Source: an uncultured virus (IMG/VR IMGVR_UViG_3300037524_001600)
Taxonomy: Duplodnaviria > Heunggongvirae > Uroviricota > Caudoviricetes
Reading direction: 5' to 3' (one strand)
DNA length: 64,000 bases
IMG/VR virus record: IMGVR_UViG_3300037524_001600
Shown here: piece after piece, positions 1 to 64,000 of the stretch
Numbering within the stretch: the stretch's first letter is position 1
How the letters are laid out: each line of letters begins with the position of its first letter
Notes under the pieces: model-generated
Database searches by the model: none
What the model was told of the DNA's origin: nothing
What the model saw: only the letters and a program-made list of their open reading frames with translations
Made by a program: the position numbers and the translations under genes

Positions 1-112
1 TCCTCCGTATCTCCCCACGGGCGTCCCTGGGGACCGCGGCGGGGTCGTGACACACTCTGGGGTCGGCCAGCAGCGCGGCCAGCAGCAGGATCTCGGTCAA
101 GTCGCCCTCCGG

Positions 113-156
113 AAAAAAAAAAAAAAAAAGGACCCCTCCCCGCGAGGGGAGGAGGG
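113..156 (-). terminator. Intrinsic terminator (GC hairpin plus 16-nt T tract)
   Basis: Minus strand CCCCTCCTCCCCCTCGCGGGGAGGGGTCC followed by T16, directly after the stop of ORF 160..363. Confidence 0.8.
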
Positions 157-159
157 GTG

Positions 160-363
160 TCAGGCGGCCCTCGCGGGCTCATGATTGGCGCACTCAGCGG
201 TCCTCCACACGGGGTCGAACAGGAGCGGGTAGAAGAACCACCCTTTCCTGACCCCGTGCGGGTCGCCGGTCATGTCCGGGTCCGGTCTGGCGCACCTAAT
301 GTGGGAGTTCCCGGGGACCTCGCGCATGTGCGCGCACTCGTGGCACTCGGTTTTCAACTTCAT
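160..363 (-). CDS. Small Cys-rich hypothetical protein (MKLKTECHECAH...)
   Basis: ATG overlaps the upstream stop (ATGA); CxxC and further Cys/His; GGAGG upstream. Confidence 0.65.
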   Translation of the reverse strand: MKLKTECHECAHMREVPGNSHIRCARPDPDMTGDPHGVRKGWFFYPLLFDPVWRTAECANHEPARAA

Positions 364-719
364 TCGACCTCCGGTGTTTCGCCCCTCAGCTCTCTGAGCG
401 CCTCCTCCGGCCACATCGTGTTCGCGTCCCAGCCGGGGGTCTGGCCGCGCATCCGGTAGCACTCCTCGACTTGGCCATCGATCTCCAACTCCGGGACGGC
501 CCAGATGGACGCCAGGTACGTATAGCTCTCTTCCCTGGATAACGGCCTGCCGTCTGTCAAGATCAGCCCGCCGGTCCATTCCCAGTCGCCCCGCAGCCCG
601 GCGCGGGCGTCCCGGGCGCCGGTCTCTCTGATCCGGCGGGCGGCCCTCTGCCAGTCGAACACCATCGGCTCCCGGCCCCGGGCTCTCTCGGCCATCATCA
701 TCGCGAGCAGTGTATCCAT
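360..719 (-). CDS. Hypothetical phage protein (MDTLLAM...VFDWQRAA)
   Basis: GGAGG SD upstream; protein-like composition; translational coupling to the next gene. Confidence 0.7.
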   Translation of the reverse strand: MDTLLAMMMAERARGREPMVFDWQRAARRIRETGARDARAGLRGDWEWTGGLILTDGRPLSREESYTYLASIWAVPELEIDGQVEECYRMRGQTPGWDANTMWPEEALRELRGETPEVE

Positions 720-736
720 GCCTGTCCTCCTTACTG

Positions 737-928
737 TCATACGATCGTGTCGCCGGACGTCTCCAGCGTGTCCAGGCCCGGCACACAGCCTCTGGCCAGG
801 ATGGTCTCGAAGGGGACCACCTCGTGCCGCCGCAATACCAGCAGGCCGGACAGCGATCCGTTTAAAAACACGAATACAGCGTAATGGTTCTATTTGTTCT
901 CTCTCAGTTCCAAGCGTATCTTCAACAC
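737..928 (-). pseudogene. Small gene interrupted by an in-frame TAG at 890-892
   Basis: GGAGG-act-GTG start; reads VLKIRLELRENK*NHYAVFVFLNGSLSGLLVLRRHEVVPFETILARGC...DTIV*; fills the otherwise empty gap between neighbouring genes. Confidence 0.5.
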
Positions 929-968
929 AGTCCTCCGTCTGTTGATGGGTGTCGAGATGCGCCCCGGC

Positions 969-1391
969 TCACGGCGCCTTCCTTCCGAGGGCCTCCAGGA
1001 ACTCCCCGTAGCTGTCCCGGCTCCTGGCCTCTCCGCGCTCCACCTTGTCGCAGAACTTGTGCGCCGCGGCCTCCAGCCTCTCCAGGCGCCCCGACATCTC
1101 CGCGGACCCGAGTTCCGCCGCCCTCAGGCGGACCATCAGGTTGTTGAGCTGGGACTCCCCCACGGTGGCCAGGCCGTCCTGCAGCGCCACGATCTTCAGT
1201 CCATCGCGCCCGCTCACGAGCGCGCCGGTCCGGCCGGCCGCGTAGGCCGAGGCCACCATCCTCTCAAACTCCAGGAACATCCACTGCGCCGGGTGGCTGG
1301 CCGTCAGCCTGCCCTCCGACACATCGACGCCGCCGGCCCCCGGGTCGGTCCACCACGCGTCGAAGTCCGCGCCGTACTGCGTGTATCTCAT
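969..1391 (-). CDS. Hypothetical protein
   Basis: ORF track; start chosen at the ATGA overlap with the upstream gene. Confidence 0.6.
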   Translation of the reverse strand: MRYTQYGADFDAWWTDPGAGGVDVSEGRLTASHPAQWMFLEFERMVASAYAAGRTGALVSGRDGLKIVALQDGLATVGESQLNNLMVRLRAAELGSAEMSGRLERLEAAAHKFCDKVERGEARSRDSYGEFLEALGRKAP

Positions 1392-1570
1392 GATATAAAC
1401 TCCAGGTTCTCGCACTTGAAAACTATGTACCCGCCGCGGTCCGTGACGTGCCCCGCCACGGCGAAATCACGGCGGTCCACCAGCACCCAGCTGTTGCCCT
1501 CCAGGTCTACGTCCGCCCGGAAGCACTCCATCGGGGAGAACCACGCGGGCCCCGTGTACCTGACTGTCAT
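1388..1570 (-). CDS. Hypothetical protein
   Basis: ORF coupled to both neighbours by ATGA overlaps. Confidence 0.55.
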   Translation of the reverse strand: MTVRYTGPAWFSPMECFRADVDLEGNSWVLVDRRDFAVAGHVTDRGGYIVFKCENLEFIS

Positions 1571-1707
1571 CTCCCCGCCGCCCGCGCGCAGCGCTGCGTC
1601 GCCTCATAGTGGTTGGCCGCGATCTCCACGGCCCAAAAGACCACCAGCACCGACACCACGAGGGCGGCCCCGCACGTGAAACCTCCCCACCAGCTGCTCA
1701 TGCTCAT
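1567..1707 (-). CDS. Small membrane protein (46 aa, absent from ORF track)
   Basis: MSMSSWWGGFTCGAALVVSVLVVFWAVEIAA... contains a hydrophobic helix; GGAG upstream; stop overlaps the next ATG. Confidence 0.5.
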   Translation of the reverse strand: MSMSSWWGGFTCGAALVVSVLVVFWAVEIAANHYEATQRCARAAGR

Positions 1708-1708
1708 G

Positions 1709-1972
1709 TCAATCTCCCGTCGGATCTGTGGGGGGCCACTCCTGTGACCCCATTATTTCAGACGTCCTGTTGGACAGCCAGTTGCAGGCATAGTCGCGCC
1801 CGAATCCCAGTGTTCTGAACTCCTCGAACGCCGCCTGCAGGGCCAGGGCCTGCGCTAGTTTGGTCGCGGCCCTCAGCGCCCCCTCGCCGCCGAATCGCAC
1901 GTGCTGGTTCTCCCCGGGTATCTCCACCCGGTACTCGGTCCTGGTCACCATCCTGAGTGGGCTCGTCCTCAT
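1709..1972 (-). CDS. Hypothetical protein
   Basis: ORF track; coupled start. Confidence 0.55.
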   Translation of the reverse strand: MRTSPLRMVTRTEYRVEIPGENQHVRFGGEGALRAATKLAQALALQAAFEEFRTLGFGRDYACNWLSNRTSEIMGSQEWPPTDPTGD

Positions 1973-2259
1973 CTCCCCTTGAACCTCCGTCTTATCTCAC
2001 CGGCTATCCGCCGGGCGGTCCTGCTCCCCTCCGAGCCGTCGAACGAGTCGAAATCGTCGGCCACCCTGGCGCACTCCTCGGCCACCATTTTCTCTGACCA
2101 ATTGTGGTGGCCTCGCTCGGCAACAGCCTTGCAGATCGCAGCGCACGCCTCCGCGACTGCGCGACCGTAAGCAAGTGCGTATTGCTCTGCCGCTCTGCGT
2201 ACATCAGACGGCGCGTAGAGCAGTCCGTGGCTTGAGATTTCCGGCAACTTCGGCATCAT
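1969..2259 (-). CDS. Hypothetical protein (MMPKLPE family, paralog of 2256..2471)
   Basis: Shared MMPxLPE start and (V/A)EECAR motif. Confidence 0.6.
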   Translation of the reverse strand: MMPKLPEISSHGLLYAPSDVRRAAEQYALAYGRAVAEACAAICKAVAERGHHNWSEKMVAEECARVADDFDSFDGSEGSRTARRIAGEIRRRFKGR

Positions 2260-2471
2260 TTCTCAATCTCCTTGGCGGCTTCTGCAATGTTCTTTGCCAC
2301 TGCTCCGCAAGCGTGGCTCCACGTGCTATCAACTACCGAAGTTCTTTCGGCGATCCTCGCGCACTCCTCCACAACTTCGCGGGCGTACTCGATCATCTGC
2401 GTGCGCGTGTAGGCATCTTCTGTAATCATTTGAGGCGCGAACTGCGCTGGCTCTGGAAGATTCGGCATCAT
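2256..2471 (-). CDS. Hypothetical protein (MMPNLPE family)
   Basis: ATGA-coupled; YAREVVEECARIAE motif. Confidence 0.6.
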   Translation of the reverse strand: MMPNLPEPAQFAPQMITEDAYTRTQMIEYAREVVEECARIAERTSVVDSTWSHACGAVAKNIAEAAKEIEK

Positions 2472-2710
2472 GGTTTGATTTCCTTTACGCCCTTGCGGAT
2501 TGCTTCCGCAGTTGTGCTGCTGACAATAACCGTGTTGTCTGCCAACACAAGGCACACGTCGTTGACCCGAAAAAACGATAAGGCCCATTGCCCCATCTCT
2601 GCCCGCATCTCATCTGAGCAAGCAACTCGCCGCATCGGATCGAACGTGTACCGCCTTTGTCTTGTAACTTGGTCGTTGACAACAAGGCGAACGCCTCCAA
2701 GCGTCATCAT
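2468..2710 (-). CDS. Hypothetical protein
   Basis: ATGA-coupled ORF. Confidence 0.55.
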   Translation of the reverse strand: MMTLGGVRLVVNDQVTRQRRYTFDPMRRVACSDEMRAEMGQWALSFFRVNDVCLVLADNTVIVSSTTAEAIRKGVKEIKP

Positions 2711-2907
2711 GGTTTGTCCTCACCAACGTGAAAATCATGGTCGCCGCAATCACATTCTTGCTTGTATCCAGCGCAACAGTCCTCTCCGATTTGCCCGCAT
2801 GGAGCAAGATCATCGACTAAGCAAGCGCATTCGTTTGGTGAGTACAGGCCGTCGAACCCGTGCGCTGTCAAATACTGCTGAACGATCTTGATTACCGTTA
2901 TGCTCAT
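2707..2907 (-). CDS. Cys-rich hypothetical protein (GFDGLY...CAC...DDLAPC)
   Basis: ATGA-coupled; Cys cluster. Confidence 0.6.
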   Translation of the reverse strand: MSITVIKIVQQYLTAHGFDGLYSPNECACLVDDLAPCGQIGEDCCAGYKQECDCGDHDFHVGEDKP

Positions 2908-3110
2908 GGCTTGCCCCTGAGAAGTTCGTCGGCGCGGCGCATGATCCAGTTGACTCCCTCGCTTCGGCAATCAGCGTTCCTTGCGCGCTCAATCTCAACG
3001 CGTTCGTCCACCGCCTGCGAGACAGCGATGGCGCGGCGGATTTCGTTTGGGTGCATCTCGTCTAGGCTCGCGCCCATTCCATAGTTGTCGAACCGCTCAA
3101 GCAGCGTCAT
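2904..3110 (-). CDS. Hypothetical protein (MTLLERF family)
   Basis: Paralogous to the N-terminal half of 4552..5010. Confidence 0.6.
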   Translation of the reverse strand: MTLLERFDNYGMGASLDEMHPNEIRRAIAVSQAVDERVEIERARNADCRSEGVNWIMRRADELLRGKP

Positions 3111-3715
3111 AGCTTCTCCTTGCCGAGCGCGGCGTCGATTTCATTGCACAACTCGACAATGGCTGTGCCGCCCGAGACTTCATATGTCTGGTAGTCGGAG
3201 TATTTGGTTGTTTCCGGTCCGAGGTACAGTCTCGCTCTTTTAAGCAACTCCCGCAGCGCATCGCGCTCCGCAATCAACTCACGTTCTCGCTGTTCGGCGT
3301 CGCGTCTTGCGCTCTTGTCGTCGCACAATTCGCAGTAAAGGAACTCGCCTGTCTCTGCCGAGTTGATTGCAAGCGACGCCGGGTGCCCGCATGGCAGTGC
3401 CGATTCAGGACGGCCTAAGTCGGCCTTCGGCTCGTCCCATCCTCTTTCCAGCAGCGCATCGCGCTCAGCGCGCAAACCGGACACGATTTTGATCGCATCG
3501 TCTGCCGCCTTGCGGTCGCCATGCGTCTCGCGGTAACTGCCGTCGTCGCCGTGAATGATTGCCATCACATCGCGGCCAGCTTGTACTGCGGCGCGCAGCC
3601 GCTCGATCTCTGCAACGGCCTGCCGCACGTCGCCGTAACAAAGGCCATCTCTAATGATGATGGCATCGTTTTCTCGCGACTCGGCAAATGATCGTAGCGC
3701 GTCAGTTGCACTCAT
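3107..3715 (-). CDS. Coiled-coil hypothetical protein (IHGDDG module)
   Basis: Shares a ~45-aa block with 5007..5516; LRAERDAL repeats. Confidence 0.6.
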   Translation of the reverse strand: MSATDALRSFAESRENDAIIIRDGLCYGDVRQAVAEIERLRAAVQAGRDVMAIIHGDDGSYRETHGDRKAADDAIKIVSGLRAERDALLERGWDEPKADLGRPESALPCGHPASLAINSAETGEFLYCELCDDKSARRDAEQRERELIAERDALRELLKRARLYLGPETTKYSDYQTYEVSGGTAIVELCNEIDAALGKEKL

Positions 3716-4013
3716 ACGCTTTCCTCGCTGTGTCGATTGCTGCGTCAAGCCCCGTCCCTGAGCAGCCAATGGGCAGATGCAGCGTGAGCAGAGAAATTCT
3801 CATCCACCGATACCGCTCCGCATCTTCGCGCAGCGCATCTAGCTCGGTTCGCAGCCACTCTATTTCATCGAGCATCGCGTGCAGGAACCTGCTGCCGGCA
3901 AAGTTTGTCTCCACCACCGGCCAACGCACGCCTTCGCGGAATGCCTTGACGCAGCCGTTATCTGCGCGCTCGACACGGTATTTTCCTGATGCAAACTCAA
4001 AAACTTTGGTCAT
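3702..4013 (-). CDS. Hypothetical protein (EDAERYRW...AIDTARKA type)
   Basis: C-terminal motif typical of Ead/Ea22-like accessory phage proteins; coupled start. Confidence 0.6.
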   Translation of the reverse strand: MTKVFEFASGKYRVERADNGCVKAFREGVRWPVVETNFAGSRFLHAMLDEIEWLRTELDALREDAERYRWMRISLLTLHLPIGCSGTGLDAAIDTARKAYECN

Positions 4014-4555
4014 GCTTTCCTCGCTGCGTCGATTGCATCATCAAGCGATGACGCTTTGCTAGATGCGTTTATGGCAATTTGCATTCGCCTCACGAATGAG
4101 TTTGCATACATAGGCGAGTCGAAGCAAAGACGCACGTCGCCAGCGGTCTGTAGCGCTGCTGCGCCTATCAATCCTTCGGGCCAAAGTTTCTTTGTCAGCG
4201 CTCGCAGTGCATCCCGCTCGGCACGCAACCGCATCTGCTCATCAACGGCTCTGGCAACAGCGTTGCAGGACGCACTCCGGTAGTCATCGTGCATCTTCCG
4301 CGCTTTCTCCGCGGAGTCTGGAGTATTCGCCAGCGCAACAACTCCGCAGGCGACAACGCGCATTTTCTCCCGCTCAAGCTCCGCGCGCAGCCGCTCGATC
4401 TCGTCGAGCATATGCGCCATTTCGAGCAAGTTCGCGTTGTGTGCTTTCGCGGTCTCTGCGTCCAAGGCGCGCAGCCGCTCGATCTCGTACCACAGCTCTC
4501 CCGCCTCGTCCTCCGTCAGGGCGCCTCTTAGGCGCAAGCGCTGTACGTCGCTCAT
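4010..4555 (-). CDS. Coiled-coil hypothetical protein
   Basis: EIERLRA repeats; ATGA-coupled. Confidence 0.6.
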   Translation of the reverse strand: MSDVQRLRLRGALTEDEAGELWYEIERLRALDAETAKAHNANLLEMAHMLDEIERLRAELEREKMRVVACGVVALANTPDSAEKARKMHDDYRSASCNAVARAVDEQMRLRAERDALRALTKKLWPEGLIGAAALQTAGDVRLCFDSPMYANSFVRRMQIAINASSKASSLDDAIDAARKA

Positions 4556-5010
4556 GGCCTGTTCCCCAGCGTCGCCATGGCGTTGTCCGCGATCATCATC
4601 AGGAAATTCGCCGCATCGGCGCACTCGGCGATTACGGCCTCCGGGCTACTGGACGCATCGAGCTCGCGCAGCTCGTCGTCTATCCGCTCGCGCAGCCATC
4701 GAACGCTGCAGCGCGACCACCCGCCCTTGTCTTCGTTCGCCCGCAGCTCTTCCTCCATCCTGTCGGCAAACCAGCGCACGGAAGGTCTGATTTTCGTGCT
4801 GTTCGTCATCGCAGTTTTCCCCCGCAGCAGTTCTTCGGCACGGATAAGAATCGACTCAACGGCGATTGATTGAAGTCGCTTACCCATTCCGTCTTTCCAC
4901 TCATCCACCGCCTGCGCGATTGCGATGGCACGGCGGATTTCCTCTTCAGTAACCAAGCATTGCTCCCCAAAGTGCGGAGGCTCCTCCTCGAACCGCTCAA
5001 GCAGTGTCAT
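4552..5010 (-). CDS. Fusion of an MTLLERF module with a MazG-like/all-alpha NTP pyrophosphohydrolase-like domain
   Basis: C-terminal DDELREL...AECADAANFLMMIAD resembles the ExxE..ExxD all-alpha NTP-PPase motif. Confidence 0.45.
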   Translation of the reverse strand: MTLLERFEEEPPHFGEQCLVTEEEIRRAIAIAQAVDEWKDGMGKRLQSIAVESILIRAEELLRGKTAMTNSTKIRPSVRWFADRMEEELRANEDKGGWSRCSVRWLRERIDDELRELDASSSPEAVIAECADAANFLMMIADNAMATLGNRP

Positions 5011-5516
5011 GGCGCCTCCTTCAGCGCGGCGGTCGCCTTTTCAATAGCTAGCACGAGCTTTTGATAACGACCTGGTGCTGGCGCGACTCCAGCTGCTCTG
5101 TAGTCGGCGTATCTGTCGCAGATGCAGGTCAGCAACTCCCGCAGCCGGTCGCGCTCACCAGTAAGGTCTCCAGCGCGATTCGCATAATCGACACGTTGAT
5201 AATCAATACGCCCAATCTCAGCGCGCAGCTTTCCAACGACCTCGATCGCGTCGTCGGCCGCCTTCCGGTCTCCGTGCCGCTCCCTGTAGGCGCCGTCGTC
5301 GCAGTGGATGACCGCCATCAGGTCGCGGCCGGCCTGCGCGGCCTTCAGGAGCGCATCCCGCTCTGCCCTGAGAGCCTTTTCCTTTCTGTCGCATGCCATA
5401 ACTGCGTCTCTCCAGGCGGCAGTCTCCGAGCGCAACTTGGCTATCTCCTCGCAGTTGGGGTGCGACTCCCCGTCGAACGACACATCCGTCCCGCACCTGC
5501 CGCATCTCGCGCTCAT
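5007..5516 (-). CDS. Coiled-coil hypothetical protein (IHCDDG module)
   Basis: Paralog of 3107..3715. Confidence 0.6.
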   Translation of the reverse strand: MSARCGRCGTDVSFDGESHPNCEEIAKLRSETAAWRDAVMACDRKEKALRAERDALLKAAQAGRDLMAVIHCDDGAYRERHGDRKAADDAIEVVGKLRAEIGRIDYQRVDYANRAGDLTGERDRLRELLTCICDRYADYRAAGVAPAPGRYQKLVLAIEKATAALKEAP

Positions 5517-5734
5517 TCGACACCTCCGTCATCGCGCAGATCCCTGTCCAGGCGCACCACCTCCGAGCCCCTCTCGGCGTCCGCCGCCATCAGGTGTCTC
5601 ATCAGGCGCTCCGCCTCCCCCGCTGTTTTGTACGGCCACTCCACGCGCTGCCAGAGCAGCCACAGCGTCATCCAGCCCCTGAACTCCACGTAATATAGCC
5701 CCGCGGGCTCCGTTCTTACCACCCTGAACCTCAT
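5513..5734 (-). CDS. Hypothetical protein
   Basis: ORF track; coupled. Confidence 0.55.
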   Translation of the reverse strand: MRFRVVRTEPAGLYYVEFRGWMTLWLLWQRVEWPYKTAGEAERLMRHLMAADAERGSEVVRLDRDLRDDGGVE

Positions 5735-5737
5735 GCG

Positions 5738-6115
5738 TCACCCGCCGTATCCGAACAGCTCGCCCACCTGGGCCAGCGACGTGGCGCCCCTGCCGTGCCC
5801 GGCGCGCTCCCGGACCTGCCTCACCGTCAGCACCTCCCCGTACTCGCTGACCAGCGTCGTCTCCGGGTCGAGAGCGGAGTTCTCCGTGACCACGCACCCG
5901 ACGGCGGAGCCGCCCCAGTGCGTGCGCATAGGACAGTCGGAGTCGCAGGTCTGGTCCGCGAAGCCGAGCACCGTGTCCCTGGCGGCGACGGTCTGTACCG
6001 CCAGCGCCCCCAGCGGGCCCTCGGCGTTCCAAAGTTTTACCCAGGTGCGCTCGCCGTCGGTCTCGGTCTCTATCCTGGTGAACGGCGCCCTGAGGCGGTA
6101 GTAACTGGTGCTCAT
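5738..6115 (-). CDS. Hypothetical protein
   Basis: AGGAG SD; protein-like composition. Confidence 0.6.
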   Translation of the reverse strand: MSTSYYRLRAPFTRIETETDGERTWVKLWNAEGPLGALAVQTVAARDTVLGFADQTCDSDCPMRTHWGGSAVGCVVTENSALDPETTLVSEYGEVLTVRQVRERAGHGRGATSLAQVGELFGYGG

Positions 6116-6273
6116 CTCCTACTCCTCCAATTCTTGATACGAAGTAGCACATATCTGGGCCACGCGCGGAGCAGTGCGAACGCCCACCAGCGGGCACGCC
6201 GCGCCGGCGGCATCGCGTCGTAGTCCCAGTACCTCTTGCTCTCTCTGATGAACCAGCCGAACTCGCCAGGCAT
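6112..6273 (-). CDS. Small Trp/Arg-rich hypothetical protein
   Basis: GAGG SD before MPGEFGWF... Confidence 0.45.
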   Translation of the reverse strand: MPGEFGWFIRESKRYWDYDAMPPARRARWWAFALLRAWPRYVLLRIKNWRSRR

Positions 6274-6604
6274 CGCGGTCACCTCATCCAGTCGCGCACG
6301 CGGCACCCCGCCACGTACGCGTTGAATCTGGCCTCCGGGTAGCTGCGGTGGCCCGGGCCCCCGCCGGACCAGCGACTGGCAACCCAGCTCCACCAGCCCC
6401 AGGAAGACGCCGCCGACACCAGCTCCCACACCGCCCGCAGATCACTCATGGGTCCCTCCCCAGCGCGGCCCTGCTCTCCTCCGCCGAGATCGTCGCGTCG
6501 CTCATTCCGCCTCCCCGCCGCGCTCCCTGACTATCGCCCGCGCCCACGCGCCGAGGCGGTGGTTGTCTTTCAGGTCCGTCAGCTCCGCCGCCCTCAAGTA
6601 TGTA

Positions 6605-6820
6605 TCATCCATCGCCGTAGTCTCCCGCAAATTCGGAGGCCGCCCGCAGGATCGTTCGGATCACCTCCCTCTTGTCCGGCCTGGAATCGCCCGGGAAATC
6701 CCGGTCCACCCGCATGGCGACGGCCTCGGCGACCGCCAGCCCGTACCGGAGCAGCCAGGCCTTCAGCTCGGCCGGGTCCGCGGCCTCCATGCCGGGCGGC
6801 ATCCTGGGCAACTCTATCAT
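6605..6820 (-). CDS. Hypothetical protein (MIELPRMPP...)
   Basis: ATGA-coupled start; distant similarity to the 1969/2256 family (YGLAVAEAVA). Confidence 0.5.
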   Translation of the reverse strand: MIELPRMPPGMEAADPAELKAWLLRYGLAVAEAVAMRVDRDFPGDSRPDKREVIRTILRAASEFAGDYGDG

Positions 6821-7026
6821 CTCAGGCCCCGCTCTAGGTTCTGTCTGTATCGGGTTTTCTTTTTGGCCCTCACGTATTCTTCCAGCTTTCCTCCCCAGTG
6901 TCTGCGGACGAACTCCAGCTCCTTGTCCGACAGACCCATCCTGGATCGTCTCCACGCCGCCACGTGCGCGTCGTGTATCCCGCGCTTGATCCTCGCCGAC
7001 CTCGAGAGTGTGTCCAATGATCTCAT
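6817..7026 (-). CDS. Basic hypothetical protein
   Basis: Starts just after the T-tract terminator; coupled to the next gene. Confidence 0.45.
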   Translation of the reverse strand: MRSLDTLSRSARIKRGIHDAHVAAWRRSRMGLSDKELEFVRRHWGGKLEEYVRAKKKTRYRQNLERGLR

Positions 7027-7035
7027 GGTTTCCGG

Positions 7036-7070
7036 AAAAAAAAAAAAACGGGAGTCTAGGAGACCTCCCG
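7036..7070 (-). terminator. Intrinsic terminator (hairpin plus T13)
   Basis: Minus strand CGGGAGGTCTCCTAGACTCCCG followed by 13 T. Confidence 0.75.
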
Positions 7071-7400
7071 GATTGCTTTGTTCATGTCGGCCACGGGCCG
7101 CTTCGCCGCCGCGGTGGCGGCGCTCAGGAGCTCTTTGTCTTTTTCTTCCAGAAACATGACGGCGGCCATCATCACGATGTAGTCGGTGAGATCCAGGACG
7201 TGCCTGGAGAACGCCTCCCTGACGTCCGGCCTGGAATCCATAAGTCCGGCGATCGCCGAGACCTGGGCCAGGCACAGATACGCGGAGCCGTACAGAGACG
7301 CCTTGTCCCTGGCCGGCCTGCCCCATCTGGCCTCGATCGCGTCCAGCATCTCTTCCGTGGCCATCCTGGACTCTTTCGCCAGCCTGATCGGATCTGTCAT
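7056..7400 (-). CDS. Hypothetical protein
   Basis: AGGAGG SD; ATGA-coupled. Confidence 0.6.
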   Translation of the reverse strand: MTDPIRLAKESRMATEEMLDAIEARWGRPARDKASLYGSAYLCLAQVSAIAGLMDSRPDVREAFSRHVLDLTDYIVMMAAVMFLEEKDKELLSAATAAAKRPVADMNKAIREVS

Positions 7401-7642
7401 GCCGCCTCCTTTTCTCTGCTTTCCAGGCCCAATTCCTCCGCCGGGGGGATCCGCCGTATGCTTTTCTCGTCCGCGTACAGCACATGCCCGTCGTCGGTGT
7501 AGAACTGCGGCTCGTACGTCCAGCACGTGGGGTTGTCGAAGCGGGCCTCCAGACGGATTATTCTTCCGAGATACTTCACGTGCGCCGGCCCGGTGCTGAC
7601 GATGATGCAGAGGTCCCCGCGCTGCAGTGGTCGGTCGACCAT
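7397..7642 (-). CDS. Hypothetical protein (SH3-like beta content)
   Basis: GAGG SD; MVDRPLQRGDLCIIV... Confidence 0.55.
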   Translation of the reverse strand: MVDRPLQRGDLCIIVSTGPAHVKYLGRIIRLEARFDNPTCWTYEPQFYTDDGHVLYADEKSIRRIPPAEELGLESREKEAA

Positions 7643-7643
7643 G

Positions 7644-7910
7644 TCAGCACCTCTCCAGGGCGTCGAGTCTGTTCTTCTCGAGCTCTCGGAGCCAGTTGGC
7701 CAGATCCACGCCGCCACCGTCTCGCCTCTCGAACGCCCCGAAGTAGCACGTCTCGCCGTCCTCGAAGTAGCCGAGTATTTCGCCCCGCTCGACTCCCCTG
7801 TCCAGCATGCGCCTGACAGCCCCCTCCGCGGCGACCGGGGCCGGGTGGTATCCGGGCGGCAGGTGCACGAGTTTGCTGAGCGCGATCTCTCCGTAGAATC
7901 TGACTTCCAT
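7644..7910 (-). CDS. Hypothetical protein
   Basis: AGGAG SD before MEVRFYG. Confidence 0.55.
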   Translation of the reverse strand: MEVRFYGEIALSKLVHLPPGYHPAPVAAEGAVRRMLDRGVERGEILGYFEDGETCYFGAFERRDGGGVDLANWLRELEKNRLDALERC

Positions 7911-7951
7911 GGCTCTCTCCTGTGTGAGATTGGTGTCACTTCCTGCGCTTC

Positions 7952-8359
7952 TCACCGGCCTTGCCGGTCTTCCCCTTCTGCTGCTTCTCCTTCTCCCAGC
8001 GCTTCGCCATCTCTGGCTTCTGGCTGTGCATCCACCTGCGCTGCTTCTCGCTCCTGAACGGCATTCTCGTCCTCCCCGATCTCGGCCACCAGAATATCCT
8101 CCGCCTCACGCAGGGACAGCGTGAAGTACTCTCCGAAGCCGTACTTCATCGGTATCTCGACGCGCCCAGGGTCCCGTTTCCAGGTCCTGATCGCGCCGTT
8201 CACCCTGGCTTCGCCCACCCTTCCGCTCCTGAGCACCGCCAGCACGCGCTCCCCGGGGCCCAGGGCCATGATCTCCGCCGCGGTCAGGCGCCTGTACGGG
8301 CGCATCTCGGGTCTCTTCCTGCGGTCCGACTGCCGGGCCAGCATCAGTGTCTCAATCAT
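7952..8359 (-). CDS. Hypothetical protein (RVNGAIRTWKRDP...IPMKYG motif)
   Basis: Motif recurrent in small phage proteins; GGAG upstream. Confidence 0.6.
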   Translation of the reverse strand: MIETLMLARQSDRRKRPEMRPYRRLTAAEIMALGPGERVLAVLRSGRVGEARVNGAIRTWKRDPGRVEIPMKYGFGEYFTLSLREAEDILVAEIGEDENAVQEREAAQVDAQPEARDGEALGEGEAAEGEDRQGR

Positions 8360-8660
8360 CCGGAGTCTCCGCGTGCCTTGGGAGCAGCAGCAGTCCGCGC
8401 AGCTCCGGGTACCACCTGTCGATGTGCGCCGCGAAGTCCTCCGACACCGACACGATACGGTCGAACCTGTAGTCCGTATATTCCCCGCGCTCCCGAACGG
8501 GGCTCAGTCCTGAGACCACGGCGTCCGTCGGTCCCACGCGCCATCCTCGGGGGGAGCCGGTGAGAGCCCACTCCAAGCCGTCGAACTTCAGGTCGCCCAC
8601 CAGTCCCGTGCGGAGGCTCCCGTCAGAGACCACCGCTCCCGTCTTCACGCACTCGTTCAT
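8352..8660 (-). CDS. Hypothetical protein
   Basis: GAGG SD before MNECVK. Confidence 0.55.
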   Translation of the reverse strand: MNECVKTGAVVSDGSLRTGLVGDLKFDGLEWALTGSPRGWRVGPTDAVVSGLSPVRERGEYTDYRFDRIVSVSEDFAAHIDRWYPELRGLLLLPRHAETPDD

Positions 8661-8676
8661 AGCGGTCCTCTCTTCG

Positions 8677-9033
8677 TCATGTTCTGGCCTTCGACGCGTA
8701 GCACTCGGCCGGGTTGCTTTCCCGCAGCCACCTGGAGTGGAAGCAGTGCGCACACCGGTCCAGTCTCCAGGTGCCGTTGCGGCCCAGCTCCTCCGCGACG
8801 CGCGCCTCATTGCCCGGGTTGAACAGGTCGCAGAGGTCCTTGGCCGCCTCCGGGCAGAGCCCGGTCATTTTGCGCACCACCTTAACGCGCTCCACCCTGT
8901 CGGCCGGCAGCAGCGCGACTAGGTCCCGCGCCAGCTCGATCCACCGCGGCTCGATCGAGAATTCGTCGAAGTACAGCGCGGATATCCTGCCGTCCGCCAT
9001 GCTGATGCCCACTATGCTGCTGCCGATGTGCAT
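8677..9033 (-). CDS. Hypothetical protein with a C-terminal CxxC..C motif
   Basis: AGGAG SD; central segment resembles L7/L12 CTD-like 'VKVVRKMTGLCPEAAKDL'. Confidence 0.55.
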   Translation of the reverse strand: MHIGSSIVGISMADGRISALYFDEFSIEPRWIELARDLVALLPADRVERVKVVRKMTGLCPEAAKDLCDLFNPGNEARVAEELGRNGTWRLDRCAHCFHSRWLRESNPAECYASKART

Positions 9034-9113
9034 TTCTATTCTCCTATCTCAGATGTGGTCTCGGCGCGCAGGGCGCGCGTCTACTCCAGGTATCTCCTCA
9101 GCTCTCCGTCCAG

Positions 9114-9419
9114 CTAGTCCTCCTGCTCTTCGTCCTGCTCTTCTTCTTCGATGTAGCCGTCTTCCTGGTAGTCATCCCGGGTCTCCCTGTTGCGCTGGCA
9201 GAATAGCTTTGAGTAAGGGTCGCAGGTGTAGCGCCTGCAGTCCACGCGCTCGTGGTACGGCTCGTCGGGGAACGCCCTCCGCGCCGCCATGTTCGCCGAC
9301 TGCCTGGTGGGGTACAGGGTGCCCTCTATCCCATCCACCCACCACAGCTCGACTGAGAAATCGTCCTCCGGTATCTCGATCTCTCGTAGCAGGAACTGCG
9401 TCTTGGACTTGGCGGTCAC
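9114..9419 (-). CDS. Hypothetical protein with an acidic tail
   Basis: GTGA-coupled start; EEEEQDEEQED C-terminus. Confidence 0.55.
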   Translation of the reverse strand: MTAKSKTQFLLREIEIPEDDFSVELWWVDGIEGTLYPTRQSANMAARRAFPDEPYHERVDCRRYTCDPYSKLFCQRNRETRDDYQEDGYIEEEEQDEEQED

Positions 9420-9637
9420 TTGATCACCCTTATATTGAACTGTTTTGCCTTGAAGTGCCGCTCGGTGTACGCCTCCAGTCGCGCGTTCAGCGCCGTGTAC
9501 TCTTCCATCAGCGCGTCCAGCTCTGGCCCCGAGTCTATGGATGTCAGAATATCCGCTATCAGACATTTCGAGCGGAAGACCTCTACGATGATTCTGTCCT
9601 GCGTGTTCATGATACCCTTCAAACGTTCCGCGGACAT
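9416..9637 (-). CDS. Hypothetical protein
   Basis: AGGAG SD within a repeated leader. Confidence 0.55.
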   Translation of the reverse strand: MSAERLKGIMNTQDRIIVEVFRSKCLIADILTSIDSGPELDALMEEYTALNARLEAYTERHFKAKQFNIRVIK

Positions 9638-9675
9638 GGCCGCTCCTTCGTGTTGAGATGTCGTCTGAGGTATTA

Positions 9676-9972
9676 TCAGATGAAAATACCGGAAGCGGCC
9701 TCGGCGCTGGCTTTGATGCGGCTTTCCCTTGTCTGCCCGCTGACTAGTTGTCTGGCGCATTGCCTGCACGCGTACAGCGAGCGGTGGGCGTCATACGTCT
9801 CCTCGCAGCACTCGGCGTAGCACTCCAACGTGCACACCGCCTTACCCCAGCCGCAGAATTCGCATTTCTCGCCGGTTGCAGCGATCTTTCTTTTTTCGTA
9901 GAACATGCTGGACCCCTCGTCGAGCCTGGCGGACAGCCCATGGATCGCCTCGAGTATTTTCTTCGCCTTCAT
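9676..9972 (-). CDS. Cys-rich (Zn-binding) hypothetical protein
   Basis: Several CxxC pairs; AGGAG SD within a repeated leader. Confidence 0.6.
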   Translation of the reverse strand: MKAKKILEAIHGLSARLDEGSSMFYEKRKIAATGEKCEFCGWGKAVCTLECYAECCEETYDAHRSLYACRQCARQLVSGQTRESRIKASAEAASGIFI

Positions 9973-10019
9973 GCTGTCGCTCCTCGCGTTGAGATGTCGG
10001 TCGAGACGTCGTAAATCAG

Positions 10020-10325
10020 CTTATCCGAAGGACCCTCCTGGGAGGACGCTTCGGATAGCCCGTATGGCCTTCGTGCCTGAGGGTTGCCCGGGCTATGGTT
10101 TACACACCCAGCGCGGAGGCTGGCTCACTAAGACTATGACGAAGTGGCTAATGCTCTACCGGACTGAGCTACCCGCCCGTGATTTTGTGGGGGGCGGGGA
10201 GGGATTCGAACCCCCGACACTTAGCCGCATAGGTAATACCTTCCGCGCTGCCTTATTATGAGGATTTGTGGCGAGACGATGCTGCGTGACTCACAGTTCG
10301 ACGCTTACGAAGACGATTGCCACAT
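10020..10325 (-). ncRNA. Structured ncRNA containing a circularly permuted tRNA-like module (core 10146-10226; YrlA/Y-RNA-like topology)
   Basis: Minus strand order: GGCTAA-GTGTC-GGGGG TTCGAAT CCCTC-CCCGCCC-C-CCA-CAAAATCAC-GGGCGGG-TA-GCTC AGTCCGGTA GAGC-A-TTAGCC; further flanking helices; RNA ends are approximate. Confidence 0.75.
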
Positions 10326-10330
10326 TTCGC

Positions 10331-11095
10331 TCATTCGAACGGTCCCATCAGGATGTCCCTGATGGCCTTTCCTATCCTGACCTGCGTGACCTCCACGCTG
10401 TTCGCGCGCTGCCTGGCCCGCTTGATCTCGACGATCAGCTCGTCGAGAGCGGTCAGCACGTCGGCCTTCTGCAGAGTGGTGGCAGCCCCGCTTCGATGCG
10501 TGGTCTCGAACGTGCCGACCACCTCGTCGCGTGACGCCTCCTTGACCTGCGCCGGGTGCTTGTCGGTGGCCGGGGCGAGCACCACGGGGAACAGAACCTT
10601 CTGCGTCTTCGCCGTGCGGTCGGGCCCCGACACCCACACGCCCTTCGGGTCGGTCTCGTCGTGCGCCCAGCGCCGGGTGGCGTCCAGGGTGGGCATGTGG
10701 CTGAACACGTCGGCCTTCATCCGCTCCAGCCGCGCCTCCAGTCCCATCAGCTCGTCGACCGGGACGCCGGAGGCCACCACGCGCCCGCGGAACTCGATGT
10801 CCGCGAGGGCCTTCGTGTTCGTCACGTTCTTGGAGGCCAGCAGATCCTCCGCGTCGGCCCACATTCCGAGAGCGTACTCCAGCGTGGCCCCCACCGTGGA
10901 GGGCAGCGCGCGGTGCTCGGCGGCCGCCGCCTCCATCGCCGCGTTCTCGGGGCTCTCGACGATCATCCTGAGTGACTTGTCCTGGCCCCGGAAGAAATTC
11001 TCGTTCCTGAACTTGTCCCCCGTCTCCTTCATGACGGCGTTGGCGGACCCGACCACGGTCTTCTCCGCGGCGAGCAGTTCGTGCAGTTTACCCAC
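10331..11095 (-). CDS. Conserved uncharacterised protein (KLHELLA...PTLD...APATDKHPAQV...ARQRAN family; I recall it as DUF7873, unverified)
   Basis: GGAG SD before GTG at 11095; motif pattern recognised from phage/actinobacterial proteins. Confidence 0.75.
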   Translation of the reverse strand: MGKLHELLAAEKTVVGSANAVMKETGDKFRNENFFRGQDKSLRMIVESPENAAMEAAAAEHRALPSTVGATLEYALGMWADAEDLLASKNVTNTKALADIEFRGRVVASGVPVDELMGLEARLERMKADVFSHMPTLDATRRWAHDETDPKGVWVSGPDRTAKTQKVLFPVVLAPATDKHPAQVKEASRDEVVGTFETTHRSGAATTLQKADVLTALDELIVEIKRARQRANSVEVTQVRIGKAIRDILMGPFE

Positions 11096-11236
11096 GGCTA
11101 TTCTCCGATGTGTGAATGATAACATTACCGGTTACGATGCTCCGGCGCCGATAGTCTTTGCGCCCGCACCTCTCGAAAGACTGCGGGTGACCTCGGCCGG
11201 TTTCACGGGAAGGGCCAGCGCCCTTCCCGCTTGATT

Positions 11237-11413
11237 CTACAGCCAGATCCGGCGGTTGTACACGCTGCCTGCGTAGCGCGACAGGCCGCGCAGCAGCTTG
11301 TCGCCCCTCCGGCACTCGAAGTTCGACCTGGAGTCCGCGCGGCGCTCCATGCGATTGCCCCCGAGATTCTTCCTTTTCGGTACGAACTGATATTGCTTTC
11401 TTCCCTTGTACAT
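11237..11413 (-). CDS. Small basic protein (58 aa, absent from ORF track)
   Basis: GGAGGAG SD; MYKGRKQYQFVPKRKNLGGNRMERRADSR...RIWL*. Confidence 0.6.
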   Translation of the reverse strand: MYKGRKQYQFVPKRKNLGGNRMERRADSRSNFECRRGDKLLRGLSRYAGSVYNRRIWL

Positions 11414-11428
11414 GTCAGCTCCTCCGGG

Positions 11429-11662
11429 TCAGGCGCACTGCGACTGCGGGACCAGCTCGCGGCATTCGGTGTGCGAGATGACCAGCTTGGAGCCGTCGTC
11501 GAACGCCCAGGTGTCTGTGGGCGACGGCGACGGGCAGGGGTCGATCCAGTTCGTCGACCACACCAGCGTGCCGTCCAGTTCCCCCGCCATCCTCTCGGCG
11601 AGGGCCCGGCTGAACTGGCCGTGCGGAAAGGCGCGGATCTCGATCTGTTTCGCGATACTCAT
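11429..11662 (-). CDS. Hypothetical protein
   Basis: AGGAG SD (leader CACAGGAGACGCAA). Confidence 0.6.
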   Translation of the reverse strand: MSIAKQIEIRAFPHGQFSRALAERMAGELDGTLVWSTNWIDPCPSPSPTDTWAFDDGSKLVISHTECRELVPQSQCA

Positions 11663-11686
11663 TTGCGTCTCCTGTGGAGTGGGTCG

Positions 11687-11736
11687 AAAAAATTCGGGAA
11701 CCCGAGAGACTCTTTACTGGAATCTCTCGGGTTCCC
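11687..11736 (-). terminator. Intrinsic terminator-like 14-bp hairpin plus T6
   Basis: GGGAACCCGAGAGA/TCTCTCGGGTTCCC perfect stem followed by GAATTTTTT on the minus strand. Confidence 0.6.
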
Positions 11737-12066
11737 CTCTGTCGCCAGAGGGTGCCTACGCGGCACGGGGAGGCTCCCCCGATCTGGATTACGCGCGGGC
11801 CGCGCTCTCGTCGCTATCTCTGTAACTGCGGGTACCGAACACCGGTGCCAGATCCACCGGATATCAGAGCCCGCGGCTGCCGCGCCTTTGAATGGCGCGC
11901 GGCGTCTCGCCTCCTGCAGACCCGACTATCAAGACAATCGACCGGGTCTGCTGCGTTATAGCGGGCCTTTTAAAGACGTGCCCAGGTCTTCACAGGAGTC
12001 ACCGCGGGAGGACCCCCTTTGCGAGAGGCCCTCCCGGCAGCCCCCTCTCGTGGAGGGGAGCTCCCG
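11737..12066 (-). ncRNA. Candidate structured intergenic RNA (serial hairpins, two pseudoknots)
   Basis: No credible ORF; many adjacent inverted repeats; loop-complementary 7-mer; one copy of the repeated pseudoknot. Confidence 0.5.
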
Positions 12067-12068
12067 CC

Positions 12069-12191
12069 TTACGACAGCCGACCGAGTGCCTGTAGGCACT
12101 CTCTCAGCGTGTAGAACTCGCCGGCGATGACGCCCGCGTCAGATACAGCTATCCACCTTGTGCCGTGCTCCGTGACCTTCCTGCATGCCAT
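12069..12191 (-). CDS. Small protein (40 aa, absent from ORF track)
   Basis: AGGAG SD directly behind the hairpin promoter; MACRKVTEHGTRWIAVSDAG...RLS*. Confidence 0.55.
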   Translation of the reverse strand: MACRKVTEHGTRWIAVSDAGVIAGEFYTLRECLQALGRLS

Positions 12192-12208
12192 CTTGCGTCT
12201 CCTGTGAC

Positions 12209-12251
12209 GATAGGCATCTGCCTATCATATAAGATGGCGCGATCAGCGCGG
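12209..12251 (-). promoter_or_regulatory. Class I (hairpin) putative phage promoter
   Basis: GCGCCATCTTATAT-GATAGGC AGAT GCCTATC; near-identical to the copy at 36041. Confidence 0.7.
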
Positions 12252-12479
12252 GCGAACGCCGCCCTCCGGCCACAGATCGTTGAGCACGATGGCCTCTCCC
12301 CGCCTTATCCAGGAGCTGTGTAGCACGCACTCCTCTCCCCCGGCCCGGTTCCTCACCACCAGGTGTATCAGAGCGCCGCTCCTGGTGGCGGCTCCGAGCT
12401 CTACCTCCAGGCTGAATGGTCCCGCGATCAGGGCCTCCTTCTGGGCGCGCGTGAGCCTGACGAACGTCTTCATCCCCAT
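12243..12479 (-). CDS. Hypothetical protein
   Basis: ORF track; GGAG upstream. Confidence 0.5.
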   Translation of the reverse strand: MGMKTFVRLTRAQKEALIAGPFSLEVELGAATRSGALIHLVVRNRAGGEECVLHSSWIRRGEAIVLNDLWPEGGVRPR

Positions 12480-12721
12480 ACAACATCCGCTCCCCTGTCG
12501 TGTGCGACCTTGACCACCTCCAGGATCTCTGCCGCCTCCTCCCTGCACCGCCCCCCGGCGTTGGCCAGTATTATCAGCCTTCTGCGCACCGCCGGCAGAG
12601 TCTCATTGGGCCACATGCCGGGAGACTCCGGCGCCGCCCCCATGGTCTCCAGCAGGCCATACGCCTGCAAGTCCGTCAGGGAGCGGCACTCGCCGGCGCC
12701 GTACGCGAAGAACGTAACCAC
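12470..12721 (-). CDS. Hypothetical protein
   Basis: ORF track; adjacent to upstream stop. Confidence 0.5.
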   Translation of the reverse strand: MVTFFAYGAGECRSLTDLQAYGLLETMGAAPESPGMWPNETLPAVRRRLIILANAGGRCREEAAEILEVVKVAHDRGADVVWG

Positions 12722-12724
12722 GAT

Positions 12725-13288
12725 TTACGCTGCGACCTCCGGGGGCGCCGCCTTGGCGGTATTCTCCAGCCGCCACGAGCGCAGCCTCCGCAGCATCGGC
12801 GCGGCGGCCAGCGCCTGCCTCTCGGCGTCGTCCCTGGCGTTGTGCCTGGTGTGGACGGATCTCTCCGGCCACTTGTCGTCGGGGAACAGGGCCGCCAGCG
12901 TCCTGAAGCATCTGTCGTCCCGGAAGTGCCACGGGCATTTCAGCTCGGTTCTGCTGTACGCGTTCCGTATGATTATGTTGTCGAACGTCGCCCCGAAGCC
13001 CCAGACGCCCTTGCAGCCGTGCAAGCAGTAGAAGTTGGTCAGCTTGGTGAGGGCCTCGTGCAGGGTGTCCGTCCCCGCGGTGAGGATGGTCCGGGCCTCC
13101 TCCGACTGGCCCATCCACCACCTGATCGTCACGGCGTCCATCTTGCCGTGCCGCGCCGCGCTCTCGAAGGATACCTGCGACAGGAACGAGTCGAACATGC
13201 CGTCCTCGTTGAACGAGGCGGCCCCTATCTGCACGACGGCGGCGAACGGTCCGTTGCCCAGCGTCTCCAGATCCAGCATCATCTCCAT
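12725..13288 (-). CDS. DEDD-family 3'-5' exonuclease/exoribonuclease (RNase AS/exonuclease VIII-like)
   Basis: MLDLETLG (ExoI), WGFGATFD (ExoII), RCFRTL, HNARDDA (ExoIII). Confidence 0.85.
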   Translation of the reverse strand: MEMMLDLETLGNGPFAAVVQIGAASFNEDGMFDSFLSQVSFESAARHGKMDAVTIRWWMGQSEEARTILTAGTDTLHEALTKLTNFYCLHGCKGVWGFGATFDNIIIRNAYSRTELKCPWHFRDDRCFRTLAALFPDDKWPERSVHTRHNARDDAERQALAAAPMLRRLRSWRLENTAKAAPPEVAA

Positions 13289-13325
13289 CAGATTCTCCAG
13301 TCTCTCGGATGTTACTGCAGGCCCG

Positions 13326-13547
13326 TCACGACATCATGCCCATCTTTTTCAGAGCGTCCCGAATTATCAGATCGTTGACGGGATCGAAGCTGCGCTGCAG
13401 CAGCGCGTACGCGCGCACCACCGCGCCCGCGGACTCGTCGCCCGCACGGAACAGCTGCCCGATCTCTGGGCCCCTCAGTCTGAGCACCGGCATGACCTCT
13501 CTGTGAAAATTCTCGGCGGCCTCATGCCAGTTGCCGTTGATCTGCAT
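13326..13547 (-). CDS. Hypothetical protein
   Basis: GGAGGGAG SD; directly behind a class II motif. Confidence 0.6.
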   Translation of the reverse strand: MQINGNWHEAAENFHREVMPVLRLRGPEIGQLFRAGDESAGAVVRAYALLQRSFDPVNDLIIRDALKKMGMMS

Positions 13548-13564
13548 TCTCTCCCTCCGGTCTT

Positions 13565-13584
13565 GGGTTAAAATAACGGGGGAC
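13565..13584 (-). promoter_or_regulatory. Class II putative phage promoter (variant)
   Basis: Minus strand GTCCCCCGTTATTTTAACCC; intergenic. Confidence 0.5.
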
Positions 13585-13607
13585 CGCCGAACGGTCGCGA
13601 TCGAATG

Positions 13608-13844
13608 TCAGCGGGACTCCCGGAGCTTCGAGGCCACCGCCACTATGAGAGAGGCCAGCACGTCGAAATCTGTCTCGCGGCCCAGATGCACCACCTCCTC
13701 CACCATAGTGGCCGGTATATCGGTCGGCCCGCGATTCTTGCGCAGCGCCGCGCGCCCCTTTGCCAGATTCCTCCGGATGGCGGAGAGCCGCGCCTCGGTC
13801 ATCGCGCGCCCTCTGCTGTCTTTCCTGACGGATGCTTCCTCCAT
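13608..13844 (-). CDS. Hypothetical protein
   Basis: ORF track. Confidence 0.5.
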   Translation of the reverse strand: MEEASVRKDSRGRAMTEARLSAIRRNLAKGRAALRKNRGPTDIPATMVEEVVHLGRETDFDVLASLIVAVASKLRESR

Positions 13845-13847
13845 TTT

Positions 13848-14081
13848 TCACCCCTTGAATATGGATATCGACGCGGGCCCCCTGCGGTACTGCGCGTGCA
13901 GGCGGCCGTTCCTCACGTCGTACACCTCGAAGGACTCGCCCGGGACGGCCCATTTTACCAGCACCAGCGCGGAGTCCATCGCGTGCCGCAGGTGCACGTA
14001 GTTGCGCCCCCTGGCGTGCCTTCTGTGCTTGGCCTCCCAGATTCTGAACGGCCTCTTCGCGGAGCTTTTCGCCCTTTTCAT
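13848..14081 (-). CDS. Basic hypothetical protein
   Basis: GGAG SD; ATGA-coupled. Confidence 0.55.
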   Translation of the reverse strand: MKRAKSSAKRPFRIWEAKHRRHARGRNYVHLRHAMDSALVLVKWAVPGESFEVYDVRNGRLHAQYRRGPASISIFKG

Positions 14082-14299
14082 ACTCTCTCCAGTAGTCGAA
14101 GATTTCCTAGATCGTCCATCACGGCGTGGATATTCACGGACCAGGCACCCGGGTCCACCACGAGAGTCACCAGCCACTTCTCCGGCTCGCAGACCTCGTG
14201 CCACCTGTGGTATATCCAGTGCACGCCGCCGCCGTGCGTGCTGCCGGAGGCCCGGAAGTCCTCCCGGTACCCGAACACGGCGTCATATTCGCACGTCAT
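14078..14299 (-). CDS. Hypothetical protein
   Basis: ATGA-coupled. Confidence 0.5.
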   Translation of the reverse strand: MTCEYDAVFGYREDFRASGSTHGGGVHWIYHRWHEVCEPEKWLVTLVVDPGAWSVNIHAVMDDLGNLRLLERV

Positions 14300-15042
14300 G
14301 CGATCTGGTCCAGGATTTCCGTCATGCCCAGCGTGCGCTTCCAGTTGGACAGTACGGTGGGGGACTTGCCGTCGCCCTTCAGGGACTCGGTGATGGCGTT
14401 GTGGAGGCCCCACAGGTTCTTCTCGTGAGAGAATTCCGACCGGCTCGGGATCGCCCACTCGTCCAGCGCGGTGTGCAGGGACCGCGCGCCCAGCACGCCG
14501 GCCCTGTACAGCTTCGCGATCACCTGATCCCCCTCCTCCAGCGTGAGCCGCGCCCGCCTGTACCGCCCGAACCTCTGGGACTGCCTCCCGGCCAGCTCCG
14601 GCACGCGCTCGCAGGCTCTGGCGACCAGCCTGGGCATTCGGGTGTCGATGTTGCTGGTCTGCCGCGTGTGCAGGTCCACCTCCCCGGAGAAAGCCAGGTT
14701 GTCGCACACGAACACCCGGCTGCCGACCGCTATGCCCCTAGGCAGGGACTGATCGTAGCTGCCCCTCAGGCCGACCATCAGGGCGAAGTCGCCCTCGTCC
14801 CCGAGCTCCAGCAGTCCGAAGAATTGCGTGGGAACCGAGAACTCGCCGATCTGGCGGGTACGGACCCCGTAGGACTCGTCCCTGACCCGCAGCCCGAGCC
14901 CCTCCAGACTCTCCAGGACCAGTTCCACGTCCTCGATGAACGGCCGCGTCTCGTGGTTCGGACCGATCGGCATCGGGACGGGCATCCCGGCTAGCTGGTC
15001 TCTGGTAATGGCGCCGGCGCCGCAGTGCAGTAGCAGGCTCAT
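14296..15042 (-). CDS. DUF932-domain protein
   Basis: LLHCGA start; GLRGSYDQS...GSRVFVCDNLAFSG...HT; NLWGLHNAITE. Confidence 0.8.
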   Translation of the reverse strand: MSLLLHCGAGAITRDQLAGMPVPMPIGPNHETRPFIEDVELVLESLEGLGLRVRDESYGVRTRQIGEFSVPTQFFGLLELGDEGDFALMVGLRGSYDQSLPRGIAVGSRVFVCDNLAFSGEVDLHTRQTSNIDTRMPRLVARACERVPELAGRQSQRFGRYRRARLTLEEGDQVIAKLYRAGVLGARSLHTALDEWAIPSRSEFSHEKNLWGLHNAITESLKGDGKSPTVLSNWKRTLGMTEILDQIA

Positions 15043-16169
15043 TGGCCCTCCTTCGTGTTTGATCTGTTGTCTATGGTGTAGTCTTTGGTCACGGAGCCCC
15101 TCTCGCCGCTGCCTTTGATGTAGGCACTCTTCCAGACGAGCTTTACGCCGCTTTTCGTGTGATACCGTTGCGAGTGACCTCTCGTCCAGTGCTCGACGGG
15201 GCTGGCGTGGGTGCCTCCTCTGGGCTCGTACGAGACAGGATCGCTGGGCACCTCCAGCTTCAGGATCCTGAACTCGTGACACGGCACGGGCTCGTTCTCC
15301 AGCTTCCCGCCCGGCTCTCTCGCCTTGTTCTGCGGAGTTACGAACACGTTGCGACATCTGAGGGCGTCTATCAGGCTGCATACGGCGAAAATCTCCGCCT
15401 GCAGATTCTTATAGGCCAGCTCCAGCATCCCATTCATGTCCAACGGCGCAGTCGTAAACGACGTCATGGGTCTCTTGAACATGTTCAGGTATTTGACCGC
15501 GTTTTTGTCGGACCAGACCCTGTACCGAGCTGTGCCTGGTTTGCTAATGTCTCCTTCGAAGAAGATCGGCGCGTTTACGATGGACATCATGGAGAAATTC
15601 AGGCTCTTGTTGTTAAGCGCGCTGGCGATGTTTTTGACCATATTTACGATCTTGCTCTTGTCCGCCGCCAGATCTTTCAGAGAACCCAGCGGTCCGCCCT
15701 GCACTCTCTCCATCAATTCCTGATGCGTGTGTGTCCTATCGCAGATCTCCACCTGGAAGTCGCACGGCGCCCACACCGGGCCGAACTGCGTGACCGCCGG
15801 ATCGCGCATTCTGGAGATGGAATTTATGGTCACGATACGCTCTCCGTCCTCGGTGACGCTCTCCTCGGCCAGGACTATGATGTAGTCGCAGCCCACCAGC
15901 CCGGCCTCGCGGTCTCCGAACAGGTCCACCTCCATTTCCAGTACGGTCGTGGGGAACGGCAGCCTGAACGGCATCGGGAAGACCGCGTGCCTCTTGTCAC
16001 CAATCACGGCGTTTCGGGGCATCTTGAACTTGTGCGCCGTTCTGATCCGCTCAAGCAGGCTATCCCCGTAATCGGCCTCCTGCACGGCCCCGGCGGCGCG
16101 CAGTTTTTTGTTGAGGACATTATGCATGAATTTCGCTGCTTCCTTATACTTGCTGAACTCTACGTCCAT
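15039..16169 (-). CDS. Conserved hypothetical phage protein (RLPFP...GGTHASPVEHWTRGH motif)
   Basis: C-terminal SPxxHxxRGH motif recurrent in phage proteins; more AT-rich than flanks. Confidence 0.7.
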   Translation of the reverse strand: MDVEFSKYKEAAKFMHNVLNKKLRAAGAVQEADYGDSLLERIRTAHKFKMPRNAVIGDKRHAVFPMPFRLPFPTTVLEMEVDLFGDREAGLVGCDYIIVLAEESVTEDGERIVTINSISRMRDPAVTQFGPVWAPCDFQVEICDRTHTHQELMERVQGGPLGSLKDLAADKSKIVNMVKNIASALNNKSLNFSMMSIVNAPIFFEGDISKPGTARYRVWSDKNAVKYLNMFKRPMTSFTTAPLDMNGMLELAYKNLQAEIFAVCSLIDALRCRNVFVTPQNKAREPGGKLENEPVPCHEFRILKLEVPSDPVSYEPRGGTHASPVEHWTRGHSQRYHTKSGVKLVWKSAYIKGSGERGSVTKDYTIDNRSNTKEGQ

Positions 16170-16180
16170 ACCGTTTCCTG

Positions 16181-16257
16181 TGGTGGGCCGGGCGGGGCTC
16201 GAACCCGCGACCCGCGGATTATGAGTCCGCCGCTCTGACCGACTGAGCTACCGGCCC
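16181..16257 (-). tRNA. tRNA with anticodon CAT, probably tRNA-Ile2 (lysidine) rather than Met
   Basis: GGGCCGG TA GCTC AGTCGGTCA GAGC G GCGGA CTCATAA TCCGC GGGTC GCGGG TTCGAGC CCCGC CCGGCCC A CCA; paired 1:72 excludes initiator; C4:G69 and C5:G68 are TilS determinants. Confidence 0.92.
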
Positions 16258-16261
16258 CAGC

Positions 16262-16468
16262 TTAGTTTGCTGTTCTGGCCCTCCCGAAGCATTTGTCTCT
16301 GGGTCCTTCGCAGCCGTGGCACGGGTCGCGGCCCGCGTTGACCTCGTGCATCACGACCGTGCCCCCGAGCAGGCAGCGTGGAGGGACGTACCCCTGGCCC
16401 TTGGCCATTTCCAGCAGGATGTCGTCGGCATCCGGCACTCCCCGGTCGAAATAGTGCGGCTTCGTCAT
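16262..16468 (-). CDS. Cys-rich hypothetical protein (QGYVPxxCLLGG...PCxGC)
   Basis: ATGA-coupled; Cys motif. Confidence 0.6.
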   Translation of the reverse strand: MTKPHYFDRGVPDADDILLEMAKGQGYVPPRCLLGGTVVMHEVNAGRDPCHGCEGPRDKCFGRARTAN

Positions 16469-16650
16469 GGCGTGCACTTCGACTGCGGATTGCAGACTTC
16501 CTGCATGAATGCCCACACGTCCTTTGCCGAGTCGAACGGGACGTGGAGCCGGCTACCGTTGGTGAAGGTGACGGAGGCACCCGTCGGGGTCTCCTGGATG
16601 TGCGTCACATGATCCAGGTTCAGCACCGCGTTCCTGGTCAGGTACATCAT
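16465..16650 (-). CDS. Hypothetical protein
   Basis: ATGA-coupled; GGAGG upstream. Confidence 0.55.
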   Translation of the reverse strand: MMYLTRNAVLNLDHVTHIQETPTGASVTFTNGSRLHVPFDSAKDVWAFMQEVCNPQSKCTP

Positions 16651-17075
16651 TTCTTCGCCTCCGTCCTCTCGTGGGCCCCGCTCAGCCTGCCCGCGCCCGC
16701 CTCCAGGATCGGCAGCCCCGCCTCCGTCGGCACGTACACCACCTGCATCTGGTTGGTCTGCAGACCCTGTATCCACAGGTAGCGGAGGTAGCCCTCGTTG
16801 CCGCGCAGGCTGTCTCCGATGATCCTGTTGGCCTCGGAGACGCCCTTGGCCCTCTCCACCTCGGCGTCCCCGAGCATCTTGGCGGACTCCAGTTTGGCCC
16901 TGGCCTCCTGGATGGCTATCTGCCTGTTCTGCTCGGCCCTCTTCAGCTCGGCCTCGCCAGCCAGCTGCTGCTGGTAGACGTTGTACTGCGGGCATCCCCA
17001 CATGCCCACCGCCGTCAGCAGGCCCAAAACTAACAGGCCCACCACGGAGTACGACACCATCGTTCTGTCTTCCAT
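16647..17075 (-). CDS. Membrane-anchored protein resembling the C-terminal part of SPFH/band-7 proteins
   Basis: N-terminal TM helix; PQYNVYQQQLAGEAEL...AKGVSEANRIIGDSL...YLRYLWI...YVPTEAGLPILEA. Confidence 0.75.
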   Translation of the reverse strand: MEDRTMVSYSVVGLLVLGLLTAVGMWGCPQYNVYQQQLAGEAELKRAEQNRQIAIQEARAKLESAKMLGDAEVERAKGVSEANRIIGDSLRGNEGYLRYLWIQGLQTNQMQVVYVPTEAGLPILEAGAGRLSGAHERTEAKK

Positions 17076-17092
17076 CGGATCTCCTTGAGTGA

Positions 17093-17136
17093 GACAGACT
17101 TCTGTCTGTCTGATAAGATTACAGGATCAGCGCGGC
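17093..17136 (-). promoter_or_regulatory. Class I (hairpin) putative phage promoter (variant)
   Basis: CCGCGCTGATC..AATCTTATCA-GACAGAC AGAA GTCTGTC followed by AGGAG and ATG. Confidence 0.6.
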
Positions 17137-17171
17137 GGGGCGGCGCACCGGCGTGCCGCGCACGGGTGGGA

Positions 17172-17402
17172 TTATGACCTGTTACCCGCGCCGCCCCTTT
17201 TCATTGTCAGGTACTCCGTCTCCGGCGTCCTGGGCCGTGGGTCCCTGTAGCCGTGTATCTTGCAGCGCTGCTGCGGCAGTAGTACCGACGGCGCGGCCCG
17301 GGGCAGCAGGCGCACGCACTCCGGGCAGGGCACGCCGTGTTTCTCCCTGGCCTCCCTGCGGCCGTCGCGGATGTATCGGCACATCTCCCCGTAGTCACTC
17401 AT
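17172..17402 (-). CDS. Hypothetical Zn-ribbon protein
   Basis: CPEC..CKIH; ATGA-coupled. Confidence 0.6.
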   Translation of the reverse strand: MSDYGEMCRYIRDGRREAREKHGVPCPECVRLLPRAAPSVLLPQQRCKIHGYRDPRPRTPETEYLTMKRGGAGNRS

Positions 17403-17863
17403 GGCATCAGCACGATCCCGCGCATCCACGGGATCACCTCCACCTTCAGCCCCAGGATCCGGCGTCCGAATCCCACCTCGGCGTCGAACGTGAACCAGCC
17501 GGGCTCGGCCTCGTCCATGATCTGCGAGTAGTCCTCGGATCCCACCAGGAGACGCTGCCCCTCCCTGTCGAAGTTCTCCAGCAGGTCCTTTTTCTGCGCG
17601 AACACCCTCTCTATGAACTTCGGCGGGTCCACGACGTGTTTCGTGAAGGTGACCCTCTCCAGGAAGCTGTTCTCAAGCGCCCCGGTCCTCTGTAGGAACC
17701 ACCAGGCGGCGCGCTGCGCGGCCGACAGGCGACCCCGCGGCCTGAAGTGGTACGAGTCGGGCTGCAGCTCCCTCGCGATCCGGCTCTCGTGCCGTATGAA
17801 CTCCACCCTCTGTTTCACGCGTAGTCTCCTGAATGAAGATTCGGTGCGGACACATCGGCTCAT
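17399..17863 (-). CDS. Hypothetical protein (LLVGSEDY...LGLKVEVIPWMRGIVLMP)
   Basis: GGAGG SD; protein-like C-terminal motif. Confidence 0.65.
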   Translation of the reverse strand: MSRCVRTESSFRRLRVKQRVEFIRHESRIARELQPDSYHFRPRGRLSAAQRAAWWFLQRTGALENSFLERVTFTKHVVDPPKFIERVFAQKKDLLENFDREGQRLLVGSEDYSQIMDEAEPGWFTFDAEVGFGRRILGLKVEVIPWMRGIVLMP

Positions 17864-18240
17864 CGGGCCTCCCGCCGCTCCGTTTAGCAATCGACGACCA
17901 AGCATTTTCCGATTGATGGTCGGTACTACTCTTTCGCCGCCCTGCTCCGGCTTCCCACTGCCGTCTGCTCCTTCTCTCCATGTTTGGCGGGGCGCACTGG
18001 TTTCACTTCCCCGAAATTTACTTCCACGTCTGTTCCTGGTTCCGCCCGCGATTCATGACTTCGCTGCTGTGCATCCACCACGATGCTTAACTTCGGCGTC
18101 CACGCTTCCGCAGTGCTTGGGCCTCGGGGTGAGCGGGCCACGTTCCCCTTGCGAAAAGTAGGCTACTCGCTGCACCACCGCGCCTGTTCCTGTAACAGTG
18201 CCGGCATGTCCCTACGGTGGCATCCGCTTTCACCCGTGTG

Positions 18241-18354
18241 TCATCCCATGAAGAACAGGTAGCTGCGAACGGCCACGGACGCCCAGAACCCGGCGAACAC
18301 CGCCAGGGCGACGCTTAACGCGGCCGCCACGACCGACTCCATTGCGTGTTTCAT
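18241..18354 (-). CDS. Small membrane protein (37 aa, absent from ORF track)
   Basis: AGGAG SD; single hydrophobic helix. Confidence 0.5.
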   Translation of the reverse strand: MKHAMESVVAAALSVALAVFAGFWASVAVRSYLFFMG

Positions 18355-18374
18355 CCCGTCTCCTGCAAATCCGT

Positions 18375-18695
18375 CTACAGCACCTCACTGAGGATCCTCC
18401 AGGACACGAGTCCCGTGTCGCCGAAGATCATCACTACCGGTTTGCCGACCAGACCGTTGAAGTAGACGGTCCTCGCGTCCTGCATCAGCTGGTACAACGC
18501 CTCCCCCACGGGCCGCCCGCTGGGCGGGTGCAGCCAGTCGCCCGGTACCAGCGGCCAGAATTCCGACACGCTCCTGCCCTGTCCAGACAGGTAGAAGTAG
18601 AAGCCGAGCTTTCCGTCCTGCGACGTCACGACCGCCGTGGTGATCTTACCGTACACCGTCTCCATGCGCCCCCCAGACTCTAGTGCGCGGCTCAT
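18375..18695 (-). CDS. Hypothetical protein
   Basis: LMQDA...LVGKPV...SWRILSEVL; coupled start. Confidence 0.65.
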   Translation of the reverse strand: MSRALESGGRMETVYGKITTAVVTSQDGKLGFYFYLSGQGRSVSEFWPLVPGDWLHPPSGRPVGEALYQLMQDARTVYFNGLVGKPVVMIFGDTGLVSWRILSEVL

Positions 18696-18847
18696 TCCGG
18701 TTTCACCTCCAGCTGCCCGTCGATGTCCAGCACGCTGTCGCCACCCTCGGACAGGGACTGGAAGTGGGCCGCCAGCAGCGCGAACGCCTCATCGACGTTC
18801 TCCGCGTCCATCTTGAAGCTACCCTCGAACACGAACACCATCTCCAT
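18692..18847 (-). CDS. Small acidic protein (51 aa, absent from ORF track)
   Basis: GAGGTG SD; MEMVFVFEGSFKMDAENVDEAFALLAAHF... Confidence 0.55.
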   Translation of the reverse strand: MEMVFVFEGSFKMDAENVDEAFALLAAHFQSLSEGGDSVLDIDGQLEVKPE

Positions 18848-18856
18848 CACCTCGCG

Positions 18857-18885
18857 AAAAAAGACCCCGGGCGGAGTGCCCGGGG
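18857..18885 (-). terminator. Intrinsic terminator
   Basis: CCCCGGGC ACTCC GCCCGGGG TCTTTTTT on the minus strand. Confidence 0.75.
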
Positions 18886-18898
18886 CGGGGTTGTGGGA

Positions 18899-19170
18899 GA
18901 GCCTTTTATACTGGACATGCTCAGGTCCGTTGCGCCGGAGTCTTCTGATACTCCGTCCGTGTCATGCGAGGCCCATCCGGTCTCCCGGGCAGGACCTCCG
19001 GCCGCAGCGGTAGCCGTTGCTGGGAGCCTTTTTACGACATGCTCGGGTCGGGGCCTTTTTGACGGCCGACGTGCCCAGGTCGGCTGGGGCGGAGCCGGAG
19101 AGGTCCCCTGACTCCACCCGGATTGGTCCGGCCGGGATGACATCCCTCTCGGGAAATGGTCCCGGCCCGC
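18899..19170 (-). ncRNA. Candidate structured RNA with three copies of a small pseudoknot
   Basis: Intergenic; copies at 18899-18928, 19024-19050 and 19051-19084 plus further hairpins; ends at a terminator. Confidence 0.6.
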
Positions 19171-19175
19171 CGTCG

Positions 19176-19739
19176 TCAGGCGGCCTTGGCGGCCTCTGCG
19201 GCGGCCTTCTCGGCGGCGCGCTTAGCGCGGTACGCCGCGAGGGCCTCCTGCGCCTTCTGGTTGACGACCTTCTTCTCGATGCCGGCGCCGTACGCGATCT
19301 GGATCTGCTCCTTATGCGAGAGGACCCACTCCGCCAGCTCGGCGTTGTTGTCCGAAGCGCCGAGCAGGGTGTTCCTGGCGGCTGTGGCCTTCTCCTCCTC
19401 CGTCATACGCTTCACGGTGGGCCAGCGGAACACCTCCAGGATGACGTCCGCGTGCTCGGAGACGAAGGCGAACTTCGGGTCGTTGGCCTCCTTGATCGCC
19501 TTGAGCGACTTGGCGAGCTTGTTCTGCTCGACCTTGGTGACCCGGCGGATCGTGCCGATGTCGAATGCGTTCTCGACGACGTCGCGATTGTCCAGGAGCC
19601 ACGTGGCAAGCTCGGTGTTGCCCTCGGTCAGGGGGCGGAGCGCCTCCAGGATTTTCGGGCGGCGCAGGTACTCGTTGGCCTCGGCCTTCGTGTTGAACTG
19701 CTTCCCGTCATCCGTGATAAATACCGATCTCACTTCCAT
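19176..19739 (-). CDS. Conserved hypothetical protein (FITDDGKQFNTKAEA...)
   Basis: Strong codon bias; AGGA SD; internal repeat 'NxELAxW'; Ala/Lys-rich tail. Confidence 0.8.
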   Translation of the reverse strand: MEVRSVFITDDGKQFNTKAEANEYLRRPKILEALRPLTEGNTELATWLLDNRDVVENAFDIGTIRRVTKVEQNKLAKSLKAIKEANDPKFAFVSEHADVILEVFRWPTVKRMTEEEKATAARNTLLGASDNNAELAEWVLSHKEQIQIAYGAGIEKKVVNQKAQEALAAYRAKRAAEKAAAEAAKAA

Positions 19740-19803
19740 TTATTGCGTCCTTTTGTTGTGACCGCCTGGTCGCCGGCGGCACGCGCCCTTCCAACCCGTT
19801 TCC

Positions 19804-19823
19804 GGGTTAACTCAACGGGTTCC
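19804..19823 (-). promoter_or_regulatory. Class II putative phage promoter
   Basis: Minus strand GGAACCCGTTGAGTTAACCC upstream of 19176..19739. Confidence 0.65.
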
Positions 19824-20066
19824 GGCAGCTGCACCGCGGTGCGCCGGCCCGCCTCTGCCGGGCACGAGGTGACGCCGGGCGGGGCGCGCCGCCCCTCCGG
19901 AGTCCCCCGTGCCGCCCGCGCCCGCGGTGCCACGCCGGGCGCGTCTGCCGCGGCCGGGGGATCGTCCCCGGCGGGCCGTGCCGGGTCGCACCTGTGGCAC
20001 ACCCAGCCCATTCTCAGATGATTCTCTCCTGTCCTGTACGTCCCCCTCTCCGATTGTGTCTTGCAC

Positions 20067-20321
20067 CTACTGCACCACGTCACCGCCGGGCTCCTTTTCG
20101 CTCAGATGCGCCTCGAACTTCTCCTTGAACTCGGCGGCGATATCCTTCCACGCGCTCGCGGATATCAGCTGATTCACGGCCAGCCTGGACTCGTCGGTCG
20201 CCAGCACAGCGTCGGCGTAGGTCTCCAGCGCGGCCATGACGAACAGCTGCACCAGAGCGCCCCTCCTGGAGTACGTCATCAGCTCCGTGACGAACTCGAC
20301 GTTGCTCAGTCTCTTCTTCAT
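20067..20321 (-). CDS. Hypothetical protein (SNVEFVTELM..S..GALVQLFVM)
   Basis: ATGA-coupled ORF. Confidence 0.65.
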   Translation of the reverse strand: MKKRLSNVEFVTELMTYSRRGALVQLFVMAALETYADAVLATDESRLAVNQLISASAWKDIAAEFKEKFEAHLSEKEPGGDVVQ

Positions 20322-21316
20322 TCGAAAATCTCGTCGATGACCTTCGCGATGTATGCCACGTCAGCCCTCCTGGGGTCCTCCGCCCTGAGCGCGTTTATGA
20401 GCTGGTGCATGTACGCCTGATCCACCCCTATCAGCTGTTCCCCGAGCACGGAGATATCCTCCAGATCCAGCTTGGACACCTGCAGCATCATCTTGAGGGC
20501 CTGTCCCGCCGTTATCCTCCAGCCCCTGGCTATGAATTTACGCATCCGGAACACCGACGCCAGCGGGTACAGGCTCCCCGTGTACACCAGGGTTTTGGAG
20601 AGTATCGCCGCGAGGGCCTCCCGCGGCACCTCGATCCTGTCCGCCCTGTAATCGTACCAGCACCGGCAGTGGTCGTAGTCGTAATTGTCGAGGATCTTGT
20701 CCGGCTCCCCGTAGAATCGGATGACGATCTGCACCCTGTCGGACAGAGTAACGGCATTCTCGGAGAAAAATATCGGTCTGTACTTCCCGCGATCCTCCTT
20801 GATCTTCTCCACGAACATCTCCGCGCTGCGGATGGGGTCGGACGCCACCATATCGTACAACTCGTCCGTATGGCGCAGTGTCTCCACGAACGCGTCGGCG
20901 GCTCTCTCCGGGGCGGATTCGAAATAGGCGTACTGCCCGGCGCCCTCGGAGGCCACTCCGGCGCTCTTCATATAGATGACGATCCTGTCCTCCAGCTCTC
21001 CGCGGATGTTCTCCCTGGTTTCCTCCCTAATCACCGGATTATGCGGCAGCGCTACGGCGGACGGCAGCTTCCCGTTATCCGCGTTGAACTTGTCCACGTA
21101 GTACCCGGCCACGAGCCTCGCGGACTCCTTGGTGCGCATGTACACGTCGTAATCGTTTACGCGCTCCTCCGACAGCATGCTGACAATGCACCCGCCGGAC
21201 ACGATCGCGTCATCGCGCACGGCGTCGCGAACGATCTCGCTCTCGATGGACTCTATCCACTCGTCTAGCTTGCGTCTGATCACCCTCTTTATGGTGCTCT
21301 GTTTCATTCCAGGCAT
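20318..21316 (-). CDS. Conserved phage protein with a nucleotidyltransferase-like motif
   Basis: IVSGGCIVSML...VNDYDVY (GG..DxD), SENAVTLS, YDYDHC, GSLYPL. Confidence 0.6.
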   Translation of the reverse strand: MPGMKQSTIKRVIRRKLDEWIESIESEIVRDAVRDDAIVSGGCIVSMLSEERVNDYDVYMRTKESARLVAGYYVDKFNADNGKLPSAVALPHNPVIREETRENIRGELEDRIVIYMKSAGVASEGAGQYAYFESAPERAADAFVETLRHTDELYDMVASDPIRSAEMFVEKIKEDRGKYRPIFFSENAVTLSDRVQIVIRFYGEPDKILDNYDYDHCRCWYDYRADRIEVPREALAAILSKTLVYTGSLYPLASVFRMRKFIARGWRITAGQALKMMLQVSKLDLEDISVLGEQLIGVDQAYMHQLINALRAEDPRRADVAYIAKVIDEIFE

Positions 21317-21335
21317 TGCATCTCCCGAGTTAAAT

Positions 21336-22241
21336 CTAGCCGTCTATCGTCATGTCCCTGAAACCGATGGCCCTGGGGAATCTGGGCAGATTTTTCGCGC
21401 CCCTCCCGAAGAATCGGAACTTCAGGCGGACACTCTCGTTGCCGATGTACATCTCCTTGTTCAGCCATATCCTGCGGCGCTCCTCGTGATCGAACACGCC
21501 GGGCGCCACGGACACCGCCTGCCCGTCCAGGTCCACCACGAATGCCCCGAGCGTGCCGGCCGCGAACAGACCGTCCTTTGTGGTGGACCGCTCCGCGTAG
21601 CCCAGAGCGTCGTGCTTCAGCTCGTTGAGGTTGGTCATCTGCTCCTCGACGCCCACGATAACGCCCTCGGTGTCCTCGAAGCGCTTCAGCTTGTAGATAA
21701 GGCCCTCCCCCCACGTGCCCCTGCCTTGCTTGTATACACCGACGGGGTCGCGCATCACTAAGCCCTCGAAACCGGCGGCCAGCATCCGCTCCTCGTAGTC
21801 CAGGAGTTCTTCCTCCCGTTCCACTAGATGATGCTCCAGGACCTCAATGTCGTCCTGCCGTCCGATTATCTTTTGGATCTTCTCCAGGCGCTCGTGAAAC
21901 GGACGGTGCAGCCAGTCCGGGGCGGTGTAATCGAATGCATAAAGCCTGATATCCCCCGGTTTGTCTTTCGACATCACATGACTCTGCGTCCTGTTACACA
22001 CGTCGTGATCCGCCGGATTTCCCTCCGCGATCTCCCCGTCGAAATGTTCATACGGCCCGAACTGGAACTGGACCTGGGCCGACGGCAGGGGCTTGAATTT
22101 ACGGGACATGACCACCCCGCCCTTCACCACCGCGCGTATCCCATCGATTTTCGGGGAGCATAGCAGGGGATACCGCAATTCCCTGAAATAGTTGGCGTAC
22201 CCCATCGGATCCTTCTGGGGGCACAGCATCGGTCTGAACAT
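21336..22241 (-). CDS. ATP-dependent DNA ligase
   Basis: SPKIDGIR (motif I), FDGEI, YAFD, GFEGLVMRD, KLK, PRFP. Confidence 0.92.
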   Translation of the reverse strand: MFRPMLCPQKDPMGYANYFRELRYPLLCSPKIDGIRAVVKGGVVMSRKFKPLPSAQVQFQFGPYEHFDGEIAEGNPADHDVCNRTQSHVMSKDKPGDIRLYAFDYTAPDWLHRPFHERLEKIQKIIGRQDDIEVLEHHLVEREEELLDYEERMLAAGFEGLVMRDPVGVYKQGRGTWGEGLIYKLKRFEDTEGVIVGVEEQMTNLNELKHDALGYAERSTTKDGLFAAGTLGAFVVDLDGQAVSVAPGVFDHEERRRIWLNKEMYIGNESVRLKFRFFGRGAKNLPRFPRAIGFRDMTIDG

Positions 22242-22249
22242 CGGCCTCC

Positions 22250-22537
22250 CTACATTGTTGGGTTGTCCGCCAGGATGTCCCGCAGACGCTGGAATCTCTG
22301 CTGCGGGTGATCCGTCAGGAATATGTCATCCAAATCCACCTCTCCGCCGGTCTGGTCCATGCGCAGGGCGCGCACCCACAGGCCGTGCACGATTAGCCCG
22401 TACGCCTGGAACTGCTGTATCGCGTGCAGGGAGAGCCCGATAAACCCCACCGGGTCCGCCGGCCAGTCCGCCGGGACTACATCGTCCGAATCCAGATACA
22501 GCGCTATTCTGTCGTCCTCCGGGCATTTTACCTGCAT
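22250..22537 (-). CDS. Hypothetical protein
   Basis: AGGAG SD; ORF track. Confidence 0.55.
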   Translation of the reverse strand: MQVKCPEDDRIALYLDSDDVVPADWPADPVGFIGLSLHAIQQFQAYGLIVHGLWVRALRMDQTGGEVDLDDIFLTDHPQQRFQRLRDILADNPTM

Positions 22538-22546
22538 TTGCGGCTC

Positions 22547-24448
22547 CTATCTGATCGGACAGTGCCCTGTCTCGCACTCCTCATTGGATTCATACTCTGC
22601 CTCTTCCACGCCGTATATGGGCGTCGTGACGGATACCAGCCTCTCGTACTCTTCTCTAGTGATCTCCTCGTACGGGGCCTGCGGGAATCCGTGGTCCGAG
22701 TGGAGGAGGAAGGACAGGGACTTGTGATTGTTCCGGTAGTGCTTGTGCAGGTAGTCCCGTATTGCGGGCAGCTCTTCTTTTCTGTAGTACACCGTGCACG
22801 AGACGGAGTTGTCGGACCACACCTCCTGCATCCGCCGGATCGCCTGCAGCTGGTCCAGCGCCGTCATCTGCGAGGCCAGCTTGGTGCCCTCCGGGTACGC
22901 GAACGGGAACGTCACGACCGCCGTGTTGTAGTTGACGGTGCCGTCCAGATTCCTGAGATGCTCCACAGGATAGCCGTGTTTCCTGCAGACGTCCACGAGC
23001 TTGTGGTTGGAATCGATGTTGATCCGGCGGTACATATACTGCGCGTACGCCGGATGTATACCCGGCGTGACCCCGGGCAGCAGCGACAGCGTCCCGGACG
23101 GCTTCACGGTGGTCAGCTTGATCGACGGGTTGACGTCGTGCATGGTGGAGTATCTCTCGTCGAAGTCCCGGAGGTACTCGTAGCACTCCCCGAGCCACGA
23201 CATCTGCTCTTTGGACGCCTGCATGATTCCGGTCAGTCCGATGCCCATCCGCATATTCTTGTGCACCACGGCCTCCGTCTCTGGATGATGCGAAGGCAGC
23301 ATCAGGCTGTGCTTGCAGATTCTGTAGAGCAGCTCGGCGCAGTCGAACAGCTCCTCCTTGGACTCGATGTTCGGCAGGAAGATCTCCGCCAGGCAGCACG
23401 TCTCCTTGTCCTCCAGGCTCTGCTCGGCGCACGGGTTGTATCCCATGACGTGCGGGTCGGGATACTGGTCCTCCCCGAGCCTGCCCACCTTCCTGGACAG
23501 GCGCAGATTGATCAGGCCGTACGGCTCCCCCTTTCCCTCGTATCCGGCCCAGAAGTACTCGTGCAGGTCACGGATATCGTCGCAGGCGACCGAGTTGTTG
23601 GACATCGCGCGCCACCGGGGTATGTTTCCTATATCCCAGCGTTTGGCCAGCAGATACTCGATATCGTCCGGGTCACCGATGGCTATCTGGGCGGAGCGGC
23701 GCACGTTGCCCGCCACGATGATGTCTCCGATGATGTTCATCATGTCCAGCGCGTCTATGGGGCGAATCTTCTTTCCGCGGCGCAGCTCCAGCACCCTGCT
23801 GATCTCGTTGATCCCGGAGCACAGATCCTCCGGGCCGGAGGCGACCCCGCCGAAGCCTTTTATGGGAGAGCCCTTACCGCGCACCACCTGCGTCGAGTAC
23901 GTGAATGTCCCCTTGGATATCGAGTCCGACAGGAACGCCGCCTTCAGGGTCTTTCCGAGGAACTTCACCCATCCTTCTCTGGAGTCCGGAATGATGAAGT
24001 CGGCCCCGCCGTGGTCCACGCGCTCCGGGGCCCTGAACCAGTCACGCACGGCCGGTATCTTCCCCACATGCTCCCTCTGGATGTTGTAGCCCACCCCGGA
24101 GCCCAGCGCCAGCATGTCCATAGTCCAGCAGAAGGGACGTATCGGGTGGTTGACCAGCGTGAAGGCGCAGTTCTGCAGGGAGGCCAGCCCGAGGCGGTCC
24201 ACAGTCTTCGTGCCGAGCTGCCACAGAAAGCGCCCGGCCGGGGTGCCCTTCAGCAGGAGTATGTACTCCAGCATCCGGTACTCCTCGTCCCGCGTAAATC
24301 CCACATTCAGCTGCTCGCGGCACGCCGCTATTACGCGTCTGGCGACCTCCGGCCACTCCTCGGTCCTTCCGGTGCCTTCCACTCTTCGCGAGTACGTCCT
24401 CTTGGCCGTCAGATAGCCGACCGAGCTCCAGGGGGTTACAATATCCAT
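22547..24448 (-). CDS. nrdJ: Class II (AdoCbl-dependent) ribonucleotide reductase
   Basis: KRTYSR, SLQNC, GNVRRSA, GYNPCAE, TTVKPSGT, WSDNSVS, C-terminal CETGHCPIR; no NrdB in the window. Confidence 0.92.
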   Translation of the reverse strand: MDIVTPWSSVGYLTAKRTYSRRVEGTGRTEEWPEVARRVIAACREQLNVGFTRDEEYRMLEYILLLKGTPAGRFLWQLGTKTVDRLGLASLQNCAFTLVNHPIRPFCWTMDMLALGSGVGYNIQREHVGKIPAVRDWFRAPERVDHGGADFIIPDSREGWVKFLGKTLKAAFLSDSISKGTFTYSTQVVRGKGSPIKGFGGVASGPEDLCSGINEISRVLELRRGKKIRPIDALDMMNIIGDIIVAGNVRRSAQIAIGDPDDIEYLLAKRWDIGNIPRWRAMSNNSVACDDIRDLHEYFWAGYEGKGEPYGLINLRLSRKVGRLGEDQYPDPHVMGYNPCAEQSLEDKETCCLAEIFLPNIESKEELFDCAELLYRICKHSLMLPSHHPETEAVVHKNMRMGIGLTGIMQASKEQMSWLGECYEYLRDFDERYSTMHDVNPSIKLTTVKPSGTLSLLPGVTPGIHPAYAQYMYRRINIDSNHKLVDVCRKHGYPVEHLRNLDGTVNYNTAVVTFPFAYPEGTKLASQMTALDQLQAIRRMQEVWSDNSVSCTVYYRKEELPAIRDYLHKHYRNNHKSLSFLLHSDHGFPQAPYEEITREEYERLVSVTTPIYGVEEAEYESNEECETGHCPIR

Positions 24449-24455
24449 GTTTTTC

Positions 24456-26111
24456 CTATAGCGTGACGAACTCTTCGTTGACGTCTTCCTCGCACGCAAT
24501 CAAGCGTCCCGTCTCAGGAATGTATCTGGCGCCTCGCACGCTTCCCGTCTGGCCCATCGTTCTGCTCTTCAGAACACGCATCTTTATCGTGTTCCGCTCG
24601 CGCTCTATCTCGGCCGTCATATTCCTTGCGAAAGAAATAACATCGAAAGAGATCTGTTTGATGGAACCCGAGCCCTTTATGTCATCGAGACTCGGGAGTC
24701 TGCCCTCTTCGAACGACTTGCCTACGGTAGCGGGCGTCTTCCGCAGGTGTGAAACAATCCCCAGCCACAGCGGGTACTTTTTGACCAGGCGCAGCATCCT
24801 GTTCATCACCTTGTCCTGCGCCTCGTTCCCGGTCAGATCCCCGGCCCCCTCCGACACCAGAATCGTAATGTGATCTATGTAGATGTACTGGCAGCCGGAC
24901 AGGCACATGTACTCCATCTTGTCTACGATCGACTCGTCCACCAGAGCTCCCTGGTGATCCAGCAGCATTATCCTGTCGTCCCCGAAAAAGCTGTCGAACC
25001 CCGGCCTGAGCTCCTGCAGCGGTATCTCCTCTAGAGCCGGATTTCGGCCGATCTCCATTCCGGCTATCTTTCTGGCGAACTCCGGCGGCGACTCTTCCAA
25101 AGATATCACACCCAGCCTCACATCCGGTGTCGTCTGCGCCTTCGTCCATATCATGTCCTCCCTGAGCAGCGTGCTCTTGCCGCTGCCGGTGCCGGAGATG
25201 AACAGCGTTATCTCCCCGAGACGCTTCCCTTTTAACTTGGCGTTAACGCCCGCCATGCACGGCGGATACGGCAGGGACGGCAGCTGGTTGTACTGCTCCA
25301 GAGCCTCCCATATCGCCTCCTTGCCTATTATGCCCACAGGCACGTACGGCGCCGCGTCGAAGACGAACTGCAGAACCCGGCCGCCGCCGTGCTTTTTGAG
25401 CACCTCGTTGGCGTCCTTCAGGTCCTCCGGCAATTTGACCAGCTTCGCCTTGTCGTACCCCACTATCTTCACCGCTTCCGCGGTCGCCTTTTCCCCGACA
25501 TCGTCGTTGTCCAGGAACAGCACCACCTCCTGGAATGATCTGACCCAGTCCCTGTTCTCCAGTATTGCCTTGGTCTCCGAGGCCGATGCCAGGGACACGA
25601 CCGGATAGATCTTCCCGTACTTCTCCAGAGAGGCCTGCGCCACGCTCATCGCGTCGATCTCTCCCTCCGTGATGATCAGACGCTTCCCGGCGCCGTTGAA
25701 CAGGTGCTGCCCGAACAGATTTTTGGACTTGGACACCCAGCTGAATGACTTCGGCAGACGGCGCTGTTTGTACGCGCGGCCCTTGTCGTACGGATAGAAG
25801 TGCGAGTCCACGTCTCCATCCTCGTCATACGAGACACGGATTCCGAAGAAGTCGGTCACCTCTTTGCTGATTTTCCGATCCTTTATGCCCAGCGCCATCG
25901 GAAGCTTAGACACGTCATCCGCCGTGATTTTCTGTTCCTTGCTCATATGCTTTACGGCCTCCTTGATGACATCCGCGTCAGAGTATTCCTTTCCGAAAAA
26001 TCGCCGACACGAGAAACAGAAGCTAGTCCCGTCCTCGTATAGCTGTCTCGCATCGTGGCTCCCGCACGATTTATCGGGACACGCCAGATTTTTCTTTACT
26101 ATCTTTCCCAT
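24456..26111 (-). CDS. T7 gp4-like DNA primase-helicase
   Basis: Zn finger CPDKSCGS..CFSC; TOPRIM ITEGEIDA and LDND; Walker A GTGSGKST; DHI; VSHLRK; GSGSIKQ. Confidence 0.93.
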   Translation of the reverse strand: MGKIVKKNLACPDKSCGSHDARQLYEDGTSFCFSCRRFFGKEYSDADVIKEAVKHMSKEQKITADDVSKLPMALGIKDRKISKEVTDFFGIRVSYDEDGDVDSHFYPYDKGRAYKQRRLPKSFSWVSKSKNLFGQHLFNGAGKRLIITEGEIDAMSVAQASLEKYGKIYPVVSLASASETKAILENRDWVRSFQEVVLFLDNDDVGEKATAEAVKIVGYDKAKLVKLPEDLKDANEVLKKHGGGRVLQFVFDAAPYVPVGIIGKEAIWEALEQYNQLPSLPYPPCMAGVNAKLKGKRLGEITLFISGTGSGKSTLLREDMIWTKAQTTPDVRLGVISLEESPPEFARKIAGMEIGRNPALEEIPLQELRPGFDSFFGDDRIMLLDHQGALVDESIVDKMEYMCLSGCQYIYIDHITILVSEGAGDLTGNEAQDKVMNRMLRLVKKYPLWLGIVSHLRKTPATVGKSFEEGRLPSLDDIKGSGSIKQISFDVISFARNMTAEIERERNTIKMRVLKSRTMGQTGSVRGARYIPETGRLIACEEDVNEEFVTL

Positions 26112-26304
26112 CTTTAAAACCCTCGAAGGCGCTCCCGACCCCCTTTGCGAACACGGATCCCACAACCATGGCGACCAGTAGGAACGTCCATTCCTGCAGC
26201 TCCATACGCCTGTCGGACAGCAACAGATACAGAGATCCCACGACCGATATGGCGGAGGCCACCAGCGCCTGTATTATGCTGAGCACGTCCATCAGCTTAC
26301 TCAT
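26071..26304 (-). CDS. Small two-TM membrane protein
   Basis: Two hydrophobic stretches; overlaps the primase start. Confidence 0.45.
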   Translation of the reverse strand: MSKLMDVLSIIQALVASAISVVGSLYLLLSDRRMELQEWTFLLVAMVVGSVFAKGVGSAFEGFKDGKDSKEKSGVSR

Positions 26305-26785
26305 CGAAGTTCTCCCACTTGGTGACTCTCATAAGCCTCTGCTTGTGTCTGTCGGTTATCCGCTCTCTAACGCTCCACGAGACCTTCTCTATCAGGCTGT
26401 TATACCAGCAATTGCTCGTGGGCGCCTCTACGAAGCACAGCGACCAGGTCTCCGAGTAAGATAGAGTGCCTTTAGTACGGTACTGCTCCAGACAGATGAA
26501 ATCGAACTCATCTTTGGGGCGAACCTTCAGCAGCTCGTTCAACACCTTGCTGGAGGAGGTGTATTTTCGCCAGTTGGATTCCTGCCCCCTGTTTATGCGG
26601 CCCATCCCCTTGAACAGCTTTTTACCCAGGTAGAACCGCTCGAGGACTCTGTCTCTTATCACGTAAATGAAGCCCACCAGGTGCGCGTCCGATCCCATCT
26701 GCTCGGGGAACTTCCAGTGCCCGTTGTCGAAGCGCACGGAAGGGGGCGGCATTCCAGAGCCCGGTATAGGACCCCTGTAGCTCAT
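26297..26785 (-). CDS. GIY-YIG-family endonuclease
   Basis: GFIYVI...FYLGKK...ESNWRKYTSSS...E...WYN. Confidence 0.75.
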   Translation of the reverse strand: MSYRGPIPGSGMPPPSVRFDNGHWKFPEQMGSDAHLVGFIYVIRDRVLERFYLGKKLFKGMGRINRGQESNWRKYTSSSKVLNELLKVRPKDEFDFICLEQYRTKGTLSYSETWSLCFVEAPTSNCWYNSLIEKVSWSVRERITDRHKQRLMRVTKWENFDE

Positions 26786-27630
26786 GCCGCGCCCCCATCC
26801 GGCCACCCGTCCAGACTGAAGTAATCCCCCGGATGACGCTGCAGGTACAGCATCTTCCCGTTACTGAGCAGATAGCCGCGCCAGTCGTCCCCGTACACGT
26901 GTCTGTACATGAATAGCACGGTTTCCCTCAGCTCCTCCTCTGATGCGCACCCTTCTAGCAGCTTGTCGGCCGTTTTGGGGCCCACTCCCGGTATCCCGGG
27001 GACGTGATCCACTCCGTCCCCCGTCAGCAGCTGCCTGTAGAAGTACCTGAGGGCCTCCCACTCCGATATCTCGTACAGATTCACATCCGGTATGGCGGAG
27101 TACCGCTCCATCAGATTGAGCTTCTTCATCCGAAAGTGCTTTCCCGGTATGCACCTGAGATCCTTGTCTATCGTGCACACGATGTAGGGATCCCCGGCGG
27201 CGGCCGCCTCCACCGCCCAGGTCCGCATCAGATCGTCGGCCTCCCCGCCGTCGGCCTGCACCGCCATGTCCTCCGCCACCGCCAGACTGCGCAGCGTGGG
27301 GACGAATAGATTCTGCCTGTGCAGATCGGGGTGTCTGTTAATCTTGTATTCCGGGTACATGGCGTTCCGGAAGTTGTTCTCGCCCTTCACGGCCATCAGA
27401 AACTCCGTGCAGAACAGCGTGTCCAGTAGCGAGTCCAGATCCCTCTTGAAGTTGTCCCAGGATTCCTCGAGATATTGCCGATCCTCCTCCGGAGTGAATT
27501 CCAGCGGCAGCTGCTTCCCGGAGGCATCCAATCTGACGAAATTCACGCCGCCCGTCTGCTGCGCTTTTTTAACGTGCCTGGGACGGCAGGCTTGATAGGC
27601 CAGCACGTCGCCGTCGATTATGGCCAGCAT
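26782..27630 (-). CDS. 5'-3' exonuclease (T7 gp6/RNase H-like FEN family)
   Basis: IIDGDVLAY, NFR..YK.NR, EADD, DKDL, GDGVDHVPGIPGVGPKTA (H3TH). Confidence 0.9.
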   Translation of the reverse strand: MLAIIDGDVLAYQACRPRHVKKAQQTGGVNFVRLDASGKQLPLEFTPEEDRQYLEESWDNFKRDLDSLLDTLFCTEFLMAVKGENNFRNAMYPEYKINRHPDLHRQNLFVPTLRSLAVAEDMAVQADGGEADDLMRTWAVEAAAAGDPYIVCTIDKDLRCIPGKHFRMKKLNLMERYSAIPDVNLYEISEWEALRYFYRQLLTGDGVDHVPGIPGVGPKTADKLLEGCASEEELRETVLFMYRHVYGDDWRGYLLSNGKMLYLQRHPGDYFSLDGWPDGGAA

Positions 27631-27658
27631 CTAGAATGCTCCAATTTCATCGTCCATC

Positions 27659-28147
27659 CTACGCGATCCTCGCGGAGACTCTCTTTCCCATCTGGATCAT
27701 CGGCGCCAGCCAGTACGGCGGCTCTCTGCTGGTGTACGTGCACGGGATGGCCGACGCCTTGTAGGCGTAGTATCTGCGGTATGACTCCACGGCGTCCGGG
27801 CCCTTGAACTCGGGCGGCATGCACAGCTCGAACGGGGAGGAGCCGACCGGCACGTGCACAAGAGGCTCCCTCACGTACTCCATCACCTCCGTGCAGGCGT
27901 GCCGTCTCCTGAAGCGCCTCTCGTATTCCAGGCAGATCGCTGTCCCGTGCCTGACGGTCCACTGATAGTTCTGCAGGAACGCTCCGGCCCACAGCACGCA
28001 CGGGTGCATGGCGTGGGTGGGCTTGTACGGGCCGCCGTTCACCGTGGAGAGAATCTGCGCCGTCTCCAGCGCCTGGGATCTCACGTGCTTGTCGAACAGG
28101 AAGCCGGCGGCCTCCTCCGGGTCCAGGCTGAGGACGAATATGTTCAC
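27659..28147 (-). CDS. Pyrimidine-dimer DNA glycosylase/endonuclease V-like protein
   Basis: MNIFVL...DKHV...LETAQILST...YKPTH.MHPCVLW...YRRYY. Confidence 0.8.
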   Translation of the reverse strand: MNIFVLSLDPEEAAGFLFDKHVRSQALETAQILSTVNGGPYKPTHAMHPCVLWAGAFLQNYQWTVRHGTAICLEYERRFRRRHACTEVMEYVREPLVHVPVGSSPFELCMPPEFKGPDAVESYRRYYAYKASAIPCTYTSREPPYWLAPMIQMGKRVSARIA

Positions 28148-28371
28148 TTTTCCAGGCCCTCTATCACGCGCGCGATACTCTTGTACTTGACTCCGGGGAG
28201 GCGCTGCAGCGCCGCCGCGTCCGTGCAGTCTTTGGCTTTTCCGACAGAATAGAACCTGTCCTTCGGCACCAGTACCACATCGCCCGGGCGCACGGGCGCA
28301 CTGTGCAGATACGTGTACGGCTTGGACCAGTAGCCCCTGTCGTAAAAGCAAACGGAAACCGCGAATTCCAT
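28144..28371 (-). CDS. Hypothetical protein (KPYTY...VRPGDVVLVP)
   Basis: ORF track; coupled. Confidence 0.6.
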   Translation of the reverse strand: MEFAVSVCFYDRGYWSKPYTYLHSAPVRPGDVVLVPKDRFYSVGKAKDCTDAAALQRLPGVKYKSIARVIEGLEK

Positions 28372-28638
28372 CTAAATCTCCAGAACGGTGAAATTTCTCG
28401 TGTTTTTCCTGATCAGCAATTCGGTGGCGATCGCCTGATAGTCGGCAAGGTCCCTCCAGTCATCCAGGAGGAAAACCGTCACGTCCGAGTAGCCGCGGAG
28501 CTGGTGCGCCTCCGAGACGAATTTGTACATCCAGGCGTGCCTCGTCACCGATAGGAACTTGTTGAACCTGACCCTGCTCCCGGTGATCACCAGGCGCACC
28601 GGGAGACGGTCAGTGGACGGCGTACCACGTGTCGCCAA
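28372..28638 (-). CDS. Hypothetical protein
   Basis: ORF fills the gap after polA; start uncertain. Confidence 0.4.
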   Translation of the reverse strand: MATRGTPSTDRLPVRLVITGSRVRFNKFLSVTRHAWMYKFVSEAHQLRGYSDVTVFLLDDWRDLADYQAIATELLIRKNTRNFTVLEI

Positions 28639-30478
28639 TTTTGCTCTCCCCTTCCATGATGTTTATTCCGTACAACTTTGGGCCCTCTTTGAAGGAGGCT
28701 TTGCCTATCTCGGCCGCGCGAACTGCGTGCTCATCCGGCACCATGAAATTCTCCTCATCGTGGTACATGATCAGCGGAACGTACGGTATTCCCTCCTCCT
28801 CTAGTTTCTCCATGGTTAGCATAAGAGCGGTGGCGCAGGTGACCTTCTCGCAGGCCTGAAGCAGATAGACCAGGAGTTTGTGGAAGGAGTCCACATATAT
28901 GCGATTGCCGGCTATGGACGGGATGTAGCCGTCCCCGCTCTTCTTGGTGCTGCCGTACACGTTCTCGAGCTTCTCCAGCAGCTTCTTGAATCCAGGGACG
29001 GCCTTCACGAATCCACTCTTCAGTTTGTTGCCTCTCTCCACGTCCAGATTCCCGAAGATGTAGGACCATAACTTGGCCCCGGAGGCGCCGAAGAGGAACG
29101 CGTACAAGATCCGCTTGGCCTGGGCCCTCTCCACCACCCGCTCCACCCCCATCCCGCGGAGCACGTCCGTCAGTATCCCGGCGTTGTGCGTGTGTATGTC
29201 CCCGTTGAGGAGCGTGTCTATATACTCCCGATCCCCCAGATAGTGCGCCAGGCCCCTCGCCTGGTTCCCGGACGAGTCGCAGCCGACTATCTTCCAGCCG
29301 GGCTTGCACCGAAACAGGCTGCGCATCTCCTTGCCCCACGCCGAATCCGCGGTGGGCACGTTGACGATTATCTGGTGTCTGGTGCGCATGCTCGGGGTGC
29401 CTATCGGGAACGACTTTCCGTGCAGCATGCCCTCCTCGTCCACGTTCTCCAGCCACGTCTTGAGTATCCCGTGTCTGGACTTGGTGGTGAGGAACTCCAG
29501 ATACAGTCGCCCGTCCCCGCCGAGGAACTCCAGGCTGTCCTCGGTTATCTTCGGCGAGGTTCTCTCCCTCTTGCCGTCCGGCCCTAGCTTGTAGTTCCAC
29601 TCGGTGGGCTGCCAGCCGTGCCTGAACAGGAACACCTTCACATCCTGCACCGAGTCCAGGCTCAGGGGCTCGAACGTGACCCGGCAGAACGGTCCCAGGA
29701 CCATCCGCTCCTCTCCCTCGTAGCCGGAGCACGGATCTATCCCGAACCAGCGCGCGGTGTTCGCGTCGTAGAAACCCTCCTTTGTCCACCTGGGCCTCTT
29801 TTCCGCCACGCTTCCGTTGGTCTTGTCGACGGCCACGCACTTCATCCCCAGCTTGGACTCCAGCGCGGCGTACGTCTCGGCCATCCTCTTTCCCAGGAGC
29901 TCGAACAGGGCGAGGGCGCCCTCGGTGTCGAACGGCCACCCGTGCTCCTCGGCCCTCGCGTTCCACTCCGACGCGTAGTGCTCCGCCCTGATATACGTCT
30001 TCAGGGCGGGGGCCTTGCCGGACACCCTGCGGAACTCGGCCAGAAGTCGGTCGTAAATCTTCTTGGTGAGCAGCGCGTCCGTCTTGCACCTGACGAGCAT
30101 CTTCTCCGAGTACCTGTCCCACTCCTCGTGTTGAACCTTCGGTGTGCCCAGCTCCCTGCCCCACACCTCCAGGCTGTGTCCGTCGTCCCCGAATCGCCTG
30201 TAGTCCAGCACCTGCGACAGGATCATGGTGTCTAGCCGCTTGACGGACCTAGGCAGCACGAACCCGAATAGTTTTTTCAGGGCCATCAGATCGAACCCGA
30301 CGATGTTGTGCCCAACCACCAGTTCGGCGGACGACAGGAGCTGCTGCCAGCCCGTGTCGCCCTCCTCGAACACCAGCAGCTCCCCGCTGTCGAGATCCAC
30401 GGCCACCATCACCCACATCCGGGTGCAGGTGTCCAGCAGGCCGTCCGTCTCGATGTCTATCAGGTATTTACCGCCCAT
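28610..30478 (-). CDS. Family A DNA polymerase with a 3'-5' exonuclease domain (T7 gp5-like)
   Basis: DIETDG, GHNIVGFD, HSLEVWG; motif A CDSSGNQAR; motif B RAQAKRILYAFLFG; motif C YHDE; GGAGG SD. Confidence 0.93.
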   Translation of the reverse strand: MGGKYLIDIETDGLLDTCTRMWVMVAVDLDSGELLVFEEGDTGWQQLLSSAELVVGHNIVGFDLMALKKLFGFVLPRSVKRLDTMILSQVLDYRRFGDDGHSLEVWGRELGTPKVQHEEWDRYSEKMLVRCKTDALLTKKIYDRLLAEFRRVSGKAPALKTYIRAEHYASEWNARAEEHGWPFDTEGALALFELLGKRMAETYAALESKLGMKCVAVDKTNGSVAEKRPRWTKEGFYDANTARWFGIDPCSGYEGEERMVLGPFCRVTFEPLSLDSVQDVKVFLFRHGWQPTEWNYKLGPDGKRERTSPKITEDSLEFLGGDGRLYLEFLTTKSRHGILKTWLENVDEEGMLHGKSFPIGTPSMRTRHQIIVNVPTADSAWGKEMRSLFRCKPGWKIVGCDSSGNQARGLAHYLGDREYIDTLLNGDIHTHNAGILTDVLRGMGVERVVERAQAKRILYAFLFGASGAKLWSYIFGNLDVERGNKLKSGFVKAVPGFKKLLEKLENVYGSTKKSGDGYIPSIAGNRIYVDSFHKLLVYLLQACEKVTCATALMLTMEKLEEEGIPYVPLIMYHDEENFMVPDEHAVRAAEIGKASFKEGPKLYGINIMEGESKIGDTWYAVH

Positions 30479-31071
30479 CAGGTCCCTCCCAGGATCTTGT
30501 CCACCTCCTCCACCAGTATGTTGCGCCCGGCCCTCTCGTATGCCACCCAGAACTTGAGGTACCAGAGAGCCTTCTCCAGATCCTTCGGGCTTTCCGCCTT
30601 CCTGCCCCTTCTGTCCAGGTAATTCCTGACCTGCCACTCCAGGGCGGCGGCCATGTTCGCCCGGTTGCCGGCGTACGTGGGCAGCGACTGCATGTACTCG
30701 ATCCACTGCTTGTCTTCGAAGAAGTTCTTGTAGTGCTCTGGGCTCACCGGGTCGTCCGCGGAGAGATCGAGCTCCGACGCCGCGCTGGTCATGCGGATCT
30801 CGGTCTCGATCGGATCGAACGGGTCCCACTTGTGTTTCTCCTTGTCGTACCCGCAGGCCCAGGCCCGGTTCCGCTCCTCGGTCACGCGCTGTCCGTGCAG
30901 GTCGTCCAGACTCCTCATCTGGAAGCCCTCTCCCGTGCGATTGTTGGTTACCTGCACGTGTCTCCCGTGCGTGACGTTCTCTTCCACAATTTCGTCGATG
31001 TTTGTGGTGGTGTCGTACCGCTCGGTCCCTCCGGAGGCGGCGGGCCTGTGCTTCTCGTATGTGTAAAGCAT
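30478..31071 (-). CDS. DUF3310 (SaV-like) domain protein
   Basis: DPVSPEHY...YLDRRGRK...DLEKALWYL. Confidence 0.75.
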   Translation of the reverse strand: MLYTYEKHRPAASGGTERYDTTTNIDEIVEENVTHGRHVQVTNNRTGEGFQMRSLDDLHGQRVTEERNRAWACGYDKEKHKWDPFDPIETEIRMTSAASELDLSADDPVSPEHYKNFFEDKQWIEYMQSLPTYAGNRANMAAALEWQVRNYLDRRGRKAESPKDLEKALWYLKFWVAYERAGRNILVEEVDKILGGT

Positions 31072-31097
31072 GTGATCTCCTCTGAGAGCCGTCGAAA

Positions 31098-31583
31098 TCA
31101 GAACGGGATGTCGTCCTCGGACTCTCCCTCTGTGCTGAATTCCTCCTCGGTGAAGTCCTCCATCCCCTGGTACACGTACGGGACCAGCCGGGTCACCTGC
31201 ACCCCCATCAGCGTCGAGGATATGCCCTTGCCGCCGCCCTCCGGCTTCTCGTATTCCTTCTGAAGGATGCGCACGTTCGCGATGCTGCCGTTCCCGATGG
31301 TGTCCCCGTCGAGCGGCCTCATCTTGCCGTCCACGACCTTGATGGGTCTGCTGCTCTCCCCCTGCCGGTTCTTGGTGCGCTTCTTGAGGTTGACCCGCCA
31401 GTACGGATCCCCCTCGTCCGGCGCGATCTTCTTGACGTTCAGCCCCAGCTTCTTCCACTCGTCCTTCACATCAGGATCTTTCGTCCTGATCTGCACCTCC
31501 CACCGCGGGTTGAGTTTGTCGAATTTGTCGCTAGGCCGCGTCAGCTTCGGGTGCCAGATTTCAACGTTTTTGAGTATCGTCAT
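31098..31583 (-). CDS. Single-stranded DNA-binding protein (T7 gp2.5-like)
   Basis: IGNGSIANV, LMGVQV, acidic tail ending EDDIPF; next to polA. Confidence 0.85.
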   Translation of the reverse strand: MTILKNVEIWHPKLTRPSDKFDKLNPRWEVQIRTKDPDVKDEWKKLGLNVKKIAPDEGDPYWRVNLKKRTKNRQGESSRPIKVVDGKMRPLDGDTIGNGSIANVRILQKEYEKPEGGGKGISSTLMGVQVTRLVPYVYQGMEDFTEEEFSTEGESEDDIPF

Positions 31584-31611
31584 CCGCTCTCTCGTTTTCG
31601 AATCGATTTCC

Positions 31612-31631
31612 GGGCTAATCTAACGGGTCCC
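31612..31631 (-). promoter_or_regulatory. Class II putative phage promoter
   Basis: Minus strand GGGACCCGTTAGATTAGCCC upstream of the SSB gene. Confidence 0.6.
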
Positions 31632-31645
31632 GGAGATCCCCGCTT

Positions 31646-31852
31646 CTAGCGACCGGCGGCCAGAAAATCCGCCGGTCTCTTTACCACCGTGATGGCCACG
31701 GGTTTCGCCTGGGCGTCAATCCCGGACAGCTCTCCCTTATAGTCGCGAGACACTTTGACCGGCACGGCGGCTTTGAAATGCTCGAGCAGTTCCGCGCTGT
31801 ATGGCAAAACCACGCCGTCTTCCCCGAGATTCAACAGAATGATGAATTCCAT
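31646..31852 (-). CDS. Hypothetical protein
   Basis: GGAGGAG SD before MEFIILL. Confidence 0.55.
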   Translation of the reverse strand: MEFIILLNLGEDGVVLPYSAELLEHFKAAVPVKVSRDYKGELSGIDAQAKPVAITVVKRPADFLAAGR

Positions 31853-31853
31853 C

Positions 31854-32054
31854 TCACTCCTCCGAAAATGCGGCGTCCCACTCATCCCTGGAGATGCCGG
31901 TCATTATGAATTCCCGATCCTCCGCCGCCACATCCGGCATCAGCTTCTGTATCAGGCCCTCGCCTCGCTCGTACGCGGCCAGCGCCGCGGGATCCACCGC
32001 GATCTCCCTCGTGCGGACCTCTCCGCTGAGTATGCTACGCCTGGTCACCAGCAT
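31854..32054 (-). CDS. Conserved small phage protein (LIQ..MP..AEDREFIMTGI..EWD)
   Basis: Recognisable motif. Confidence 0.7.
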   Translation of the reverse strand: MLVTRRSILSGEVRTREIAVDPAALAAYERGEGLIQKLMPDVAAEDREFIMTGISRDEWDAAFSEE

Positions 32055-32484
32055 CGATGTCCCCGAATCTGCCGGCTTGCTCCCTGTTGCTCTCCTCTGT
32101 CATCAGAATCGAGTCCGTCGCGTTGCTGTTCGCCTCCGCGATGTGCCTGGGCACGAAGTACGTGTTCCCCCCGGCATTGTTGGTTATCAGGAGGAACACG
32201 GCGTACTCCCCGCCCGGCTCGGCCCACTCGGCCACGTCGAACACGGCGGCCACCTCCGCCAGAGAGAAGTATCGCCCGTGCTCCTCGGACCAGGACGCGG
32301 TCTCGATCTCGCCGAGCTCCTGCGCGCTCTCCACGATGAATATGCCGCCGCCGAAATCCGCCTCGATGTCTTCCGAGTTGAATCCCGGCTGCTCCTCCAC
32401 GTCGCCGTACCTCTCCAGGTACCGGAGCACCTCCGCCGGGGCGTTTCTGCGCACCTCCGCGCTGGTATTTCCCAGATCTCTCAT
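32035..32484 (-). CDS. Hypothetical protein (ITNNAGGNTYFVP)
   Basis: ATGA-coupled; AGGAG SD. Confidence 0.65.
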   Translation of the reverse strand: MRDLGNTSAEVRRNAPAEVLRYLERYGDVEEQPGFNSEDIEADFGGGIFIVESAQELGEIETASWSEEHGRYFSLAEVAAVFDVAEWAEPGGEYAVFLLITNNAGGNTYFVPRHIAEANSNATDSILMTEESNREQAGRFGDIDAGDQA

Positions 32485-32690
32485 CGCATCTCCTCTGTGT
32501 TCAGTTCCTTGATCAAATCGGCCAGATCCCGCATGGCCCCCATAGCGCGGGAGATCTCCTCCGCGTCGCAATGCACCCCCGTGCTGATCACCCTTATTGT
32601 CGGTTTTCCGGAGGACTGTAGAACATGCAGCACGAACAATTCCATGTTGTCGCGAGTGAAATACTTTAGCTCCCCCGCTATCATCCCCAT
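32481..32690 (-). CDS. Hypothetical protein
   Basis: AGGAG SD after the RNAP stop. Confidence 0.5.
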   Translation of the reverse strand: MGMIAGELKYFTRDNMELFVLHVLQSSGKPTIRVISTGVHCDAEEISRAMGAMRDLADLIKELNTEEMR

Positions 32691-32694
32691 CTCC

Positions 32695-34959
32695 TCAGCA
32701 GAAGCAGTACTCGGACTGCCGTATCAGCCCCACGTCCAGCGAGCCCACGTCGAGGCCGGAGGCGTCCGTCCGCATGTCACTGAGGAGCGCCCCGAGCGGG
32801 TCCATCTGGTATAGCTGGACGAACGTGTCTCTTATCAGCGGATACAGGGCCTGCATGTCGGCCAGCAGGCACCCGTACGAGTCGTGCACGGTGGTCACCG
32901 GGAAGTCCGCCTGGCACACGGTGAGCATCAGGTGCGCCGCGTCGAGGCTGTGTATCGCGTTGGGGCTGGCTCCTTGCGACTGTTTCCCCTTGGACGGCTT
33001 GAGTTCCTCCACGAAGCAGACCGCCAGCTGCAGCGTGTTGGAATAGTAGCCGGTGCTCAGCCTGGGGCCGGCGGGCGGCCCGTACTGCACGTACAGCTTC
33101 TTCGTGATCCCCTCTGTGTAGTGCTGCACGACCGGGAAGTGCGTCAGCGGGACCACCCAGGAGAGGAATCTGCCCTCACGCTCTGCCTCTCGGCCCGCCC
33201 GCTCCAGCTTGGCCAGCAGCTGCATCGGCCTCCTAAGGGCCTCCCGGCACGTGGTGTACACCTCCCGGCCCAGGAACGCACCCCACCTGTGCTCCATGTG
33301 GTACAGCAGCTCGATCCCGTGCTTCCTGGAGTCGTCGATGATCTGCTGCCCCAGGCCGTACGCCGTGCCCCCGTAGGGGATCGTCATGGTGTTCCTCTTG
33401 ACGATCTTCCTACGGTGGGCGGCGTCTTTTATTCGGCACCAGAACACGGGTGCGGCCATGGCCATCAGCTCCGCGTTCTCGTGCTTCAGCCGGTGGATGT
33501 CACCGGCGAGCCTGCTGCGCCTGTCGGATTTGGGCTCGCATTCGTTGATCTCCTTTTTGAGTTCCACGATATTGTCTATGAGCCGCTCGCAGGCGGCCTT
33601 CTCCTCCTCGGTCATGCCGGACACGTCCTTCTCCAACTTGGCCCAGACGTGGTCGGCGATGTACTTGTACAGATCCCCCGGAAGATCCAGCGGGACCAGG
33701 TTGACGTGCGGTGCCGTGACCTCATCCCTCGTCAGGGCCGCCAGGTGCTGGCTGCCGTTGTTCGACCCATCGATGAACACCTCGAGCCCGCTCTCGTACA
33801 TGTACTCGGCGCCTTCCGCCCAGTGCGAGGGCAGGTAGTGGCCCCTGTGCGAGGCCTGCCAGTCCCGGAATGACTTCAGCTCGAAGCACGTGGCGAGGAA
33901 CTGCCAGGGGTGGTCCGCGCGCATCCACCCCTGATTAACCTTGGGATTCTCAGCGTAGGACAGCAAGATCTCCTCGTTGTCGGCGGCCCACTCCGCCCTG
34001 TCCTTCAGCGGCAGTTTGTCAGTCTTGAGCCTGTCGATGCGGCCCGAGTCTCCCGCCCAGGAGGATGCCAGAGACACCATTAGCCAGAAGAAGCCGGACC
34101 TCCCTATCGGCTTCCTGTCGGCCCTCAGCAGCAGGCCCCTGGCCACGTCGTTGCCCTGCTCGTGCAGATAGGCGGTCGCCGGGTATTTCCTACCGCGGAA
34201 GTCGTAGTAGTACAGGTGGTAGAACACCTTGTCCACGAACCGCGAGGCTATGTCGATCACCGCCCTGGCCTCCCTCAGCTTGGTGTTCCTGGCCTCCGGA
34301 TTGGTCTGCTCCCAGATGTCGGAGAATGCCTCGACCTTATTCCTCAGGGCCCACATTTGGATATTCAGGACGTGCTCGTTTACCGTCCACCCGATGCGCT
34401 GGGCCCTGTTCAGGCACTCGAAGACCATCGGGTGGCTCTGCGGCGACAGGGCATCCAGTACGTCCTTGCTGCCCGTCTTCACCATGTTCCACCCGGTCTC
34501 GTGCCTGGAGCCGCGCCACTGCCCGTACGGCCTGATGTTCGGGAGCTTCTCGATCGAGCCGGGCTCCACGCTGTTCCAGAGCTGGCATATCCCGTCGTCA
34601 TCTAGCACCTGCACCAGGTAGGCATTGTGTCCCTTCTGGCCGTGGCCCATCACGACCTGCAGAAAGCCCAGCTCCTCAAAGGAGTACAGCAGGAAGGCGC
34701 CGGTCTTGGCCGCCAGCGACGAGTCCTTCTTCAGTCTGAACTTCCCCCTTATGGTGTGACCGATGGCACAGATCAGTTCCGTCAGGTAGATCGTGTGCCC
34801 GCCGAAGCCCTTCTTCTGGCGCGTGTAGAGGTACACCACGGATATCAGGTGGTCCGTGTACTCCCTGACGTCATGTCGGAGGAGGTACTTTAGAGGATTC
34901 TGCGGAGATATCTCCGTCCTCAGCCTTGCTCGGATGCTTTCCACCAGAATTTCTCTCAT
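32695..34959 (-). CDS. T7/T3-like single-subunit DNA-directed RNA polymerase (RNAP-2, 754 aa)
   Basis: DFRGRKY, PWQFLA, motif A DGSNNGSQH, DLY, motif B RKIVKRNTMTIPYG, PNAIHSLDA, motif C VHDS. Confidence 0.95.
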   Translation of the reverse strand: MREILVESIRARLRTEISPQNPLKYLLRHDVREYTDHLISVVYLYTRQKKGFGGHTIYLTELICAIGHTIRGKFRLKKDSSLAAKTGAFLLYSFEELGFLQVVMGHGQKGHNAYLVQVLDDDGICQLWNSVEPGSIEKLPNIRPYGQWRGSRHETGWNMVKTGSKDVLDALSPQSHPMVFECLNRAQRIGWTVNEHVLNIQMWALRNKVEAFSDIWEQTNPEARNTKLREARAVIDIASRFVDKVFYHLYYYDFRGRKYPATAYLHEQGNDVARGLLLRADRKPIGRSGFFWLMVSLASSWAGDSGRIDRLKTDKLPLKDRAEWAADNEEILLSYAENPKVNQGWMRADHPWQFLATCFELKSFRDWQASHRGHYLPSHWAEGAEYMYESGLEVFIDGSNNGSQHLAALTRDEVTAPHVNLVPLDLPGDLYKYIADHVWAKLEKDVSGMTEEEKAACERLIDNIVELKKEINECEPKSDRRSRLAGDIHRLKHENAELMAMAAPVFWCRIKDAAHRRKIVKRNTMTIPYGGTAYGLGQQIIDDSRKHGIELLYHMEHRWGAFLGREVYTTCREALRRPMQLLAKLERAGREAEREGRFLSWVVPLTHFPVVQHYTEGITKKLYVQYGPPAGPRLSTGYYSNTLQLAVCFVEELKPSKGKQSQGASPNAIHSLDAAHLMLTVCQADFPVTTVHDSYGCLLADMQALYPLIRDTFVQLYQMDPLGALLSDMRTDASGLDVGSLDVGLIRQSEYCFC

Positions 34960-35016
34960 CTAGTATCCTCGCTATTCGCGGTGCGCACATCAGTATCAGC
35001 AGCCCAAGTATCAGCT

Positions 35017-35154
35017 TTACCACTGTCTGGCACCCCTGTGTTTGTCATAGATCAGCAGGAGTACCCAGGCCAGAAGCAGCAGAAGTTCGATCGGCAGTTT
35101 GGTCAGGAAGAAAAGCGCCGTTGCAAGGAGTAGATAATGTATGGCTCTGTTCAA
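35017..35154 (-). CDS. Small membrane protein (45 aa, TTG start, absent from ORF track)
   Basis: AGGAG/GAGG SD; Leu-rich hydrophobic sequence. Confidence 0.4.
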   Translation of the reverse strand: MNRAIHYLLLATALFFLTKLPIELLLLLAWVLLLIYDKHRGARQW

Positions 35155-35174
35155 TTATCCTCTCCTATTCACGG

Positions 35175-35218
35175 AAAAAAAAAAATACGCAGAGCGGAGA
35201 CGCCCGAAGGCGTCCCCG
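35175..35218 (-). terminator. Intrinsic terminator (UUCG hairpin plus T11)
   Basis: Minus strand CGGGGACGCC TTCG GGCGTCTCCG ... T11. Confidence 0.7.
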
Positions 35219-35239
35219 ATTTGTGCAGTGATTTGAAGC

Positions 35240-35548
35240 CTAGCTCTTTGGAAGTTGCAATTCCAGGCCTTTTTGTCTCTCGACGAAGAACGGGATCAGG
35301 CTACCCTTTGGACCAAGGTCAAAAGCTGCGAACACTTCCAGCGGAGAGAACAGCGAGCCGACGAAGCGCTTGTAGTTCCAGTCGACCCGCACGTCCCCCC
35401 GGTGGAATCTTTTTACGGACCGCACAAAGTTTTCCGACAGGAAAACTCTGCGCAGTTCGGACGCCTCGAAGCCGGACGTCTTCTTCATGTAGTACCACCC
35501 GGCTATGTCAACCGGGTCCTCCGGCGCGTGCCGATTTCCACTTTTCAT
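35240..35548 (-). CDS. Hypothetical protein
   Basis: ORF track; GAGG upstream. Confidence 0.5.
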   Translation of the reverse strand: MKSGNRHAPEDPVDIAGWYYMKKTSGFEASELRRVFLSENFVRSVKRFHRGDVRVDWNYKRFVGSLFSPLEVFAAFDLGPKGSLIPFFVERQKGLELQLPKS

Positions 35549-35696
35549 ACGCTTCGATCGCCAGGATGGAGAGGATGGAAATTGCCAAGAAGGACACGGC
35601 GGCCTTCCCGGTGATGATGGCGTTCCCGAGAATGGTGGGCGCGGTCACGAACATGACGACCGCGTACCCGATTATCAGCAGCGTCCGCTTGTTCAT
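35508..35696 (-). CDS. Small two-TM membrane protein
   Basis: Hydrophobic; ATGA-coupled. Confidence 0.55.
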   Translation of the reverse strand: MNKRTLLIIGYAVVMFVTAPTILGNAIITGKAAVSFLAISILSILAIEAYEKWKSARAGGPG

Positions 35697-36019
35697 CGTC
35701 CTGCCTCGGGCACGTCGACCACGATGGTGTCGCTGTTAGAGTTCACGAAATCGAAGATCTGTTCGATGAGCTCTTCGCGCTGGCGCCGCTCTTCGCGGAA
35801 CTGCTCGATCCTTGCGACGACCTCGTTGAACTTGCCGCGAACTGCCTCGAAGAATCCCTCGATGCCGGAGGCGGCGCGGGCCACGACGGGGCGGGCTGCT
35901 ATCGTCAGGTTCACGAGCGCCCATCCGAGCAGGTACAGCGCCCAGTACAGCGACACGAGCGACACGATGTAGAACCAGCCGATGGCGACGAGCTTGGCGG
36001 TAAAAATGCTTGACAACAT
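35693..36019 (-). CDS. Membrane-anchored hypothetical protein, first gene after the class I promoter
   Basis: AGGAG SD; N-terminal TM helix and coiled coil. Confidence 0.65.
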   Translation of the reverse strand: MLSSIFTAKLVAIGWFYIVSLVSLYWALYLLGWALVNLTIAARPVVARAASGIEGFFEAVRGKFNEVVARIEQFREERRQREELIEQIFDFVNSNSDTIVVDVPEAGR

Positions 36020-36040
36020 GGCTATCTCCTGTGAGGGTTG

Positions 36041-36082
36041 GATAGACTTCTGTCTATCATATAAGATGGCGCCATTTGCGCG
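36041..36082 (-). promoter_or_regulatory. Class I (hairpin) putative phage promoter
   Basis: GCGCCATCTTATAT-GATAGAC AGAA GTCTATC at the junction between the late and early modules. Confidence 0.7.
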
Positions 36083-36117
36083 TTTTTTACCCCGCTCTCG
36101 GCGGGGCTTCCGGTTCC

Positions 36118-36573
36118 TCATGCCATGGTCACTGTGCCTCGGCGGTCCATCACCAGCGACTGCCTGCGGGGGGAGTCCGTGAAGCTCAGGTGGACCCAGC
36201 CGCCCGAGGGCGAGTCGGGGAACTCCAGGATCAACTGGTCGTAGATCATGTGCTCGTCGCGCAGCCTGGCCGCCACGTCGCGCGGGGAGCCGTACCTCGG
36301 CGCCACGAAGTCTACGGCGCAGCCCAGCACGTGCTGCGAGGACGGCTTACTGCCTATCCTCTCGTTGAGCTCCAGGCACCTGTACCAGCTGGTGACCAGG
36401 ACCGGGACGCCCAGCATCGTCCGGACCGTATCCATCCTAGCGGCGGTTCTCCGTATATTTTCCATCACCGCCCCGGGAGGGGGCTCGTTGTTTATTCCCA
36501 GGCGGGCCGCCGTCTGGCTCGCCACGGCCTCCCCGTACGAGAAGAATAGGGACAGCGGGTACGAGTGCTTCAC
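36118..36573 (-). CDS. Endolysin, peptidase M15A family
   Basis: SQTAARLGINN, VTSWYRC..LN..IG...SQH..G.AVD, DQLILE, WVHLS; GTG coupled to the spanin stop. Confidence 0.88.
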   Translation of the reverse strand: MKHSYPLSLFFSYGEAVASQTAARLGINNEPPPGAVMENIRRTAARMDTVRTMLGVPVLVTSWYRCLELNERIGSKPSSQHVLGCAVDFVAPRYGSPRDVAARLRDEHMIYDQLILEFPDSPSGGWVHLSFTDSPRRQSLVMDRRGTVTMA

Positions 36574-37121
36574 GGCCAGGCCTCCAGACAGGCGCGGAGC
36601 TTTATGCCTCTCACTTCCGCAGCTCCTGAAGTTTCCGCTGCCAGCTCTGCGCCTCTTCTGACCAGGTCGCCGCATCTCGAGACAAGTCCCTCGCCGTCGG
36701 CGAGTAGCTCCGCGAGTCTTCCGGCGCGAGCGACACAGGAGGAGAGGGAGTCTCCGGCGGTCGGACCTCCCGCGAATCCGGCCAGGTCGCGGCGCAGCCT
36801 GTCGCGGTCAAGGCGAATAGCACCGACGCTGCGATTGAGCGCATCTATCTCTCCCGTAAGTTTCCTAGAATCGGCCTCGGCGGCCGAGGCGCGGCCCCTG
36901 GCCGCATCCACCTCCGCCTGCATGCCGCGCTCCATCTCCCTGTACTCGGCCTGGCGCCTGCCGGCCGCCTCCGCGGCAGCCAGCAGCGCGGCCCCGTGCC
37001 GGGTCTCCCACCGGTCCCCGCAGAGCTTCCACCCGAGGAGGACCCCTGCGACGAACAGCAGCGCCGCCGCCAGCGCCTTGGCCGCCAGAGTCCCCGCCCA
37101 CACGCCCAGCTGAGCGAACAT
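36570..37121 (-). CDS. i-spanin (Rz-like)
   Basis: N-terminal TM helix, Ala-rich coiled coil, C-terminal Cys; located in the lysis cassette. Confidence 0.75.
   Translation of the reverse strand: MFAQLGVWAGTLAAKALAAALLFVAGVLLGWKLCGDRWETRHGAALLAAAEAAGRRQAEYREMERGMQAEVDAARGRASAAEADSRKLTGEIDALNRSVGAIRLDRDRLRRDLAGFAGGPTAGDSLSSCVARAGRLAELLADGEGLVSRCGDLVRRGAELAAETSGAAEVRGIKLRACLEAWP
36611..36844 (-). CDS. o-spanin lipoprotein (Rz1-like), embedded out of frame in Rz
   Basis: Signal MRSIAASVLFALTATG-C (lipobox); Pro-rich body; GGAG SD. Confidence 0.7.
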   Translation of the reverse strand: MRSIAASVLFALTATGCAATWPDSREVRPPETPSPPVSLAPEDSRSYSPTARDLSRDAATWSEEAQSWQRKLQELRK

Positions 37122-37124
37122 GCG

Positions 37125-37361
37125 TCATCTCCCCGGTCTCTGCTCGTCCCCCGCGTCCATGTTGCCCTGGCGCAGCACGCGCACGAATATGGCGACGGCC
37201 GCCACGCCGAAGGTCAAGAACGCGAAGCTGGCGGGGCCCATCGTGTCCCTGAACAGCGGCAGCGAAAGCTCCGCGGCCGACAGGATCGCCATGAACGCCA
37301 TCAGACGGACGCTCCACGCCTTCAGCAGGACGCTCTTCCATTCGGGTATAAGCTTTACCAT
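37125..37361 (-). CDS. Holin (two TM)
   Basis: MVKLIPEWKSVLLKAWSVRL...RVLRQ pattern; first gene of the lysis cassette. Confidence 0.75.
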   Translation of the reverse strand: MVKLIPEWKSVLLKAWSVRLMAFMAILSAAELSLPLFRDTMGPASFAFLTFGVAAVAIFVRVLRQGNMDAGDEQRPGR

Positions 37362-37435
37362 GAGATATCCTTGTGGGTTTGAACTAGGACAAAACACCCC
37401 GAGTGTCCCCTTAAAGGCCATTATGGCCCCTCTCC

Positions 37436-37455
37436 GGGATAATTCAACGGGGTCC
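37436..37455 (-). promoter_or_regulatory. Class II putative phage promoter
   Basis: Minus strand GGACCCCGTTGAATTATCCC upstream of the holin. Confidence 0.65.
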
Positions 37456-37610
37456 GGCTGCGTCCGCGATCTCGGCGCGGCGCGTTGAAAATAAGTGAAG
37501 ATCTGGGCCCCGTGGCGCCCCCGCCGGCCGCGGCATCCCCTCCCCCGTCGGCCGCCCCGCCCCGCGGCTCCCGCGACCGCCTCGCCCGCCGGCCGGGCGC
37601 GCGGACCCCG

Positions 37611-38636
37611 TCACGGGGCGAACTGGACCCCGCCGTTGGTCTTGGTGCCCAGCTCCGTCTCCTTCACCAGCCACGCGAGCTGGTCGAACTCGAACCTGTT
37701 CCCCTTGATCTCGCAGGTGCCGTTCTGGTCCATCTTGACCTCGTTGACCCTGATGTAGAACATGTCCCCCAGCGCCAGCGAGAGGCTCTCCAGCTTGACC
37801 AGATCCCCCGGCTCCAGTATCTTGTCGCGAACTATGTACCTAAGGCTGATGCCCACCGCGGACCTGCTGGTCCGCACCATCTCCTCGGCCTTGGCCCTGG
37901 CATGGTAGAAGTCGCTGCAGCCCTCCAGGAACACGGTGGTCTCCAGCGGCACCCCGTTGTCCTCGGCCAGCATCAGGTCGTATATCTCGCTGCTCTGCTC
38001 CACGTCCTGGAACGCGGAGTACGAGGTGTCCCTGGTGGTCCAGAAGGTCAGCCCGGACGGGGCTGTTATGCGGGCCGCGGCGCCCTTCCGCTCTCCCGTG
38101 TTCTGGGCCTCTATATTTATGCGGTACGTGACCCCGGCCACCAGTGTGGCGGAGAACGTGACCCTGCCGCCGGAGGTGGCGCTGGCTATCAGCACGTTGT
38201 CCACCGTGCGCCTCAGCTCCAGCGTCCCCGAGTCGTCCGTGGCGAATTCCCCGCCGAAGGAGCCGGACTCCATCGGCCTCACCAGCCACGTCAGGGAGGT
38301 GGCGGTGTCGTCCGGCCCGGTCCACACCGCCGTGCCGTTCATCAGGATCGTGTACGGGCCCGGGGCGCCGGTCCCCGGATCCACGTCCCACGTGTAGGTC
38401 GGCACGCTGTAGTCCACGCCCCCGATGCCCTTGAAGTAGGCCATCGTGGTCTTCAGCGGCCAGGCTGCCGTGTCCTCTTTGAAATTCTCCGCCTCGTTCA
38501 TGAATTTCACTATGCAGTGATTCAGGCGGTCCCCGGACGAGGGCCAGGTGACCATGACGGTCTCCCCGGCCACGATGTCGTCGTCCGTGATCGTGGCGTC
38601 CAGGAAGGGCGCGTAGTCCTCCGTCGTGTACGGCAT
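37611..38636 (-). CDS. Tail tip/central tail protein, C-terminal part
   Basis: ITDDDI..WP..DRLN..V.F.NE..FKED, AE..VRTSR, LEPGD motifs of tip-attachment (gpJ-like) proteins. Confidence 0.7.
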   Translation of the reverse strand: MPYTTEDYAPFLDATITDDDIVAGETVMVTWPSSGDRLNHCIVKFMNEAENFKEDTAAWPLKTTMAYFKGIGGVDYSVPTYTWDVDPGTGAPGPYTILMNGTAVWTGPDDTATSLTWLVRPMESGSFGGEFATDDSGTLELRRTVDNVLIASATSGGRVTFSATLVAGVTYRINIEAQNTGERKGAAARITAPSGLTFWTTRDTSYSAFQDVEQSSEIYDLMLAEDNGVPLETTVFLEGCSDFYHARAKAEEMVRTSRSAVGISLRYIVRDKILEPGDLVKLESLSLALGDMFYIRVNEVKMDQNGTCEIKGNRFEFDQLAWLVKETELGTKTNGGVQFAP

Positions 38637-38639
38637 GGC

Positions 38640-40343
38640 TCAGACCCCGTTGTAGTTCACAAGCACGGACACCTGGGACGGCGCGTAGATCGTGTTGGTG
38701 GCCACGTGCTTCAGATAGATGTTGAAGTTGAACACGTAATTGTAGCCGGACGGCGGCGCCGGGGTGTTGCTGAGCCACATCGAGAATATCCGCTCCGTGG
38801 ACAGTGTGTACCACGTGCCTACGGCGTTCGAGCTGCTCCAGAAGCTCGGCAGCTGCAGCGCGTTCGAGAAGTTGTCGTACCACTCCTCGATCAGCTCGAA
38901 CTTCACCTGGTACCCGTTGCCGACGCCGGCCTCTGCCGCCCCGCTGAGCCACGAGCCGCTGCTGACGGTCGCGAGGTCCGACGCGTCCCAGTTGAGAGCC
39001 TTCTGCACCTGGAACGAGCCGTCGGCCTGGAATCTGATGGCGACGTGCCACCAGTGGGACGGATCCGAGTACGGGTATACCAGACTGTACGCGCCGCCCG
39101 GATACTCCACGGTCCGATCCGGGGGCGTCACGTCCGTGCCGGCCCCTCCGCCGCCGCCGGGCGGGGTCGTCTCGTCCTCCCCGTCCGGATACACCACGGG
39201 GACCTTCTCCAGAAGCGGGTACTTCACGGACAGCTTGTACCTGCCCTGGGACCATACCAGGCGGGCGTCCCCCATCGTGGTCAGCATCGCCTCCACGTTC
39301 TCCCGCATGGGCTTGGATGGGTCCACGACCATGTTGCACTCGTACAGGGGCAGGTCCCTGCTCTCCACGTTCCTGGTCCCGTCGGTGTTGCGGTATATCT
39401 TGCCCACGGTCAGCACGTTCTGCCTTACGATCTGCCCGCACACCCTGGCCGCGTCGTAGAAGCTGGACAGGTTGATCTCCGCCACCGAGCACCGCTTCCC
39501 CGGGTCGAACGCCCTCACGGTGTCCGTCCCGTTGTCGTAGGATAGCTCGCTGGCCGTAAGGTAGTCCAGCAGGCACAGCGCCGGGTTGTTGGAGTACACG
39601 CGGGTGTCCGACAGTTTGTACCATTTCTGCTTCAGCCTGTCCCACTGCGCCCCGTCGACCTGCGCTGCGTACTCCACCACGAAGCGCACCCTGCGCCCCT
39701 CGATCAGATACTGGACCTGCGGGACCATGCTGAACTGCGGGTCCTCCCTGTTCAGCCGAATCACCGTCGTGGCGTAGGCCATTCCGGGAAACTTCGCCGT
39801 GGCCCTGGAAGAGAAATTCGCCACCGCGGTCGAGTTGGCCTGCGGCGCCAGAACCCCCGGGCCGGACTGCTGGCCGAACATCACCTCCGTCCGGAAGGCG
39901 GCCCGCTGGTCCGGCGGCTGATCGTAGTTCAGGGAGCTGTCCAGGGCGTAGTCGTTGATCCACTTGGACTCCTCGACCACCATGTCGTAGCAGGCGTGTA
40001 TGGGGCCGTGGCACAGAACCTGCTGAAAGAACAGGAACCTGTTGGTGTTCCCGAGCTGCGTGGACGTCAGCTCCCCGGACACGAAGCCCCTGTTCGAGTT
40101 CAGGGAGGCGGCCTGGTAGTAGTTGCTGCTGGTCGCGTGCCAGACGCGTACGCCGCCGATCTTCACCCTGCCGTACGCCAGCGGGATCGGCTTCATCTCG
40201 CCCTCGACCACCAGCTCGAACCCCTTTCTGGCTTCGGCGGCCTCCTTCGCAGCCTTCCGCATCTTCTTCGCCTGCACCACCTGGTAGGCGACGGCGGCGG
40301 CGACAATCGCGTAGTAGGCAATCACGAGAGGCAGCGGAAACAT
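38640..40343 (-). CDS. Tail tip/central tail protein, N-terminal part
   Basis: IPLAYGRVKIGG, LCHGPI, YSNNPALCLLDYL, YECN motifs. Confidence 0.78.
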   Translation of the reverse strand: MFPLPLVIAYYAIVAAAVAYQVVQAKKMRKAAKEAAEARKGFELVVEGEMKPIPLAYGRVKIGGVRVWHATSSNYYQAASLNSNRGFVSGELTSTQLGNTNRFLFFQQVLCHGPIHACYDMVVEESKWINDYALDSSLNYDQPPDQRAAFRTEVMFGQQSGPGVLAPQANSTAVANFSSRATAKFPGMAYATTVIRLNREDPQFSMVPQVQYLIEGRRVRFVVEYAAQVDGAQWDRLKQKWYKLSDTRVYSNNPALCLLDYLTASELSYDNGTDTVRAFDPGKRCSVAEINLSSFYDAARVCGQIVRQNVLTVGKIYRNTDGTRNVESRDLPLYECNMVVDPSKPMRENVEAMLTTMGDARLVWSQGRYKLSVKYPLLEKVPVVYPDGEDETTPPGGGGGAGTDVTPPDRTVEYPGGAYSLVYPYSDPSHWWHVAIRFQADGSFQVQKALNWDASDLATVSSGSWLSGAAEAGVGNGYQVKFELIEEWYDNFSNALQLPSFWSSSNAVGTWYTLSTERIFSMWLSNTPAPPSGYNYVFNFNIYLKHVATNTIYAPSQVSVLVNYNGV

Positions 40344-40346
40344 CTT

Positions 40347-40931
40347 TTACCCCGTCTTCTTTCCCCAGAGAAACTCGGCCTTCCCGGACCCCTCGTAGAC
40401 GTGCTCGAAGGAGGTGTCGGATGGATCTATATTACGTATCTCGGTCTTGGAGGTGAACAGCTGCGTTATGCCGTCCAGATCGGCCATCGGGCTGGCGCAG
40501 GCCACCACGGCGCGCACCTCCCCGGCCTCGGCCGTGTCTACCTCGTAGGAGAAGCTGTCGGCCTTGCCCTTGTACAGCAGTATCAGCTCCTCCTCCGCCG
40601 CGCTGACTAGCGGCGTGCCGGCGTCCGTGACGCCCATGTACACCTCCACGTCCTTCCCGACGATGTTGCCGAATACCGACACCATCGCGTAGCCCGGATC
40701 GGCGAGGACCACCCTGTAGATCTCCCTGTCAACGGACGTGGAGATGTGCGGGGGATCCAGCGAGACGATGCGGCCGTCGTGCGTGAACAGGCGCTCCGTG
40801 GGCAGCCCCGGGTCCACGATCAGCGATCTAAAGTAGTTGGTGGCCCTGTAGTCCCCCACCCGCAGGAGGAAGAAGACCTCGTAGTGGTCGGAGGCCAGTA
40901 TATCCAGTACGGATTGGGCTATGCTTATCAT
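40347..40931 (-). CDS. Minor tail/hub protein (DUF2163-like)
   Basis: YKG..D, CASPMADLD, DPSDTSF..V...LWGK; position before the tip gene. Confidence 0.65.
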   Translation of the reverse strand: MISIAQSVLDILASDHYEVFFLLRVGDYRATNYFRSLIVDPGLPTERLFTHDGRIVSLDPPHISTSVDREIYRVVLADPGYAMVSVFGNIVGKDVEVYMGVTDAGTPLVSAAEEELILLYKGKADSFSYEVDTAEAGEVRAVVACASPMADLDGITQLFTSKTEIRNIDPSDTSFEHVYEGSGKAEFLWGKKTG

Positions 40932-41554
40932 GGCAGCTCGTACACGATCTTGGGGACCCGCTCCACCATGCGGATGGCCCCGTTGTCCATCAGGATGCCG
41001 TCCACGTAGGACATGCCGATCACGCTGTCTCCGTCCAGAAACACCTCCATCCTCACGTCGTCCCTGTAGACTATCGCCTGGTTTATCACATCGGTCATCA
41101 GCGGCGGGAACACCTCGATGACCTGCTCTCCCTGCGCCGCCTCCACGTCGTGCGTCAGCATGTACACCTTGGTGTGATTTGCGAAGCGCAGGAACGTTCC
41201 CATGGGTATCAGACCGGTGACCTCGCTTATCTTCAGGCTGCTGTCCCCCGCGTAGCCCAGCACGGCCGTCAAGGTGTCCTCCGCGGTCCTGGCCATCAGG
41301 ACTCCGTAGTTCTGCGGCACCATTATCTGGAAGGACGAGGTGACGCCCTTCTCCACGAGGAACGCGAACAGGTCGTTCGCCTCCCTGTACAGCGGCTCCA
41401 CGTTCGTTTCCATCTCCCAGCGTTGCGGCGGACGCCGCGCCGCGTACCTGCTGAGAGACATAGAGTCCGACAGGTACACCGGCGTGTTGCTCCTGACAGT
41501 CATCGGGGCCACGAACCTGGCCAGCACGTCGTCGCCCCTCAGTATCCCGTACAC
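40928..41554 (-). CDS. Distal tail protein-like, paralog 1 (no C-terminal extension)
   Basis: YGIL..FVAP...SDS.SL...QRWE, GTFLRFANHTKVY, FPPL, DGILMD. Confidence 0.65.
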   Translation of the reverse strand: MYGILRGDDVLARFVAPMTVRSNTPVYLSDSMSLSRYAARRPPQRWEMETNVEPLYREANDLFAFLVEKGVTSSFQIMVPQNYGVLMARTAEDTLTAVLGYAGDSSLKISEVTGLIPMGTFLRFANHTKVYMLTHDVEAAQGEQVIEVFPPLMTDVINQAIVYRDDVRMEVFLDGDSVIGMSYVDGILMDNGAIRMVERVPKIVYELP

Positions 41555-41564
41555 GGCGCCTCCG

Positions 41565-42155
41565 TCAGAACTGCTCCGGGACCACCTCGATCTGCAGGCG
41601 CAGCTTCTCGGTGATCCCGGCCTTGTTGATGCGCCTGTAGTTAACCGGCAGCTGCTTCAGCGCCAGCTCCACCTCGTACCGGTCCCTCTGCTGCCTGTAG
41701 CACAGCATGAAGTCGGAGCGGGTGTACAGGAGCAGGATGTCGTCCACGGGATTGGTTATGCTCCTCACGTCGTCGTGCACCAGCAGCGGCGAGAACATGT
41801 TCCCGAAGGCCGTGGTGACGTACTGCGACACGGTGGAGTCGTACCAGTACAGCCTGGCGCCGCCGTACTGGCAGTACGCCACGGCCACGTTCATGTTCCT
41901 GTCGAACGCCAGAGACAGCTCCGTGAGGCCCGGTATATTCAGCAGACTGTGCATCTCCCCCGTGGTCAGGTTCCGGATCTTCACCAGCCCGTTGTCGTAC
42001 CAGCAGCGCCAGTCGTGCAGGTCTATGCCCTGCGAGGGGTCCGCCAGCGACACGCCGCCCCTGGCCAGATCCACCAGCAGCTTCCTGTCCTGGTGCTCCG
42101 GCGACAGGACCGTCCCCAGCACCGGGGAGGTGGACTCCCTGCTATCGGGGATCAT
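41565..42155 (-). CDS. Virion structural/tail-associated protein
   Basis: GGVSLADPSQG, LSLAFDRNM, LYWYDS, YRQQRDRY; tail module context. Confidence 0.6.
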   Translation of the reverse strand: MIPDSRESTSPVLGTVLSPEHQDRKLLVDLARGGVSLADPSQGIDLHDWRCWYDNGLVKIRNLTTGEMHSLLNIPGLTELSLAFDRNMNVAVAYCQYGGARLYWYDSTVSQYVTTAFGNMFSPLLVHDDVRSITNPVDDILLLYTRSDFMLCYRQQRDRYEVELALKQLPVNYRRINKAGITEKLRLQIEVVPEQF

Positions 42156-43174
42156 CAGGGGTACCTGCCCCAGGACAGGCGGTACACCATCGTGAACGAC
42201 CTGGTGTCATCCTTCGGGACCCCGTTGTCCCACACGAACTGATAATGGCCCATGCCGTTGCCCAGGTACAGGGCGCCTATCAGCCCGCCGGTGACGTTCC
42301 CGCTCGCCGTGCCGAGCGAGACGCGCACGTCCCTATAGAACGAGTCCTGTATGTAAGAGCCCTCCAGGGCGCCTCCGTCTGGCAGATCCGCATGCGCCGT
42401 GTACGTCGGGCCCGCGGCGTTCAAGGCGCCCAGCGTGGATCCGGTGGCGCAAACCATGCCCCAGTAGTTTACGTAGCCCAGCATGGGATGCGTGGCCAGG
42501 GGCCTCGGCGCGCACCTGATGACCGGGGGCGGCCAGGTGTTCCGCCCGGCCCCGTATACGTCCCCGGCCGTGGTCAGCCCGGTGGCCCTGCCGACGCCCG
42601 TTATCTGGGTGCCGGACACATTTATCGAGAAGTTCGTGTCGCCCAGCGGCGGGTACAGCCGGAACTTGTAGTACACGTCCAGCTGGTCTATTGCCGTCAC
42701 GGGGAACGTGGTGGGGTTCCCGCTGCCATCCTTGACCAGCGCCCTGGAGAACAATGTGGTGCCGTCCCAACCGGCGCCGACCTCTGCGAGGTTGCCCACC
42801 ACAGAACCCTGCGGAAACGACCGCGGGTGCTCGTACGTGATGTGGTACGGGGAGGTCTGCAGGAACGTGTAGCCGCCGCCCGACGCCACCGCGTTCGTGT
42901 GCGCCACCTTCGTCTGCAGCGTGGTGTCCGTTATGGCCGGCGTCGCATTCCCCGTGCCGACGGAGATGAAGTTGATGATCGTGGTGTTATAGTCGTCCGA
43001 GTGCGTCCCCAACCTGTTCAGCCCGGCGTTGGTGATCACGTTATCGAACCAGCCGCTGTCCCTGACGGTGCCGTCGGGTCTCCTGGCGATCAGCCTGTAC
43101 TGCCCACCGCCGATCCTGGGGCCAAGGCCCAAGAGATCTATCTCGGCATACCTTCTCTTCAGGATTTCAAACAA
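42155..43174 (-). CDS. Tail-associated structural protein, paralog A
   Basis: GWFDNVITNAGL, VGTGNATP, GNLAEVG, LFSRAL, DQLDVYY, SWGRYP. Confidence 0.7.
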   Translation of the reverse strand: MFEILKRRYAEIDLLGLGPRIGGGQYRLIARRPDGTVRDSGWFDNVITNAGLNRLGTHSDDYNTTIINFISVGTGNATPAITDTTLQTKVAHTNAVASGGGYTFLQTSPYHITYEHPRSFPQGSVVGNLAEVGAGWDGTTLFSRALVKDGSGNPTTFPVTAIDQLDVYYKFRLYPPLGDTNFSINVSGTQITGVGRATGLTTAGDVYGAGRNTWPPPVIRCAPRPLATHPMLGYVNYWGMVCATGSTLGALNAAGPTYTAHADLPDGGALEGSYIQDSFYRDVRVSLGTASGNVTGGLIGALYLGNGMGHYQFVWDNGVPKDDTRSFTMVYRLSWGRYP

Positions 43175-44219
43175 TTGTCGATTCTCCCGATATTACCGTG
43201 GCCCCCGTCGGACCGTACTCTTCCACGTCGTAGACGGAGAGATCCACGTAGTTGATGGTGGTGTAGGACGCCCCGGACAGTAGCACGGCGTGCCCTATCT
43301 GGTACTCCTCCGTGTCGTACTCGTACAGATCCACATAGGCTATCGTCGTGTACGAGGCCCCGGACAGCAGCACCGCGGTGTGCGGCTGGTACTCCTCTGT
43401 ATCGTACAGGGACAGATCCTTGTAGACGATCATCACCGTGGAGGCCCCGGAAACCAGCGACGCCGACACGACCGTGTAGTCCTCCTGGTTCGGGAACCAC
43501 TGGTACACGGCCATGGATGGCAGGTCGGTCCTCACGCCGTTCGTGTCCACCGCCACCGTGTACGGGGTGGACGTGAATACCGCCGGCAGGAGCTCGTCCG
43601 TGTCCCTGGGGATGCTCTCCACTAGAACCAGCTCCCCGGGATCCATCAGGATGCCGTCCGTGTACCGCATGCCCTGCACGGTGTCCCTGTCGTAGAAGCA
43701 CTCCATGACCACGTCGTCCCCGTGGTACATGTAGGTCTCCGCCAGATCCGCCCGCAGCGGCGGGAACACGCTCACGGCCCCGGACCCGTCGAAGTCCGAC
43801 AGAGTCACGTACACCTTCGAGTGGTTCCCGAACCGCAGGAACGTCCCACGCGGCATGAACCCGGAGTACGCCGGGGCGGACACCTGGGACTCCCCGGCCA
43901 GTCCCCCGTCCGTCAGCAGCACCTTTGACAGGGAGCCCGTCCTGCGGAGGATCACCCCGACGCTCTGCGGCACCAGCACCTCCGTCGGGGAGTGGGTGCC
44001 CTTCGTGACGAGGCTCTTCATGAGCTTGTGGCCGCCGTCGGACATCGGCACGATCCCCGCCGATATCTCCCACCGCTGCGCGGCCACGCTCCTGGTGCGG
44101 CGCAGCAGGGACAGGGAGTCCGAGGGGGTGACCGGGACGTTGCTCCTCACGGCGACAGGCGCCGCGAACACCGCTATCAGCTCCCGGTCCTCTCCGTCCA
44201 GAATTCCGTAGAGGGCCAT
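43167..44219 (-). CDS. Distal tail protein-like, paralog 2, with ~29-aa C-terminal repeats
   Basis: Same core as 40928..41554 plus LLSGASYTTIxYVDL repeats. Confidence 0.7.
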   Translation of the reverse strand: MALYGILDGEDRELIAVFAAPVAVRSNVPVTPSDSLSLLRRTRSVAAQRWEISAGIVPMSDGGHKLMKSLVTKGTHSPTEVLVPQSVGVILRRTGSLSKVLLTDGGLAGESQVSAPAYSGFMPRGTFLRFGNHSKVYVTLSDFDGSGAVSVFPPLRADLAETYMYHGDDVVMECFYDRDTVQGMRYTDGILMDPGELVLVESIPRDTDELLPAVFTSTPYTVAVDTNGVRTDLPSMAVYQWFPNQEDYTVVSASLVSGASTVMIVYKDLSLYDTEEYQPHTAVLLSGASYTTIAYVDLYEYDTEEYQIGHAVLLSGASYTTINYVDLSVYDVEEYGPTGATVISGESTIV

Positions 44220-44220
44220 C

Positions 44221-45156
44221 TCAGTCGTTCCATGAGGATCTGTCCCAGCGGAACGTCACATCCAGGTACATGGTCGAGTCGCTCGATTTGCCGATCACAG
44301 GATCCCACACGAACTGGAAGAAGCCCAGCGTGGTGTGGGCCCTGAGCGCCGACAGGCCCCCGGCCAGGTTCCCGGCGGAGGGCGAAGCCACGTACCGCAC
44401 GGTCCTCTCGAAGCTGTTCGCCACGTAGTCCCTCTTGTACGCGCTCCACCCGTTCCCGGCGGAGATCCCCTGCGTCAGGGCGGCCCCGGTGGGGGATCCG
44501 GTCAGCGGTCCCAGGGACGCCCCAGGCCCGTAAATATACCCGAGGAAACCGGAGCCGTCGCTCTTGGTGTCGAAACCATGGCCCGCCGATATATTCGTTG
44601 GGAGGACAGAGGCCCTTACGGCACCCGTATGCGCCGTTCCGGTGGAGAAGGACAAGGTGCCGTCGCCCAGCGGCGGGTCCACCCTTATCAGGTAAAAGAC
44701 GTCCAGGTACTCGTCCGGCAGAACGGTGACGGAGGTCGGCTCCCTGGCGGAGTCGCGTATCCTGGAGCGCGCGAACAGGCCGTCGATCGCCCACCCGATG
44801 CCGACCTCCGACAGCTCGGTGGGCTCCGTGACGAATCCCGCGTAGAATCTCTTGGCGACCACTCGATCCACGTAGAACGGGCTCTCGTCCATCTCGATGT
44901 TCTGCGCTCCGACCGGGCTGTTGGAGCTTGTGAAGGCAACCAGGTCCTGCATCTGCGTGTCCGACGTGGAGGACGGCGCCGTGCCGCTCCCCACGTGGAT
45001 GTGTGTGCACAGGTCTCCGGTATTGGTGCCCATGCGGTTCATACCGAGGTCTGTTATGATATTGGGGCACCACCCGGCCAACCTCCTCACACCCCTCGGG
45101 CCGCCCGCGACCAGCCCGAACGTACCGCGCAACCTAGAGGTGGGTAACACTATCAC
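44221..45156 (-). CDS. Tail-associated structural protein, paralog B
   Basis: GWCPNIITDLG, VGSGTAP, LSEVGIGW, LFARSRI, EYLDVFY. Confidence 0.7.
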   Translation of the reverse strand: MIVLPTSRLRGTFGLVAGGPRGVRRLAGWCPNIITDLGMNRMGTNTGDLCTHIHVGSGTAPSSTSDTQMQDLVAFTSSNSPVGAQNIEMDESPFYVDRVVAKRFYAGFVTEPTELSEVGIGWAIDGLFARSRIRDSAREPTSVTVLPDEYLDVFYLIRVDPPLGDGTLSFSTGTAHTGAVRASVLPTNISAGHGFDTKSDGSGFLGYIYGPGASLGPLTGSPTGAALTQGISAGNGWSAYKRDYVANSFERTVRYVASPSAGNLAGGLSALRAHTTLGFFQFVWDPVIGKSSDSTMYLDVTFRWDRSSWND

Positions 45157-46145
45157 GGGTATCTCCCCCAGGAGACCCGTCTAGTCAGCTTCAGAGTCTT
45201 CGTATTGTCTTTAGGTATTCCCGGCGTCCAGACACACTGGTACACACCACCCATGCCTTCCCAAAGTTTATATCCACCGACACCGCCGGCAAAATTGGCA
45301 TTCCCAGTGGCCCAGTTGTGCTCCACTGTCTGCGTATAGCTGCCATTGACGTACGCCGGCAACGTGGACGGAGCGCCTACCCCGGAGAAAACATTCATGA
45401 ACTCCATACCACTATTATTCGCGTGATCGGCGGTAACCGCCGCCAGAGAGGCCCCGGCCGGGTATAGGTAGCCATAGCCACCGACACCAGTCCACGCCGC
45501 TGCTCCTCCCACATACGTGGCCCCTGTATTGCTGAATTGCCAGTAACTTGAGCCCGCATTCAGTATCCGTCCTTGATAGCTGTAGTCGACACCGGAGATG
45601 TTCACAGTACCGGAGGTGTCCTCGAGTGGTGGGTACATGGTGATCTTGTACCTCACATCCAACTGGTCCAGTGAGGTGATGGAGAGGGTCGTCGGATTCC
45701 CCCCGGCGTCCTTTATCAGGGACCTAGCGAACAGCGAGTTATTAGCCCAACCCACCCCCACCTCTGACATGTTACCGACCACAGCCCCCTGCGGAAATGC
45801 ATATCCGAACTGCCGTGTCACGTAGTAGGTTGGAGACGGCCCGTACACGAGACCGGTAACGGTGGCCGAAGTAGTGGTCCAGGCGGACAGGGCCTGCAAC
45901 TGCGTGTCTGTGAATGCCGGAGTCGAATTACCGGTGCCAATGGCTACCCCGGCTATCATCGGTTGATTCATCGGGGCTACTTGTCCGATTCTATCAAGTC
46001 CTATATTAGTTATCACATTCGGAAACCAGCCCGTATCGACGCGGACAATGCCGCCTCTCTTTAGCGTCAGGTTGAATTCTCCTCGGAGACGCTGGGCTGG
46101 GAACTCCGTCACCAGGTCAATATAGCGTCTGCGTAAAAGAATCAT
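45153..46145 (-). CDS. Tail-associated structural protein, paralog C
   Basis: GWFPNVITNIGL, IGTGNSTP, GNMSEVG, LFARSL, DQLDVRY, SWGRYP. Confidence 0.7.
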   Translation of the reverse strand: MILLRRRYIDLVTEFPAQRLRGEFNLTLKRGGIVRVDTGWFPNVITNIGLDRIGQVAPMNQPMIAGVAIGTGNSTPAFTDTQLQALSAWTTTSATVTGLVYGPSPTYYVTRQFGYAFPQGAVVGNMSEVGVGWANNSLFARSLIKDAGGNPTTLSITSLDQLDVRYKITMYPPLEDTSGTVNISGVDYSYQGRILNAGSSYWQFSNTGATYVGGAAAWTGVGGYGYLYPAGASLAAVTADHANNSGMEFMNVFSGVGAPSTLPAYVNGSYTQTVEHNWATGNANFAGGVGGYKLWEGMGGVYQCVWTPGIPKDNTKTLKLTRRVSWGRYP

Positions 46146-47176
46146 GTCAAAGAACCTCCTTCCAGATTTGAAGTGTTCGTGATATCGTCAGGAATAGCAT
46201 GGTCGTAATCCACATATACAATAGTCACTGTGAGGACGCCCCCGATCAGGTTCGACGTGTTAGTAATCTCTTCCGGTGGCTCATGGTCGTAATCCTTGTA
46301 CACAATAACCACTGTGAGTGTGCCGCCTGTCAGTTCCGATGTGTTGCGAATGTCCTCGGGCACTACGTGATCGTAGTCCAGGTACACAATGGTGGCCGTC
46401 AGGACGCCGCCGACGAGTCTGGAGGTATTTGTTACTGACAGCTCTTCCAGACTCCACAGCACCGCCAATAGCTCCGGCAGGTCCGTCCTCACCCCGTTGG
46501 TGTCCACCGCCACCGTGTAGGGGGTGGAGGTCACCACCTCCGGTAGCAGTTCCGACACGTCCCGCGGAACGCTCTCGACGAACCTGATGCGGTCCACGGA
46601 CATCAGTATCCCGTCCGCGAAATGCATGCCCTGGACCGTGTCCACGTCCGCGTGGCACACCATCACCACGTCGTCCCATCTGTACAGGTAGGTGGCGTCC
46701 GCGTCGGTGCGCAGCTGCGGGAACACCCTCACGGACCCCGGCCCGCTCAGGTCCTCCAGCGTCGTGTACACCTTCGTCCCGTTGCCCAGCCGGAACATCG
46801 TCCCGCGGGGCATCAGGCCGTCGTTGGACGCCAGCGCGAGGGTCCACGAGCCGGCCGCGCCCGCGCCGGACAGGAGCACCTTCCCGGGGGAGTGCGTGCG
46901 CCGCAGCACCACCCCGACGCTCTGAGGCAGCAGCACCCTGTACTCGTCCGAGAGGCCCCTCCGGACGAACTCGTTGAATGCCGCCTGCCCGGACGCGGAC
47001 AGCGGCTCCAGCCCCGTCTCCAGCTCCCACCTCTGCGCCGCCTCGGCCCGCGCGCTCCTGCGCAGGGCCAGGGAGTCGTGCGCGTCGACCGGGACGCGAC
47101 TGACCAGGGACAGCGGGGCCGTCAGTCTGGCGGCCAGCTCGTCGTCCTCACCGTGCAGCAGTCCGTAGACGCTCAC
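46142..47176 (-). CDS. Distal tail protein-like, paralog 3, with ~28-aa C-terminal repeats
   Basis: Immediately after the TMP; same core plus NTSxLxGGxLTxxIVYxDYDH repeats. Confidence 0.7.
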   Translation of the reverse strand: MSVYGLLHGEDDELAARLTAPLSLVSRVPVDAHDSLALRRSARAEAAQRWELETGLEPLSASGQAAFNEFVRRGLSDEYRVLLPQSVGVVLRRTHSPGKVLLSGAGAAGSWTLALASNDGLMPRGTMFRLGNGTKVYTTLEDLSGPGSVRVFPQLRTDADATYLYRWDDVVMVCHADVDTVQGMHFADGILMSVDRIRFVESVPRDVSELLPEVVTSTPYTVAVDTNGVRTDLPELLAVLWSLEELSVTNTSRLVGGVLTATIVYLDYDHVVPEDIRNTSELTGGTLTVVIVYKDYDHEPPEEITNTSNLIGGVLTVTIVYVDYDHAIPDDITNTSNLEGGSLT

Positions 47177-50100
47177 GGCTTGTATCCCTTCTCCTTGTTG
47201 TGCACGTTGACGCCCTCGGCTATCCGGGGCAGCATCTGCATGACCTCCATGCGCGTCTGCCGGCTGACATCGCCCGTTATATTCAGATTGACGATAACCG
47301 GAGAGGCCCTGGAGCCGCCGGACTGCACCGGCCTCACGGCCTCGCCGCGCCTGGTCACCATGCCTCCGTCGGAGAATCCGCGTATGCTGCCCGCGTTAAT
47401 GGCGGTAAGAAGGGGCAGGAACCGCTTGGTCTGGGCGGCGTTCACCACGAACTCCCCGTCGCTGAGCATGGCGGGTATGGAGTCGGAGGTCGGGGTGCCC
47501 GGCCCGGACACGGGGCCGCCGGAGGCAAACACGCCCGCCACCGCCGTGGTGGCCTGCAGGGACAGTATGGCGCCGACTATCATCGACGTGGAGCTGTATA
47601 TGGCCGACGTTATCAGTCCGGTGGAAGCCGTCGTGGCCGCCAGCTGGGCCTGCGCGGTCGCCGTCTGCGCCGTCTGGCCGAAAACCATCGTGGAGAAGAA
47701 TCCCGAGATGGCCGTCAAGATCGGCGCCAGTGCGCCGGTCTGGTCTACGGATCCCTCGGCCTCCCCCGGGGCCGCGCCCGTCCCCATGGCCTCCCCGCCG
47801 GGGGCCCCTGCGCCGGAGAACAGGCCGAACACGCCCTTCACCAGACCGGCCCCCGCGGAGAATATCTCCTTCCCGGCGGCCTCGACGAGTCCCTTTCCGG
47901 CGGTCTCCTTTATGCCCTGGATGAATCCGTCTATGAACTGGTCTATTATCGCGTTGGTGACGCCGTCCATTACGGTGTTCAGGAAATTCCGGAATATGCC
48001 GATGCTCTCGTCCTGCTTCCTCGCCCTGAACAGGTCCGCGAAGGACTGCTTTATGGAGCCCTCTATACCCTCCACGAACCGCCTCCCCGCCCCTAGGAAG
48101 TTCTTCCTGCCGCTGTCCAGGCTCTCCACCAGGTCGGACAGGCCGAACCGAAGCGCCTCCGCCTGGGTGGCGTACAGCCTGCGCGTCTCTTCTGGCAGAG
48201 TCTTGTCGAAACGTATCGCCCTGACCTTGGCGTCTATCTCGTCCGCGTACGAGGACAGAAGAGCGAGCTGGGCGTCCGTGCTGGCGTACAGGACCTCCGG
48301 GTCCAGGGAGACACCGACCTTCGCCAGCTTCAGCCTGGCCGCGTCGAACGCGTCGTAAACGCTCTCCACGCCGCTGGCCACAGCGCCCCTGAGGGCCTCC
48401 GTCCTGGCGGTGATGGACCGCTGTATGGTCGCGTCATCCACGCCTGCAGTCTCGGACGGCACCCCGGGCGCCGCCGGGGACGCGATGTACCCGACGGCCG
48501 GGGCCGGGCCCCTGGAGACACCCCTGAAGGCGTCCTCCAGATGCTTCACGGCGTCGGTCAGATTCTCCATCGCCATTATCTGCTTCGCCTCCGGGCTCTC
48601 GTTCAGGGACTCCAGGCTGCGTCTGAAGTGGTCCTCGAACAAAGGTCCCAGTCTCTCCAGCACCTCTACCGGCGACATCGTGGCGTCCGCCAGGAGGGCG
48701 CGCATCTCCTTCACGCGGGCCAGGCCCAGCGGGTCCGACTCCAGCTCGTCGGTGACGTTCAGCAGGCCGGACTCGAAGACGTCGCCTATGGTCTTTATGG
48801 CTGCGGCCTGCTTCTGGAAGAAGGCTCGCTGCTTGGCGCTCAGGCCCACGTAGTCCTCGAACTCCAGCTGCAGGTCCTTTATGACGGACGACACGCGCTC
48901 GAAGCCGGCCCTGGCCCCCTCGTATGTCATGCGCTCCAGGTCCGCGCGGTAGTTCGCGAGTATACCCTGGAGCCGGAACCCGGCGGAGATCCTGTCCAGC
49001 CGCTGGAACACGGACCGCATCTGGTCCTCGGTGAACACGTCGGAGGCCTTGATGTCCTTCATTACCAGATCGAAGTACTTAGCCGCGGCCGTCATGGCCC
49101 CGCGCAGCCTCGGCGATATCTCCAGAAGCGCCCTCTCGGGTATCTGCGTCTCGAACACGTTGCTGATGAGTCCGGCGATATCCTCAACGGAACTCATTAC
49201 GAGTGTCTTGGCGCGCTCGAACTGGCGCTCTATCCGGGCCATATCCCGCACCGTGGCCGTGAGCCCCCTGTCGTCAGTCCGGCTCAGCGTGCGCTGCCTG
49301 GAGGCTCCCAGCTCGGACAGCTTACGAAGATCACTCTCCCCGATCCGGAGCATCGACCTGTACGAATCTCCGACGACCTCTCTGGCGTTGTTCAGCACCT
49401 TGGAGGGTGTATTGTTGAGCGTCTTTTCGTACTCCGCCCGCAGCTCCCTGAGGGCCTTCTTCTGGCGCTCGGCCAGAGCCCGCAGCTCGTCGAAGCTGAG
49501 GTTCTTCGAATTCTCCCTGGACATCAATTTGTTAACGGTGTACAGCTCCGTGGACAGTTTGCGCAGATCCTCCAGCGTGCCGTCTCCCAGCTTGACCATG
49601 TCCTCGAGCGTGAAGGAGAACCCGCCGGAGGAGAGATCCGACATCATGTCGGACAGGGTCCTCGCGGGCTCCAGTGCGTCCTGGATGGACAGCCGGAGCT
49701 CCTCCATGCGCACGATCTGGGGCCCGGTGGCGTCGCCGAACTTCGTCTTGCTCGTCAGATCATTCAGCTCCATGATCTGGCCGTTCAGGGCGTCTATCTC
49801 GGCCTGAGTCTTGCGCAGCAGAATATTGGCCGGGACGGTGAATCCGAGCCGCGTGGCTATGTCTCTGACGCCCAGGGACACGCCCTCCCGGCCGGAGAAG
49901 GCCCCGGTGACCGCCCGGTCCAGCTCGCGGCTCTTGGCGGCTATGAGATCGTCCAGTTTTCCCTCGGTCACGGCCGACTGTAGGTCCAGACTGTTCCACA
50001 CGTTCAGCTCGGGCACCTGGACCACCAGATTCTTCTCGCGGATCTTCCCAACGGCCTTGTCGACCGCCTCAAGCTGCAGCTCGTTTAGCGTCGCGATGTC

Positions 50101-53100
50101 CCTGGCGATCCGTTCGGTCTCGGCCGCCAGTCCCGCCCTGTTGACGGCCGCCACGGTGTTCTTGCCGAAATCGGCGCCTATCGCCGAGAAGGACAGCTCC
50201 AGATTGGACAGGCTGCTCCTGAGAATCCTCTTGGCGTCCTCGGCTATCTTCTCGATGTTTTCCCGGGATATGGCCAGCTTTATCAGTATCTCATTGCGCT
50301 CCTCCGCGCTCCGAACCTGTTTCAGCCGCTTCGACAGCCTCTCAACCTCCCTCGAGATCTCTCGGATGCGGTCCAGATCGGGGCTGCCCGACACGAACAG
50401 CTCCTTGGTATCCAGAGAGATCCCGCCCTGCTGCAGCCTGTTCTGTATCTCCGCGATGTCCTTGGCGAATGCCGACGCCTCTCGGGCCCTGCGGTCGAAC
50501 TCCACGAGCCTGTTCAGGGCCGCCTCCGCTGCCGAACTGTACAGATCATAGGTCTGCAGCAGCTGCGGGTCCACCTTGGACGGGTCGTAGAAGCCCTTCC
50601 AGTTTACAGCCTGTTTGTTTATCTCGGTCTGAACGGCTTGATACCTCTGTAGTGCCCTGGTGACCTCCTCTATTATCTCCGGGTCTTCCGTCTTGACCAC
50701 TCTGGCCTTCTTTATCAGCTCATCTATCCTGGACTCCTGGCTCGACAAGGGGCGGTACTCGGCAGAGTAGGATTTATTCAGGAACGCCGCATTTATCCGA
50801 TTAATCTCCTGCTGGTAGAAGCGGACCATATCCTTATTGCCGGAGTCCCGCGCCTTACTTTGCAGGTCACGCAAGACCTCTATATCTCGTTTGTACAGCC
50901 TCTGTAGAGGTTTCTCCTCGAATTGCCCGGAAAGGAATCTTTGAACTAGACTGACCCGCTCCAATTTTCTGAACCCATTGGAGATCTCCTGCGTTATCTC
51001 ATTGAAGTCCTTTGCTCCGCGCTGTGCCAACTTTTCTACGAATTTATTGAATGCGCGGTTCTGATTGAGGATTTCCTGTCGGGTGGCCTCCGTGACCGCA
51101 CCCTCGAAATAATCCTCTTTCTTGGCCTTTAAAATGGTTTCCTCGAGTTCCTTTCTCTTCTCCTCGAATTGCTTCTTCTCCTCGGCACCGATCTTACCGA
51201 GATTGACTCTGGATAGATCGTAACCCACCCCGAGACTGAGCTGCTCGTTGGCCTGATAAGCGGCCTCGGACATCCCGAGCGGGTTCTTTGGGGCCGTCTT
51301 CCACAAACCAGTTATCTTACCGACCCAGGCCCAGATGTCCTTCAGCGTCTCTATCGGATTATCCTTGCCGAACAGTAGCAATGCCACCAGGCCGATGCCC
51401 CCCAGTAAGAGAGCCTTGAAACTGAACACAAAGGATGCTATCGCCAATAATATTCTGCCCAGGGCCCCAAATATACCTTTAAATATAGCGCCCGGTAACG
51501 CCTGGGCCAGCATGGAGGCCACTACACCTGCCACGACGCTCCACACCTCGTCCGCACCGAAAACACTGGCCATGAAGCCGACCACCAGACCGGTCAGCGG
51601 TCCTCTCGCGCTAACGAACGCCCGGGCCAGACTACCTAGCACACCCTTACCGGCCATGGCCAGCGCGAACCTGGCTGCGATGTCCTCCGCAAGCTGTTTG
51701 AACGCATTGCCCAGCAGTCTGAAGGTACTGGGTATTGTCTTCAGTAGCACGTCTTTCAGGGCCACCACCATCTCGCCGGATATAGACTGTACCAAGGCAC
51801 CTACGATCACCCCGGCCACCGTGCTCCATATCGCATCTGCCCCCAGTGCGCTGGCCAGCAGTCCCGCCACCGCGCCGGCCAGAGTGCCGCGAAGTGCGGC
51901 TAGTGAGTACAAAAGACCGCCTAATATCCCCTTTCCGGCTAGTACCGCGGCCGCCTTTTCCGCTAGTGTGGACAGCAGAGCCGGGACGGCCTTACGCAGG
52001 AACGCAACAGCAGCCAGTAACCCGGCAATTAGGGTCCTACTGAAACCGAACAGGCGGCGTGTAGCCAAACTCCACGCCACCTCCACCGCGGCGAACACGT
52101 ACAAGGCATAGTCCAGAAAGTCTTGGAAAAGCCACTTCGTTTTGCGGAGCCACGTCTCTGTCGCGGTCTCCTGCGAACGCAGCGCCGATACCCTCTCGTT
52201 GAAACCCTCGAACAGAATGTCCCTATCGCCCAGAGAGCCTTGACCTCCCTTAGCCAGAGCGGCTGTCGACAATAGCGCCAGACCGCCCAGCAGGGCTCCA
52301 CCCAACAGCCACTTCGCGTTCTTACCGAGTAACAGATTGCCAAGCAGACCGTGGGGACCCGCCCTTGCGGACATGGCCGTGACGCGAGAATTAATCTTGT
52401 CCAGGGCACTGGTGACGGAGGACACGAGGTTAGTGCCGACCCCTCTGTTGAACAGGAAACTCATGTCGGCCAACATCCTGCCAAACCCGCTCCGGACATC
52501 CTTCGCAGCCTCTTTGAATCCTCTGAAGGTGTTTTTCCATAGCCCTCGCGCGCGTGATCCCACCATGTCTAATGTCTTAATCCATTCGGGACCGAATATC
52601 AGTTGCATCAGCTTGCCGCCAAATGTTCCGCCCAGCGACGTCGCGGCCTCTATGGACTTTTTGATGAATACGTCTATCGCCGCCTGTCCGAACTTGATAG
52701 CACGGGTGGACACAGACTGACTCGGGTCTCCCCCGAACAGGGCGTCGAACAGGGGGGCGAGAGACGGTCCCGCAAGGAACTTCTTCGCCTGATCTGTTAA
52801 TAGATTTTTCAGAGGTAGTGTGACATTCTCCGCGAACAGAGAAGTGATCTTGTCCAGCCCCCTATTGCCGGTAAGTAGCAGGAACAATGACGCGGTGTCT
52901 AGCATCAACTTGGTAAACGGCGCCTTGGACAGTACCGAGTCGAAGGCACCCAGAGCCGAGGCGATGCTAGTAAGGCCGGCCACGATCCTCACGGGTCCGG
53001 GTCCTCCGTACAGAAATTCCCCGATGGCGCCCCAGTTCTTCCCACGCGAACTCATGAACTTCTGCAGTGTCTCGAACAGGCCCTCGACGCCACCCTTGGC

Positions 53101-56100
53101 ACCCTTAGTGACTTTAAAGAAGTCTTTGATTGTCTTCCCAAATAGGAAGGCCCCAAAAATTCCTAATGGTCCCGACAGTCCGGTGTACTTGTCTAGTACC
53201 TGGAATATGGACTGGAAGACCTTACCGACACTCAGTGGCAGATTCTCCAGCAACCCTCTGCCTAGACCGGAGAAGAATGCCCCCAATGCATTTATAATCT
53301 CCGGGAGTTCCGTGCCTATATTGGAGATCACCAGAGCCACGAATTTCCCAGCCTTCTTGGCGGCCACCTCCAGAAGGCTCTCGCCGAACAGGGCCAGTCC
53401 TAGTCGCTCCCCGATAACCGCCAGGTGCGGAAGCATGGCCCCTCCGAGGGCGGCGCTAAGTGACGCCCTTATCAACCCAGGTTCGAACAAGCTGTTAACG
53501 AGAACCAAACCGGCACCCTGCAAAGACACCTGCAGTAGTGATGGAAAGGTCTCGAACACCTTCTGTGCCACAGCCCTGATTTTCTGGAAGACGTCTACAA
53601 CGGCCTTCACGACGGGCTGCGTCTGCACCAGCTCTCCCACGTCCACCCGACGCACATCCTTCAGACCTATAACATCAAGACTGAGTCTGCCGCTTTTGGC
53701 CTTCCTATAGATCTCCGCGAATACGTCGGACACACCGGTCTTGAATCTCATGAAATCGGGCGCGACACTGTTCCACAGGCTCTTGGAGTCGGATTTGACA
53801 CTGTCGATAGTGTCGGTCCACCAGGAACCTCCGATCACGTCCTCGTAGATATCCTCGAAATACCCTATCACTCTCTCGGCAAACCGCTCCACGTAGTCGG
53901 CCGCGGAGGCAAGTTTCTCCCTGGCCAGTTTCTCCATATCAGGGAAGAACTTGTGTAGAAAATACATTCCGGCGAATGCCGCAGGTATCAGGGTGCCGAA
54001 CACCAAGACCGCCATTGACAGCTGTCCTAAAAGACCCAGAGCAGACTTCAGGCCAACTTGCAGTGGCAGCAGGGCCAGTGCGAACAGCCTTCCCGTCTTC
54101 GGAAGGTCCCTCAAACCGGCCTTAAGTTGCCTGAACATCCCGCCCAGCAGTCCGGATGCGGCGAAAAGCGGTATAAACACCTTGGAGGCGTCTCTTACCA
54201 CACTTCCGAAGTCCCTGAAGTATTCCTCCACGTCCTCTACACCGCTCTTGATCCCCTCCACAGTGTCCGTCCACCAGGAGTGCCCTATCACCTCGTCGTA
54301 GAGATCCCGGAAGTATCCGATGAAGTCCCGAGTGAATCTGCGGACAGAGCGAGAGATCCCGCTGAAATCGAAGTCGAGCAGGGACGACTCTTTCAGCAGT
54401 CCCAGAGAGCGCAACACACGCTTGGTGCCCGCGTTTATCGTGTCGACGAACGTGTCGAAGAAGGTCCTGTTCGCCTTCATCGTGAAACCGAGTGTGAAGG
54501 CCAAATCCAGGAATTGACCTTTCATGTCCTTCAGCAGCCAGGCGGCCGCCGTGAGGATCTCGGCACTACCGAAAGCCTCCTCCAGGATCAGTTTGAGTCT
54601 GTTGAGCATGGTCTCTATGATCGCCAGTGTGGCGTTAACCAGCTGCAGCAGCAATCCCGGGAGTTTGAACACTACCTTATAGGTGGTCAAGATCAGCGCG
54701 GCCAGCGCGGGACCGAATATCTCGGTGAACAGACGGCCTATTTCATACAGCCGTACCCCGGTGTCCGTGAGACCCTGGAGTATATTATTTATGGAACCGT
54801 AGATCGGCGACAGTAGACCGGTCTTGACGGCCACCAGTGTGTCAGGAATGAGACCGAAGTACCTCAACATCCTCCTCCAGACGATCCCGATGTCCCTGTC
54901 TAACGTGGCTATATTGACGCGTATCGCCCTGGAATCCTCTGACAGACCCTGTGTGAATCTGGAGAACACGGCCAGGAAGGCGTCTAGGTACTTCCTGCTG
55001 AATATGCGCTCGAAAGTCTGTCTGTCGAAACCGCCGGAGGCTATCCAATTCGCCGGTAGGAGACGCCTGAACGCACGCACGGCCTTCTCGGTGGTGGACT
55101 CGATGGTCCACAGGTAGGACAGGCGAAAGTTCCTGATGATCGTCAAGGCGCCGCCGAGGGAATCATCCAGAAGCCGTATGTACTCCCTGGTCTCGCCCCT
55201 TAGGGTGTTCGTAACGAAGAAGCCTGGTACGGCCAGTTTCACTTTCTCTCCCAGGGTCCCCAGGAAATCTAGAACGGGACCGCCGACAGATTTTATCGAG
55301 GCTATACCACCCACTACCTTAGTCCTAATCGAGCCCCCGAGGTCCTCCGCGGACTCGGCCGCCAGTCTCATCTTGACGGTCAGATCACCGACACCGGCCG
55401 ATATACCCCTGGTGAGACCCAGTCCCTTGTCCAGGTTGTACACGTACGTCCTGAACGCGGAGGACAGCGCCCCCTCCAGCTGCTGCAGTGTCGGAGTGAA
55501 CTTGGCAAACTCCGCCCCGAGTTTGTCCGCGTTGTTTATCAGCGATGTGAAGATGAAGTCGGACGTCAGTTTGCCCTGCTCGGCCACAGTCCGGAGCTGT
55601 CCCACACTGATATCCAGCTCCTCCGCCAGGAGCTGCGCGAACCTCGGCATCTGCTCCATCACGGACGCCAGCTCCTCCCCGCGGAGCGCGCCCGCCGAGA
55701 GCCCCTGCCCCAGCTGGATTATCGCCCTGGAGGCGGACTCCGCGCTGCCACCGGAAATGGCTATGCTTTGATTCAGGGCTTGTGTCGCCTGCATCAGACG
55801 GCGCTCGGATACCCCGGCTCTCGACAGCGCCGTGCTTAGCTTGTAGTAGACGTCTACCGTGTCCCCAACGGAGGTCCTTGTGTCTCGCGCTATTCCGGCC
55901 AGGCGCTTTTCCACGCGGCCCAGGTCCTCCAGGTCCTTCGTGATTAGCGACAGCCTGTTCTGGATGGAGGTGAACTCCTGATTCACACTCTTCAGCACCG
56001 CGTACGTTCCGCCCGCAATGAACGCCGAACCTATCGTCTTGCCCAAAGCCGCCAGCGCCGCCGCGGCCTTATTTGTGGACGTCTCGATGTTTTTGACGGA

Positions 56101-56172
56101 ATCGCTGACCTTATTGAGCTCGCGCGCAGAGTCGTGCGTTCTGGCGTTTACATCGATCAGGATACCGGACAT
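47173..56172 (-). CDS. Tape measure protein (2999 aa)
   Basis: N-terminal tape-measure domain (QLGQGLSAGALRGEEL); helical/TM-rich middle; C-terminal FASGG..GPGTPTSDSIPAMLSDGEFVVNA. Confidence 0.92.
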   Translation of the reverse strand: MSGILIDVNARTHDSARELNKVSDSVKNIETSTNKAAAALAALGKTIGSAFIAGGTYAVLKSVNQEFTSIQNRLSLITKDLEDLGRVEKRLAGIARDTRTSVGDTVDVYYKLSTALSRAGVSERRLMQATQALNQSIAISGGSAESASRAIIQLGQGLSAGALRGEELASVMEQMPRFAQLLAEELDISVGQLRTVAEQGKLTSDFIFTSLINNADKLGAEFAKFTPTLQQLEGALSSAFRTYVYNLDKGLGLTRGISAGVGDLTVKMRLAAESAEDLGGSIRTKVVGGIASIKSVGGPVLDFLGTLGEKVKLAVPGFFVTNTLRGETREYIRLLDDSLGGALTIIRNFRLSYLWTIESTTEKAVRAFRRLLPANWIASGGFDRQTFERIFSRKYLDAFLAVFSRFTQGLSEDSRAIRVNIATLDRDIGIVWRRMLRYFGLIPDTLVAVKTGLLSPIYGSINNILQGLTDTGVRLYEIGRLFTEIFGPALAALILTTYKVVFKLPGLLLQLVNATLAIIETMLNRLKLILEEAFGSAEILTAAAWLLKDMKGQFLDLAFTLGFTMKANRTFFDTFVDTINAGTKRVLRSLGLLKESSLLDFDFSGISRSVRRFTRDFIGYFRDLYDEVIGHSWWTDTVEGIKSGVEDVEEYFRDFGSVVRDASKVFIPLFAASGLLGGMFRQLKAGLRDLPKTGRLFALALLPLQVGLKSALGLLGQLSMAVLVFGTLIPAAFAGMYFLHKFFPDMEKLAREKLASAADYVERFAERVIGYFEDIYEDVIGGSWWTDTIDSVKSDSKSLWNSVAPDFMRFKTGVSDVFAEIYRKAKSGRLSLDVIGLKDVRRVDVGELVQTQPVVKAVVDVFQKIRAVAQKVFETFPSLLQVSLQGAGLVLVNSLFEPGLIRASLSAALGGAMLPHLAVIGERLGLALFGESLLEVAAKKAGKFVALVISNIGTELPEIINALGAFFSGLGRGLLENLPLSVGKVFQSIFQVLDKYTGLSGPLGIFGAFLFGKTIKDFFKVTKGAKGGVEGLFETLQKFMSSRGKNWGAIGEFLYGGPGPVRIVAGLTSIASALGAFDSVLSKAPFTKLMLDTASLFLLLTGNRGLDKITSLFAENVTLPLKNLLTDQAKKFLAGPSLAPLFDALFGGDPSQSVSTRAIKFGQAAIDVFIKKSIEAATSLGGTFGGKLMQLIFGPEWIKTLDMVGSRARGLWKNTFRGFKEAAKDVRSGFGRMLADMSFLFNRGVGTNLVSSVTSALDKINSRVTAMSARAGPHGLLGNLLLGKNAKWLLGGALLGGLALLSTAALAKGGQGSLGDRDILFEGFNERVSALRSQETATETWLRKTKWLFQDFLDYALYVFAAVEVAWSLATRRLFGFSRTLIAGLLAAVAFLRKAVPALLSTLAEKAAAVLAGKGILGGLLYSLAALRGTLAGAVAGLLASALGADAIWSTVAGVIVGALVQSISGEMVVALKDVLLKTIPSTFRLLGNAFKQLAEDIAARFALAMAGKGVLGSLARAFVSARGPLTGLVVGFMASVFGADEVWSVVAGVVASMLAQALPGAIFKGIFGALGRILLAIASFVFSFKALLLGGIGLVALLLFGKDNPIETLKDIWAWVGKITGLWKTAPKNPLGMSEAAYQANEQLSLGVGYDLSRVNLGKIGAEEKKQFEEKRKELEETILKAKKEDYFEGAVTEATRQEILNQNRAFNKFVEKLAQRGAKDFNEITQEISNGFRKLERVSLVQRFLSGQFEEKPLQRLYKRDIEVLRDLQSKARDSGNKDMVRFYQQEINRINAAFLNKSYSAEYRPLSSQESRIDELIKKARVVKTEDPEIIEEVTRALQRYQAVQTEINKQAVNWKGFYDPSKVDPQLLQTYDLYSSAAEAALNRLVEFDRRAREASAFAKDIAEIQNRLQQGGISLDTKELFVSGSPDLDRIREISREVERLSKRLKQVRSAEERNEILIKLAISRENIEKIAEDAKRILRSSLSNLELSFSAIGADFGKNTVAAVNRAGLAAETERIARDIATLNELQLEAVDKAVGKIREKNLVVQVPELNVWNSLDLQSAVTEGKLDDLIAAKSRELDRAVTGAFSGREGVSLGVRDIATRLGFTVPANILLRKTQAEIDALNGQIMELNDLTSKTKFGDATGPQIVRMEELRLSIQDALEPARTLSDMMSDLSSGGFSFTLEDMVKLGDGTLEDLRKLSTELYTVNKLMSRENSKNLSFDELRALAERQKKALRELRAEYEKTLNNTPSKVLNNAREVVGDSYRSMLRIGESDLRKLSELGASRQRTLSRTDDRGLTATVRDMARIERQFERAKTLVMSSVEDIAGLISNVFETQIPERALLEISPRLRGAMTAAAKYFDLVMKDIKASDVFTEDQMRSVFQRLDRISAGFRLQGILANYRADLERMTYEGARAGFERVSSVIKDLQLEFEDYVGLSAKQRAFFQKQAAAIKTIGDVFESGLLNVTDELESDPLGLARVKEMRALLADATMSPVEVLERLGPLFEDHFRRSLESLNESPEAKQIMAMENLTDAVKHLEDAFRGVSRGPAPAVGYIASPAAPGVPSETAGVDDATIQRSITARTEALRGAVASGVESVYDAFDAARLKLAKVGVSLDPEVLYASTDAQLALLSSYADEIDAKVRAIRFDKTLPEETRRLYATQAEALRFGLSDLVESLDSGRKNFLGAGRRFVEGIEGSIKQSFADLFRARKQDESIGIFRNFLNTVMDGVTNAIIDQFIDGFIQGIKETAGKGLVEAAGKEIFSAGAGLVKGVFGLFSGAGAPGGEAMGTGAAPGEAEGSVDQTGALAPILTAISGFFSTMVFGQTAQTATAQAQLAATTASTGLITSAIYSSTSMIVGAILSLQATTAVAGVFASGGPVSGPGTPTSDSIPAMLSDGEFVVNAAQTKRFLPLLTAINAGSIRGFSDGGMVTRRGEAVRPVQSGGSRASPVIVNLNITGDVSRQTRMEVMQMLPRIAEGVNVHNKEKGYKP

Positions 56173-56188
56173 CTGCTACTCCGATTTT

Positions 56189-56524
56189 TTACCCGCCGGG
56201 ACGATCGGCGGGCGTTTGTTTCTCGGTTACGATGGTTCCATTCGGCGACACTCCTGGTTGCAACAGAAGTGTTTTCTCTATGAAGTACGGGGGCGCCTGG
56301 CGCGATGTCCCTCTGTTGAGATCATCCACGTACTCCACGTCATTGCAGATGGCCCCGCCACTCGCATACCATCCGTCCCTGGCTCTCCCGGTGTCCACTG
56401 GGGTGGCGTCTCTGAGCTCAGACACGAGAGAGGCCGTCTTGCGCGACAGCTGCTCCGCCACCGCCCTGTCCGCGAAGGAGCGCAGTTCCAGAAGCGTCTT
56501 CTTCACCCCTGTAATTTTGACCAT
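56189..56524 (-). CDS. HK97 gp10-like tail completion protein
   Basis: TPVDTGRARDGW, NDVEY..LN.GTS.QAP..F. Confidence 0.82.
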   Translation of the reverse strand: MVKITGVKKTLLELRSFADRAVAEQLSRKTASLVSELRDATPVDTGRARDGWYASGGAICNDVEYVDDLNRGTSRQAPPYFIEKTLLLQPGVSPNGTIVTEKQTPADRPGG

Positions 56525-56859
56525 ATGTCGAGCTTATCCCCTCCCGTTGCGGAAATCATCTTGGAAAACATGACGGAGGATCTGAAATTGCGCATGTCCA
56601 GCACCCCGGCCGCGGCCGGCGGGGACTCTCTCACGGCGGCCAGAGATGGGAATATCTCCTCCGGCCGCTGCTTAACGCCCTGGGCTTGCAGCAGACGCAT
56701 GGTGCGCTCGTCGTCGCGCCAGCCCACCGGGCGCCTCTCGAAATAGGCCATCCACCCCAGGAACTCGTCGTAGGGCATTCTCTCCATGAGCTCGTGCACG
56801 GTGATCCCCACATTGAAGGCCAGCTCGTACACGGCGAGTTCCTCCGAGGAGAGCATCAC
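56503..56859 (-). CDS. Tail assembly chaperone, second ORF (gpT-like), probably expressed by -1 frameshift
   Basis: MPYDEFLGWMAYF..RPVG; lies in the -1 frame at a GGGAAAG site. Confidence 0.75.
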   Translation of the reverse strand: MMLSSEELAVYELAFNVGITVHELMERMPYDEFLGWMAYFERRPVGWRDDERTMRLLQAQGVKQRPEEIFPSLAAVRESPPAAAGVLDMRNFRSSVMFSKMISATGGDKLDIWSKLQG

Positions 56860-57164
56860 TTTCCCTGGTCTTGGGCGATCCCGGAGTGCTTCATGATCTC
56901 GCTGGACAGCTTGGTCAGCTCGTCCAGAGGAAACGCCGAGAAGTCCTCATCGGACAGGTCCTTGGCGCCCTCAACGCTGGCCCGGATCACCGTCCGCAGC
57001 ACCTCCAGGCCCTTGTCCTCCCCGCCGCTCTCCATCTCCCTGACCCTGGCCTGCACATCCATCACCTCCGCCACGCTCATCTTGTGTATCTTCACGTCCT
57101 CGCCCATGAACTTCACCTGCTTGGACATCTTGCGCCCCACGAGACGCTTTAGATCGTCGGCCAT
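56856..57164 (-). CDS. Tail assembly chaperone (gpG-like)
   Basis: Between the tail tube and TMP; ends QGK* on GGGAAAG; AGGA SD. Confidence 0.8.
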   Translation of the reverse strand: MADDLKRLVGRKMSKQVKFMGEDVKIHKMSVAEVMDVQARVREMESGGEDKGLEVLRTVIRASVEGAKDLSDEDFSAFPLDELTKLSSEIMKHSGIAQDQGK

Positions 57165-57399
57165 ATCTGTATTCCTTTCCGCTCTGATTTTGGGAACCAT
57201 TTGATAAGCTCTTCCTCAATCCGTGCAACAGGGCCAGAGTCTCGAAGACCTCCCGGGACTTGTCCCTGTCATCGACGAATTCCGGCAGCCTCTCCATCGT
57301 CTTCTCGATGCTGAAATCCACACTACGTCTCATGTGATGCAAGGTGACACGCATCACGAAGTCGAGAGTGAAAGGCCTCTTGTACTGGAATTCGCCCAT
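56971..57399 (-). CDS. Hypothetical protein between tail tube and chaperone (only the first ~75 aa look protein-like)
   Basis: RPFTLDFVMRVTLHHMRRSVDFSIEKT...; the tail overlaps the chaperone out of frame. Confidence 0.5.
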   Translation of the reverse strand: MGEFQYKRPFTLDFVMRVTLHHMRRSVDFSIEKTMERLPEFVDDRDKSREVFETLALLHGLRKSLSNGSQNQSGKEYRYGRRSKASRGAQDVQAGEVHGRGREDTQDERGGGDGCAGQGQGDGERRGGQGPGGAADGDPGQR

Positions 57400-57407
57400 G
57401 GCATCTA

Positions 57408-57437
57408 TCGGGCGGGGGGAACGATGTCCCCCGCCCG
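57408..57437. other. GC-rich hairpin after the tail tube gene (no T tract)
   Basis: CGGGCGGGGG...CCCCCGCCCG inverted repeat. Confidence 0.45.
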
Positions 57438-57444
57438 CCCGGCA

Positions 57445-58029
57445 TTACGCCGCCGTGTACGCGCCGAAGAACGACGACTGCAGCGAGATCGTCAAAGTCG
57501 CCGTGTTGGCGTCAGTGAGCTGCGGGTTGACCAGCAGCGCCTCGATCTTGCCGACCCAGTAGTAGTACGTGTTCTCGTTCGCGGGGGTGCCGGCGGTGCC
57601 GCCCTTAGCCGTGCCGAGCCCCGCTACGGCCGATCCGTACGCCGCCGGCTCCGAGTTCAGCAGCGCGAAGCGGAACGCCTTCTGCTTGCCGTCGCCGACC
57701 ATCGAGCCCAGCACGGTACCACTGGCCCATGCGGACGGGATGTAGTTGATGGTGATTTCCATCGTGGGCGCGTCCGCCTGTCCCTGAATCTGCTGCGAGG
57801 TCTTCTGGCCGTACGTCGGGACGTTCACGATGTTCGGCGGGGTGCCCATCGCCGGGAACTCGCGGACGTTCTTGATGCGGCTGAACGTTCCCACGGCCGG
57901 CGTGTCCGTCTCCGTGACGAACAGCGCATCGAACTCGGCCTGAGTGTCGAGCCCCGTGAGCGACGTGGTGTGGTTGTGAACGGCGAGGTCCGAGAACATG
58001 CCCGCGCCGATCGAGGTGATGTGTGCCAT
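57445..58029 (-). CDS. Major tail (tube) protein
   Basis: VREFPAMGTPPNIVNVPTYG..QIQGQADAP; strong codon bias; position. Confidence 0.85.
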   Translation of the reverse strand: MAHITSIGAGMFSDLAVHNHTTSLTGLDTQAEFDALFVTETDTPAVGTFSRIKNVREFPAMGTPPNIVNVPTYGQKTSQQIQGQADAPTMEITINYIPSAWASGTVLGSMVGDGKQKAFRFALLNSEPAAYGSAVAGLGTAKGGTAGTPANENTYYYWVGKIEALLVNPQLTDANTATLTISLQSSFFGAYTAA

Positions 58030-58437
58030 CTAACTTGCTCCGTAGTGGTTGAATTGGACTGAGTACCGCGACCGGTGCAGCGCGGGGTTGTCCCTGTCCG
58101 CCCCCGAGTGGCCCAGCGCGCTATTTCCGAACTGGGTCACCCTCCCGGGCTGCGTGGACAGGCTCTTCCCCACGAGGAACTGGTCTAGCTTGTCGGCGAT
58201 TAGGCTGGCCCTGGACGGGCCCATGCCTGCCTCCGTGAATATGTCGACTATCATCAGGCCTGACGCGGACCGGAGATTTAGACCGGCGCCGGACGGCACG
58301 ATGGACACGCGGATGAACTCCGCCCCGGCATCGTCGGGGACAAAGTTGGACGGGTAGGTGTTTATCTTCTCGGCCTTCCAGGGCGCTCCGCCGAATACCG
58401 AGAACACATCGGACTCCAGCGTGGCGTACTTGGACAC
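58030..58437 (-). CDS. Tail terminator-like protein
   Basis: FIRVSIVP, GLMIVDIFTEAG.G, ADKLD; position before the tube gene. Confidence 0.65.
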   Translation of the reverse strand: MSKYATLESDVFSVFGGAPWKAEKINTYPSNFVPDDAGAEFIRVSIVPSGAGLNLRSASGLMIVDIFTEAGMGPSRASLIADKLDQFLVGKSLSTQPGRVTQFGNSALGHSGADRDNPALHRSRYSVQFNHYGAS

Positions 58438-58438
58438 C

Positions 58439-58792
58439 TCAGATCTCCCGGGTGACGTACGCCAGGGTGACGTAGCCGTCCGACTGAAGGACCGGGCCGA
58501 ACTTCCACGGGTTCCCGTCCAGGATCACCGTGTCGTACACGCCCAGATCGGCGTGGTCTTTTGTCTTCATGAGGATCTGTCGGCGGGCGGAATTGTGCTC
58601 CCGGGCCAGCTTTTCGTGCTCCGTGACGACCACCCGCGCCGGGACGGACGTGCTCCCGGACTTGCGCAGGGCCCCCTTGGAGAAGTCGAAGGACACCGTG
58701 TCCCTGGACACCAGCTCCGTGTCCACGGCCAGGTCCCCGAGCAGCCTGAAGGCCAGATCCAGGTTGCTGTTGATCAGCTGCCTGTAGCCCAT
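58439..58792 (-). CDS. Head-closure/head-tail joining protein
   Basis: MGYRQLI... coupled to the adaptor stop; position. Confidence 0.6.
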   Translation of the reverse strand: MGYRQLINSNLDLAFRLLGDLAVDTELVSRDTVSFDFSKGALRKSGSTSVPARVVVTEHEKLAREHNSARRQILMKTKDHADLGVYDTVILDGNPWKFGPVLQSDGYVTLAYVTREI

Positions 58793-59268
58793 CAGTTCGC
58801 CCTCCACCAGACGCGGGCGCCCGAGTTGACCAGAAGAGGCCTTATCAGGTTCTTCACGTCCGACGGGATGCGGCTGGCCTTCTGGATGAATTCCAGACGT
58901 ATCGAGCCCACCGACAAATTGCGGACCTCGCCGGACGACTCCAGGGCGGAGTCCTCGGACAGGTAGTGGCTGGCCAGCTCGAACGCGGCCTTGACCACCC
59001 TTCCGGGCACGCCGGCACCCATCTCCACCTCGGCCCCGACGAACGGGTCGAAGAACCACCCGTTCCTAGGGAACGCCATCTTCTGGTCCTGAGACACAGC
59101 CTCACCGGACCAGGACATGCCGTCGAGAATGGACGAGGCCGTCACGAGCGCCTGGGCCTTCTGCTCATCCGACGCCTCTCCCCAGGCGGCGGCGCCGAGT
59201 CGGTCCGCGAAGTACGCGTCGGCCTCGCGGACCGTGGCGTACGAGTTGGTTCCCTTCGACAGCGCCAC
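58792..59268 (-). CDS. Head-tail adaptor (DnaT-like annotated family)
   Basis: NSYATVREADAYF, ALVTAS, Q.MAFPR, VP..V.KAAFELA; follows the MCP. Confidence 0.8.
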   Translation of the reverse strand: MALSKGTNSYATVREADAYFADRLGAAAWGEASDEQKAQALVTASSILDGMSWSGEAVSQDQKMAFPRNGWFFDPFVGAEVEMGAGVPGRVVKAAFELASHYLSEDSALESSGEVRNLSVGSIRLEFIQKASRIPSDVKNLIRPLLVNSGARVWWRAN

Positions 59269-59277
59269 CGCCTTTCC

Positions 59278-60486
59278 TCAGCCGTGGAAGACCGGGAGGA
59301 TTCCCAGAGACAGCGCCGAGTTGGACTTGCGCACCCAGGTGCCGGTCGCGTTCGCGATCGTGGTGACGTCCGTGATGGCCTTGGCCGTGCCGCTCTCCAC
59401 CGCGTAGCCGTACTCGGCGTCCGAGGGGAACTTGTCGGCGCTGCCCGCCCAGTTGTACCCGGCCGGCGCGAGGATGTAGCCCCAGCGGTACCAGACCGTG
59501 GTCGTGCCGCCGCCCCTGTAGGCCCCGGCGTTGCGGTCGATCTCGACGGGCTCGGGCATCACCAGAGGCACCATCGCCAGCGCGCCGGGCAGCACGATGA
59601 ACGAGGTCTTCGTGCCGACGATGTCCACGCCCGCCCCGGTGTTCACCTTGGTCAGGTCGGCCGTGGCCATGCCCTGCGCGGCGCGGGTCTGCAGCAACCG
59701 GAACTTGCCCTGGAAGATCGTCGGGAAGTCGAGGTTGCCGTCGCGGACGCGGTCGCTGTCGACCAGGTTGGCCGAGCGCAGCGACGCGAGGACCTCGGGA
59801 CTAGTGACCAGATACGCCCACTCGGGCTCGTGGTCCTTGTACGCCTTCCCGAAGGCCTCCAGGAATCCCTCGGCGCGCTGGGCTCCGACGTAGGCCGCGT
59901 TGGCCGTGGTGCCGTCCGCCTGGTACCCCACCTTGTTGATGAGGCGGGACGCGCCCATGTCCACGTAGAAGCCGTACTTCTTGTCCGTGGGATCGTTGGT
60001 GAAGGTCTGACCGCCCAGACCGGTTCCGCCGCCGGCCGACGCTGCGCCGTTCAGCGCCTCCGCCAGCGCGACACCCTTCAGCACCGCCAGGATCGCGTTG
60101 TGCTCGTCCTGGGTGCGGTGCTCCACGAAGTCCCGGGAGATCTTCGCCAGCCCGTCCTTCTGCGTCACCAGCTGCTGCAGATTGACCTTCGTGCCGCCAT
60201 AGGTGCGGGCGGTCTTGACGTACGTCAGGTAGTCCGAGGCGTACGTTGAGGTCGTTCCCGCGGTGCTGTCCGTCAAGGACGCGACGTTGATCGTCGGGTT
60301 CATCGGCTTGAACCAGCGGAGCTGACCGACGTAGGTCTCGGTGTCGCGGTTCACGTTCGGGTTGTCGCTGACGATGCCTGTGCCCGAGAGCTTCTTGGCA
60401 TTCGTGTATGCTTCATCGGTGTAAGCGCCGATCGCCTCCTGGAGGACGAAATTCGTGGCGCCGCCGACGTCGGTGCGAGCGGTCAT
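59278..60486 (-). CDS. Major capsid protein
   Basis: 402 aa with strong codon bias; AAAGGA SD; between scaffold and adaptor; WYRWGY..PAGY.W motif. Confidence 0.85.
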   Translation of the reverse strand: MTARTDVGGATNFVLQEAIGAYTDEAYTNAKKLSGTGIVSDNPNVNRDTETYVGQLRWFKPMNPTINVASLTDSTAGTTSTYASDYLTYVKTARTYGGTKVNLQQLVTQKDGLAKISRDFVEHRTQDEHNAILAVLKGVALAEALNGAASAGGGTGLGGQTFTNDPTDKKYGFYVDMGASRLINKVGYQADGTTANAAYVGAQRAEGFLEAFGKAYKDHEPEWAYLVTSPEVLASLRSANLVDSDRVRDGNLDFPTIFQGKFRLLQTRAAQGMATADLTKVNTGAGVDIVGTKTSFIVLPGALAMVPLVMPEPVEIDRNAGAYRGGGTTTVWYRWGYILAPAGYNWAGSADKFPSDAEYGYAVESGTAKAITDVTTIANATGTWVRKSNSALSLGILPVFHG

Positions 60487-60509
60487 TCTGGTGTTTCCTT
60501 TAGGTTAGG

Positions 60510-61175
60510 TCATGTGGGCGCACGCCTTAGCTGCCCGGCGGCGGCGCGTCGTAGTACTTCGTCCTGCGGTAGAGCGAATAGCGAAGAGCTGGATCCGGAC
60601 GTATCGGGCGGCAAAGAGTCCCCGGCCGAGCCCGTTCCGGTAGATGTTTTGGATTTGAACAGAAAGGAGTTGTTCTCGTCCTCGGCGAAAGTCTTGATGA
60701 AGTCAGGCACGCTGACGCCGGATTTGTGCACCCACTCGCCCTGCTCGTTCTTGACGAGTAATGCCGTTATCTCCTTGAAGGCCATGTCGAACGACCTCGC
60801 GTTTCTGAAGGGCAGAGCCTGCATCGCGCCCTTCACGGTGATGTCCCGCGTAAGCTCGATGTTCCTCTGCTCCAGCTCCTGCCTTGCCGCGCGCTCGGCC
60901 GCCAGCTCCTGCTCGAAGGCCTCGCGATGCTTCCCCTCATCTTTCAGCCGCTGGACCTCGGCCGCGCGCAGATCCGCCTCGTACTTGGCCAGCTTCTTGA
61001 TGGCCTCGTCCCGGGCTGCGTACGCCTTGTCCAGATTCGCCTTTATCGGCGCCAGCTGCGCTTCCACGAGTTTCTGGAGGCGATCCTGCGAAGGGTCGCC
61101 TCCGGTATTCTCGCTCGAGCTCTCAGCGGACGATTCCGCCGCCGATTCTTCCGGTTTGCTCTCTGTATCGCTCAT
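60510..61175 (-). CDS. Capsid scaffold protein
   Basis: Acidic N-terminus, coiled coil, FLFK..S.G.G C-terminal motif; directly before the MCP. Confidence 0.78.
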   Translation of the reverse strand: MSDTESKPEESAAESSAESSSENTGGDPSQDRLQKLVEAQLAPIKANLDKAYAARDEAIKKLAKYEADLRAAEVQRLKDEGKHREAFEQELAAERAARQELEQRNIELTRDITVKGAMQALPFRNARSFDMAFKEITALLVKNEQGEWVHKSGVSVPDFIKTFAEDENNSFLFKSKTSTGTGSAGDSLPPDTSGSSSSLFALPQDEVLRRAAAGQLRRAPT

Positions 61176-61270
61176 CTGTATTCCTCTGAGTACAACTCGA
61201 TGTGACCGACGGCACAGCCGCGGCCGGCTTGTTTCCAAGGCACAGTCTGTTTTTGTGCAGACTCTCGCCT

Positions 61271-61290
61271 GGGTTAATTCAACGGGGTGC
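61271..61290 (-). promoter_or_regulatory. Class II putative phage promoter
   Basis: Minus strand GCACCCCGTTGAATTAACCC upstream of scaffold/MCP. Confidence 0.65.
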
Positions 61291-61292
61291 GA

Positions 61293-64000
61293 TCAGTTGA
61301 CTCCATACCACCCGAAATTCTCGAAGAAGTCGTCGGGAATTTCCCTGAGCACATCTTCCCTCGTCAAAATGTCCGAATCTTTCATCAGTTTCCCCCCGAT
61401 TCTGGACTTGCCGGGGACCGGTATCAGGCCCAGTTCTATGGCCTCTTCCAGATACGCGTCGTATTTGGCCTTCGGCAGCCCCCTCGCCCTCATCTCGTCC
61501 AGAGTCAGCCTTATGACGTTTCTATCCATAGCCCTGGCATATATTTCCCGCAGGGCCGCCCGGGCCTTGATCATGTCGGCCGCGTTGGTGAAGAAAGCGT
61601 CGTGCACCGTGGACGTCTGCACGCCGCTGCCCCGGCCCCACAGATGGAACCGTTTGACCAGCACCGCGTCGTTGGAGTGATTGCCGTTCACCGCGAACGC
61701 CGTGCGGGCCTTGGTTGTGTCGGCGATGTCGTTGATCTTGCCCGACTTGTTGATGGCCTGCTCCCACCAAGTGGCCTCCGTCTTCTGCGGCACCTGTAGG
61801 ATGTTCTTTATCCAGTTGCCGGCCTCGTCGCGGTAATTCAGCCGCTCCTCGAAGGACTGCGTGAAATGCTGCTCCAGCACTTTCCCGTCGAAATTGACCC
61901 AGGGCACGTTAGTCCAGCTCTTCGGGAGCTTGTTGGCATACAGGACCGGCACGCCGTCGAATCCGACCTCGCGGCCCAGCGCCCTCTTCTCGAAGTCGGG
62001 TATCGGTACGGGAAAGTCGAATTTGAGATAGGTGGCCCCGGTGCGCCTGGTCTCCGGAAGCTCCACGCCGTAAACTATGTCCCTCAGAGTGCCCTGCGGG
62101 TTCCAGAAGGCGAGCCGCTTGAGCAGCTTCTCGCTTACCGGCTCACCCGCCTTCAGGCCCAGCATCTCGCTGAGCCTGTCGGGCAGAACGTACCCCTTCT
62201 TCCTGGTGCCGAGCACGGCTATCTTTCCGATGGACTCCCAGTCGAATGCGGCCTGCGACGGCTTGGCCTCGTTCAGGAACTCCTCGGCCAGTCTTCCAAG
62301 GAACCGCGTGAAATTCTTCAGCACAGGGACCTGCTCCTGCAGGTGCTCGCTCATTATGGCCGCTATCTGCTTGAAGTCGTCCGGCGTCACGACGCGATCG
62401 TACGCGGAGGACATTTTGTCGACCAGGTCGCGCGTCTTGGAGTCCAGAAACCAGAGCTCCTCCATGATGTCCTCGCCGGGGCTCACGCCCCTGTCGAAGA
62501 TGTCCTTGACATTCTTACGCAGCTGGGAGAGCTCCTCGTACAGCTCTGGGTCCAGCTTCTCGTACCTGGCCATCCTGGCCGATATCTCCGCCAGCACCGT
62601 GTCCCTGTCCGACGTCTTCACGACGAGAGTTCCCGTGTCCTTCTCCAGGACCTTCGACAGCTTCCCCTCGACGTTCAGGGTGCCGGTGCGCTCCCCTGCG
62701 CCGTACAGAGTGACCATGTTCTGCGCCTTGGCGGCCTTCCGCAGGTCTTTCTCCGTCAGGCCCAGCCGCTCGTTCATGCGTCTGAACCTCGGATCGTTGT
62801 ACGTGGCCGCCGCGATCTCGTCGTACAGGCGCTTCTTATAGGACGTGGGCACCACGTTGCTCAGCTCCGCCAGCTGCTTGTTCCGCGTGGTGAGGGCTAT
62901 TATCTGCGCGCCGGAGGACGAGGCATCCTGCTCCAGGGCCAGCGCGGTCCTATAGCCGGACAGCGTCTCAAGGGCGCCCTTGGTGTAGTCCCCCCTGAGA
63001 AAGTTGTCCAGTTTGGCCGTCTCCATGGCCAGACGGAAGAACTTACCCAGCTCCTCCCCATCCACTCGGGCCACCAGATCGGAGTCCAGCACGGCGCGTA
63101 TGTCGTTGGGCTTTCCCCTGAGCATGTGATTTCCCAGGCGGACCAGCTCCGGCCTCCATCTCTCGGCGATCTTCTGCCTCCCCGTGAAGGTCAGCGAGTC
63201 GTGCCTCCCCTCGAAGTAATCGCTCAGCCCGCCGAGAAAAGAGCCCACCTGGTCCTGGAAGTTTCGGAAGTCCCTCGGGCTGAACGCCTTCGCCTCCGCC
63301 GTGTTCAGGAACGGTCTGAACGTCTCGCCCGCCTGCGGGCCGACCAGCCCGCGCTCGTAGATGCGCGCCCTGTGGTCCAGGAACGGCATGCTGGAGAACT
63401 TCTTGTCGCCGTCCACGAGCCATTCCATCGCCTTGAAGCGCTCGTAAGAGTCCCCGCGGGAGGCGATGTACTTCCGGTACGTGTTCAGGTCCTCGTACCT
63501 CTGCGCCGCGCCCCTGTCGTCCCGGAAGTATAGGAGCTTTCTCACGAAATCGTAGTAATCGCGGTCCACGCGGAACTCCGCCCTCGCGGCCCAGTTCAGG
63601 GCGTCCGCCATCTCCCGGTCGACGGCGGACTCGGGAAACTCCGAGAAGCTGGAGGAGGACACGATCGGGATACGGGTGTCCTCCAGGCCCAGAACACCTC
63701 TGTCCATGAAGTATGTCTTGTATCCGGGGCGCACTATGAGCCTGTTCTTCGGGTCCACGATGTTCACGCGCAGGCCCAGCTCCACCCGCCTGGACAGCGC
63801 CGCGTATTCCAGCAGCCGCTTGTCCCTGAGCTCCACGTAGTACGACAGCGTGTCGTAGTACGGACCGAAGTACTTGCCGCTCATTCTGCTCTTCATCCTG
63901 CGCTTCTGCACGCCGAAGGTCCCGAGCGAGAACAGCTTGTCCATCTTCTTGGCCTCCATCAGACGGAGACCCAGATTGAACCACTGATTCCTTGACCCGT
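61293..64000 (-). CDS. Large T7-like single-subunit RNA polymerase (RNAP-1), N-terminus beyond the window; candidate virion RNAP
   Basis: DHRARIY, motif A QDASSSGAQ, motif B RKAAKAQNMVTLYG, VNGNHSNDA, motif C VHDAF; the frame stays open from 63959 to the window edge. Confidence 0.88.
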   Translation of the reverse strand, partial: GSRNQWFNLGLRLMEAKKMDKLFSLGTFGVQKRRMKSRMSGKYFGPYYDTLSYYVELRDKRLLEYAALSRRVELGLRVNIVDPKNRLIVRPGYKTYFMDRGVLGLEDTRIPIVSSSSFSEFPESAVDREMADALNWAARAEFRVDRDYYDFVRKLLYFRDDRGAAQRYEDLNTYRKYIASRGDSYERFKAMEWLVDGDKKFSSMPFLDHRARIYERGLVGPQAGETFRPFLNTAEAKAFSPRDFRNFQDQVGSFLGGLSDYFEGRHDSLTFTGRQKIAERWRPELVRLGNHMLRGKPNDIRAVLDSDLVARVDGEELGKFFRLAMETAKLDNFLRGDYTKGALETLSGYRTALALEQDASSSGAQIIALTTRNKQLAELSNVVPTSYKKRLYDEIAAATYNDPRFRRMNERLGLTEKDLRKAAKAQNMVTLYGAGERTGTLNVEGKLSKVLEKDTGTLVVKTSDRDTVLAEISARMARYEKLDPELYEELSQLRKNVKDIFDRGVSPGEDIMEELWFLDSKTRDLVDKMSSAYDRVVTPDDFKQIAAIMSEHLQEQVPVLKNFTRFLGRLAEEFLNEAKPSQAAFDWESIGKIAVLGTRKKGYVLPDRLSEMLGLKAGEPVSEKLLKRLAFWNPQGTLRDIVYGVELPETRRTGATYLKFDFPVPIPDFEKRALGREVGFDGVPVLYANKLPKSWTNVPWVNFDGKVLEQHFTQSFEERLNYRDEAGNWIKNILQVPQKTEATWWEQAINKSGKINDIADTTKARTAFAVNGNHSNDAVLVKRFHLWGRGSGVQTSTVHDAFFTNAADMIKARAALREIYARAMDRNVIRLTLDEMRARGLPKAKYDAYLEEAIELGLIPVPGKSRIGGKLMKDSDILTREDVLREIPDDFFENFGWYGVN

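Follow-up and report, generated by a model that had tools for sequence, protein, structure and literature searches.

A circularly permuted, anticodon-less tRNA mimic encoded beside the DUF7873 gene of an uncultured phage and its relatives

The stretch of viral DNA analyzed here (64,000 nucleotides of an uncultured member of the Caudoviricetes, IMG/VR record IMGVR_UViG_3300037524_001600), referred to below as the window, contains a gene that is followed on the same strand by a conserved noncoding region. An earlier reading of the sequence (the original prediction) proposed that this region encodes an RNA with a tRNA body in permuted order and that this RNA forms a ribonucleoprotein (RNP) with the protein encoded just upstream. 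What kind of RNA this is, whether it belongs to the neighboring gene, and what it might do during infection are the questions raised by this locus. The features of the locus are listed in Table 1.

Table 1. Features of the DUF7873 locus and the putative RNA (window positions)
Feature	Position	Strand	Basis or remark
Match to sigma-70-like promoter consensus, TGTACA-17-TAGAAT, upstream of gene	11234..11262	minus	9/12 matches; weak candidate
DUF7873 gene, 254 aa (GTG start 11095, stop codon 10333-10331)	10331..11095	minus	Pfam PF25283
Whole conserved noncoding region, putative RNA of ~310 nt after the DUF7873 gene	10330-10021	minus	blocks and helices common to L003, L039, and L052
Outer stem, 5' strand CAGCGCGGA	10250-10242	minus	pairs with 10117-10109
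Closing ("anticodon-stem") helix, 5' strand GGCTAA	10226-10221	minus	6 bp with 10151-10146
Variable loop GTGTC	10220-10216	minus	sequence reading
T arm GGGGG-TTCGAAT-CCCTC	10215-10199	minus	sequence reading and Rfam YrlA alignment; 5/5 stem pairs covary in independent data
Acceptor stem, 3' strand CCCGCCC	10198-10192	minus	7/7 pairs with 10178-10172; all 7 covary
Discriminator C and encoded CCA	10191 (C), 10190-10188 (CCA)	minus	sequence reading
9-nt spacer CAAAATCAC, closing the acceptor stem	10187-10179	minus	sequence reading
Proposed RNase P cut	between 10179 and 10178	minus	predicted
Acceptor stem, 5' strand GGGCGGG	10178-10172	minus	sequence reading
U8-A9 (TA)	10171-10170	minus	U8 in 91/93 modules
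D arm GCTC-AGTCCGGTA-GAGC	10169-10153	minus	all 4 D-stem pairs covary
A26 (A)	10152	minus	sequence reading
Closing helix, 3' strand TTAGCC	10151-10146	minus	sequence reading
Outer stem, 3' strand TCCGCGCTG	10117-10109	minus	compensatory changes in relatives
3' hairpin 1 (ATAGCCCG...CGGGCTAT)	10096-10055	minus	compensatory changes in L003, L039, and L052
3' hairpin 2 (CCGAAG...CTTCGG)	about 10054-10023	minus	minimum-free-energy fold; counterpart in L003 only

Analysis of the gene product revealed a member of the DUF7873 family, matched from residue 1 to 250 by positions 1 to 242 of the 244-position Pfam profile (E value, 5.5e-64; 216.6 bits against a cut-off of 27). The gene has a GC3 of 0.90. 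Its homologues share the MGKLHELL N-terminus start with the window protein, and a TDKHPAQVKE block is invariant in the window protein and 31 relatives. The family, which comprises about 2,600 clusters at 50% identity, has no recognizable fold or function: PHROG, PADLOC, and NCBIfam gave no match, comparison of the profile with PDB sequences gave nothing meaningful (best E value, 2), and a Foldseek search of PDB and BFVD with the full structural model (pLDDT, 92.7) returned no match with an E value of ≤0.001. No longer, fused forms were seen, which is weak evidence. A search of the ESM Atlas returned only DUF7873 clusters, one of them mostly actinobacterial, and a genome-contig scan with one peptide pattern gave one match in Calothrix; a purely viral distribution is therefore not established. 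The proteins are mildly acidic (median pI, 5.98; window protein, pI 5.94 and net charge of −4), an uncommon property for a protein that binds RNA, and despite this acidity they have eight conserved basic positions. Upstream of the gene, one promoter-like site was found, compared to 0.2 expected in shuffled sequences. Two conserved upstream blocks were rejected as a phage promoter motif because they are not repeated elsewhere in the window. Megablast of positions 9000 to 12500 against named phages gave no match.

The coordinates predicted for the tRNA-like core were each verified against the minus-strand sequence. At the acceptor end, the core has a 13-nt loop that starts with C-CCA. No loop closes the anticodon end: its 5-bp stem gains a sixth pair (G-C), and beyond an internal loop the flanks pair again as a 9-bp outer stem. 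Both strands of the window were searched with a strict scanner, whose criteria were a T loop, a T stem with 4 or 5 of its 5 pairs, 7 of 7 acceptor pairs, a fully paired D stem, and a closing helix of 3 bp or more. The core was the sole site, and shuffled loci gave 6 sites per 4.26 Mb. A covariance model of the module, built from 15 other loci with the window left out, scored the core at 56.5 bits (E value, 1e-13). The circularly permuted tRNA body without an anticodon loop is thus real, as confirmed by sequence, scanner, and covariance model. It is not called as a tRNA by ARAGORN or the Rfam tRNA model (RF00005), both of which detect the tRNA-Met of the window; instead of a standard-order cloverleaf with an anticodon loop, the core has a helix that runs on.

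To place the core in a family, modules were collected from related loci, giving 93 unique modules with 86 distinct acceptor stems; 74 belong to the main type (type B) and 19 to type A. An unguided MAFFT alignment analyzed with RNAalifold recovered the T arm together with the 7-bp acceptor stem, and 11 of 12 pairs showed compensatory changes. Covariation was also examined in 50 sequences outside the model. In these independent sequences, 99.3% of 800 cells pair and all 16 pairs change on both sides; cells with changes on both sides numbered 236, compared to 64.5 ± 5.8 in shuffles, and slid controls paired at 51.5% at most. A closing helix of 3 to 8 bp, required by the construction of the scanner, is present in 93/93 modules. 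Among the elbow nucleotides, the D-loop GG is present in 92/93 modules (for U8, see Table 1).

The acceptor end of the type B modules has features of its own. An N-CCA follows the acceptor strand in 42/74 of them, where about one would be predicted by chance. G+1 is found in 51/74 and U-1 in 32/74; at −1, the window carries C in place of U. The discriminator varies (G in 31, T in 27, C in 11, and A in 5). The spacer ranges across the relatives from 3 to about 160 nt and has no conserved sequence; among 28 long spacers carrying CCA, 7 have the CCA paired with the leader. Twenty-three loci contain two heads, always type A followed by type B and never the reverse. The window has no type A head.

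The core is part of a longer RNA. The region from 10021 to 10330 has a folding z-score of −2.28. The outer helix of the original prediction holds, its pairing being kept with differing sequences in the closest three relatives, L003, L039, and L052. Across the family, modules pair better with their own flanks than with swapped ones; for type B, the values are −22.9 kcal/mol for own flanks and −15.6 kcal/mol for swapped flanks (P = 1e-19). No hexamer is common to the type B flanks, and the rod has no conserved sequence motif usable as a docking site. Of the two hairpins predicted at the 3' end, the first stands by its compensatory changes in all three relatives and the second is kept in L003 only; in L039, hairpin 1 is followed by a T run and then the ribosome-binding site of the next gene. 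Two further proposals, a crossing pairing of CTCA..TAAGG with TCTTAGTGAG and a CTATG/CATAG extension of the helix, have no counterpart in L003, L039, or L052, which leaves the idea of a pseudoknot or switch unsupported. One candidate tag, a short frame that lies upstream of the head, ends in TAA TAA, and was spotted by eye, was dropped because neither L039 nor L052 retains it.

Whether the RNA belongs to the gene was examined by their linkage. The module adjoins DUF7873 in 33/33 viral loci, in 65/68 assessable replication loci, and in 7/7 cultured-phage lineages examined. The viral count includes three loci missed by the scanner, namely, L013 (76.4 bits) and L011 and L015, which have spacers of 145 to 155 nt. 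The replication set comprised 81 loci, 13 of which lacked enough flank; at a threshold of at least 45 bits, the match lies downstream of the gene in 58 loci and about 150 nt upstream on the same strand in 7, and 3 have none. Strict modules occur 40 times per 25,080 nt downstream of DUF7873 and 3 times per 401,380 nt elsewhere in the same loci, an enrichment of about 200-fold. In 10 complete genomes, 9 of 10 matches of at least 45 bits fall at the DUF7873 locus. One jumbo phage (G008) has a genuine third module about 30 kb from DUF7873, which indicates that this kind of RNA can exist away from the protein. No other neighbor is conserved: leaving aside shadow ORFs of DUF7873, no gene family is common to more than 6 of the 33 loci. 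An exonuclease near DUF7873 in Gordonia phage Ronaldo does not belong to the Rv2179c-like family of the window. The conserved adjacency in the absence of any other conserved neighbor strongly supports that RNA and DUF7873 belong together; this part of the proposed RNP stands, and binding of the RNA by the protein would be the further step. The carrier phages infect Proteobacteria, Actinobacteria, and Cyanobacteria, and this breadth over three phyla argues for a target common to all bacteria.

The RNA region is present in RNA libraries. In 4/4 metatranscriptome libraries, each from a different study, contigs include the region and partly cover positions 10058 to 10362. One of these contigs (10077 to 10362) spans the end of the ORF into the RNA. 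The RNA is probably transcribed together with the DUF7873 gene. No contig in the four libraries covers positions 9600 to 10047, which is not a marker of the RNA end. Contigs from three libraries cross the proposed cut site unbroken, with DNA carry-over possible; they point to the existence of an uncut form.

We prefer the explanation, to which we assign a probability of roughly 55%, that DUF7873 and the RNA form one RNP in which a processed tRNA mimic occupies or redirects a host tRNA-binding factor. The binding, cleavage, and purpose of the RNA that we infer can be put as follows. The minus strand of the window from 10330 to 10021 would encode a noncoding RNA of about 310 nt after the DUF7873 gene, in which a head shaped like a tRNA sits on a rod, as in the bacterial YrlA Y RNAs. 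DUF7873 would take the place of Ro60 in a YrlA-type RNP, and the head, with U8, G18-G19, the T loop, the 7-bp acceptor stem, and CCA, would be presented to the universal tRNA-handling machinery. In many members, possibly including that of the window, RNase P may cut 5' of G+1, and exonucleases may trim the spacer back to the encoded CCA, which would leave a nicked, two-piece, CCA-ended mimic comparable to YrlA of Mycobacterium smegmatis. Such processing is suggested by features of the sequences, namely, the fixed N-CCA, the enrichment of G+1 and U-1, and the hypervariable spacer, together with the M. smegmatis precedent (described in passages of PMC4201824). During infection, the mimic would likely serve to tie up or divert a host factor that binds tRNA; since it has no anticodon loop, it would offer an anticodon nuclease no target. 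The acidity of DUF7873, the rod without a docking motif, and the G008 module far from the gene count against an RNP of this kind. The unbroken contigs, the C at −1 in the window, and the pairing of CCA with the leader in part of the long spacers count against processing.

It is also conceivable, although we consider it unlikely, that the RNA acts alone, as a free decoy or as an element that processes or stabilizes the transcript, and that DUF7873 is merely cotranscribed or a transient maturation factor. By attracting RNase P, the tRNA-like head could then set or shield the 3' end of the DUF7873 mRNA, an arrangement that would resemble the mammalian MALAT1 transcript with its terminal tRNA-like element. 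The 3' untranslated position in 58/65 positive replication loci, the lack of a detected terminator between gene and RNA, the contig bridging ORF and RNA, the distant module in G008, and the acidity of DUF7873 are all consistent with an RNA of this type. However, the module lies upstream of the gene in 7 loci and is there an ill fit for a 3'-end element, and 23 loci have two different heads in a fixed order. In addition, the pairing of DUF7873 and RNA persists in assessable loci although the cassette has moved between unrelated phages without another common gene, and such persistence looks like mutual dependence and not like cotranscription by chance.

A second alternative, which we regard as improbable, is that the two-piece RNA is aminoacylated and used, either like a tmRNA on the ribosome and EF-Tu with an SmpB-like DUF7873 or as the donor for a transferase. 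DUF7873 and the RNA would then be a phage device using charged tRNA look-alikes, with a head released by RNase P and trimming, loaded by a synthetase, and delivered by DUF7873. The encoded CCA, the 7-bp acceptor stem, and the enriched G+1 and U-1 agree with charging, as does the match of two-piece tmRNA models across the junction of T arm and acceptor stem. The D arm and the A73 discriminator (17/19) of the type A heads recur in the tRNA-Leu genes of the phages themselves, and LeuRS is known to ignore the anticodon. A host synthetase blind to anticodons might therefore be the loader, with LeuRS as the candidate for the tRNA-Leu-like type A heads, but this is doubtful. A charged mimic could donate its amino acid nonribosomally or could enter or jam EF-Tu or the ribosome, and there is a slim chance that the protein-RNA pair would be analogous to SmpB-tmRNA, built from a full tRNA body. 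Several results stand against charging. ARAGORN calls neither a tag reading frame nor a tmRNA in the window, the rejection of a tmRNA in the original prediction holds, and the tmRNA_permuted and tmRNA models give 14.2 and 8.8 bits, respectively, against a cut-off of 47, at the T arm/acceptor junction only. The variable type B discriminator implies no single synthetase identity, CCA is encoded by only 2/19 type A heads, of which the window has none, and DUF7873 shows no likeness to SmpB or any transferase by Pfam, PDB profile search, or Foldseek.

That the RNA is an ordinary YrlA Y RNA using the Ro60 protein (Rsr) of the host is very improbable. YrlA (RF02553) is the best Rfam match (42.8 bits; E value, 3e-8), and the YrlA-like topology noticed originally is borne out: the model aligns end to end (positions 1 to 114), with its middle stem deleted, and the window has the YrlA order of T arm, closed acceptor stem, and D arm within a terminal stem, with a rod beneath the head. 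The score is nevertheless below the gathering score of 69, and no YrlA match at the gathering score was obtained in 20 related loci; a permissive threshold gave 5 matches of 32 to 39 bits in 4/10 loci. Passages of PMC4201824 propose a GNCGAAN0-1G motif near the YrlA 5' end as the Ro60 contact and place YrlA within about 4 kb of the Ro60/TROVE gene on the same strand. This motif is absent from the 5' flank in the window and occurs in 2/93 modules, less than the background of 5.4%. When 72 minus-strand ORFs and one plus-strand ORF of the window were scanned with Pfam, neither TROVE nor SmpB was found, as originally stated. TROVE is also absent from the nearest record (G001) and from 10/10 near-complete carrier genomes, and a control search detected the TROVE protein of Deinococcus. 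Finally, Ro60 is present in only about 5% of bacteria (same passages of PMC4201824), yet the carriers infect three phyla.

Remnants of two degenerate tRNAs, an attP-type tRNA fragment, or a chance arrangement are extremely improbable, these readings being ruled out by the covariation of all helices and by halves that are perfectly complementary over 7 bp, as they are in 86 acceptor sequences of relatives. The enrichment beside DUF7873 is a further argument, and Pfam names no integrase among the window ORFs. In favor of these readings, the module model also gives 20 to 42 bits at junctions of adjacent ordinary tRNA genes, and half-tRNA signals alone can thus mislead.

Among the literature listings and passages covered, no paper on DUF7873 or describing a pairing of DUF7873 with a tRNA mimic was found, and the pair looks like an undescribed partnership in very different phages. 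The RNA is part of a large phage family of such mimics beside DUF7873. To date, a partnership with Ro60 has been the defining trait of Y RNAs that have a tRNA-like head, and to our knowledge it is still not known what the head binds. In the phage family, an RNA of this design goes with another protein that is just as conserved, which makes the tRNA-like head a portable module, joined in the course of evolution to two or more unrelated proteins. DUF7873, a large family of unknown function, gains a concrete and testable candidate RNA partner, and phages of Gordonia, Arthrobacter, and Rhizobium provide harmless, culturable systems for the role of an anticodon-less tRNA mimic in infection. Among the carriers of the cassette are Gordonia phage Ronaldo, which grows on G. 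terrae 3612, Arthrobacter phage Talia1610, which grows on A. globiformis, and Rhizobium phage RHph_TM30. Hundreds of unannotated gaps of 300 to 500 nt after phage DUF7873 genes would become annotatable, and one or more published "tRNA-OTHER" annotations appear to be misread modules of the DUF7873-linked kind.

Comparison with known systems revealed partial likeness to several of them. The red alga Cyanidioschyzon merolae has circularly permuted tRNA genes in which, as in the window, the 3' half precedes the 5' half and a spacer lies between them at the acceptor end. Circularization restores a complete anticodon loop in the algal RNAs, whereas in the window the anticodon-end helix runs on as a longer stem and the flanks cannot be joined into a 7-nt anticodon loop. 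Two-piece tmRNA has the same order of T arm, acceptor 3' strand with CCA, discarded spacer, and acceptor 5' strand, and the Rfam permuted (RF04321), beta (RF01850), and related tmRNA models align across exactly the T arm/acceptor junction. The D arm of tmRNA is reduced, in contrast to the full D arm of the window RNA, which has no tag frame and no SmpB among the window ORFs.

YrlA is likened to the phage RNA by the permuted head, the tRNA elbow nucleotides, the long imperfect flank stem, and a position beside one particular protein gene on the same strand; both RNAs occur in phages and bacteria (PMC4201824; 10.1101/312249). The partner gene of YrlA encodes the ring-shaped Ro60 with its TROVE domain, whereas that of the phage RNA encodes DUF7873, with about 250 amino acids and no known fold, and the phage RNA lacks the Ro60-site motif and stays below the Rfam threshold. 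The YrlA head of Salmonella Typhimurium has no free CCA end, according to 10.1101/312249, whereas the phage family mostly has N-CCA and a full 7-bp acceptor stem. YrlA of M. smegmatis, as described in passages of PMC4201824, has Rsr as its binding protein and the rsr gene as its neighbor, and its CCA is partly added after cleavage; in the phage RNA, CCA is encoded and there is no Rsr. The same passages describe a 7-bp, loop-closed acceptor stem that RNase P cuts at the position of a tRNA 5' end, and a CCA gained in vivo, giving two paired pieces. Such a two-piece, CCA-ended product is the outcome proposed for the phage RNA.

Analysis of the minus strand behind the stop codon of ORF 11095-10331 revealed tRNA parts in a permuted order, and the coordinates of this head in the original prediction were all correct when checked against that strand. 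The 6-bp helix that closes the head has no terminal loop. ARAGORN and the Rfam tRNA model did not call the head, though the sole ordinary tRNA of the window (tRNA-Met, 16181-16257) was found. The proposed resemblance to the bacterial Y RNA YrlA (RF02553) and to two-piece tmRNA precursors was followed up with Rfam at a permissive threshold. YrlA was the top match and aligned end to end (42.8 bits, E 3e-8), but this score falls short of the curated 69 bits, with the model's middle stem deleted; the tmRNA models touched the head only at the T arm and acceptor junction.

Features of the window and metatranscriptome contigs matching the RNA region
Feature	Position	Strand	Basis or remark
GGCTAA, then 5-nt variable loop	10226-10221	-	
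T arm GGGGG-TTCGAAT-CCCTC	after variable loop	-	sequence reading
Acceptor 3' strand CCCGCCC, discriminator C, then CCA	CCA 10190-10188	-	sequence reading
Spacer, 9 nt	between CCA and acceptor 5' strand	-	sequence reading
Acceptor 5' strand GGGCGGG, then TA	10178-10172	-	sequence reading
D arm GCTC-AGTCCGGTA-GAGC, then A and TTAGCC	TTAGCC 10151-10146	-	sequence reading
Outer stem, CAGCGCGGA with TCCGCGCTG	10250-10242 with 10117-10109	-	pairing kept in L003, L039, L052
3' hairpin 1	10096-10055	-	compensatory changes; kept in L003, L039, L052
3' hairpin 2 (last)	about 10054-10023	-	counterpart in L003 only
Tape measure protein	47173-56172	-	Pfam
RNA polymerase(s)	32695-34959; 61293-63959	-	Pfam
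Homing endonuclease	26297-26806	-	Pfam
Contig of run X1	10072-10344		
Contig of run X2	10058-10314		
Contig of run X3	10164-10314		
Contig of run X4	10077-10362		bridges ORF end into RNA

A strict scanner identified the head at 10226-10146 as the window's sole site, both strands included. It demanded a T loop with no fewer than four of the five T-stem pairs, full 7/7 pairing in the acceptor, a D stem without mismatches and 3 bp or more of closing helix. Shuffled DNA (4.26 Mb) yielded 6 sites. Directly downstream of DUF7873, the family of the 254-aa protein, 40 sites were detected in 25,080 nt (30 of 33 viral loci), and the rest of those 33 loci contained 3 (401,380 nt, both strands). Locus L013, missed by the scanner, carries a module 1.3 kb downstream of DUF7873 that scores 76.4 bits with a covariance model. 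Loci L011 (4003-4200) and L015 (3910-4125) have perfectly paired acceptor strands, each with G-CCA next, and were missed because the spacers of ~145 to 155 nt between G-CCA and the acceptor 5' strand exceed the scanner's limit. The module expected in homologues of the upstream gene is thus present in all 33 viral loci.

From 30 modules aligned by MAFFT without guidance, RNAalifold recovered the T arm and the 7-bp acceptor stem, with compensatory changes at 11/12 pairs. A covariance model (R1) whose 15 seed modules did not include the window's scored the window's head at 56.5 bits (E ~1e-13). Because R1 also scores junctions of adjacent ordinary tRNA genes at 20 to 42 bits, matches were counted only at 45 bits or more or with verified acceptor pairing. 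Covariation was then assessed in an independent set of 49 matches from 47 of 81 replication loci plus the window, leaving out near-duplicates and loci without a strong match. Both-side changes occurred at 16/16 pairs and in 236 cells compared to 64.5 ± 5.8 in shuffles; 99.3% of 800 cells were paired, and slid controls reached at most 51.5%. The paired percentage is biased towards R1 by the model-fitted alignment, whereas the number of pair types is not. Unique strict modules number 93 across 117 loci, and 86 acceptor stems among them are different; U8 is present in 91 and the GG of the D loop in 92 of the modules.

These modules comprise two types. Type B, the window's kind (74 unique modules), has a canonical 4-bp D stem and a variable discriminator (G 31, T 27, C 11, A 5). 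Type A (19 unique, one apparently spurious) has a 3-bp D stem with a 10- to 12-nt loop, a short variable loop and discriminator A in 17/19; examples, as the first module after the gene, include L005, L007, L020, L021, L030 and L036. Type A heads look derived from tRNA-Leu; their D arm matches that of the phages' own tRNA-Leu genes. Loci with both types number 23, and in all of them A precedes B; only type B is present in the window and its closest relatives.

The replication set consisted of 80 metagenome loci and one genome locus. A match of at least 45 bits lay downstream of DUF7873 in 58/81 (median 229 nt) and upstream only, on the same strand and ~150 nt away, in 7/81 (metagenome loci L053 to L055, L098, L101, L104 and L116); in 13/81 the flank was too short to judge. 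No such match was found in three (L047, L048 and L119). L047 and L048 may hide a long-spacer module, because the identity of their DUF7873 proteins resembles that of L011. L119 (Calothrix brevissima NIES-22 chromosome, 7241624-7250130), the sole cellular-genome match of the pattern scan, has a partial DUF7873 match (residues 81 to 252) followed by a strict type A module, together with a 40-bit B-like match, and is possibly a prophage remnant.

Among cultured phages, the element occupies an unannotated gap after the DUF7873 gene in 7/7 lineages examined: Ralstonia phiRSL1, Klebsiella vB_KpM_FBKp24, Gordonia Ronaldo, Vibrio D505, Rhizobium RHph_TM30, Arthrobacter Talia1610 and Pseudanabaena Pam2. 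In 10 complete or near-complete carrier genomes, 9/10 matches of at least 45 bits lay at the DUF7873 locus and the tenth was an extra module in G008, in a search that was non-exhaustive (one known 50-bit module was missed). All-against-all ORF comparison of the 33 viral loci revealed no other common gene, the large clusters being DUF7873 shadow ORFs only. Because the module adjoins DUF7873 across these sets and no other neighbor is shared, the cassette is the protein plus an RNA, which travel jointly among unrelated phages. It often lies within tRNA gene arrays.

Several individual genomes gave further observations. The 209-kb jumbo phage G008 has a genuine third head ~30 kb from DUF7873, among small ORFs (L120 1006-1082, corresponding to G008:C1:159405-159481), with T arm GTTGG/CCAAC, acceptor ACCCTGC/GCAGGGT, G-CCA, a canonical D arm and a weak closing helix. 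The vB_KpM_FBKp24 record lists a "tRNA-OTHER, tRNA-Sup-TTA" at L036 4018-4097 (record 46041-46120) that overlaps the start of a type B head (4060-4154); this call probably misreads the permuted element. The authors of the record also placed a predicted promoter immediately downstream of the DUF7873 gene. In some jumbo phages, tmRNA genes lie <3 kb from the cassette (L014 5505-5895, L034 6184-6510 and L027 6521-6741): one is standard (114 bits), ARAGORN called another permuted, and the third, cut by the locus end, gave a sub-threshold match to cyanobacterial and permuted tmRNA models.

The flanks of the head were compared with those in L003, L039 and L052, the loci with the closest relatives of the window's RNA. 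Of the two crossing long-range pairings in the original prediction, the outer stem was retained: its columns read GTGTGTGC with GCACAC in L003 and GAGTTGGC or GAGTTGAC with GTCAGCTT in L039 and L052, so that pairing is preserved while the sequence changes. The crossing helix CTCA..TAAGG with TCTTAGTGAG has no counterpart in these relatives, and the pseudoknot or switch is not supported; the CTATG/CATAG extension was likewise without counterpart. Own 5' and 3' flanks paired better than swapped ones in type B (-22.9 versus -15.6 kcal/mol, p 1e-19) and type A (-20.6 versus -16.4 kcal/mol, p 3e-4). Of the two hairpins proposed to close the 3' end, the first is kept in these three relatives and the last in L003 only; in L039 a T run and the ribosome-binding site of the next gene follow the first. 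The stretch that separates the stop codon from the outer stem (10261-10330, minus strand) contains two blocks, around AATCGTCTTCGT and CATCGTCTCGCCAC, that are shared with L003 and in part with L039 and L052. These blocks have no repeats elsewhere in the window and are candidates for an RNA 5' domain, a promoter or a processing site.

Twenty metatranscriptome runs had contigs matching part of 10000-11100. The best four of these, each from a different study, were compared with the window, and their contigs match the RNA region perfectly, although contigs show no strand, ends or level and DNA carry-over is possible in RNA libraries. The X4 contig is consistent with co-transcription of gene and RNA from a candidate sigma-70-like site (11262-11234).

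The spacer closing the acceptor stem ranges from 3 to ~160 nt without conserved sequence, and 43/50 long type B spacers fold by themselves. N-CCA is fixed at the spacer start and follows the acceptor strand in 42/74 type B modules (chance, ~1) and in 2/19 of type A, where an encoded CCA is mostly absent. G+1 is found in 51/74 type B and 14/19 type A modules, and U-1 in 32/74 and 13/19. Such a pattern would be expected of a spacer that is discarded, with an RNase P site on one side and a CCA 3' end on the other. Against such processing, or limiting it, contigs of three RNA libraries run unbroken across the proposed site, the window has C at -1, and the CCA is paired with the leader in 7/28 long CCA-bearing spacers.

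The window is a phage contig with nearly all genes on the minus strand, and a fragment of a virus record is 100% identical to it. Pfam named a T7-like single-subunit RNA polymerase, a Family A DNA polymerase, a primase-helicase, a class II ribonucleotide reductase, a ligase, a 5'-3' exonuclease and an M15 peptidase. An 888-aa ORF is a second RNA polymerase candidate (weak RNA_pol match, E 2e-11), a SegE-type GIY-YIG homing endonuclease lies among the replication genes, and the tape measure protein is very long (2,999 aa). As predicted, neither TROVE, the Ro60 domain, nor SmpB was present in any ORF by Pfam scan. A protein with an Rv2179c-like 3'-5' exoribonuclease domain (12725-13288, minus strand; PF16473, E 2.7e-39; phrog_255 "exonuclease") is encoded 1.6 kb upstream of the cassette and could trim the spacer back to CCA. 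It is not, however, conserved next to DUF7873 across the 33 viral loci, and Gordonia phage Ronaldo has an exonuclease close to DUF7873 that falls in no Pfam family.

The 254-aa protein is a full-length member of DUF7873 (PF25283; 216.6 bits), a large and uniform family with 2,599 representatives (50% identity) at E ≤ 0.001 and lengths of 243 to 280 aa among the best 150 of these. No fused forms were found, and no paper naming DUF7873 was found in the literature. A long beta-hairpin carries an invariant TDKHPAQVKE block at its tip. The AlphaFold model is confident (pLDDT 92.7, pTM 0.65); neither the model nor its central domain folded alone had a convincing relative among solved and viral predicted structures. 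The family is mildly acidic; eight basic positions are conserved. The best-supported reading is a two-part phage cassette of a tRNA mimic of YrlA design and a dedicated protein, DUF7873. The predicted linkage of the two is conserved in the viral, replication and cultured sets, and that they form an RNP would be its simplest reading. The hosts of carrier phages span three bacterial phyla, which argues that the head engages something universal rather than one lineage's defense system; candidate partners are RNase P, the CCA-adding enzyme, a synthetase, EF-Tu or the ribosome. The mimic could be a decoy, an adaptor or a charged carrier, between which sequence alone cannot choose.

YrlA RNAs are defined in PMC4201824 by three features: the head, a 5' GNCGAAN0-1G motif as the proposed Ro60 contact, and a same-strand Ro60 gene no more than ~4 kb away. 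The motif occurred in 2/93 modules against a background of 5.4%. TROVE was absent from the window and from 10/10 near-complete carrier genomes, in a search whose control found it in Deinococcus and Bacteroides. None of 20 loci had a YrlA match at the Rfam threshold; five sub-threshold matches (32 to 39 bits) were obtained in 4/10 loci. The phage RNA is therefore YrlA-like in design but lies outside the YrlA family as curated. According to PMC4201824, the YrlA of M. smegmatis, the only one with a 7-bp acceptor stem among those studied, is cleaved by RNase P in vitro and occurs in vivo as two pieces, one CCA-ended, which provides a precedent for the two-piece, CCA-ended outcome proposed for the phage heads.

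What the first reader, a model, noticed from the sequence alone, without database searches (positions are those of the whole stretch)
18899..19084. Small H-type pseudoknot repeated four times with compensatory changes (three copies here, one at 11963-11990)
Seen (minus strand): GGAC-CUGAGCAU-GUCC-AGUAU-AAAAG-GCUC (18928-18899); CGAC-CCGAGCAU-GUCG-U-AAAAAG-GCUC (19050-19024); GCCGAC-CUGGGCAC-GUCGGC-CGUC-AAAAAG-GCCC (19084-19051); AAGAC-CUGGGCAC-GUCUU-U-AAAAG-GCCC (11990-11963). Stem 1 varies but always pairs. Loop GAGC always goes with 3' GCUC and loop GGGC with GCCC, so stem 2 covaries across an A-rich linker. All copies are intergenic, in the transcribed sense and upstream of an intrinsic terminator. 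Known: stem-loop plus A-rich linker plus loop pairing is the architecture of preQ1-I aptamers, tmRNA PK1 and type III antitoxin repeats, but the sequence matches none that I recognise. Inference: a multivalent protein- or ligand-binding RNA (sponge or antitoxin mimic), a nuclease block, or an antitermination element.
Basis: partly seen in the sequence, partly recalled or inferred. Interest (0 to 1): 0.78.

Follow-up and report, generated by a model that had tools for sequence, protein, structure and literature searches.

The report
Widespread coremin-like phage RNA pseudoknot
The four repeats are real copies of a tiny knotted RNA fold that many unrelated phages carry between genes; it is in no RNA catalogue, resembles a plant-virus element that stops RNA-degrading enzymes, and its job in phages is still untested.

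Summary
Observation confirmed. All four copies sit exactly where stated on the minus strand. Their 14-nt core occurs 4 times against 0 in 100 shuffles.

They belong to a large family of ~29-nt H-type pseudoknots in uncultured and named phages: n-GAC-CY-GRGC-AN-GUC-n'-(n)UAAA[CU/AG]-GCYC.
- Stem 2: 56 of 93 unique viral hits pair at all three free positions, against 13-20 with slid partners and 16 of 120 in bacterial background.
- G.U outnumbers A.C 15 to 3, so the pairing is in RNA, on this strand.
- A fourth stem-1 pair, not selected for, covaries in 54 of 68.

Rfam has no match, and five literature searches found no description. Earlier notes of this scan met what reads as the same motif on other phage DNA.

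The common form shares GUUAAACU with the coremin Xrn1-resistant element of plant RNA viruses. The window's copies are an AAAAG subtype.

Family members start 6-7 nt after stop codons, about 5 nt before tRNAs, or before scaffold genes. None was found in E. coli genomes or enterobacterial phages.

Best reading (0.4): a mechanical barrier to processive RNA decay, probably RNase J. Here it lies in two long 3'UTRs ahead of terminators. Function untested.

The parts
19051..19084 (-). Pseudoknot copy A: stem 1 of 6 bp (GCCGAC/GUCGGC), loop CUGGGCAC, 10-nt linker CGUCAAAAAG, stem 2 GGGC:GCCC. It abuts copy B with no spacer.
   Evidence: Sequence read; exact core match. The covariance model aligns it poorly (13.4 bits) because of its long linker.
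19024..19050 (-). Pseudoknot copy B: stem 1 CGAC/GUCG, loop CCGAGCAU, linker UAAAAAG, stem 2 GAGC:GCUC. A small hairpin follows at 19022-19005 (CAGC...GCUG).
   Evidence: 41.3 bits.
18899..18928 (-). Pseudoknot copy C: stem 1 GGAC/GUCC, loop CUGAGCAU, linker AGUAUAAAAG, stem 2 GAGC:GCUC. It ends 12 nt before the terminator stem.
   Evidence: 38.3 bits.
11963..11990 (-). Pseudoknot copy D: stem 1 AAGAC/GUCUU, loop CUGGGCAC, linker UAAAAG, stem 2 GGGC:GCCC. A hairpin follows after 12 nt, at 11950-11917.
   Evidence: 42.6 bits.
18856..18886 (-). Intrinsic terminator closing the 3'UTR that holds copies A-C: a 9-pair stem (8 G-C) at 18886-18864, then UCUUUUUU.
   Evidence: The Rfam E-value scan matches only terminator-like models here.
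19176..19739 (-). Upstream ORF of 187 aa, function unknown (weak KorA-like hit below the Pfam cut-off). Copies A-C lie in its 3'UTR (stop at 19176; copy A starts 91 nt later).
   Evidence: Contigs from 4 of 4 laid RNA libraries cover this ORF together with copies A and B.
11696..11736 (-). Strong intrinsic terminator (17-pair stem plus U-run) closing the structured untranslated stretch that holds copy D.
   Evidence: The stretch 12215-11690 folds with z = -6.9.
12069..12191 (-). Putative 40-codon small ORF with an AGGAGA ribosome-binding site. Copy D lies in the untranslated stretch behind it, 78 nt after its stop.
   Evidence: Coding status was not tested.

Best explanation
Each copy is a member of a widespread, uncatalogued family of ~29-nt phage RNA pseudoknots. 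The fold is a 4-bp stem 1 (n-GAC/GUC-n'), a 2-nt first loop (CY), a 4-bp stem 2 (GRGC:GCYC), a 2-nt junction (AN) and a 7-nt A-rich third loop that would lie in the groove of stem 1.

I read it as a compact mechanical barrier that stays folded on the message and stops enzymes that thread RNA from the 5' side. The main candidate enzyme is the 5'-3' exoribonuclease RNase J. On this reading the RNA behind the knot outlives the RNA in front of it.

In most phages this would mark off and stabilise the downstream segment, such as scaffold and capsid messages or tRNA precursors. In this phage the copies lie in two long structured 3'UTRs ahead of strong terminators. There the predicted products are small stable RNAs running from a knot to the terminator hairpin, comparable to the subgenomic RNAs that flaviviruses make with tandem xrRNAs.

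Shown here: the fold, its covariation, its distribution and its positions.
Inferred: that it is a barrier, the direction of blocking and the enzyme.
For: 1. The fold is real and under selection.
- Stem 2 pairs fully in 56 of 93 unique viral hits. Shuffled tails give 27.0 +/- 2.9 (0 of 2000 reach 56); slid partners give 13-20.
- The same pattern gives 16 of 120 in bacterial genome background.
- Ten or more pair types occur, and G.U outnumbers A.C 15 to 3.
- The fourth stem-1 pair, which I did not select for, is paired in 54 of 68: CG 22, AU 10, GC 10, UA 8, UG 3, GU 1.

2. It resembles an element shown at the bench to stop 5'-3' machines.
- With only the 5' half fixed, 86 of 109 unique contexts carry a recognisable 3' half; 73 of those 86 read ...UAAACU-GCUC.
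- A typical member reads GAC-CUGAGCAU-GUC-GUUAAACU-GCUC.
- Coremin is GUC-CGAA-GAC-GUUAAACU-AC as printed in PMC10520033: same stem apart from a flipped middle pair, and the same 8-nt linker.
- Coremin stalls Xrn1 and scanning ribosomes and promotes frameshifting. A Watson-Crick variant uses a GAG:CUC stem 2 (passages read).
- An xrRNA fold blocks bacterial RNase J1 in vitro (PMC5760640, passages).

3. Placement keeps it folded and ahead of RNAs needed in quantity.
- The knot starts 6 nt (18 cases) or 7 nt (12 cases) after the stop codon among 106 members with an upstream ORF. None starts at 2-4 nt. The control is flat, with 1 and 2 of 87.
- That spacing lies just outside a terminating ribosome (inference from the known ribosome footprint; recalled).
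- A same-strand tRNA begins 3-11 nt downstream in 9 of 77 members; no flank holds an antisense tRNA (0 of 77).
- 7 of 25 downstream ORF fragments are head scaffolding proteins and 1 is a major tail protein. 5 of 29 upstream fragments are minor head proteins.
- Staphylococcus phage B166, Lactobacillus phage phi jlb1 and Bacillus phage poppyseed all place it between a portal or minor-head gene and the gene pair that ends in the major capsid gene.

4. Host range.
- Consensus BLAST against 50,697 named phage records gives 121 and 143 records. Hosts include Staphylococcus, Bacillus, Lactobacillus, Streptococcus, Rhizobium, several Rhodobacterales, Acaryochloris and one Mycobacterium.
- No Escherichia, Klebsiella, Pseudomonas, Salmonella or Vibrio phage appears among the organism names the tool listed. 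At least 2,297 records of those genera are in the collection.
- 0 of 5,426 complete E. coli genomes hold a match covering 80% of the query.
- Most beta- and gamma-proteobacteria have only RNase E/G and no RNase J (PMC3997798, passage).

5. In this window every copy is followed by a hairpin within 0-12 nt, as coremin requires.
Against: - No bench result exists for any member.
- The downstream hairpin (hp2) that coremin needs for Xrn1 resistance is not a family feature. The 36 nt downstream fold at -4.9 kcal/mol against -5.6 upstream, with median z -0.19 against shuffles (n = 138).
- The loop does not fit the coremin loop rule (YGAD or YGNNAD). The window's copies carry AAAAG where coremin has AAACU.
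- In this window the copies precede terminators, so no gene lies behind them to protect. Homologues of the upstream gene in four related phages are followed by a plain terminator and no knot.
- The RNase J link is correlative. Among bacterial genomes holding a copy, 9 of 10 encode RNase J above the curated cut-off, but so do 7 of 10 genomes with chance pattern hits. That test does not discriminate.
- The one exception is a 1.0-Mb Gammaproteobacteria MAG with a perfect copy and no RNase J.
- The BLAST survey sees only near-consensus copies.
- Two 4-bp stems form a weak thermodynamic obstacle; any barrier effect must come from tertiary structure that I could not model.
- The scaffold-gene contexts are partly one conserved head module, so they are not independent cases.
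Confidence: 0.4

Rival explanations
1. 3'-end cap. The knot protects the RNA in front of it from 3'-5' exonucleases. It would act after the transcript is cut just behind it (by RNase P where a tRNA follows, or by another endonuclease), or as a second line behind a terminator hairpin.
For: - A tRNA starts only 3-11 nt behind the knot in 9 of 77 members, so RNase P would leave a very short 3' tail.
- The knot sits 6-7 nt behind stop codons.
- In this window the copies lie in the 3'UTR of an ORF that all four laid RNA libraries cover, ahead of a terminator.
- Relatives have only the terminator there, so the knots are an addition to a 3'UTR.
Against: - In the head modules the upstream genes (portal, minor head) are the ones needed in small amounts, and the downstream ones (scaffold, capsid) in large amounts.
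- The 3' side of the fold is a bare 4-bp stem 2 without a stabilising loop, the weaker face of an H-type knot (inference).
- 3'-5' exonucleases are universal, which does not explain the absence from E. coli and enterobacterial phages.
Confidence: 0.2
2. Ribosome-directed element. Parked at the entrance of a ribosome that is reading the stop codon, the knot would stop post-termination ribosomes from sliding on, insulating neighbouring genes, or it would tune termination.
For: - Sharp spacing of 6-7 nt from the stop codon: 30 of 106, none at 2-4 nt. This is the geometry of frameshift and read-through stimulators.
- Coremin blocks scanning ribosomes and promotes frameshifting (PMC10520033 and PMC10321173, passages).
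Against: - The four copies in this window are 78 nt or more from any plausible stop codon.
- Members between tRNA genes have no ORF in front.
- Spacers of 6, 7 and 8 nt put the knot in all three frames, so no extension product is conserved.
- Ribosomes are universal, yet the motif was not found in E. coli.
- The spacing is equally explained by a need to stay folded combined with tight gene packing.
Confidence: 0.12
3. Protein-binding RNA or released decoy. The conserved loop and linker bases would be a recognition site for a host or phage protein, such as a nuclease or a defence protein. Several copies, or knots excised from tRNA arrays, would act as a sponge.
For: - Near-invariant unpaired bases across phages with 31-66% G+C.
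- Three copies within 186 nt here; two copies per locus in L127, L193, L121, L326 and L328.
- Between two tRNAs the whole spacer is the knot plus 3 and 5 nt, so tRNA processing would release it as a free ~37-nt RNA.
Against: - No co-occurring protein was looked for or found.
- Most loci hold a single copy.
- The fixed spacing from stop codons points to action in cis on the message.
Confidence: 0.12
4. Processing signal. An endonuclease would recognise the knot and cut beside it, punctuating long phage transcripts.
For: - Boundary positions between genes and tRNAs.
- Contigs of two RNA libraries end at 18929 and 18925, at the 5' edge of copy C (18928), with no loose ends. The tool rates such coincidences as a weak hint only.
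Against: - The other two libraries end at 18887 and 18952.
- Contigs cannot show RNA ends.
- No nuclease is known that reads such a fold.
Confidence: 0.08
5. Small-molecule riboswitch of the preQ1-I architectural type, or a cis-acting antitermination RNA that controls the terminators downstream.
For: - Same architecture as preQ1-I: hairpin, A-rich tail, tail pairing with the loop.
- Copy C ends 12 nt before a terminator.
Against: - No Rfam match even at E<=10.
- Family members sit between tRNAs, after stop codons and before scaffold genes, at variable distance (12-188 nt) from the next start codon, with no recurrent expression platform.
- Terminators are not a family feature.
Confidence: 0.05
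6. DNA-level site: a promoter or operator.
For: - Intergenic, sense-oriented, in front of genes and tRNAs.
- The record of Staphylococcus phage B166 annotates a BPROM-predicted promoter over it.
Against: - Stem-2 covariation includes G.U but almost no A.C (15 against 3), which fits only RNA of this strand.
- The spacing between the two halves varies (8-13 nt in this window).
- The B166 promoter is a software prediction only.
Confidence: 0.03

Closest known systems
Coremin motif / xrRNA-C of beny-, cucumo- and other eukaryotic RNA viruses (Dilweg, Olsthoorn and co-workers; PMC6546385 listing only; PMC10520033 and PMC10321173 passages read)
   Same: - A three-pair G/C-closed hairpin followed by GUUAAACU.
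- Loop bases that interact with the 3' end of that linker.
- Total size of 20-30 nt.
- Location in untranslated or intergenic RNA, sometimes in tandem.
- The common phage form shares the 8-nt linker letter for letter.
   Different: - The middle stem pair is flipped (GAC/GUC instead of GUC/GAC).
- The loop has 8 nt, CYGRGCAN, instead of YGAD or YGNNAD.
- Stem 2 is four regular pairs, not a non-canonical contact with CUAC.
- The obligatory second hairpin is not conserved.
- The hosts are DNA phages of bacteria, which lack Xrn1.
- The copies in this window read AAAAG instead of AAACU.
Watson-Crick coremin variant xrRNA-WCC (selected in vitro, plus Sanxia picorna-like virus 5; PMC10321173, passages read)
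   Same: A regular antiparallel stem 2 between loop and linker, GAG:CUC in the natural example. It is needed for Xrn1 resistance and confirmed there by compensatory mutants.
   Different: - WCC has 3 pairs and a single essential G as the first loop.
- The phage fold has 4 pairs, CY as the first loop and two extra junction bases (AN).
preQ1-I riboswitch aptamer (Rfam RF00522)
   Same: Architecture only: a short hairpin, an A-rich tail in the groove of stem 1, and the tail end pairing with the loop.
   Different: - No model match at gathering level or at E<=10.
- No association with queuosine genes.
- No expression platform.
- It also occurs between tRNA genes and in 3'UTRs.
Type III toxin-antitoxin RNA repeats (ToxI-like) and phage pseudo-ToxI mimics (recalled; no paper read)
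   Same: Small pseudoknotted RNA units, several copies, with a terminator behind them in this window.
   Different: - No regular tandem array.
- No ToxN-like gene behind the terminator.
- The family mostly occurs as single copies inside operons.
Intercistronic stabiliser hairpins and REP elements of bacterial operons (recalled)
   Same: Structured elements just behind stop codons inside operons that create segments of different stability.
   Different: Those are plain hairpins, species-specific, and protect the upstream RNA from 3' exonucleases. This element is one conserved knotted fold shared by phages of several phyla.
Theta (minimal HDV-like) ribozymes next to phage tRNAs (PMC10879173; listing and abstract only)
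   Same: A small knotted RNA placed directly beside phage tRNA genes.
   Different: The whole spacer available between two tRNAs here is about 34 nt, with no room for the nested double pseudoknot of HDV-like ribozymes. No cleavage is known or predicted.

Membership tests
Coremin / xrRNA-C | Hairpin 1 with loop consensus YGAD (4 nt) or YGNNAD (6 nt) | tested here: not met
   The loop has 8 nt, CYGRGCAN. The second base is Y and the G comes third. The papers report that some 7- and 8-nt loops also work in the BNYVV context, so this does not exclude a like mechanism.
Coremin / xrRNA-C | Conserved spacer GUUAAACUAC behind hairpin 1 | tested here: inconclusive
   The common phage form shares GUUAAACU; 73 of 86 recognisable 3' halves read AAACU. 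All four window copies read AAAAG, and GCYC replaces AC.
Coremin / xrRNA-C | Second hairpin directly behind the spacer, required for Xrn1 resistance | tested here: not met
   Family: the 36 nt downstream fold at -4.9 against -5.6 kcal/mol upstream, median z -0.19, n = 138. In this window all four copies do have a hairpin within 0-12 nt.
Coremin / xrRNA-C | Stalls a 5'-3' exoribonuclease in vitro | not testable with these tools
   Needs an RNase J1 or Xrn1 digestion assay.
xrRNA-WCC | Watson-Crick stem 2 between the loop of hairpin 1 and the end of the spacer | tested here: met
   56 of 93 fully paired against 13-20 with slid partners; many pair types.
xrRNA-WCC | A single essential G as the first loop | tested here: not met
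   The first loop is CY in all members aligned. These positions were fixed by my search pattern. They are free in the 36 members found with the 3' half alone, which also read CC or CU.
preQ1-I riboswitch (RF00522) | Match to the family covariance model | tested here: not met
   No hit at gathering score on the window or at E<=10 on 18840-19190.
preQ1-I riboswitch (RF00522) | 5' leader of queuosine or preQ1 genes with an expression platform | tested here: not met
   Contexts are 3'UTRs here, and tRNA arrays, post-stop positions and scaffold genes elsewhere.
Type III antitoxin RNA (ToxI-like) | Regular tandem repeats followed by a terminator and a ToxN-family endoribonuclease gene | tested here: not met
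   Copy starts are 34 nt (A to B), 122 nt (B to C) and about 7 kb (C to D) apart. The ORFs 18850-18692, 18695-18375 and 17905-17399 have no Pfam, PHROG or PADLOC hit.
tmRNA pseudoknot 1 | Part of a tmRNA gene | tested here: not met
   ARAGORN finds only tRNA-Met at 16181-16257.
Recoding (frameshift or read-through) stimulator pseudoknot | 5-9 nt behind a shift site or leaky stop, with a conserved extension frame | tested here: not met
   The spacing is met in the family (6-7 nt). However, spacers of 6, 7 and 8 nt give no common frame, and the window's copies have no stop codon nearby.

The most novel reading that the evidence does not exclude
DNA phages carry their own class of exoribonuclease-resistant RNA, related to or convergent with the coremin element of plant and fungal RNA viruses and aimed at bacterial RNase J. 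In this phage a triple array in the 3'UTR of a well-covered early message would yield knot-to-terminator RNAs. Like flaviviral subgenomic RNAs, these would stall and soak up the host's 5'-3' decay enzyme. RNase J also serves type III CRISPR defence in staphylococci (PMC6447361; search listing with title and abstract start only).
Probability: 0.2. Interest if true: 0.9.

Novelty: new variant of a known kind. Interest (0 to 1): 0.72.

Why it matters
Exoribonuclease-resistant RNAs are so far known only from RNA viruses of eukaryotes. A 29-nt fold shared by phages of Firmicutes, alpha-proteobacteria, cyanobacteria and actinobacteria, and placed by a strict rule at gene and tRNA borders, would have three consequences.

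- It would be the first such device in prokaryotic viruses.
- It would be a general answer to how phages set different message levels inside one operon, for example few portal proteins and many scaffold and capsid proteins.
- It would be a small portable RNA-stabilising tag for bacteria that have RNase J.

Cultured systems exist in which the idea can be tested directly: Bacillus megaterium phages, Ruegeria phage DSS3phi2 and Lactobacillus phages. The family is also missing from Rfam, so genome annotation currently passes over it or labels it as a predicted promoter.

Tried and rejected
- Megablast and blastn of the locus against named phages found no match.
- Four relatives found through the upstream protein (48-60% identity, L006-L009) have only a plain terminator at the syntenic spot and no model hit. 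Synteny therefore gave no homologues.
- The search of earlier findings by sequence returned nothing. Only the word searches gave leads.
- A sequence-blind structural descriptor is not enriched in the window: 9 against 5.5 +/- 2.5.
- RNase J in bacterial genomes that carry a copy: 9 of 10 against 7 of 10 controls, so not discriminating. The 14-genome control line does not say which genomes pass the cut-off.
- BLAST with copy D (GGGC subtype) gave only two weak hits.
- RNA libraries. All runs are kept as contigs, so starts, ends, strand and levels cannot be read.
  - I looked for extra cover of the 3'UTR relative to the ORF. One of four runs shows it (X5: 16.1 against 6.1), which is not usable.
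  - I looked for cover beyond the terminator. There is little or none in 18850-18300, but a part without cover proves nothing with this tool.
  - Neither observation is used as evidence.
- A subfamily GACCTTACCATGTCC... on 4-6 kb contigs matched my first pattern but lacks stem-2 pairing. It was set aside as unrelated.
- Rows dropped before counts:
  - L082 (the near-identical record of this phage) from all family counts.
  - Bacterial loci L130-L251.
  - Members with under 100 nt of upstream sequence.
- Papers. The csRNA catalogue of viral RNAs (PMC10690425) and the Minerva preprint (10.64898/2026.09.22.753630) do not mention the motif in the passages I searched. I did not open their supplements, which could list it.
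- No structure prediction or complex prediction was run; no RNA 3-D tool is on hand.
Full report
**What is there**

The window is a 62% G+C tailed phage with all genes on the minus strand. It encodes a T7-type RNA polymerase, a replication module and a 3000-aa tape measure.

A 14-nt core, GACCYGRGCAYGTC, occurs four times without mismatch and never in 100 shuffles. The 3' block AAAAGGCYC occurs five times against 0.65 expected. Four of those are these copies; the fifth lies in coding sequence without a hairpin.

The bare shape without the sequence is not unusual: 9 hits against 5.5 +/- 2.5. Within one genome, two GAGC:GCUC and two GGGC:GCCC copies could be a single event. The case for a pseudoknot therefore had to come from elsewhere.

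**A large family**

- A near-identical IMG/VR record (G001) has the same four copies.
- Four relatives found through the upstream protein (48-60% identity) lack the motif.
- I scanned IMG/VR with a pattern that leaves three stem-2 positions free on both sides.
- Of 93 unique motif strings, 56 pair at all three free positions. Shuffled tails give 27.0 +/- 2.9 (0 of 2000 reach 56). Slid partners give 13, 15, 14 and 20.
- The same pattern in 596 Gb of bacterial genomes gives mostly chance hits, 16 of 120 fully paired. This serves as a background.
- Pair types seen with the fixed C:G pair include GAGC:GCUC, GGGC:GCCC, AAGC:GCUU, CAGC:GCUG, UAGC:GCUA, UGGC:GCCA, CGGC:GCCG, GAAC:GUUC, CAAC:GUUG and AGAC:GUCU.
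- G.U occurs in 15 unique strings and A.C in 3. The pairing is therefore in RNA of this strand, not in DNA.
- In an alignment of 68 members (A1), the base before GAC pairs with the base after GUC in 54 of 68, with six pair types. I did not select for that pair. A fifth pair forms in only 20 of 68.

**Anatomy**

The fold is n-GAC / CY / GRGC / AN / GUC-n' / (n)UAAAxx / GCYC. That gives two 4-bp stems, loops of 2, 2 and 7 nt, and about 29 nt in all.

Fixing only the 5' half showed that the window's AAAAG linker is the minority form. Of 109 unique contexts, 86 have a recognisable 3' half: 73 AAACU, 9 AAAAG and 4 others. The distance from GUC to stem 2 is 8 nt in 72 of the 86. Fixing only the 3' half showed that the last loop base is free, with A, C, G and U all seen.

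In the window, copies B and D have the standard 8 nt. C has 11 and A has 13, and A also has a 6-bp stem 1.

**Catalogues and papers**

- Rfam 15 gives only tRNA-Met at gathering score on the window.
- It gives only terminator look-alikes at E<=10 on 18840-19190.
- It gives nothing at E<=1 on 11650-12480.
- Five full-text searches found no description of the motif in phages.
- Two large computational surveys do not mention it in the passages I searched; I did not open their supplements.
- Earlier notes of this scan describe, on other phage DNA, a 27-29-nt 'boundary pseudoknot' that reads like this motif, and name coremin as the closest known element. Their sequences are not shown and my two sequence look-ups found nothing, so identity is not shown.

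I took the coremin lead from those notes and checked it against the papers. Coremin is printed as GUCCGAAGACGUUAAACUAC (PMC10520033). A common phage member reads GAC-CUGAGCAU-GUC-GUUAAACU-GCUC. The stem differs by one flipped pair and the 8-nt linker is identical. A Watson-Crick coremin variant uses GAG:CUC as stem 2 (PMC10321173).

The differences are real:
- an 8-nt loop that breaks the YGAD / YGNNAD rule;
- four regular pairs in stem 2;
- no conserved second hairpin;
- DNA phages as hosts.

**Where the family sits**

- Members are intergenic and in the sense of their neighbours.
- Among 106 members with an upstream ORF, the knot begins 6 nt (18) or 7 nt (12) behind the stop codon, 48 lie within 6-11 nt, and none lies at 2-4 nt. 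A control from the opposite side is flat.
- In 9 of 77 non-redundant members a same-strand tRNA starts 3-11 nt behind the knot. In 5 of 77 a tRNA ends 2-8 nt before it. No flank holds an antisense tRNA.
- Distances to the next start codon range from 12 to 188 nt.
- Of 25 downstream ORF fragments, 7 are head scaffolding proteins, 1 a major tail protein, 1 an endonuclease, 1 a thymidylate synthase, 3 match families of unknown function and 12 match nothing.
- Of 29 upstream fragments, 5 are minor head proteins. These are partly one conserved head module.
- Three named phages of different types place the knot between a portal or minor-head gene and the gene pair ending in the major capsid gene: Staphylococcus B166, Lactobacillus phi jlb1 and the Bacillus podovirus poppyseed.
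- In B166 the site carries only a software-predicted 'promoter' label.

**Hosts**

- BLAST of two consensus forms against 50,697 named phage records found 121 and 143 records. Hosts are Staphylococcus (83-88), Rhizobium, Bacillus, Lactobacillus, Streptococcus, several Rhodobacterales, Acaryochloris, Anoxybacillus, one Mycobacterium and two crAss-like phages at weak scores.
- No Escherichia, Klebsiella, Pseudomonas, Salmonella or Vibrio phage appears among the organism names the tool listed. At least 2,297 such records are in the collection.
- None of 5,426 complete E. coli genomes has a match over 80% of the query.
- A review states that most beta- and gamma-proteobacteria have only RNase E/G (PMC3997798).
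- That Firmicutes, actinobacteria, cyanobacteria and alpha-proteobacteria have RNase J is my recollection, supported by two titles.

The direct test on bacterial genomes holding a copy does not discriminate. 9 of 10 have RNase J against 7 of 10 controls. The exception is a small Gammaproteobacteria MAG.

**This window**

- Copies A-C lie in the 330-nt stretch between the stop of a 187-aa ORF of unknown function (19739-19176) and an intrinsic terminator (18886-18864).
- Copy D lies in a 526-nt stretch that folds with z = -6.9, behind a putative 40-codon ORF and ahead of a 17-pair terminator.
- Every copy is followed by a hairpin within 0-12 nt.
- Nineteen of 24 listed public runs holding part of 17500-20500 are RNA libraries.
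- In the four RNA libraries laid, contigs cover the ORF and copies A and B in 4 of 4, and copy C in 1 of 4.
- Being contigs, they show neither ends nor levels. Two of them stop at 18929 and 18925, next to the 5' edge of copy C, which is at most a weak hint.

**Mechanism**

The fold is built like knots that resist force from the 5' side: stem 1 braced by an A-rich loop, and a short first loop. It is kept just outside the terminating ribosome and stands in front of RNAs needed in quantity.

It also shares its linker with an element shown to stop Xrn1 and ribosomes. An xrRNA fold stops bacterial RNase J1 in vitro (PMC5760640). The family was not found where RNase J is absent.

I therefore favour a barrier to 5'-3' decay (0.4). 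In this phage the predicted products are knot-to-terminator RNAs.

The main rival is a 3' cap for the upstream RNA (0.2). It fits the 3'UTR setting here and the 3-11-nt gap before tRNAs, but not the head-module contexts or the host range.

Other readings:
- ribosome insulation: 0.12
- protein decoy: 0.12
- processing signal: 0.08
- riboswitch or antitermination: 0.05
- DNA site: 0.03

Nothing has been tested at the bench.

**Verdict**

The element is a real, selected RNA fold of a widespread family absent from Rfam and from the papers I could search.

By resemblance it is a new variant of the coremin type of resistant RNA. Membership is not established, because two defining features fail.

Noticed in passing
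window 12209-12262, 17093-17146, 36041-36094 (read on the minus strand): Three copies of a 54-nt repeat, each with a perfect palindrome (GATAGnCnnCTGnCTATC) next to ATCTTATATGAT. Two are followed by the same ribosome-binding context and a start codon. This is a candidate promoter-operator of the phage, possibly for its own T7-type polymerase.
   Followed up: partly
window 11690-12215, minus strand: A 526-nt stretch between a putative 40-codon ORF and a 17-pair terminator folds far better than shuffles (z = -6.9, 0 of 100 as good). It has no Rfam match at E<=1. It may be a long structured 3'UTR or a non-coding RNA of its own; copy D is only a small part of it.
   Followed up: partly
window 19792-19830, minus strand: Contigs of all four laid RNA libraries begin within 8 nt of each other (19792-19800), at the 3' arm of an 8-pair hairpin (AACCCGUU...AACGGGUU) about 60 nt before the ORF start at 19739. 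This is a possible transcript start or processing site; contigs cannot prove it.
   Followed up: no
window 19176-19739, minus strand: A 187-aa protein with a Lys/Ala-rich tail. It has no PHROG, PADLOC or PDB match and only a sub-threshold KorA-like Pfam hit. It is conserved with its terminator in four low-G+C phages, and all four laid RNA libraries cover it.
   Followed up: partly
window 61293-63998 and 32695-34959, minus strand: Besides the complete T7-type RNA polymerase (754 aa), a second ORF of 901 aa or more, lying just ahead of the scaffold and capsid genes and cut by the window end, has a partial RNA-polymerase match (phrog_414, residues 344-444). It may be a virion-associated polymerase.
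   Followed up: no
window 47173-56175 and 40928-47395, minus strand: A 3000-aa tape measure protein. Also several diverged paralogous tail-fibre genes with internal 84-87-nt repeats (repeat families D1-D8, D12 and D14).
   Followed up: no
loci L010, L016, L020, L022, L028, L040, L047, L062, L065, L071, L078, L084, L101, L102, L105: One conserved string, GACCTTACCATGTCC...GACAAAAGGCAAG, on mostly 4-8 kb viral contigs matched my first search pattern but has no stem-2 pairing. It is probably coding sequence of small phages and unrelated to the family.
   Followed up: no
L399 (an IMG/VR record labelled GVMAG): The 3' half GTCGTTAAAAGGCTC also occurs on a contig labelled as a giant-virus MAG. Earlier notes of the scan mention similar knots beside tRNAs of giant viruses. 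I did not check whether the 5' half is present.
   Followed up: no
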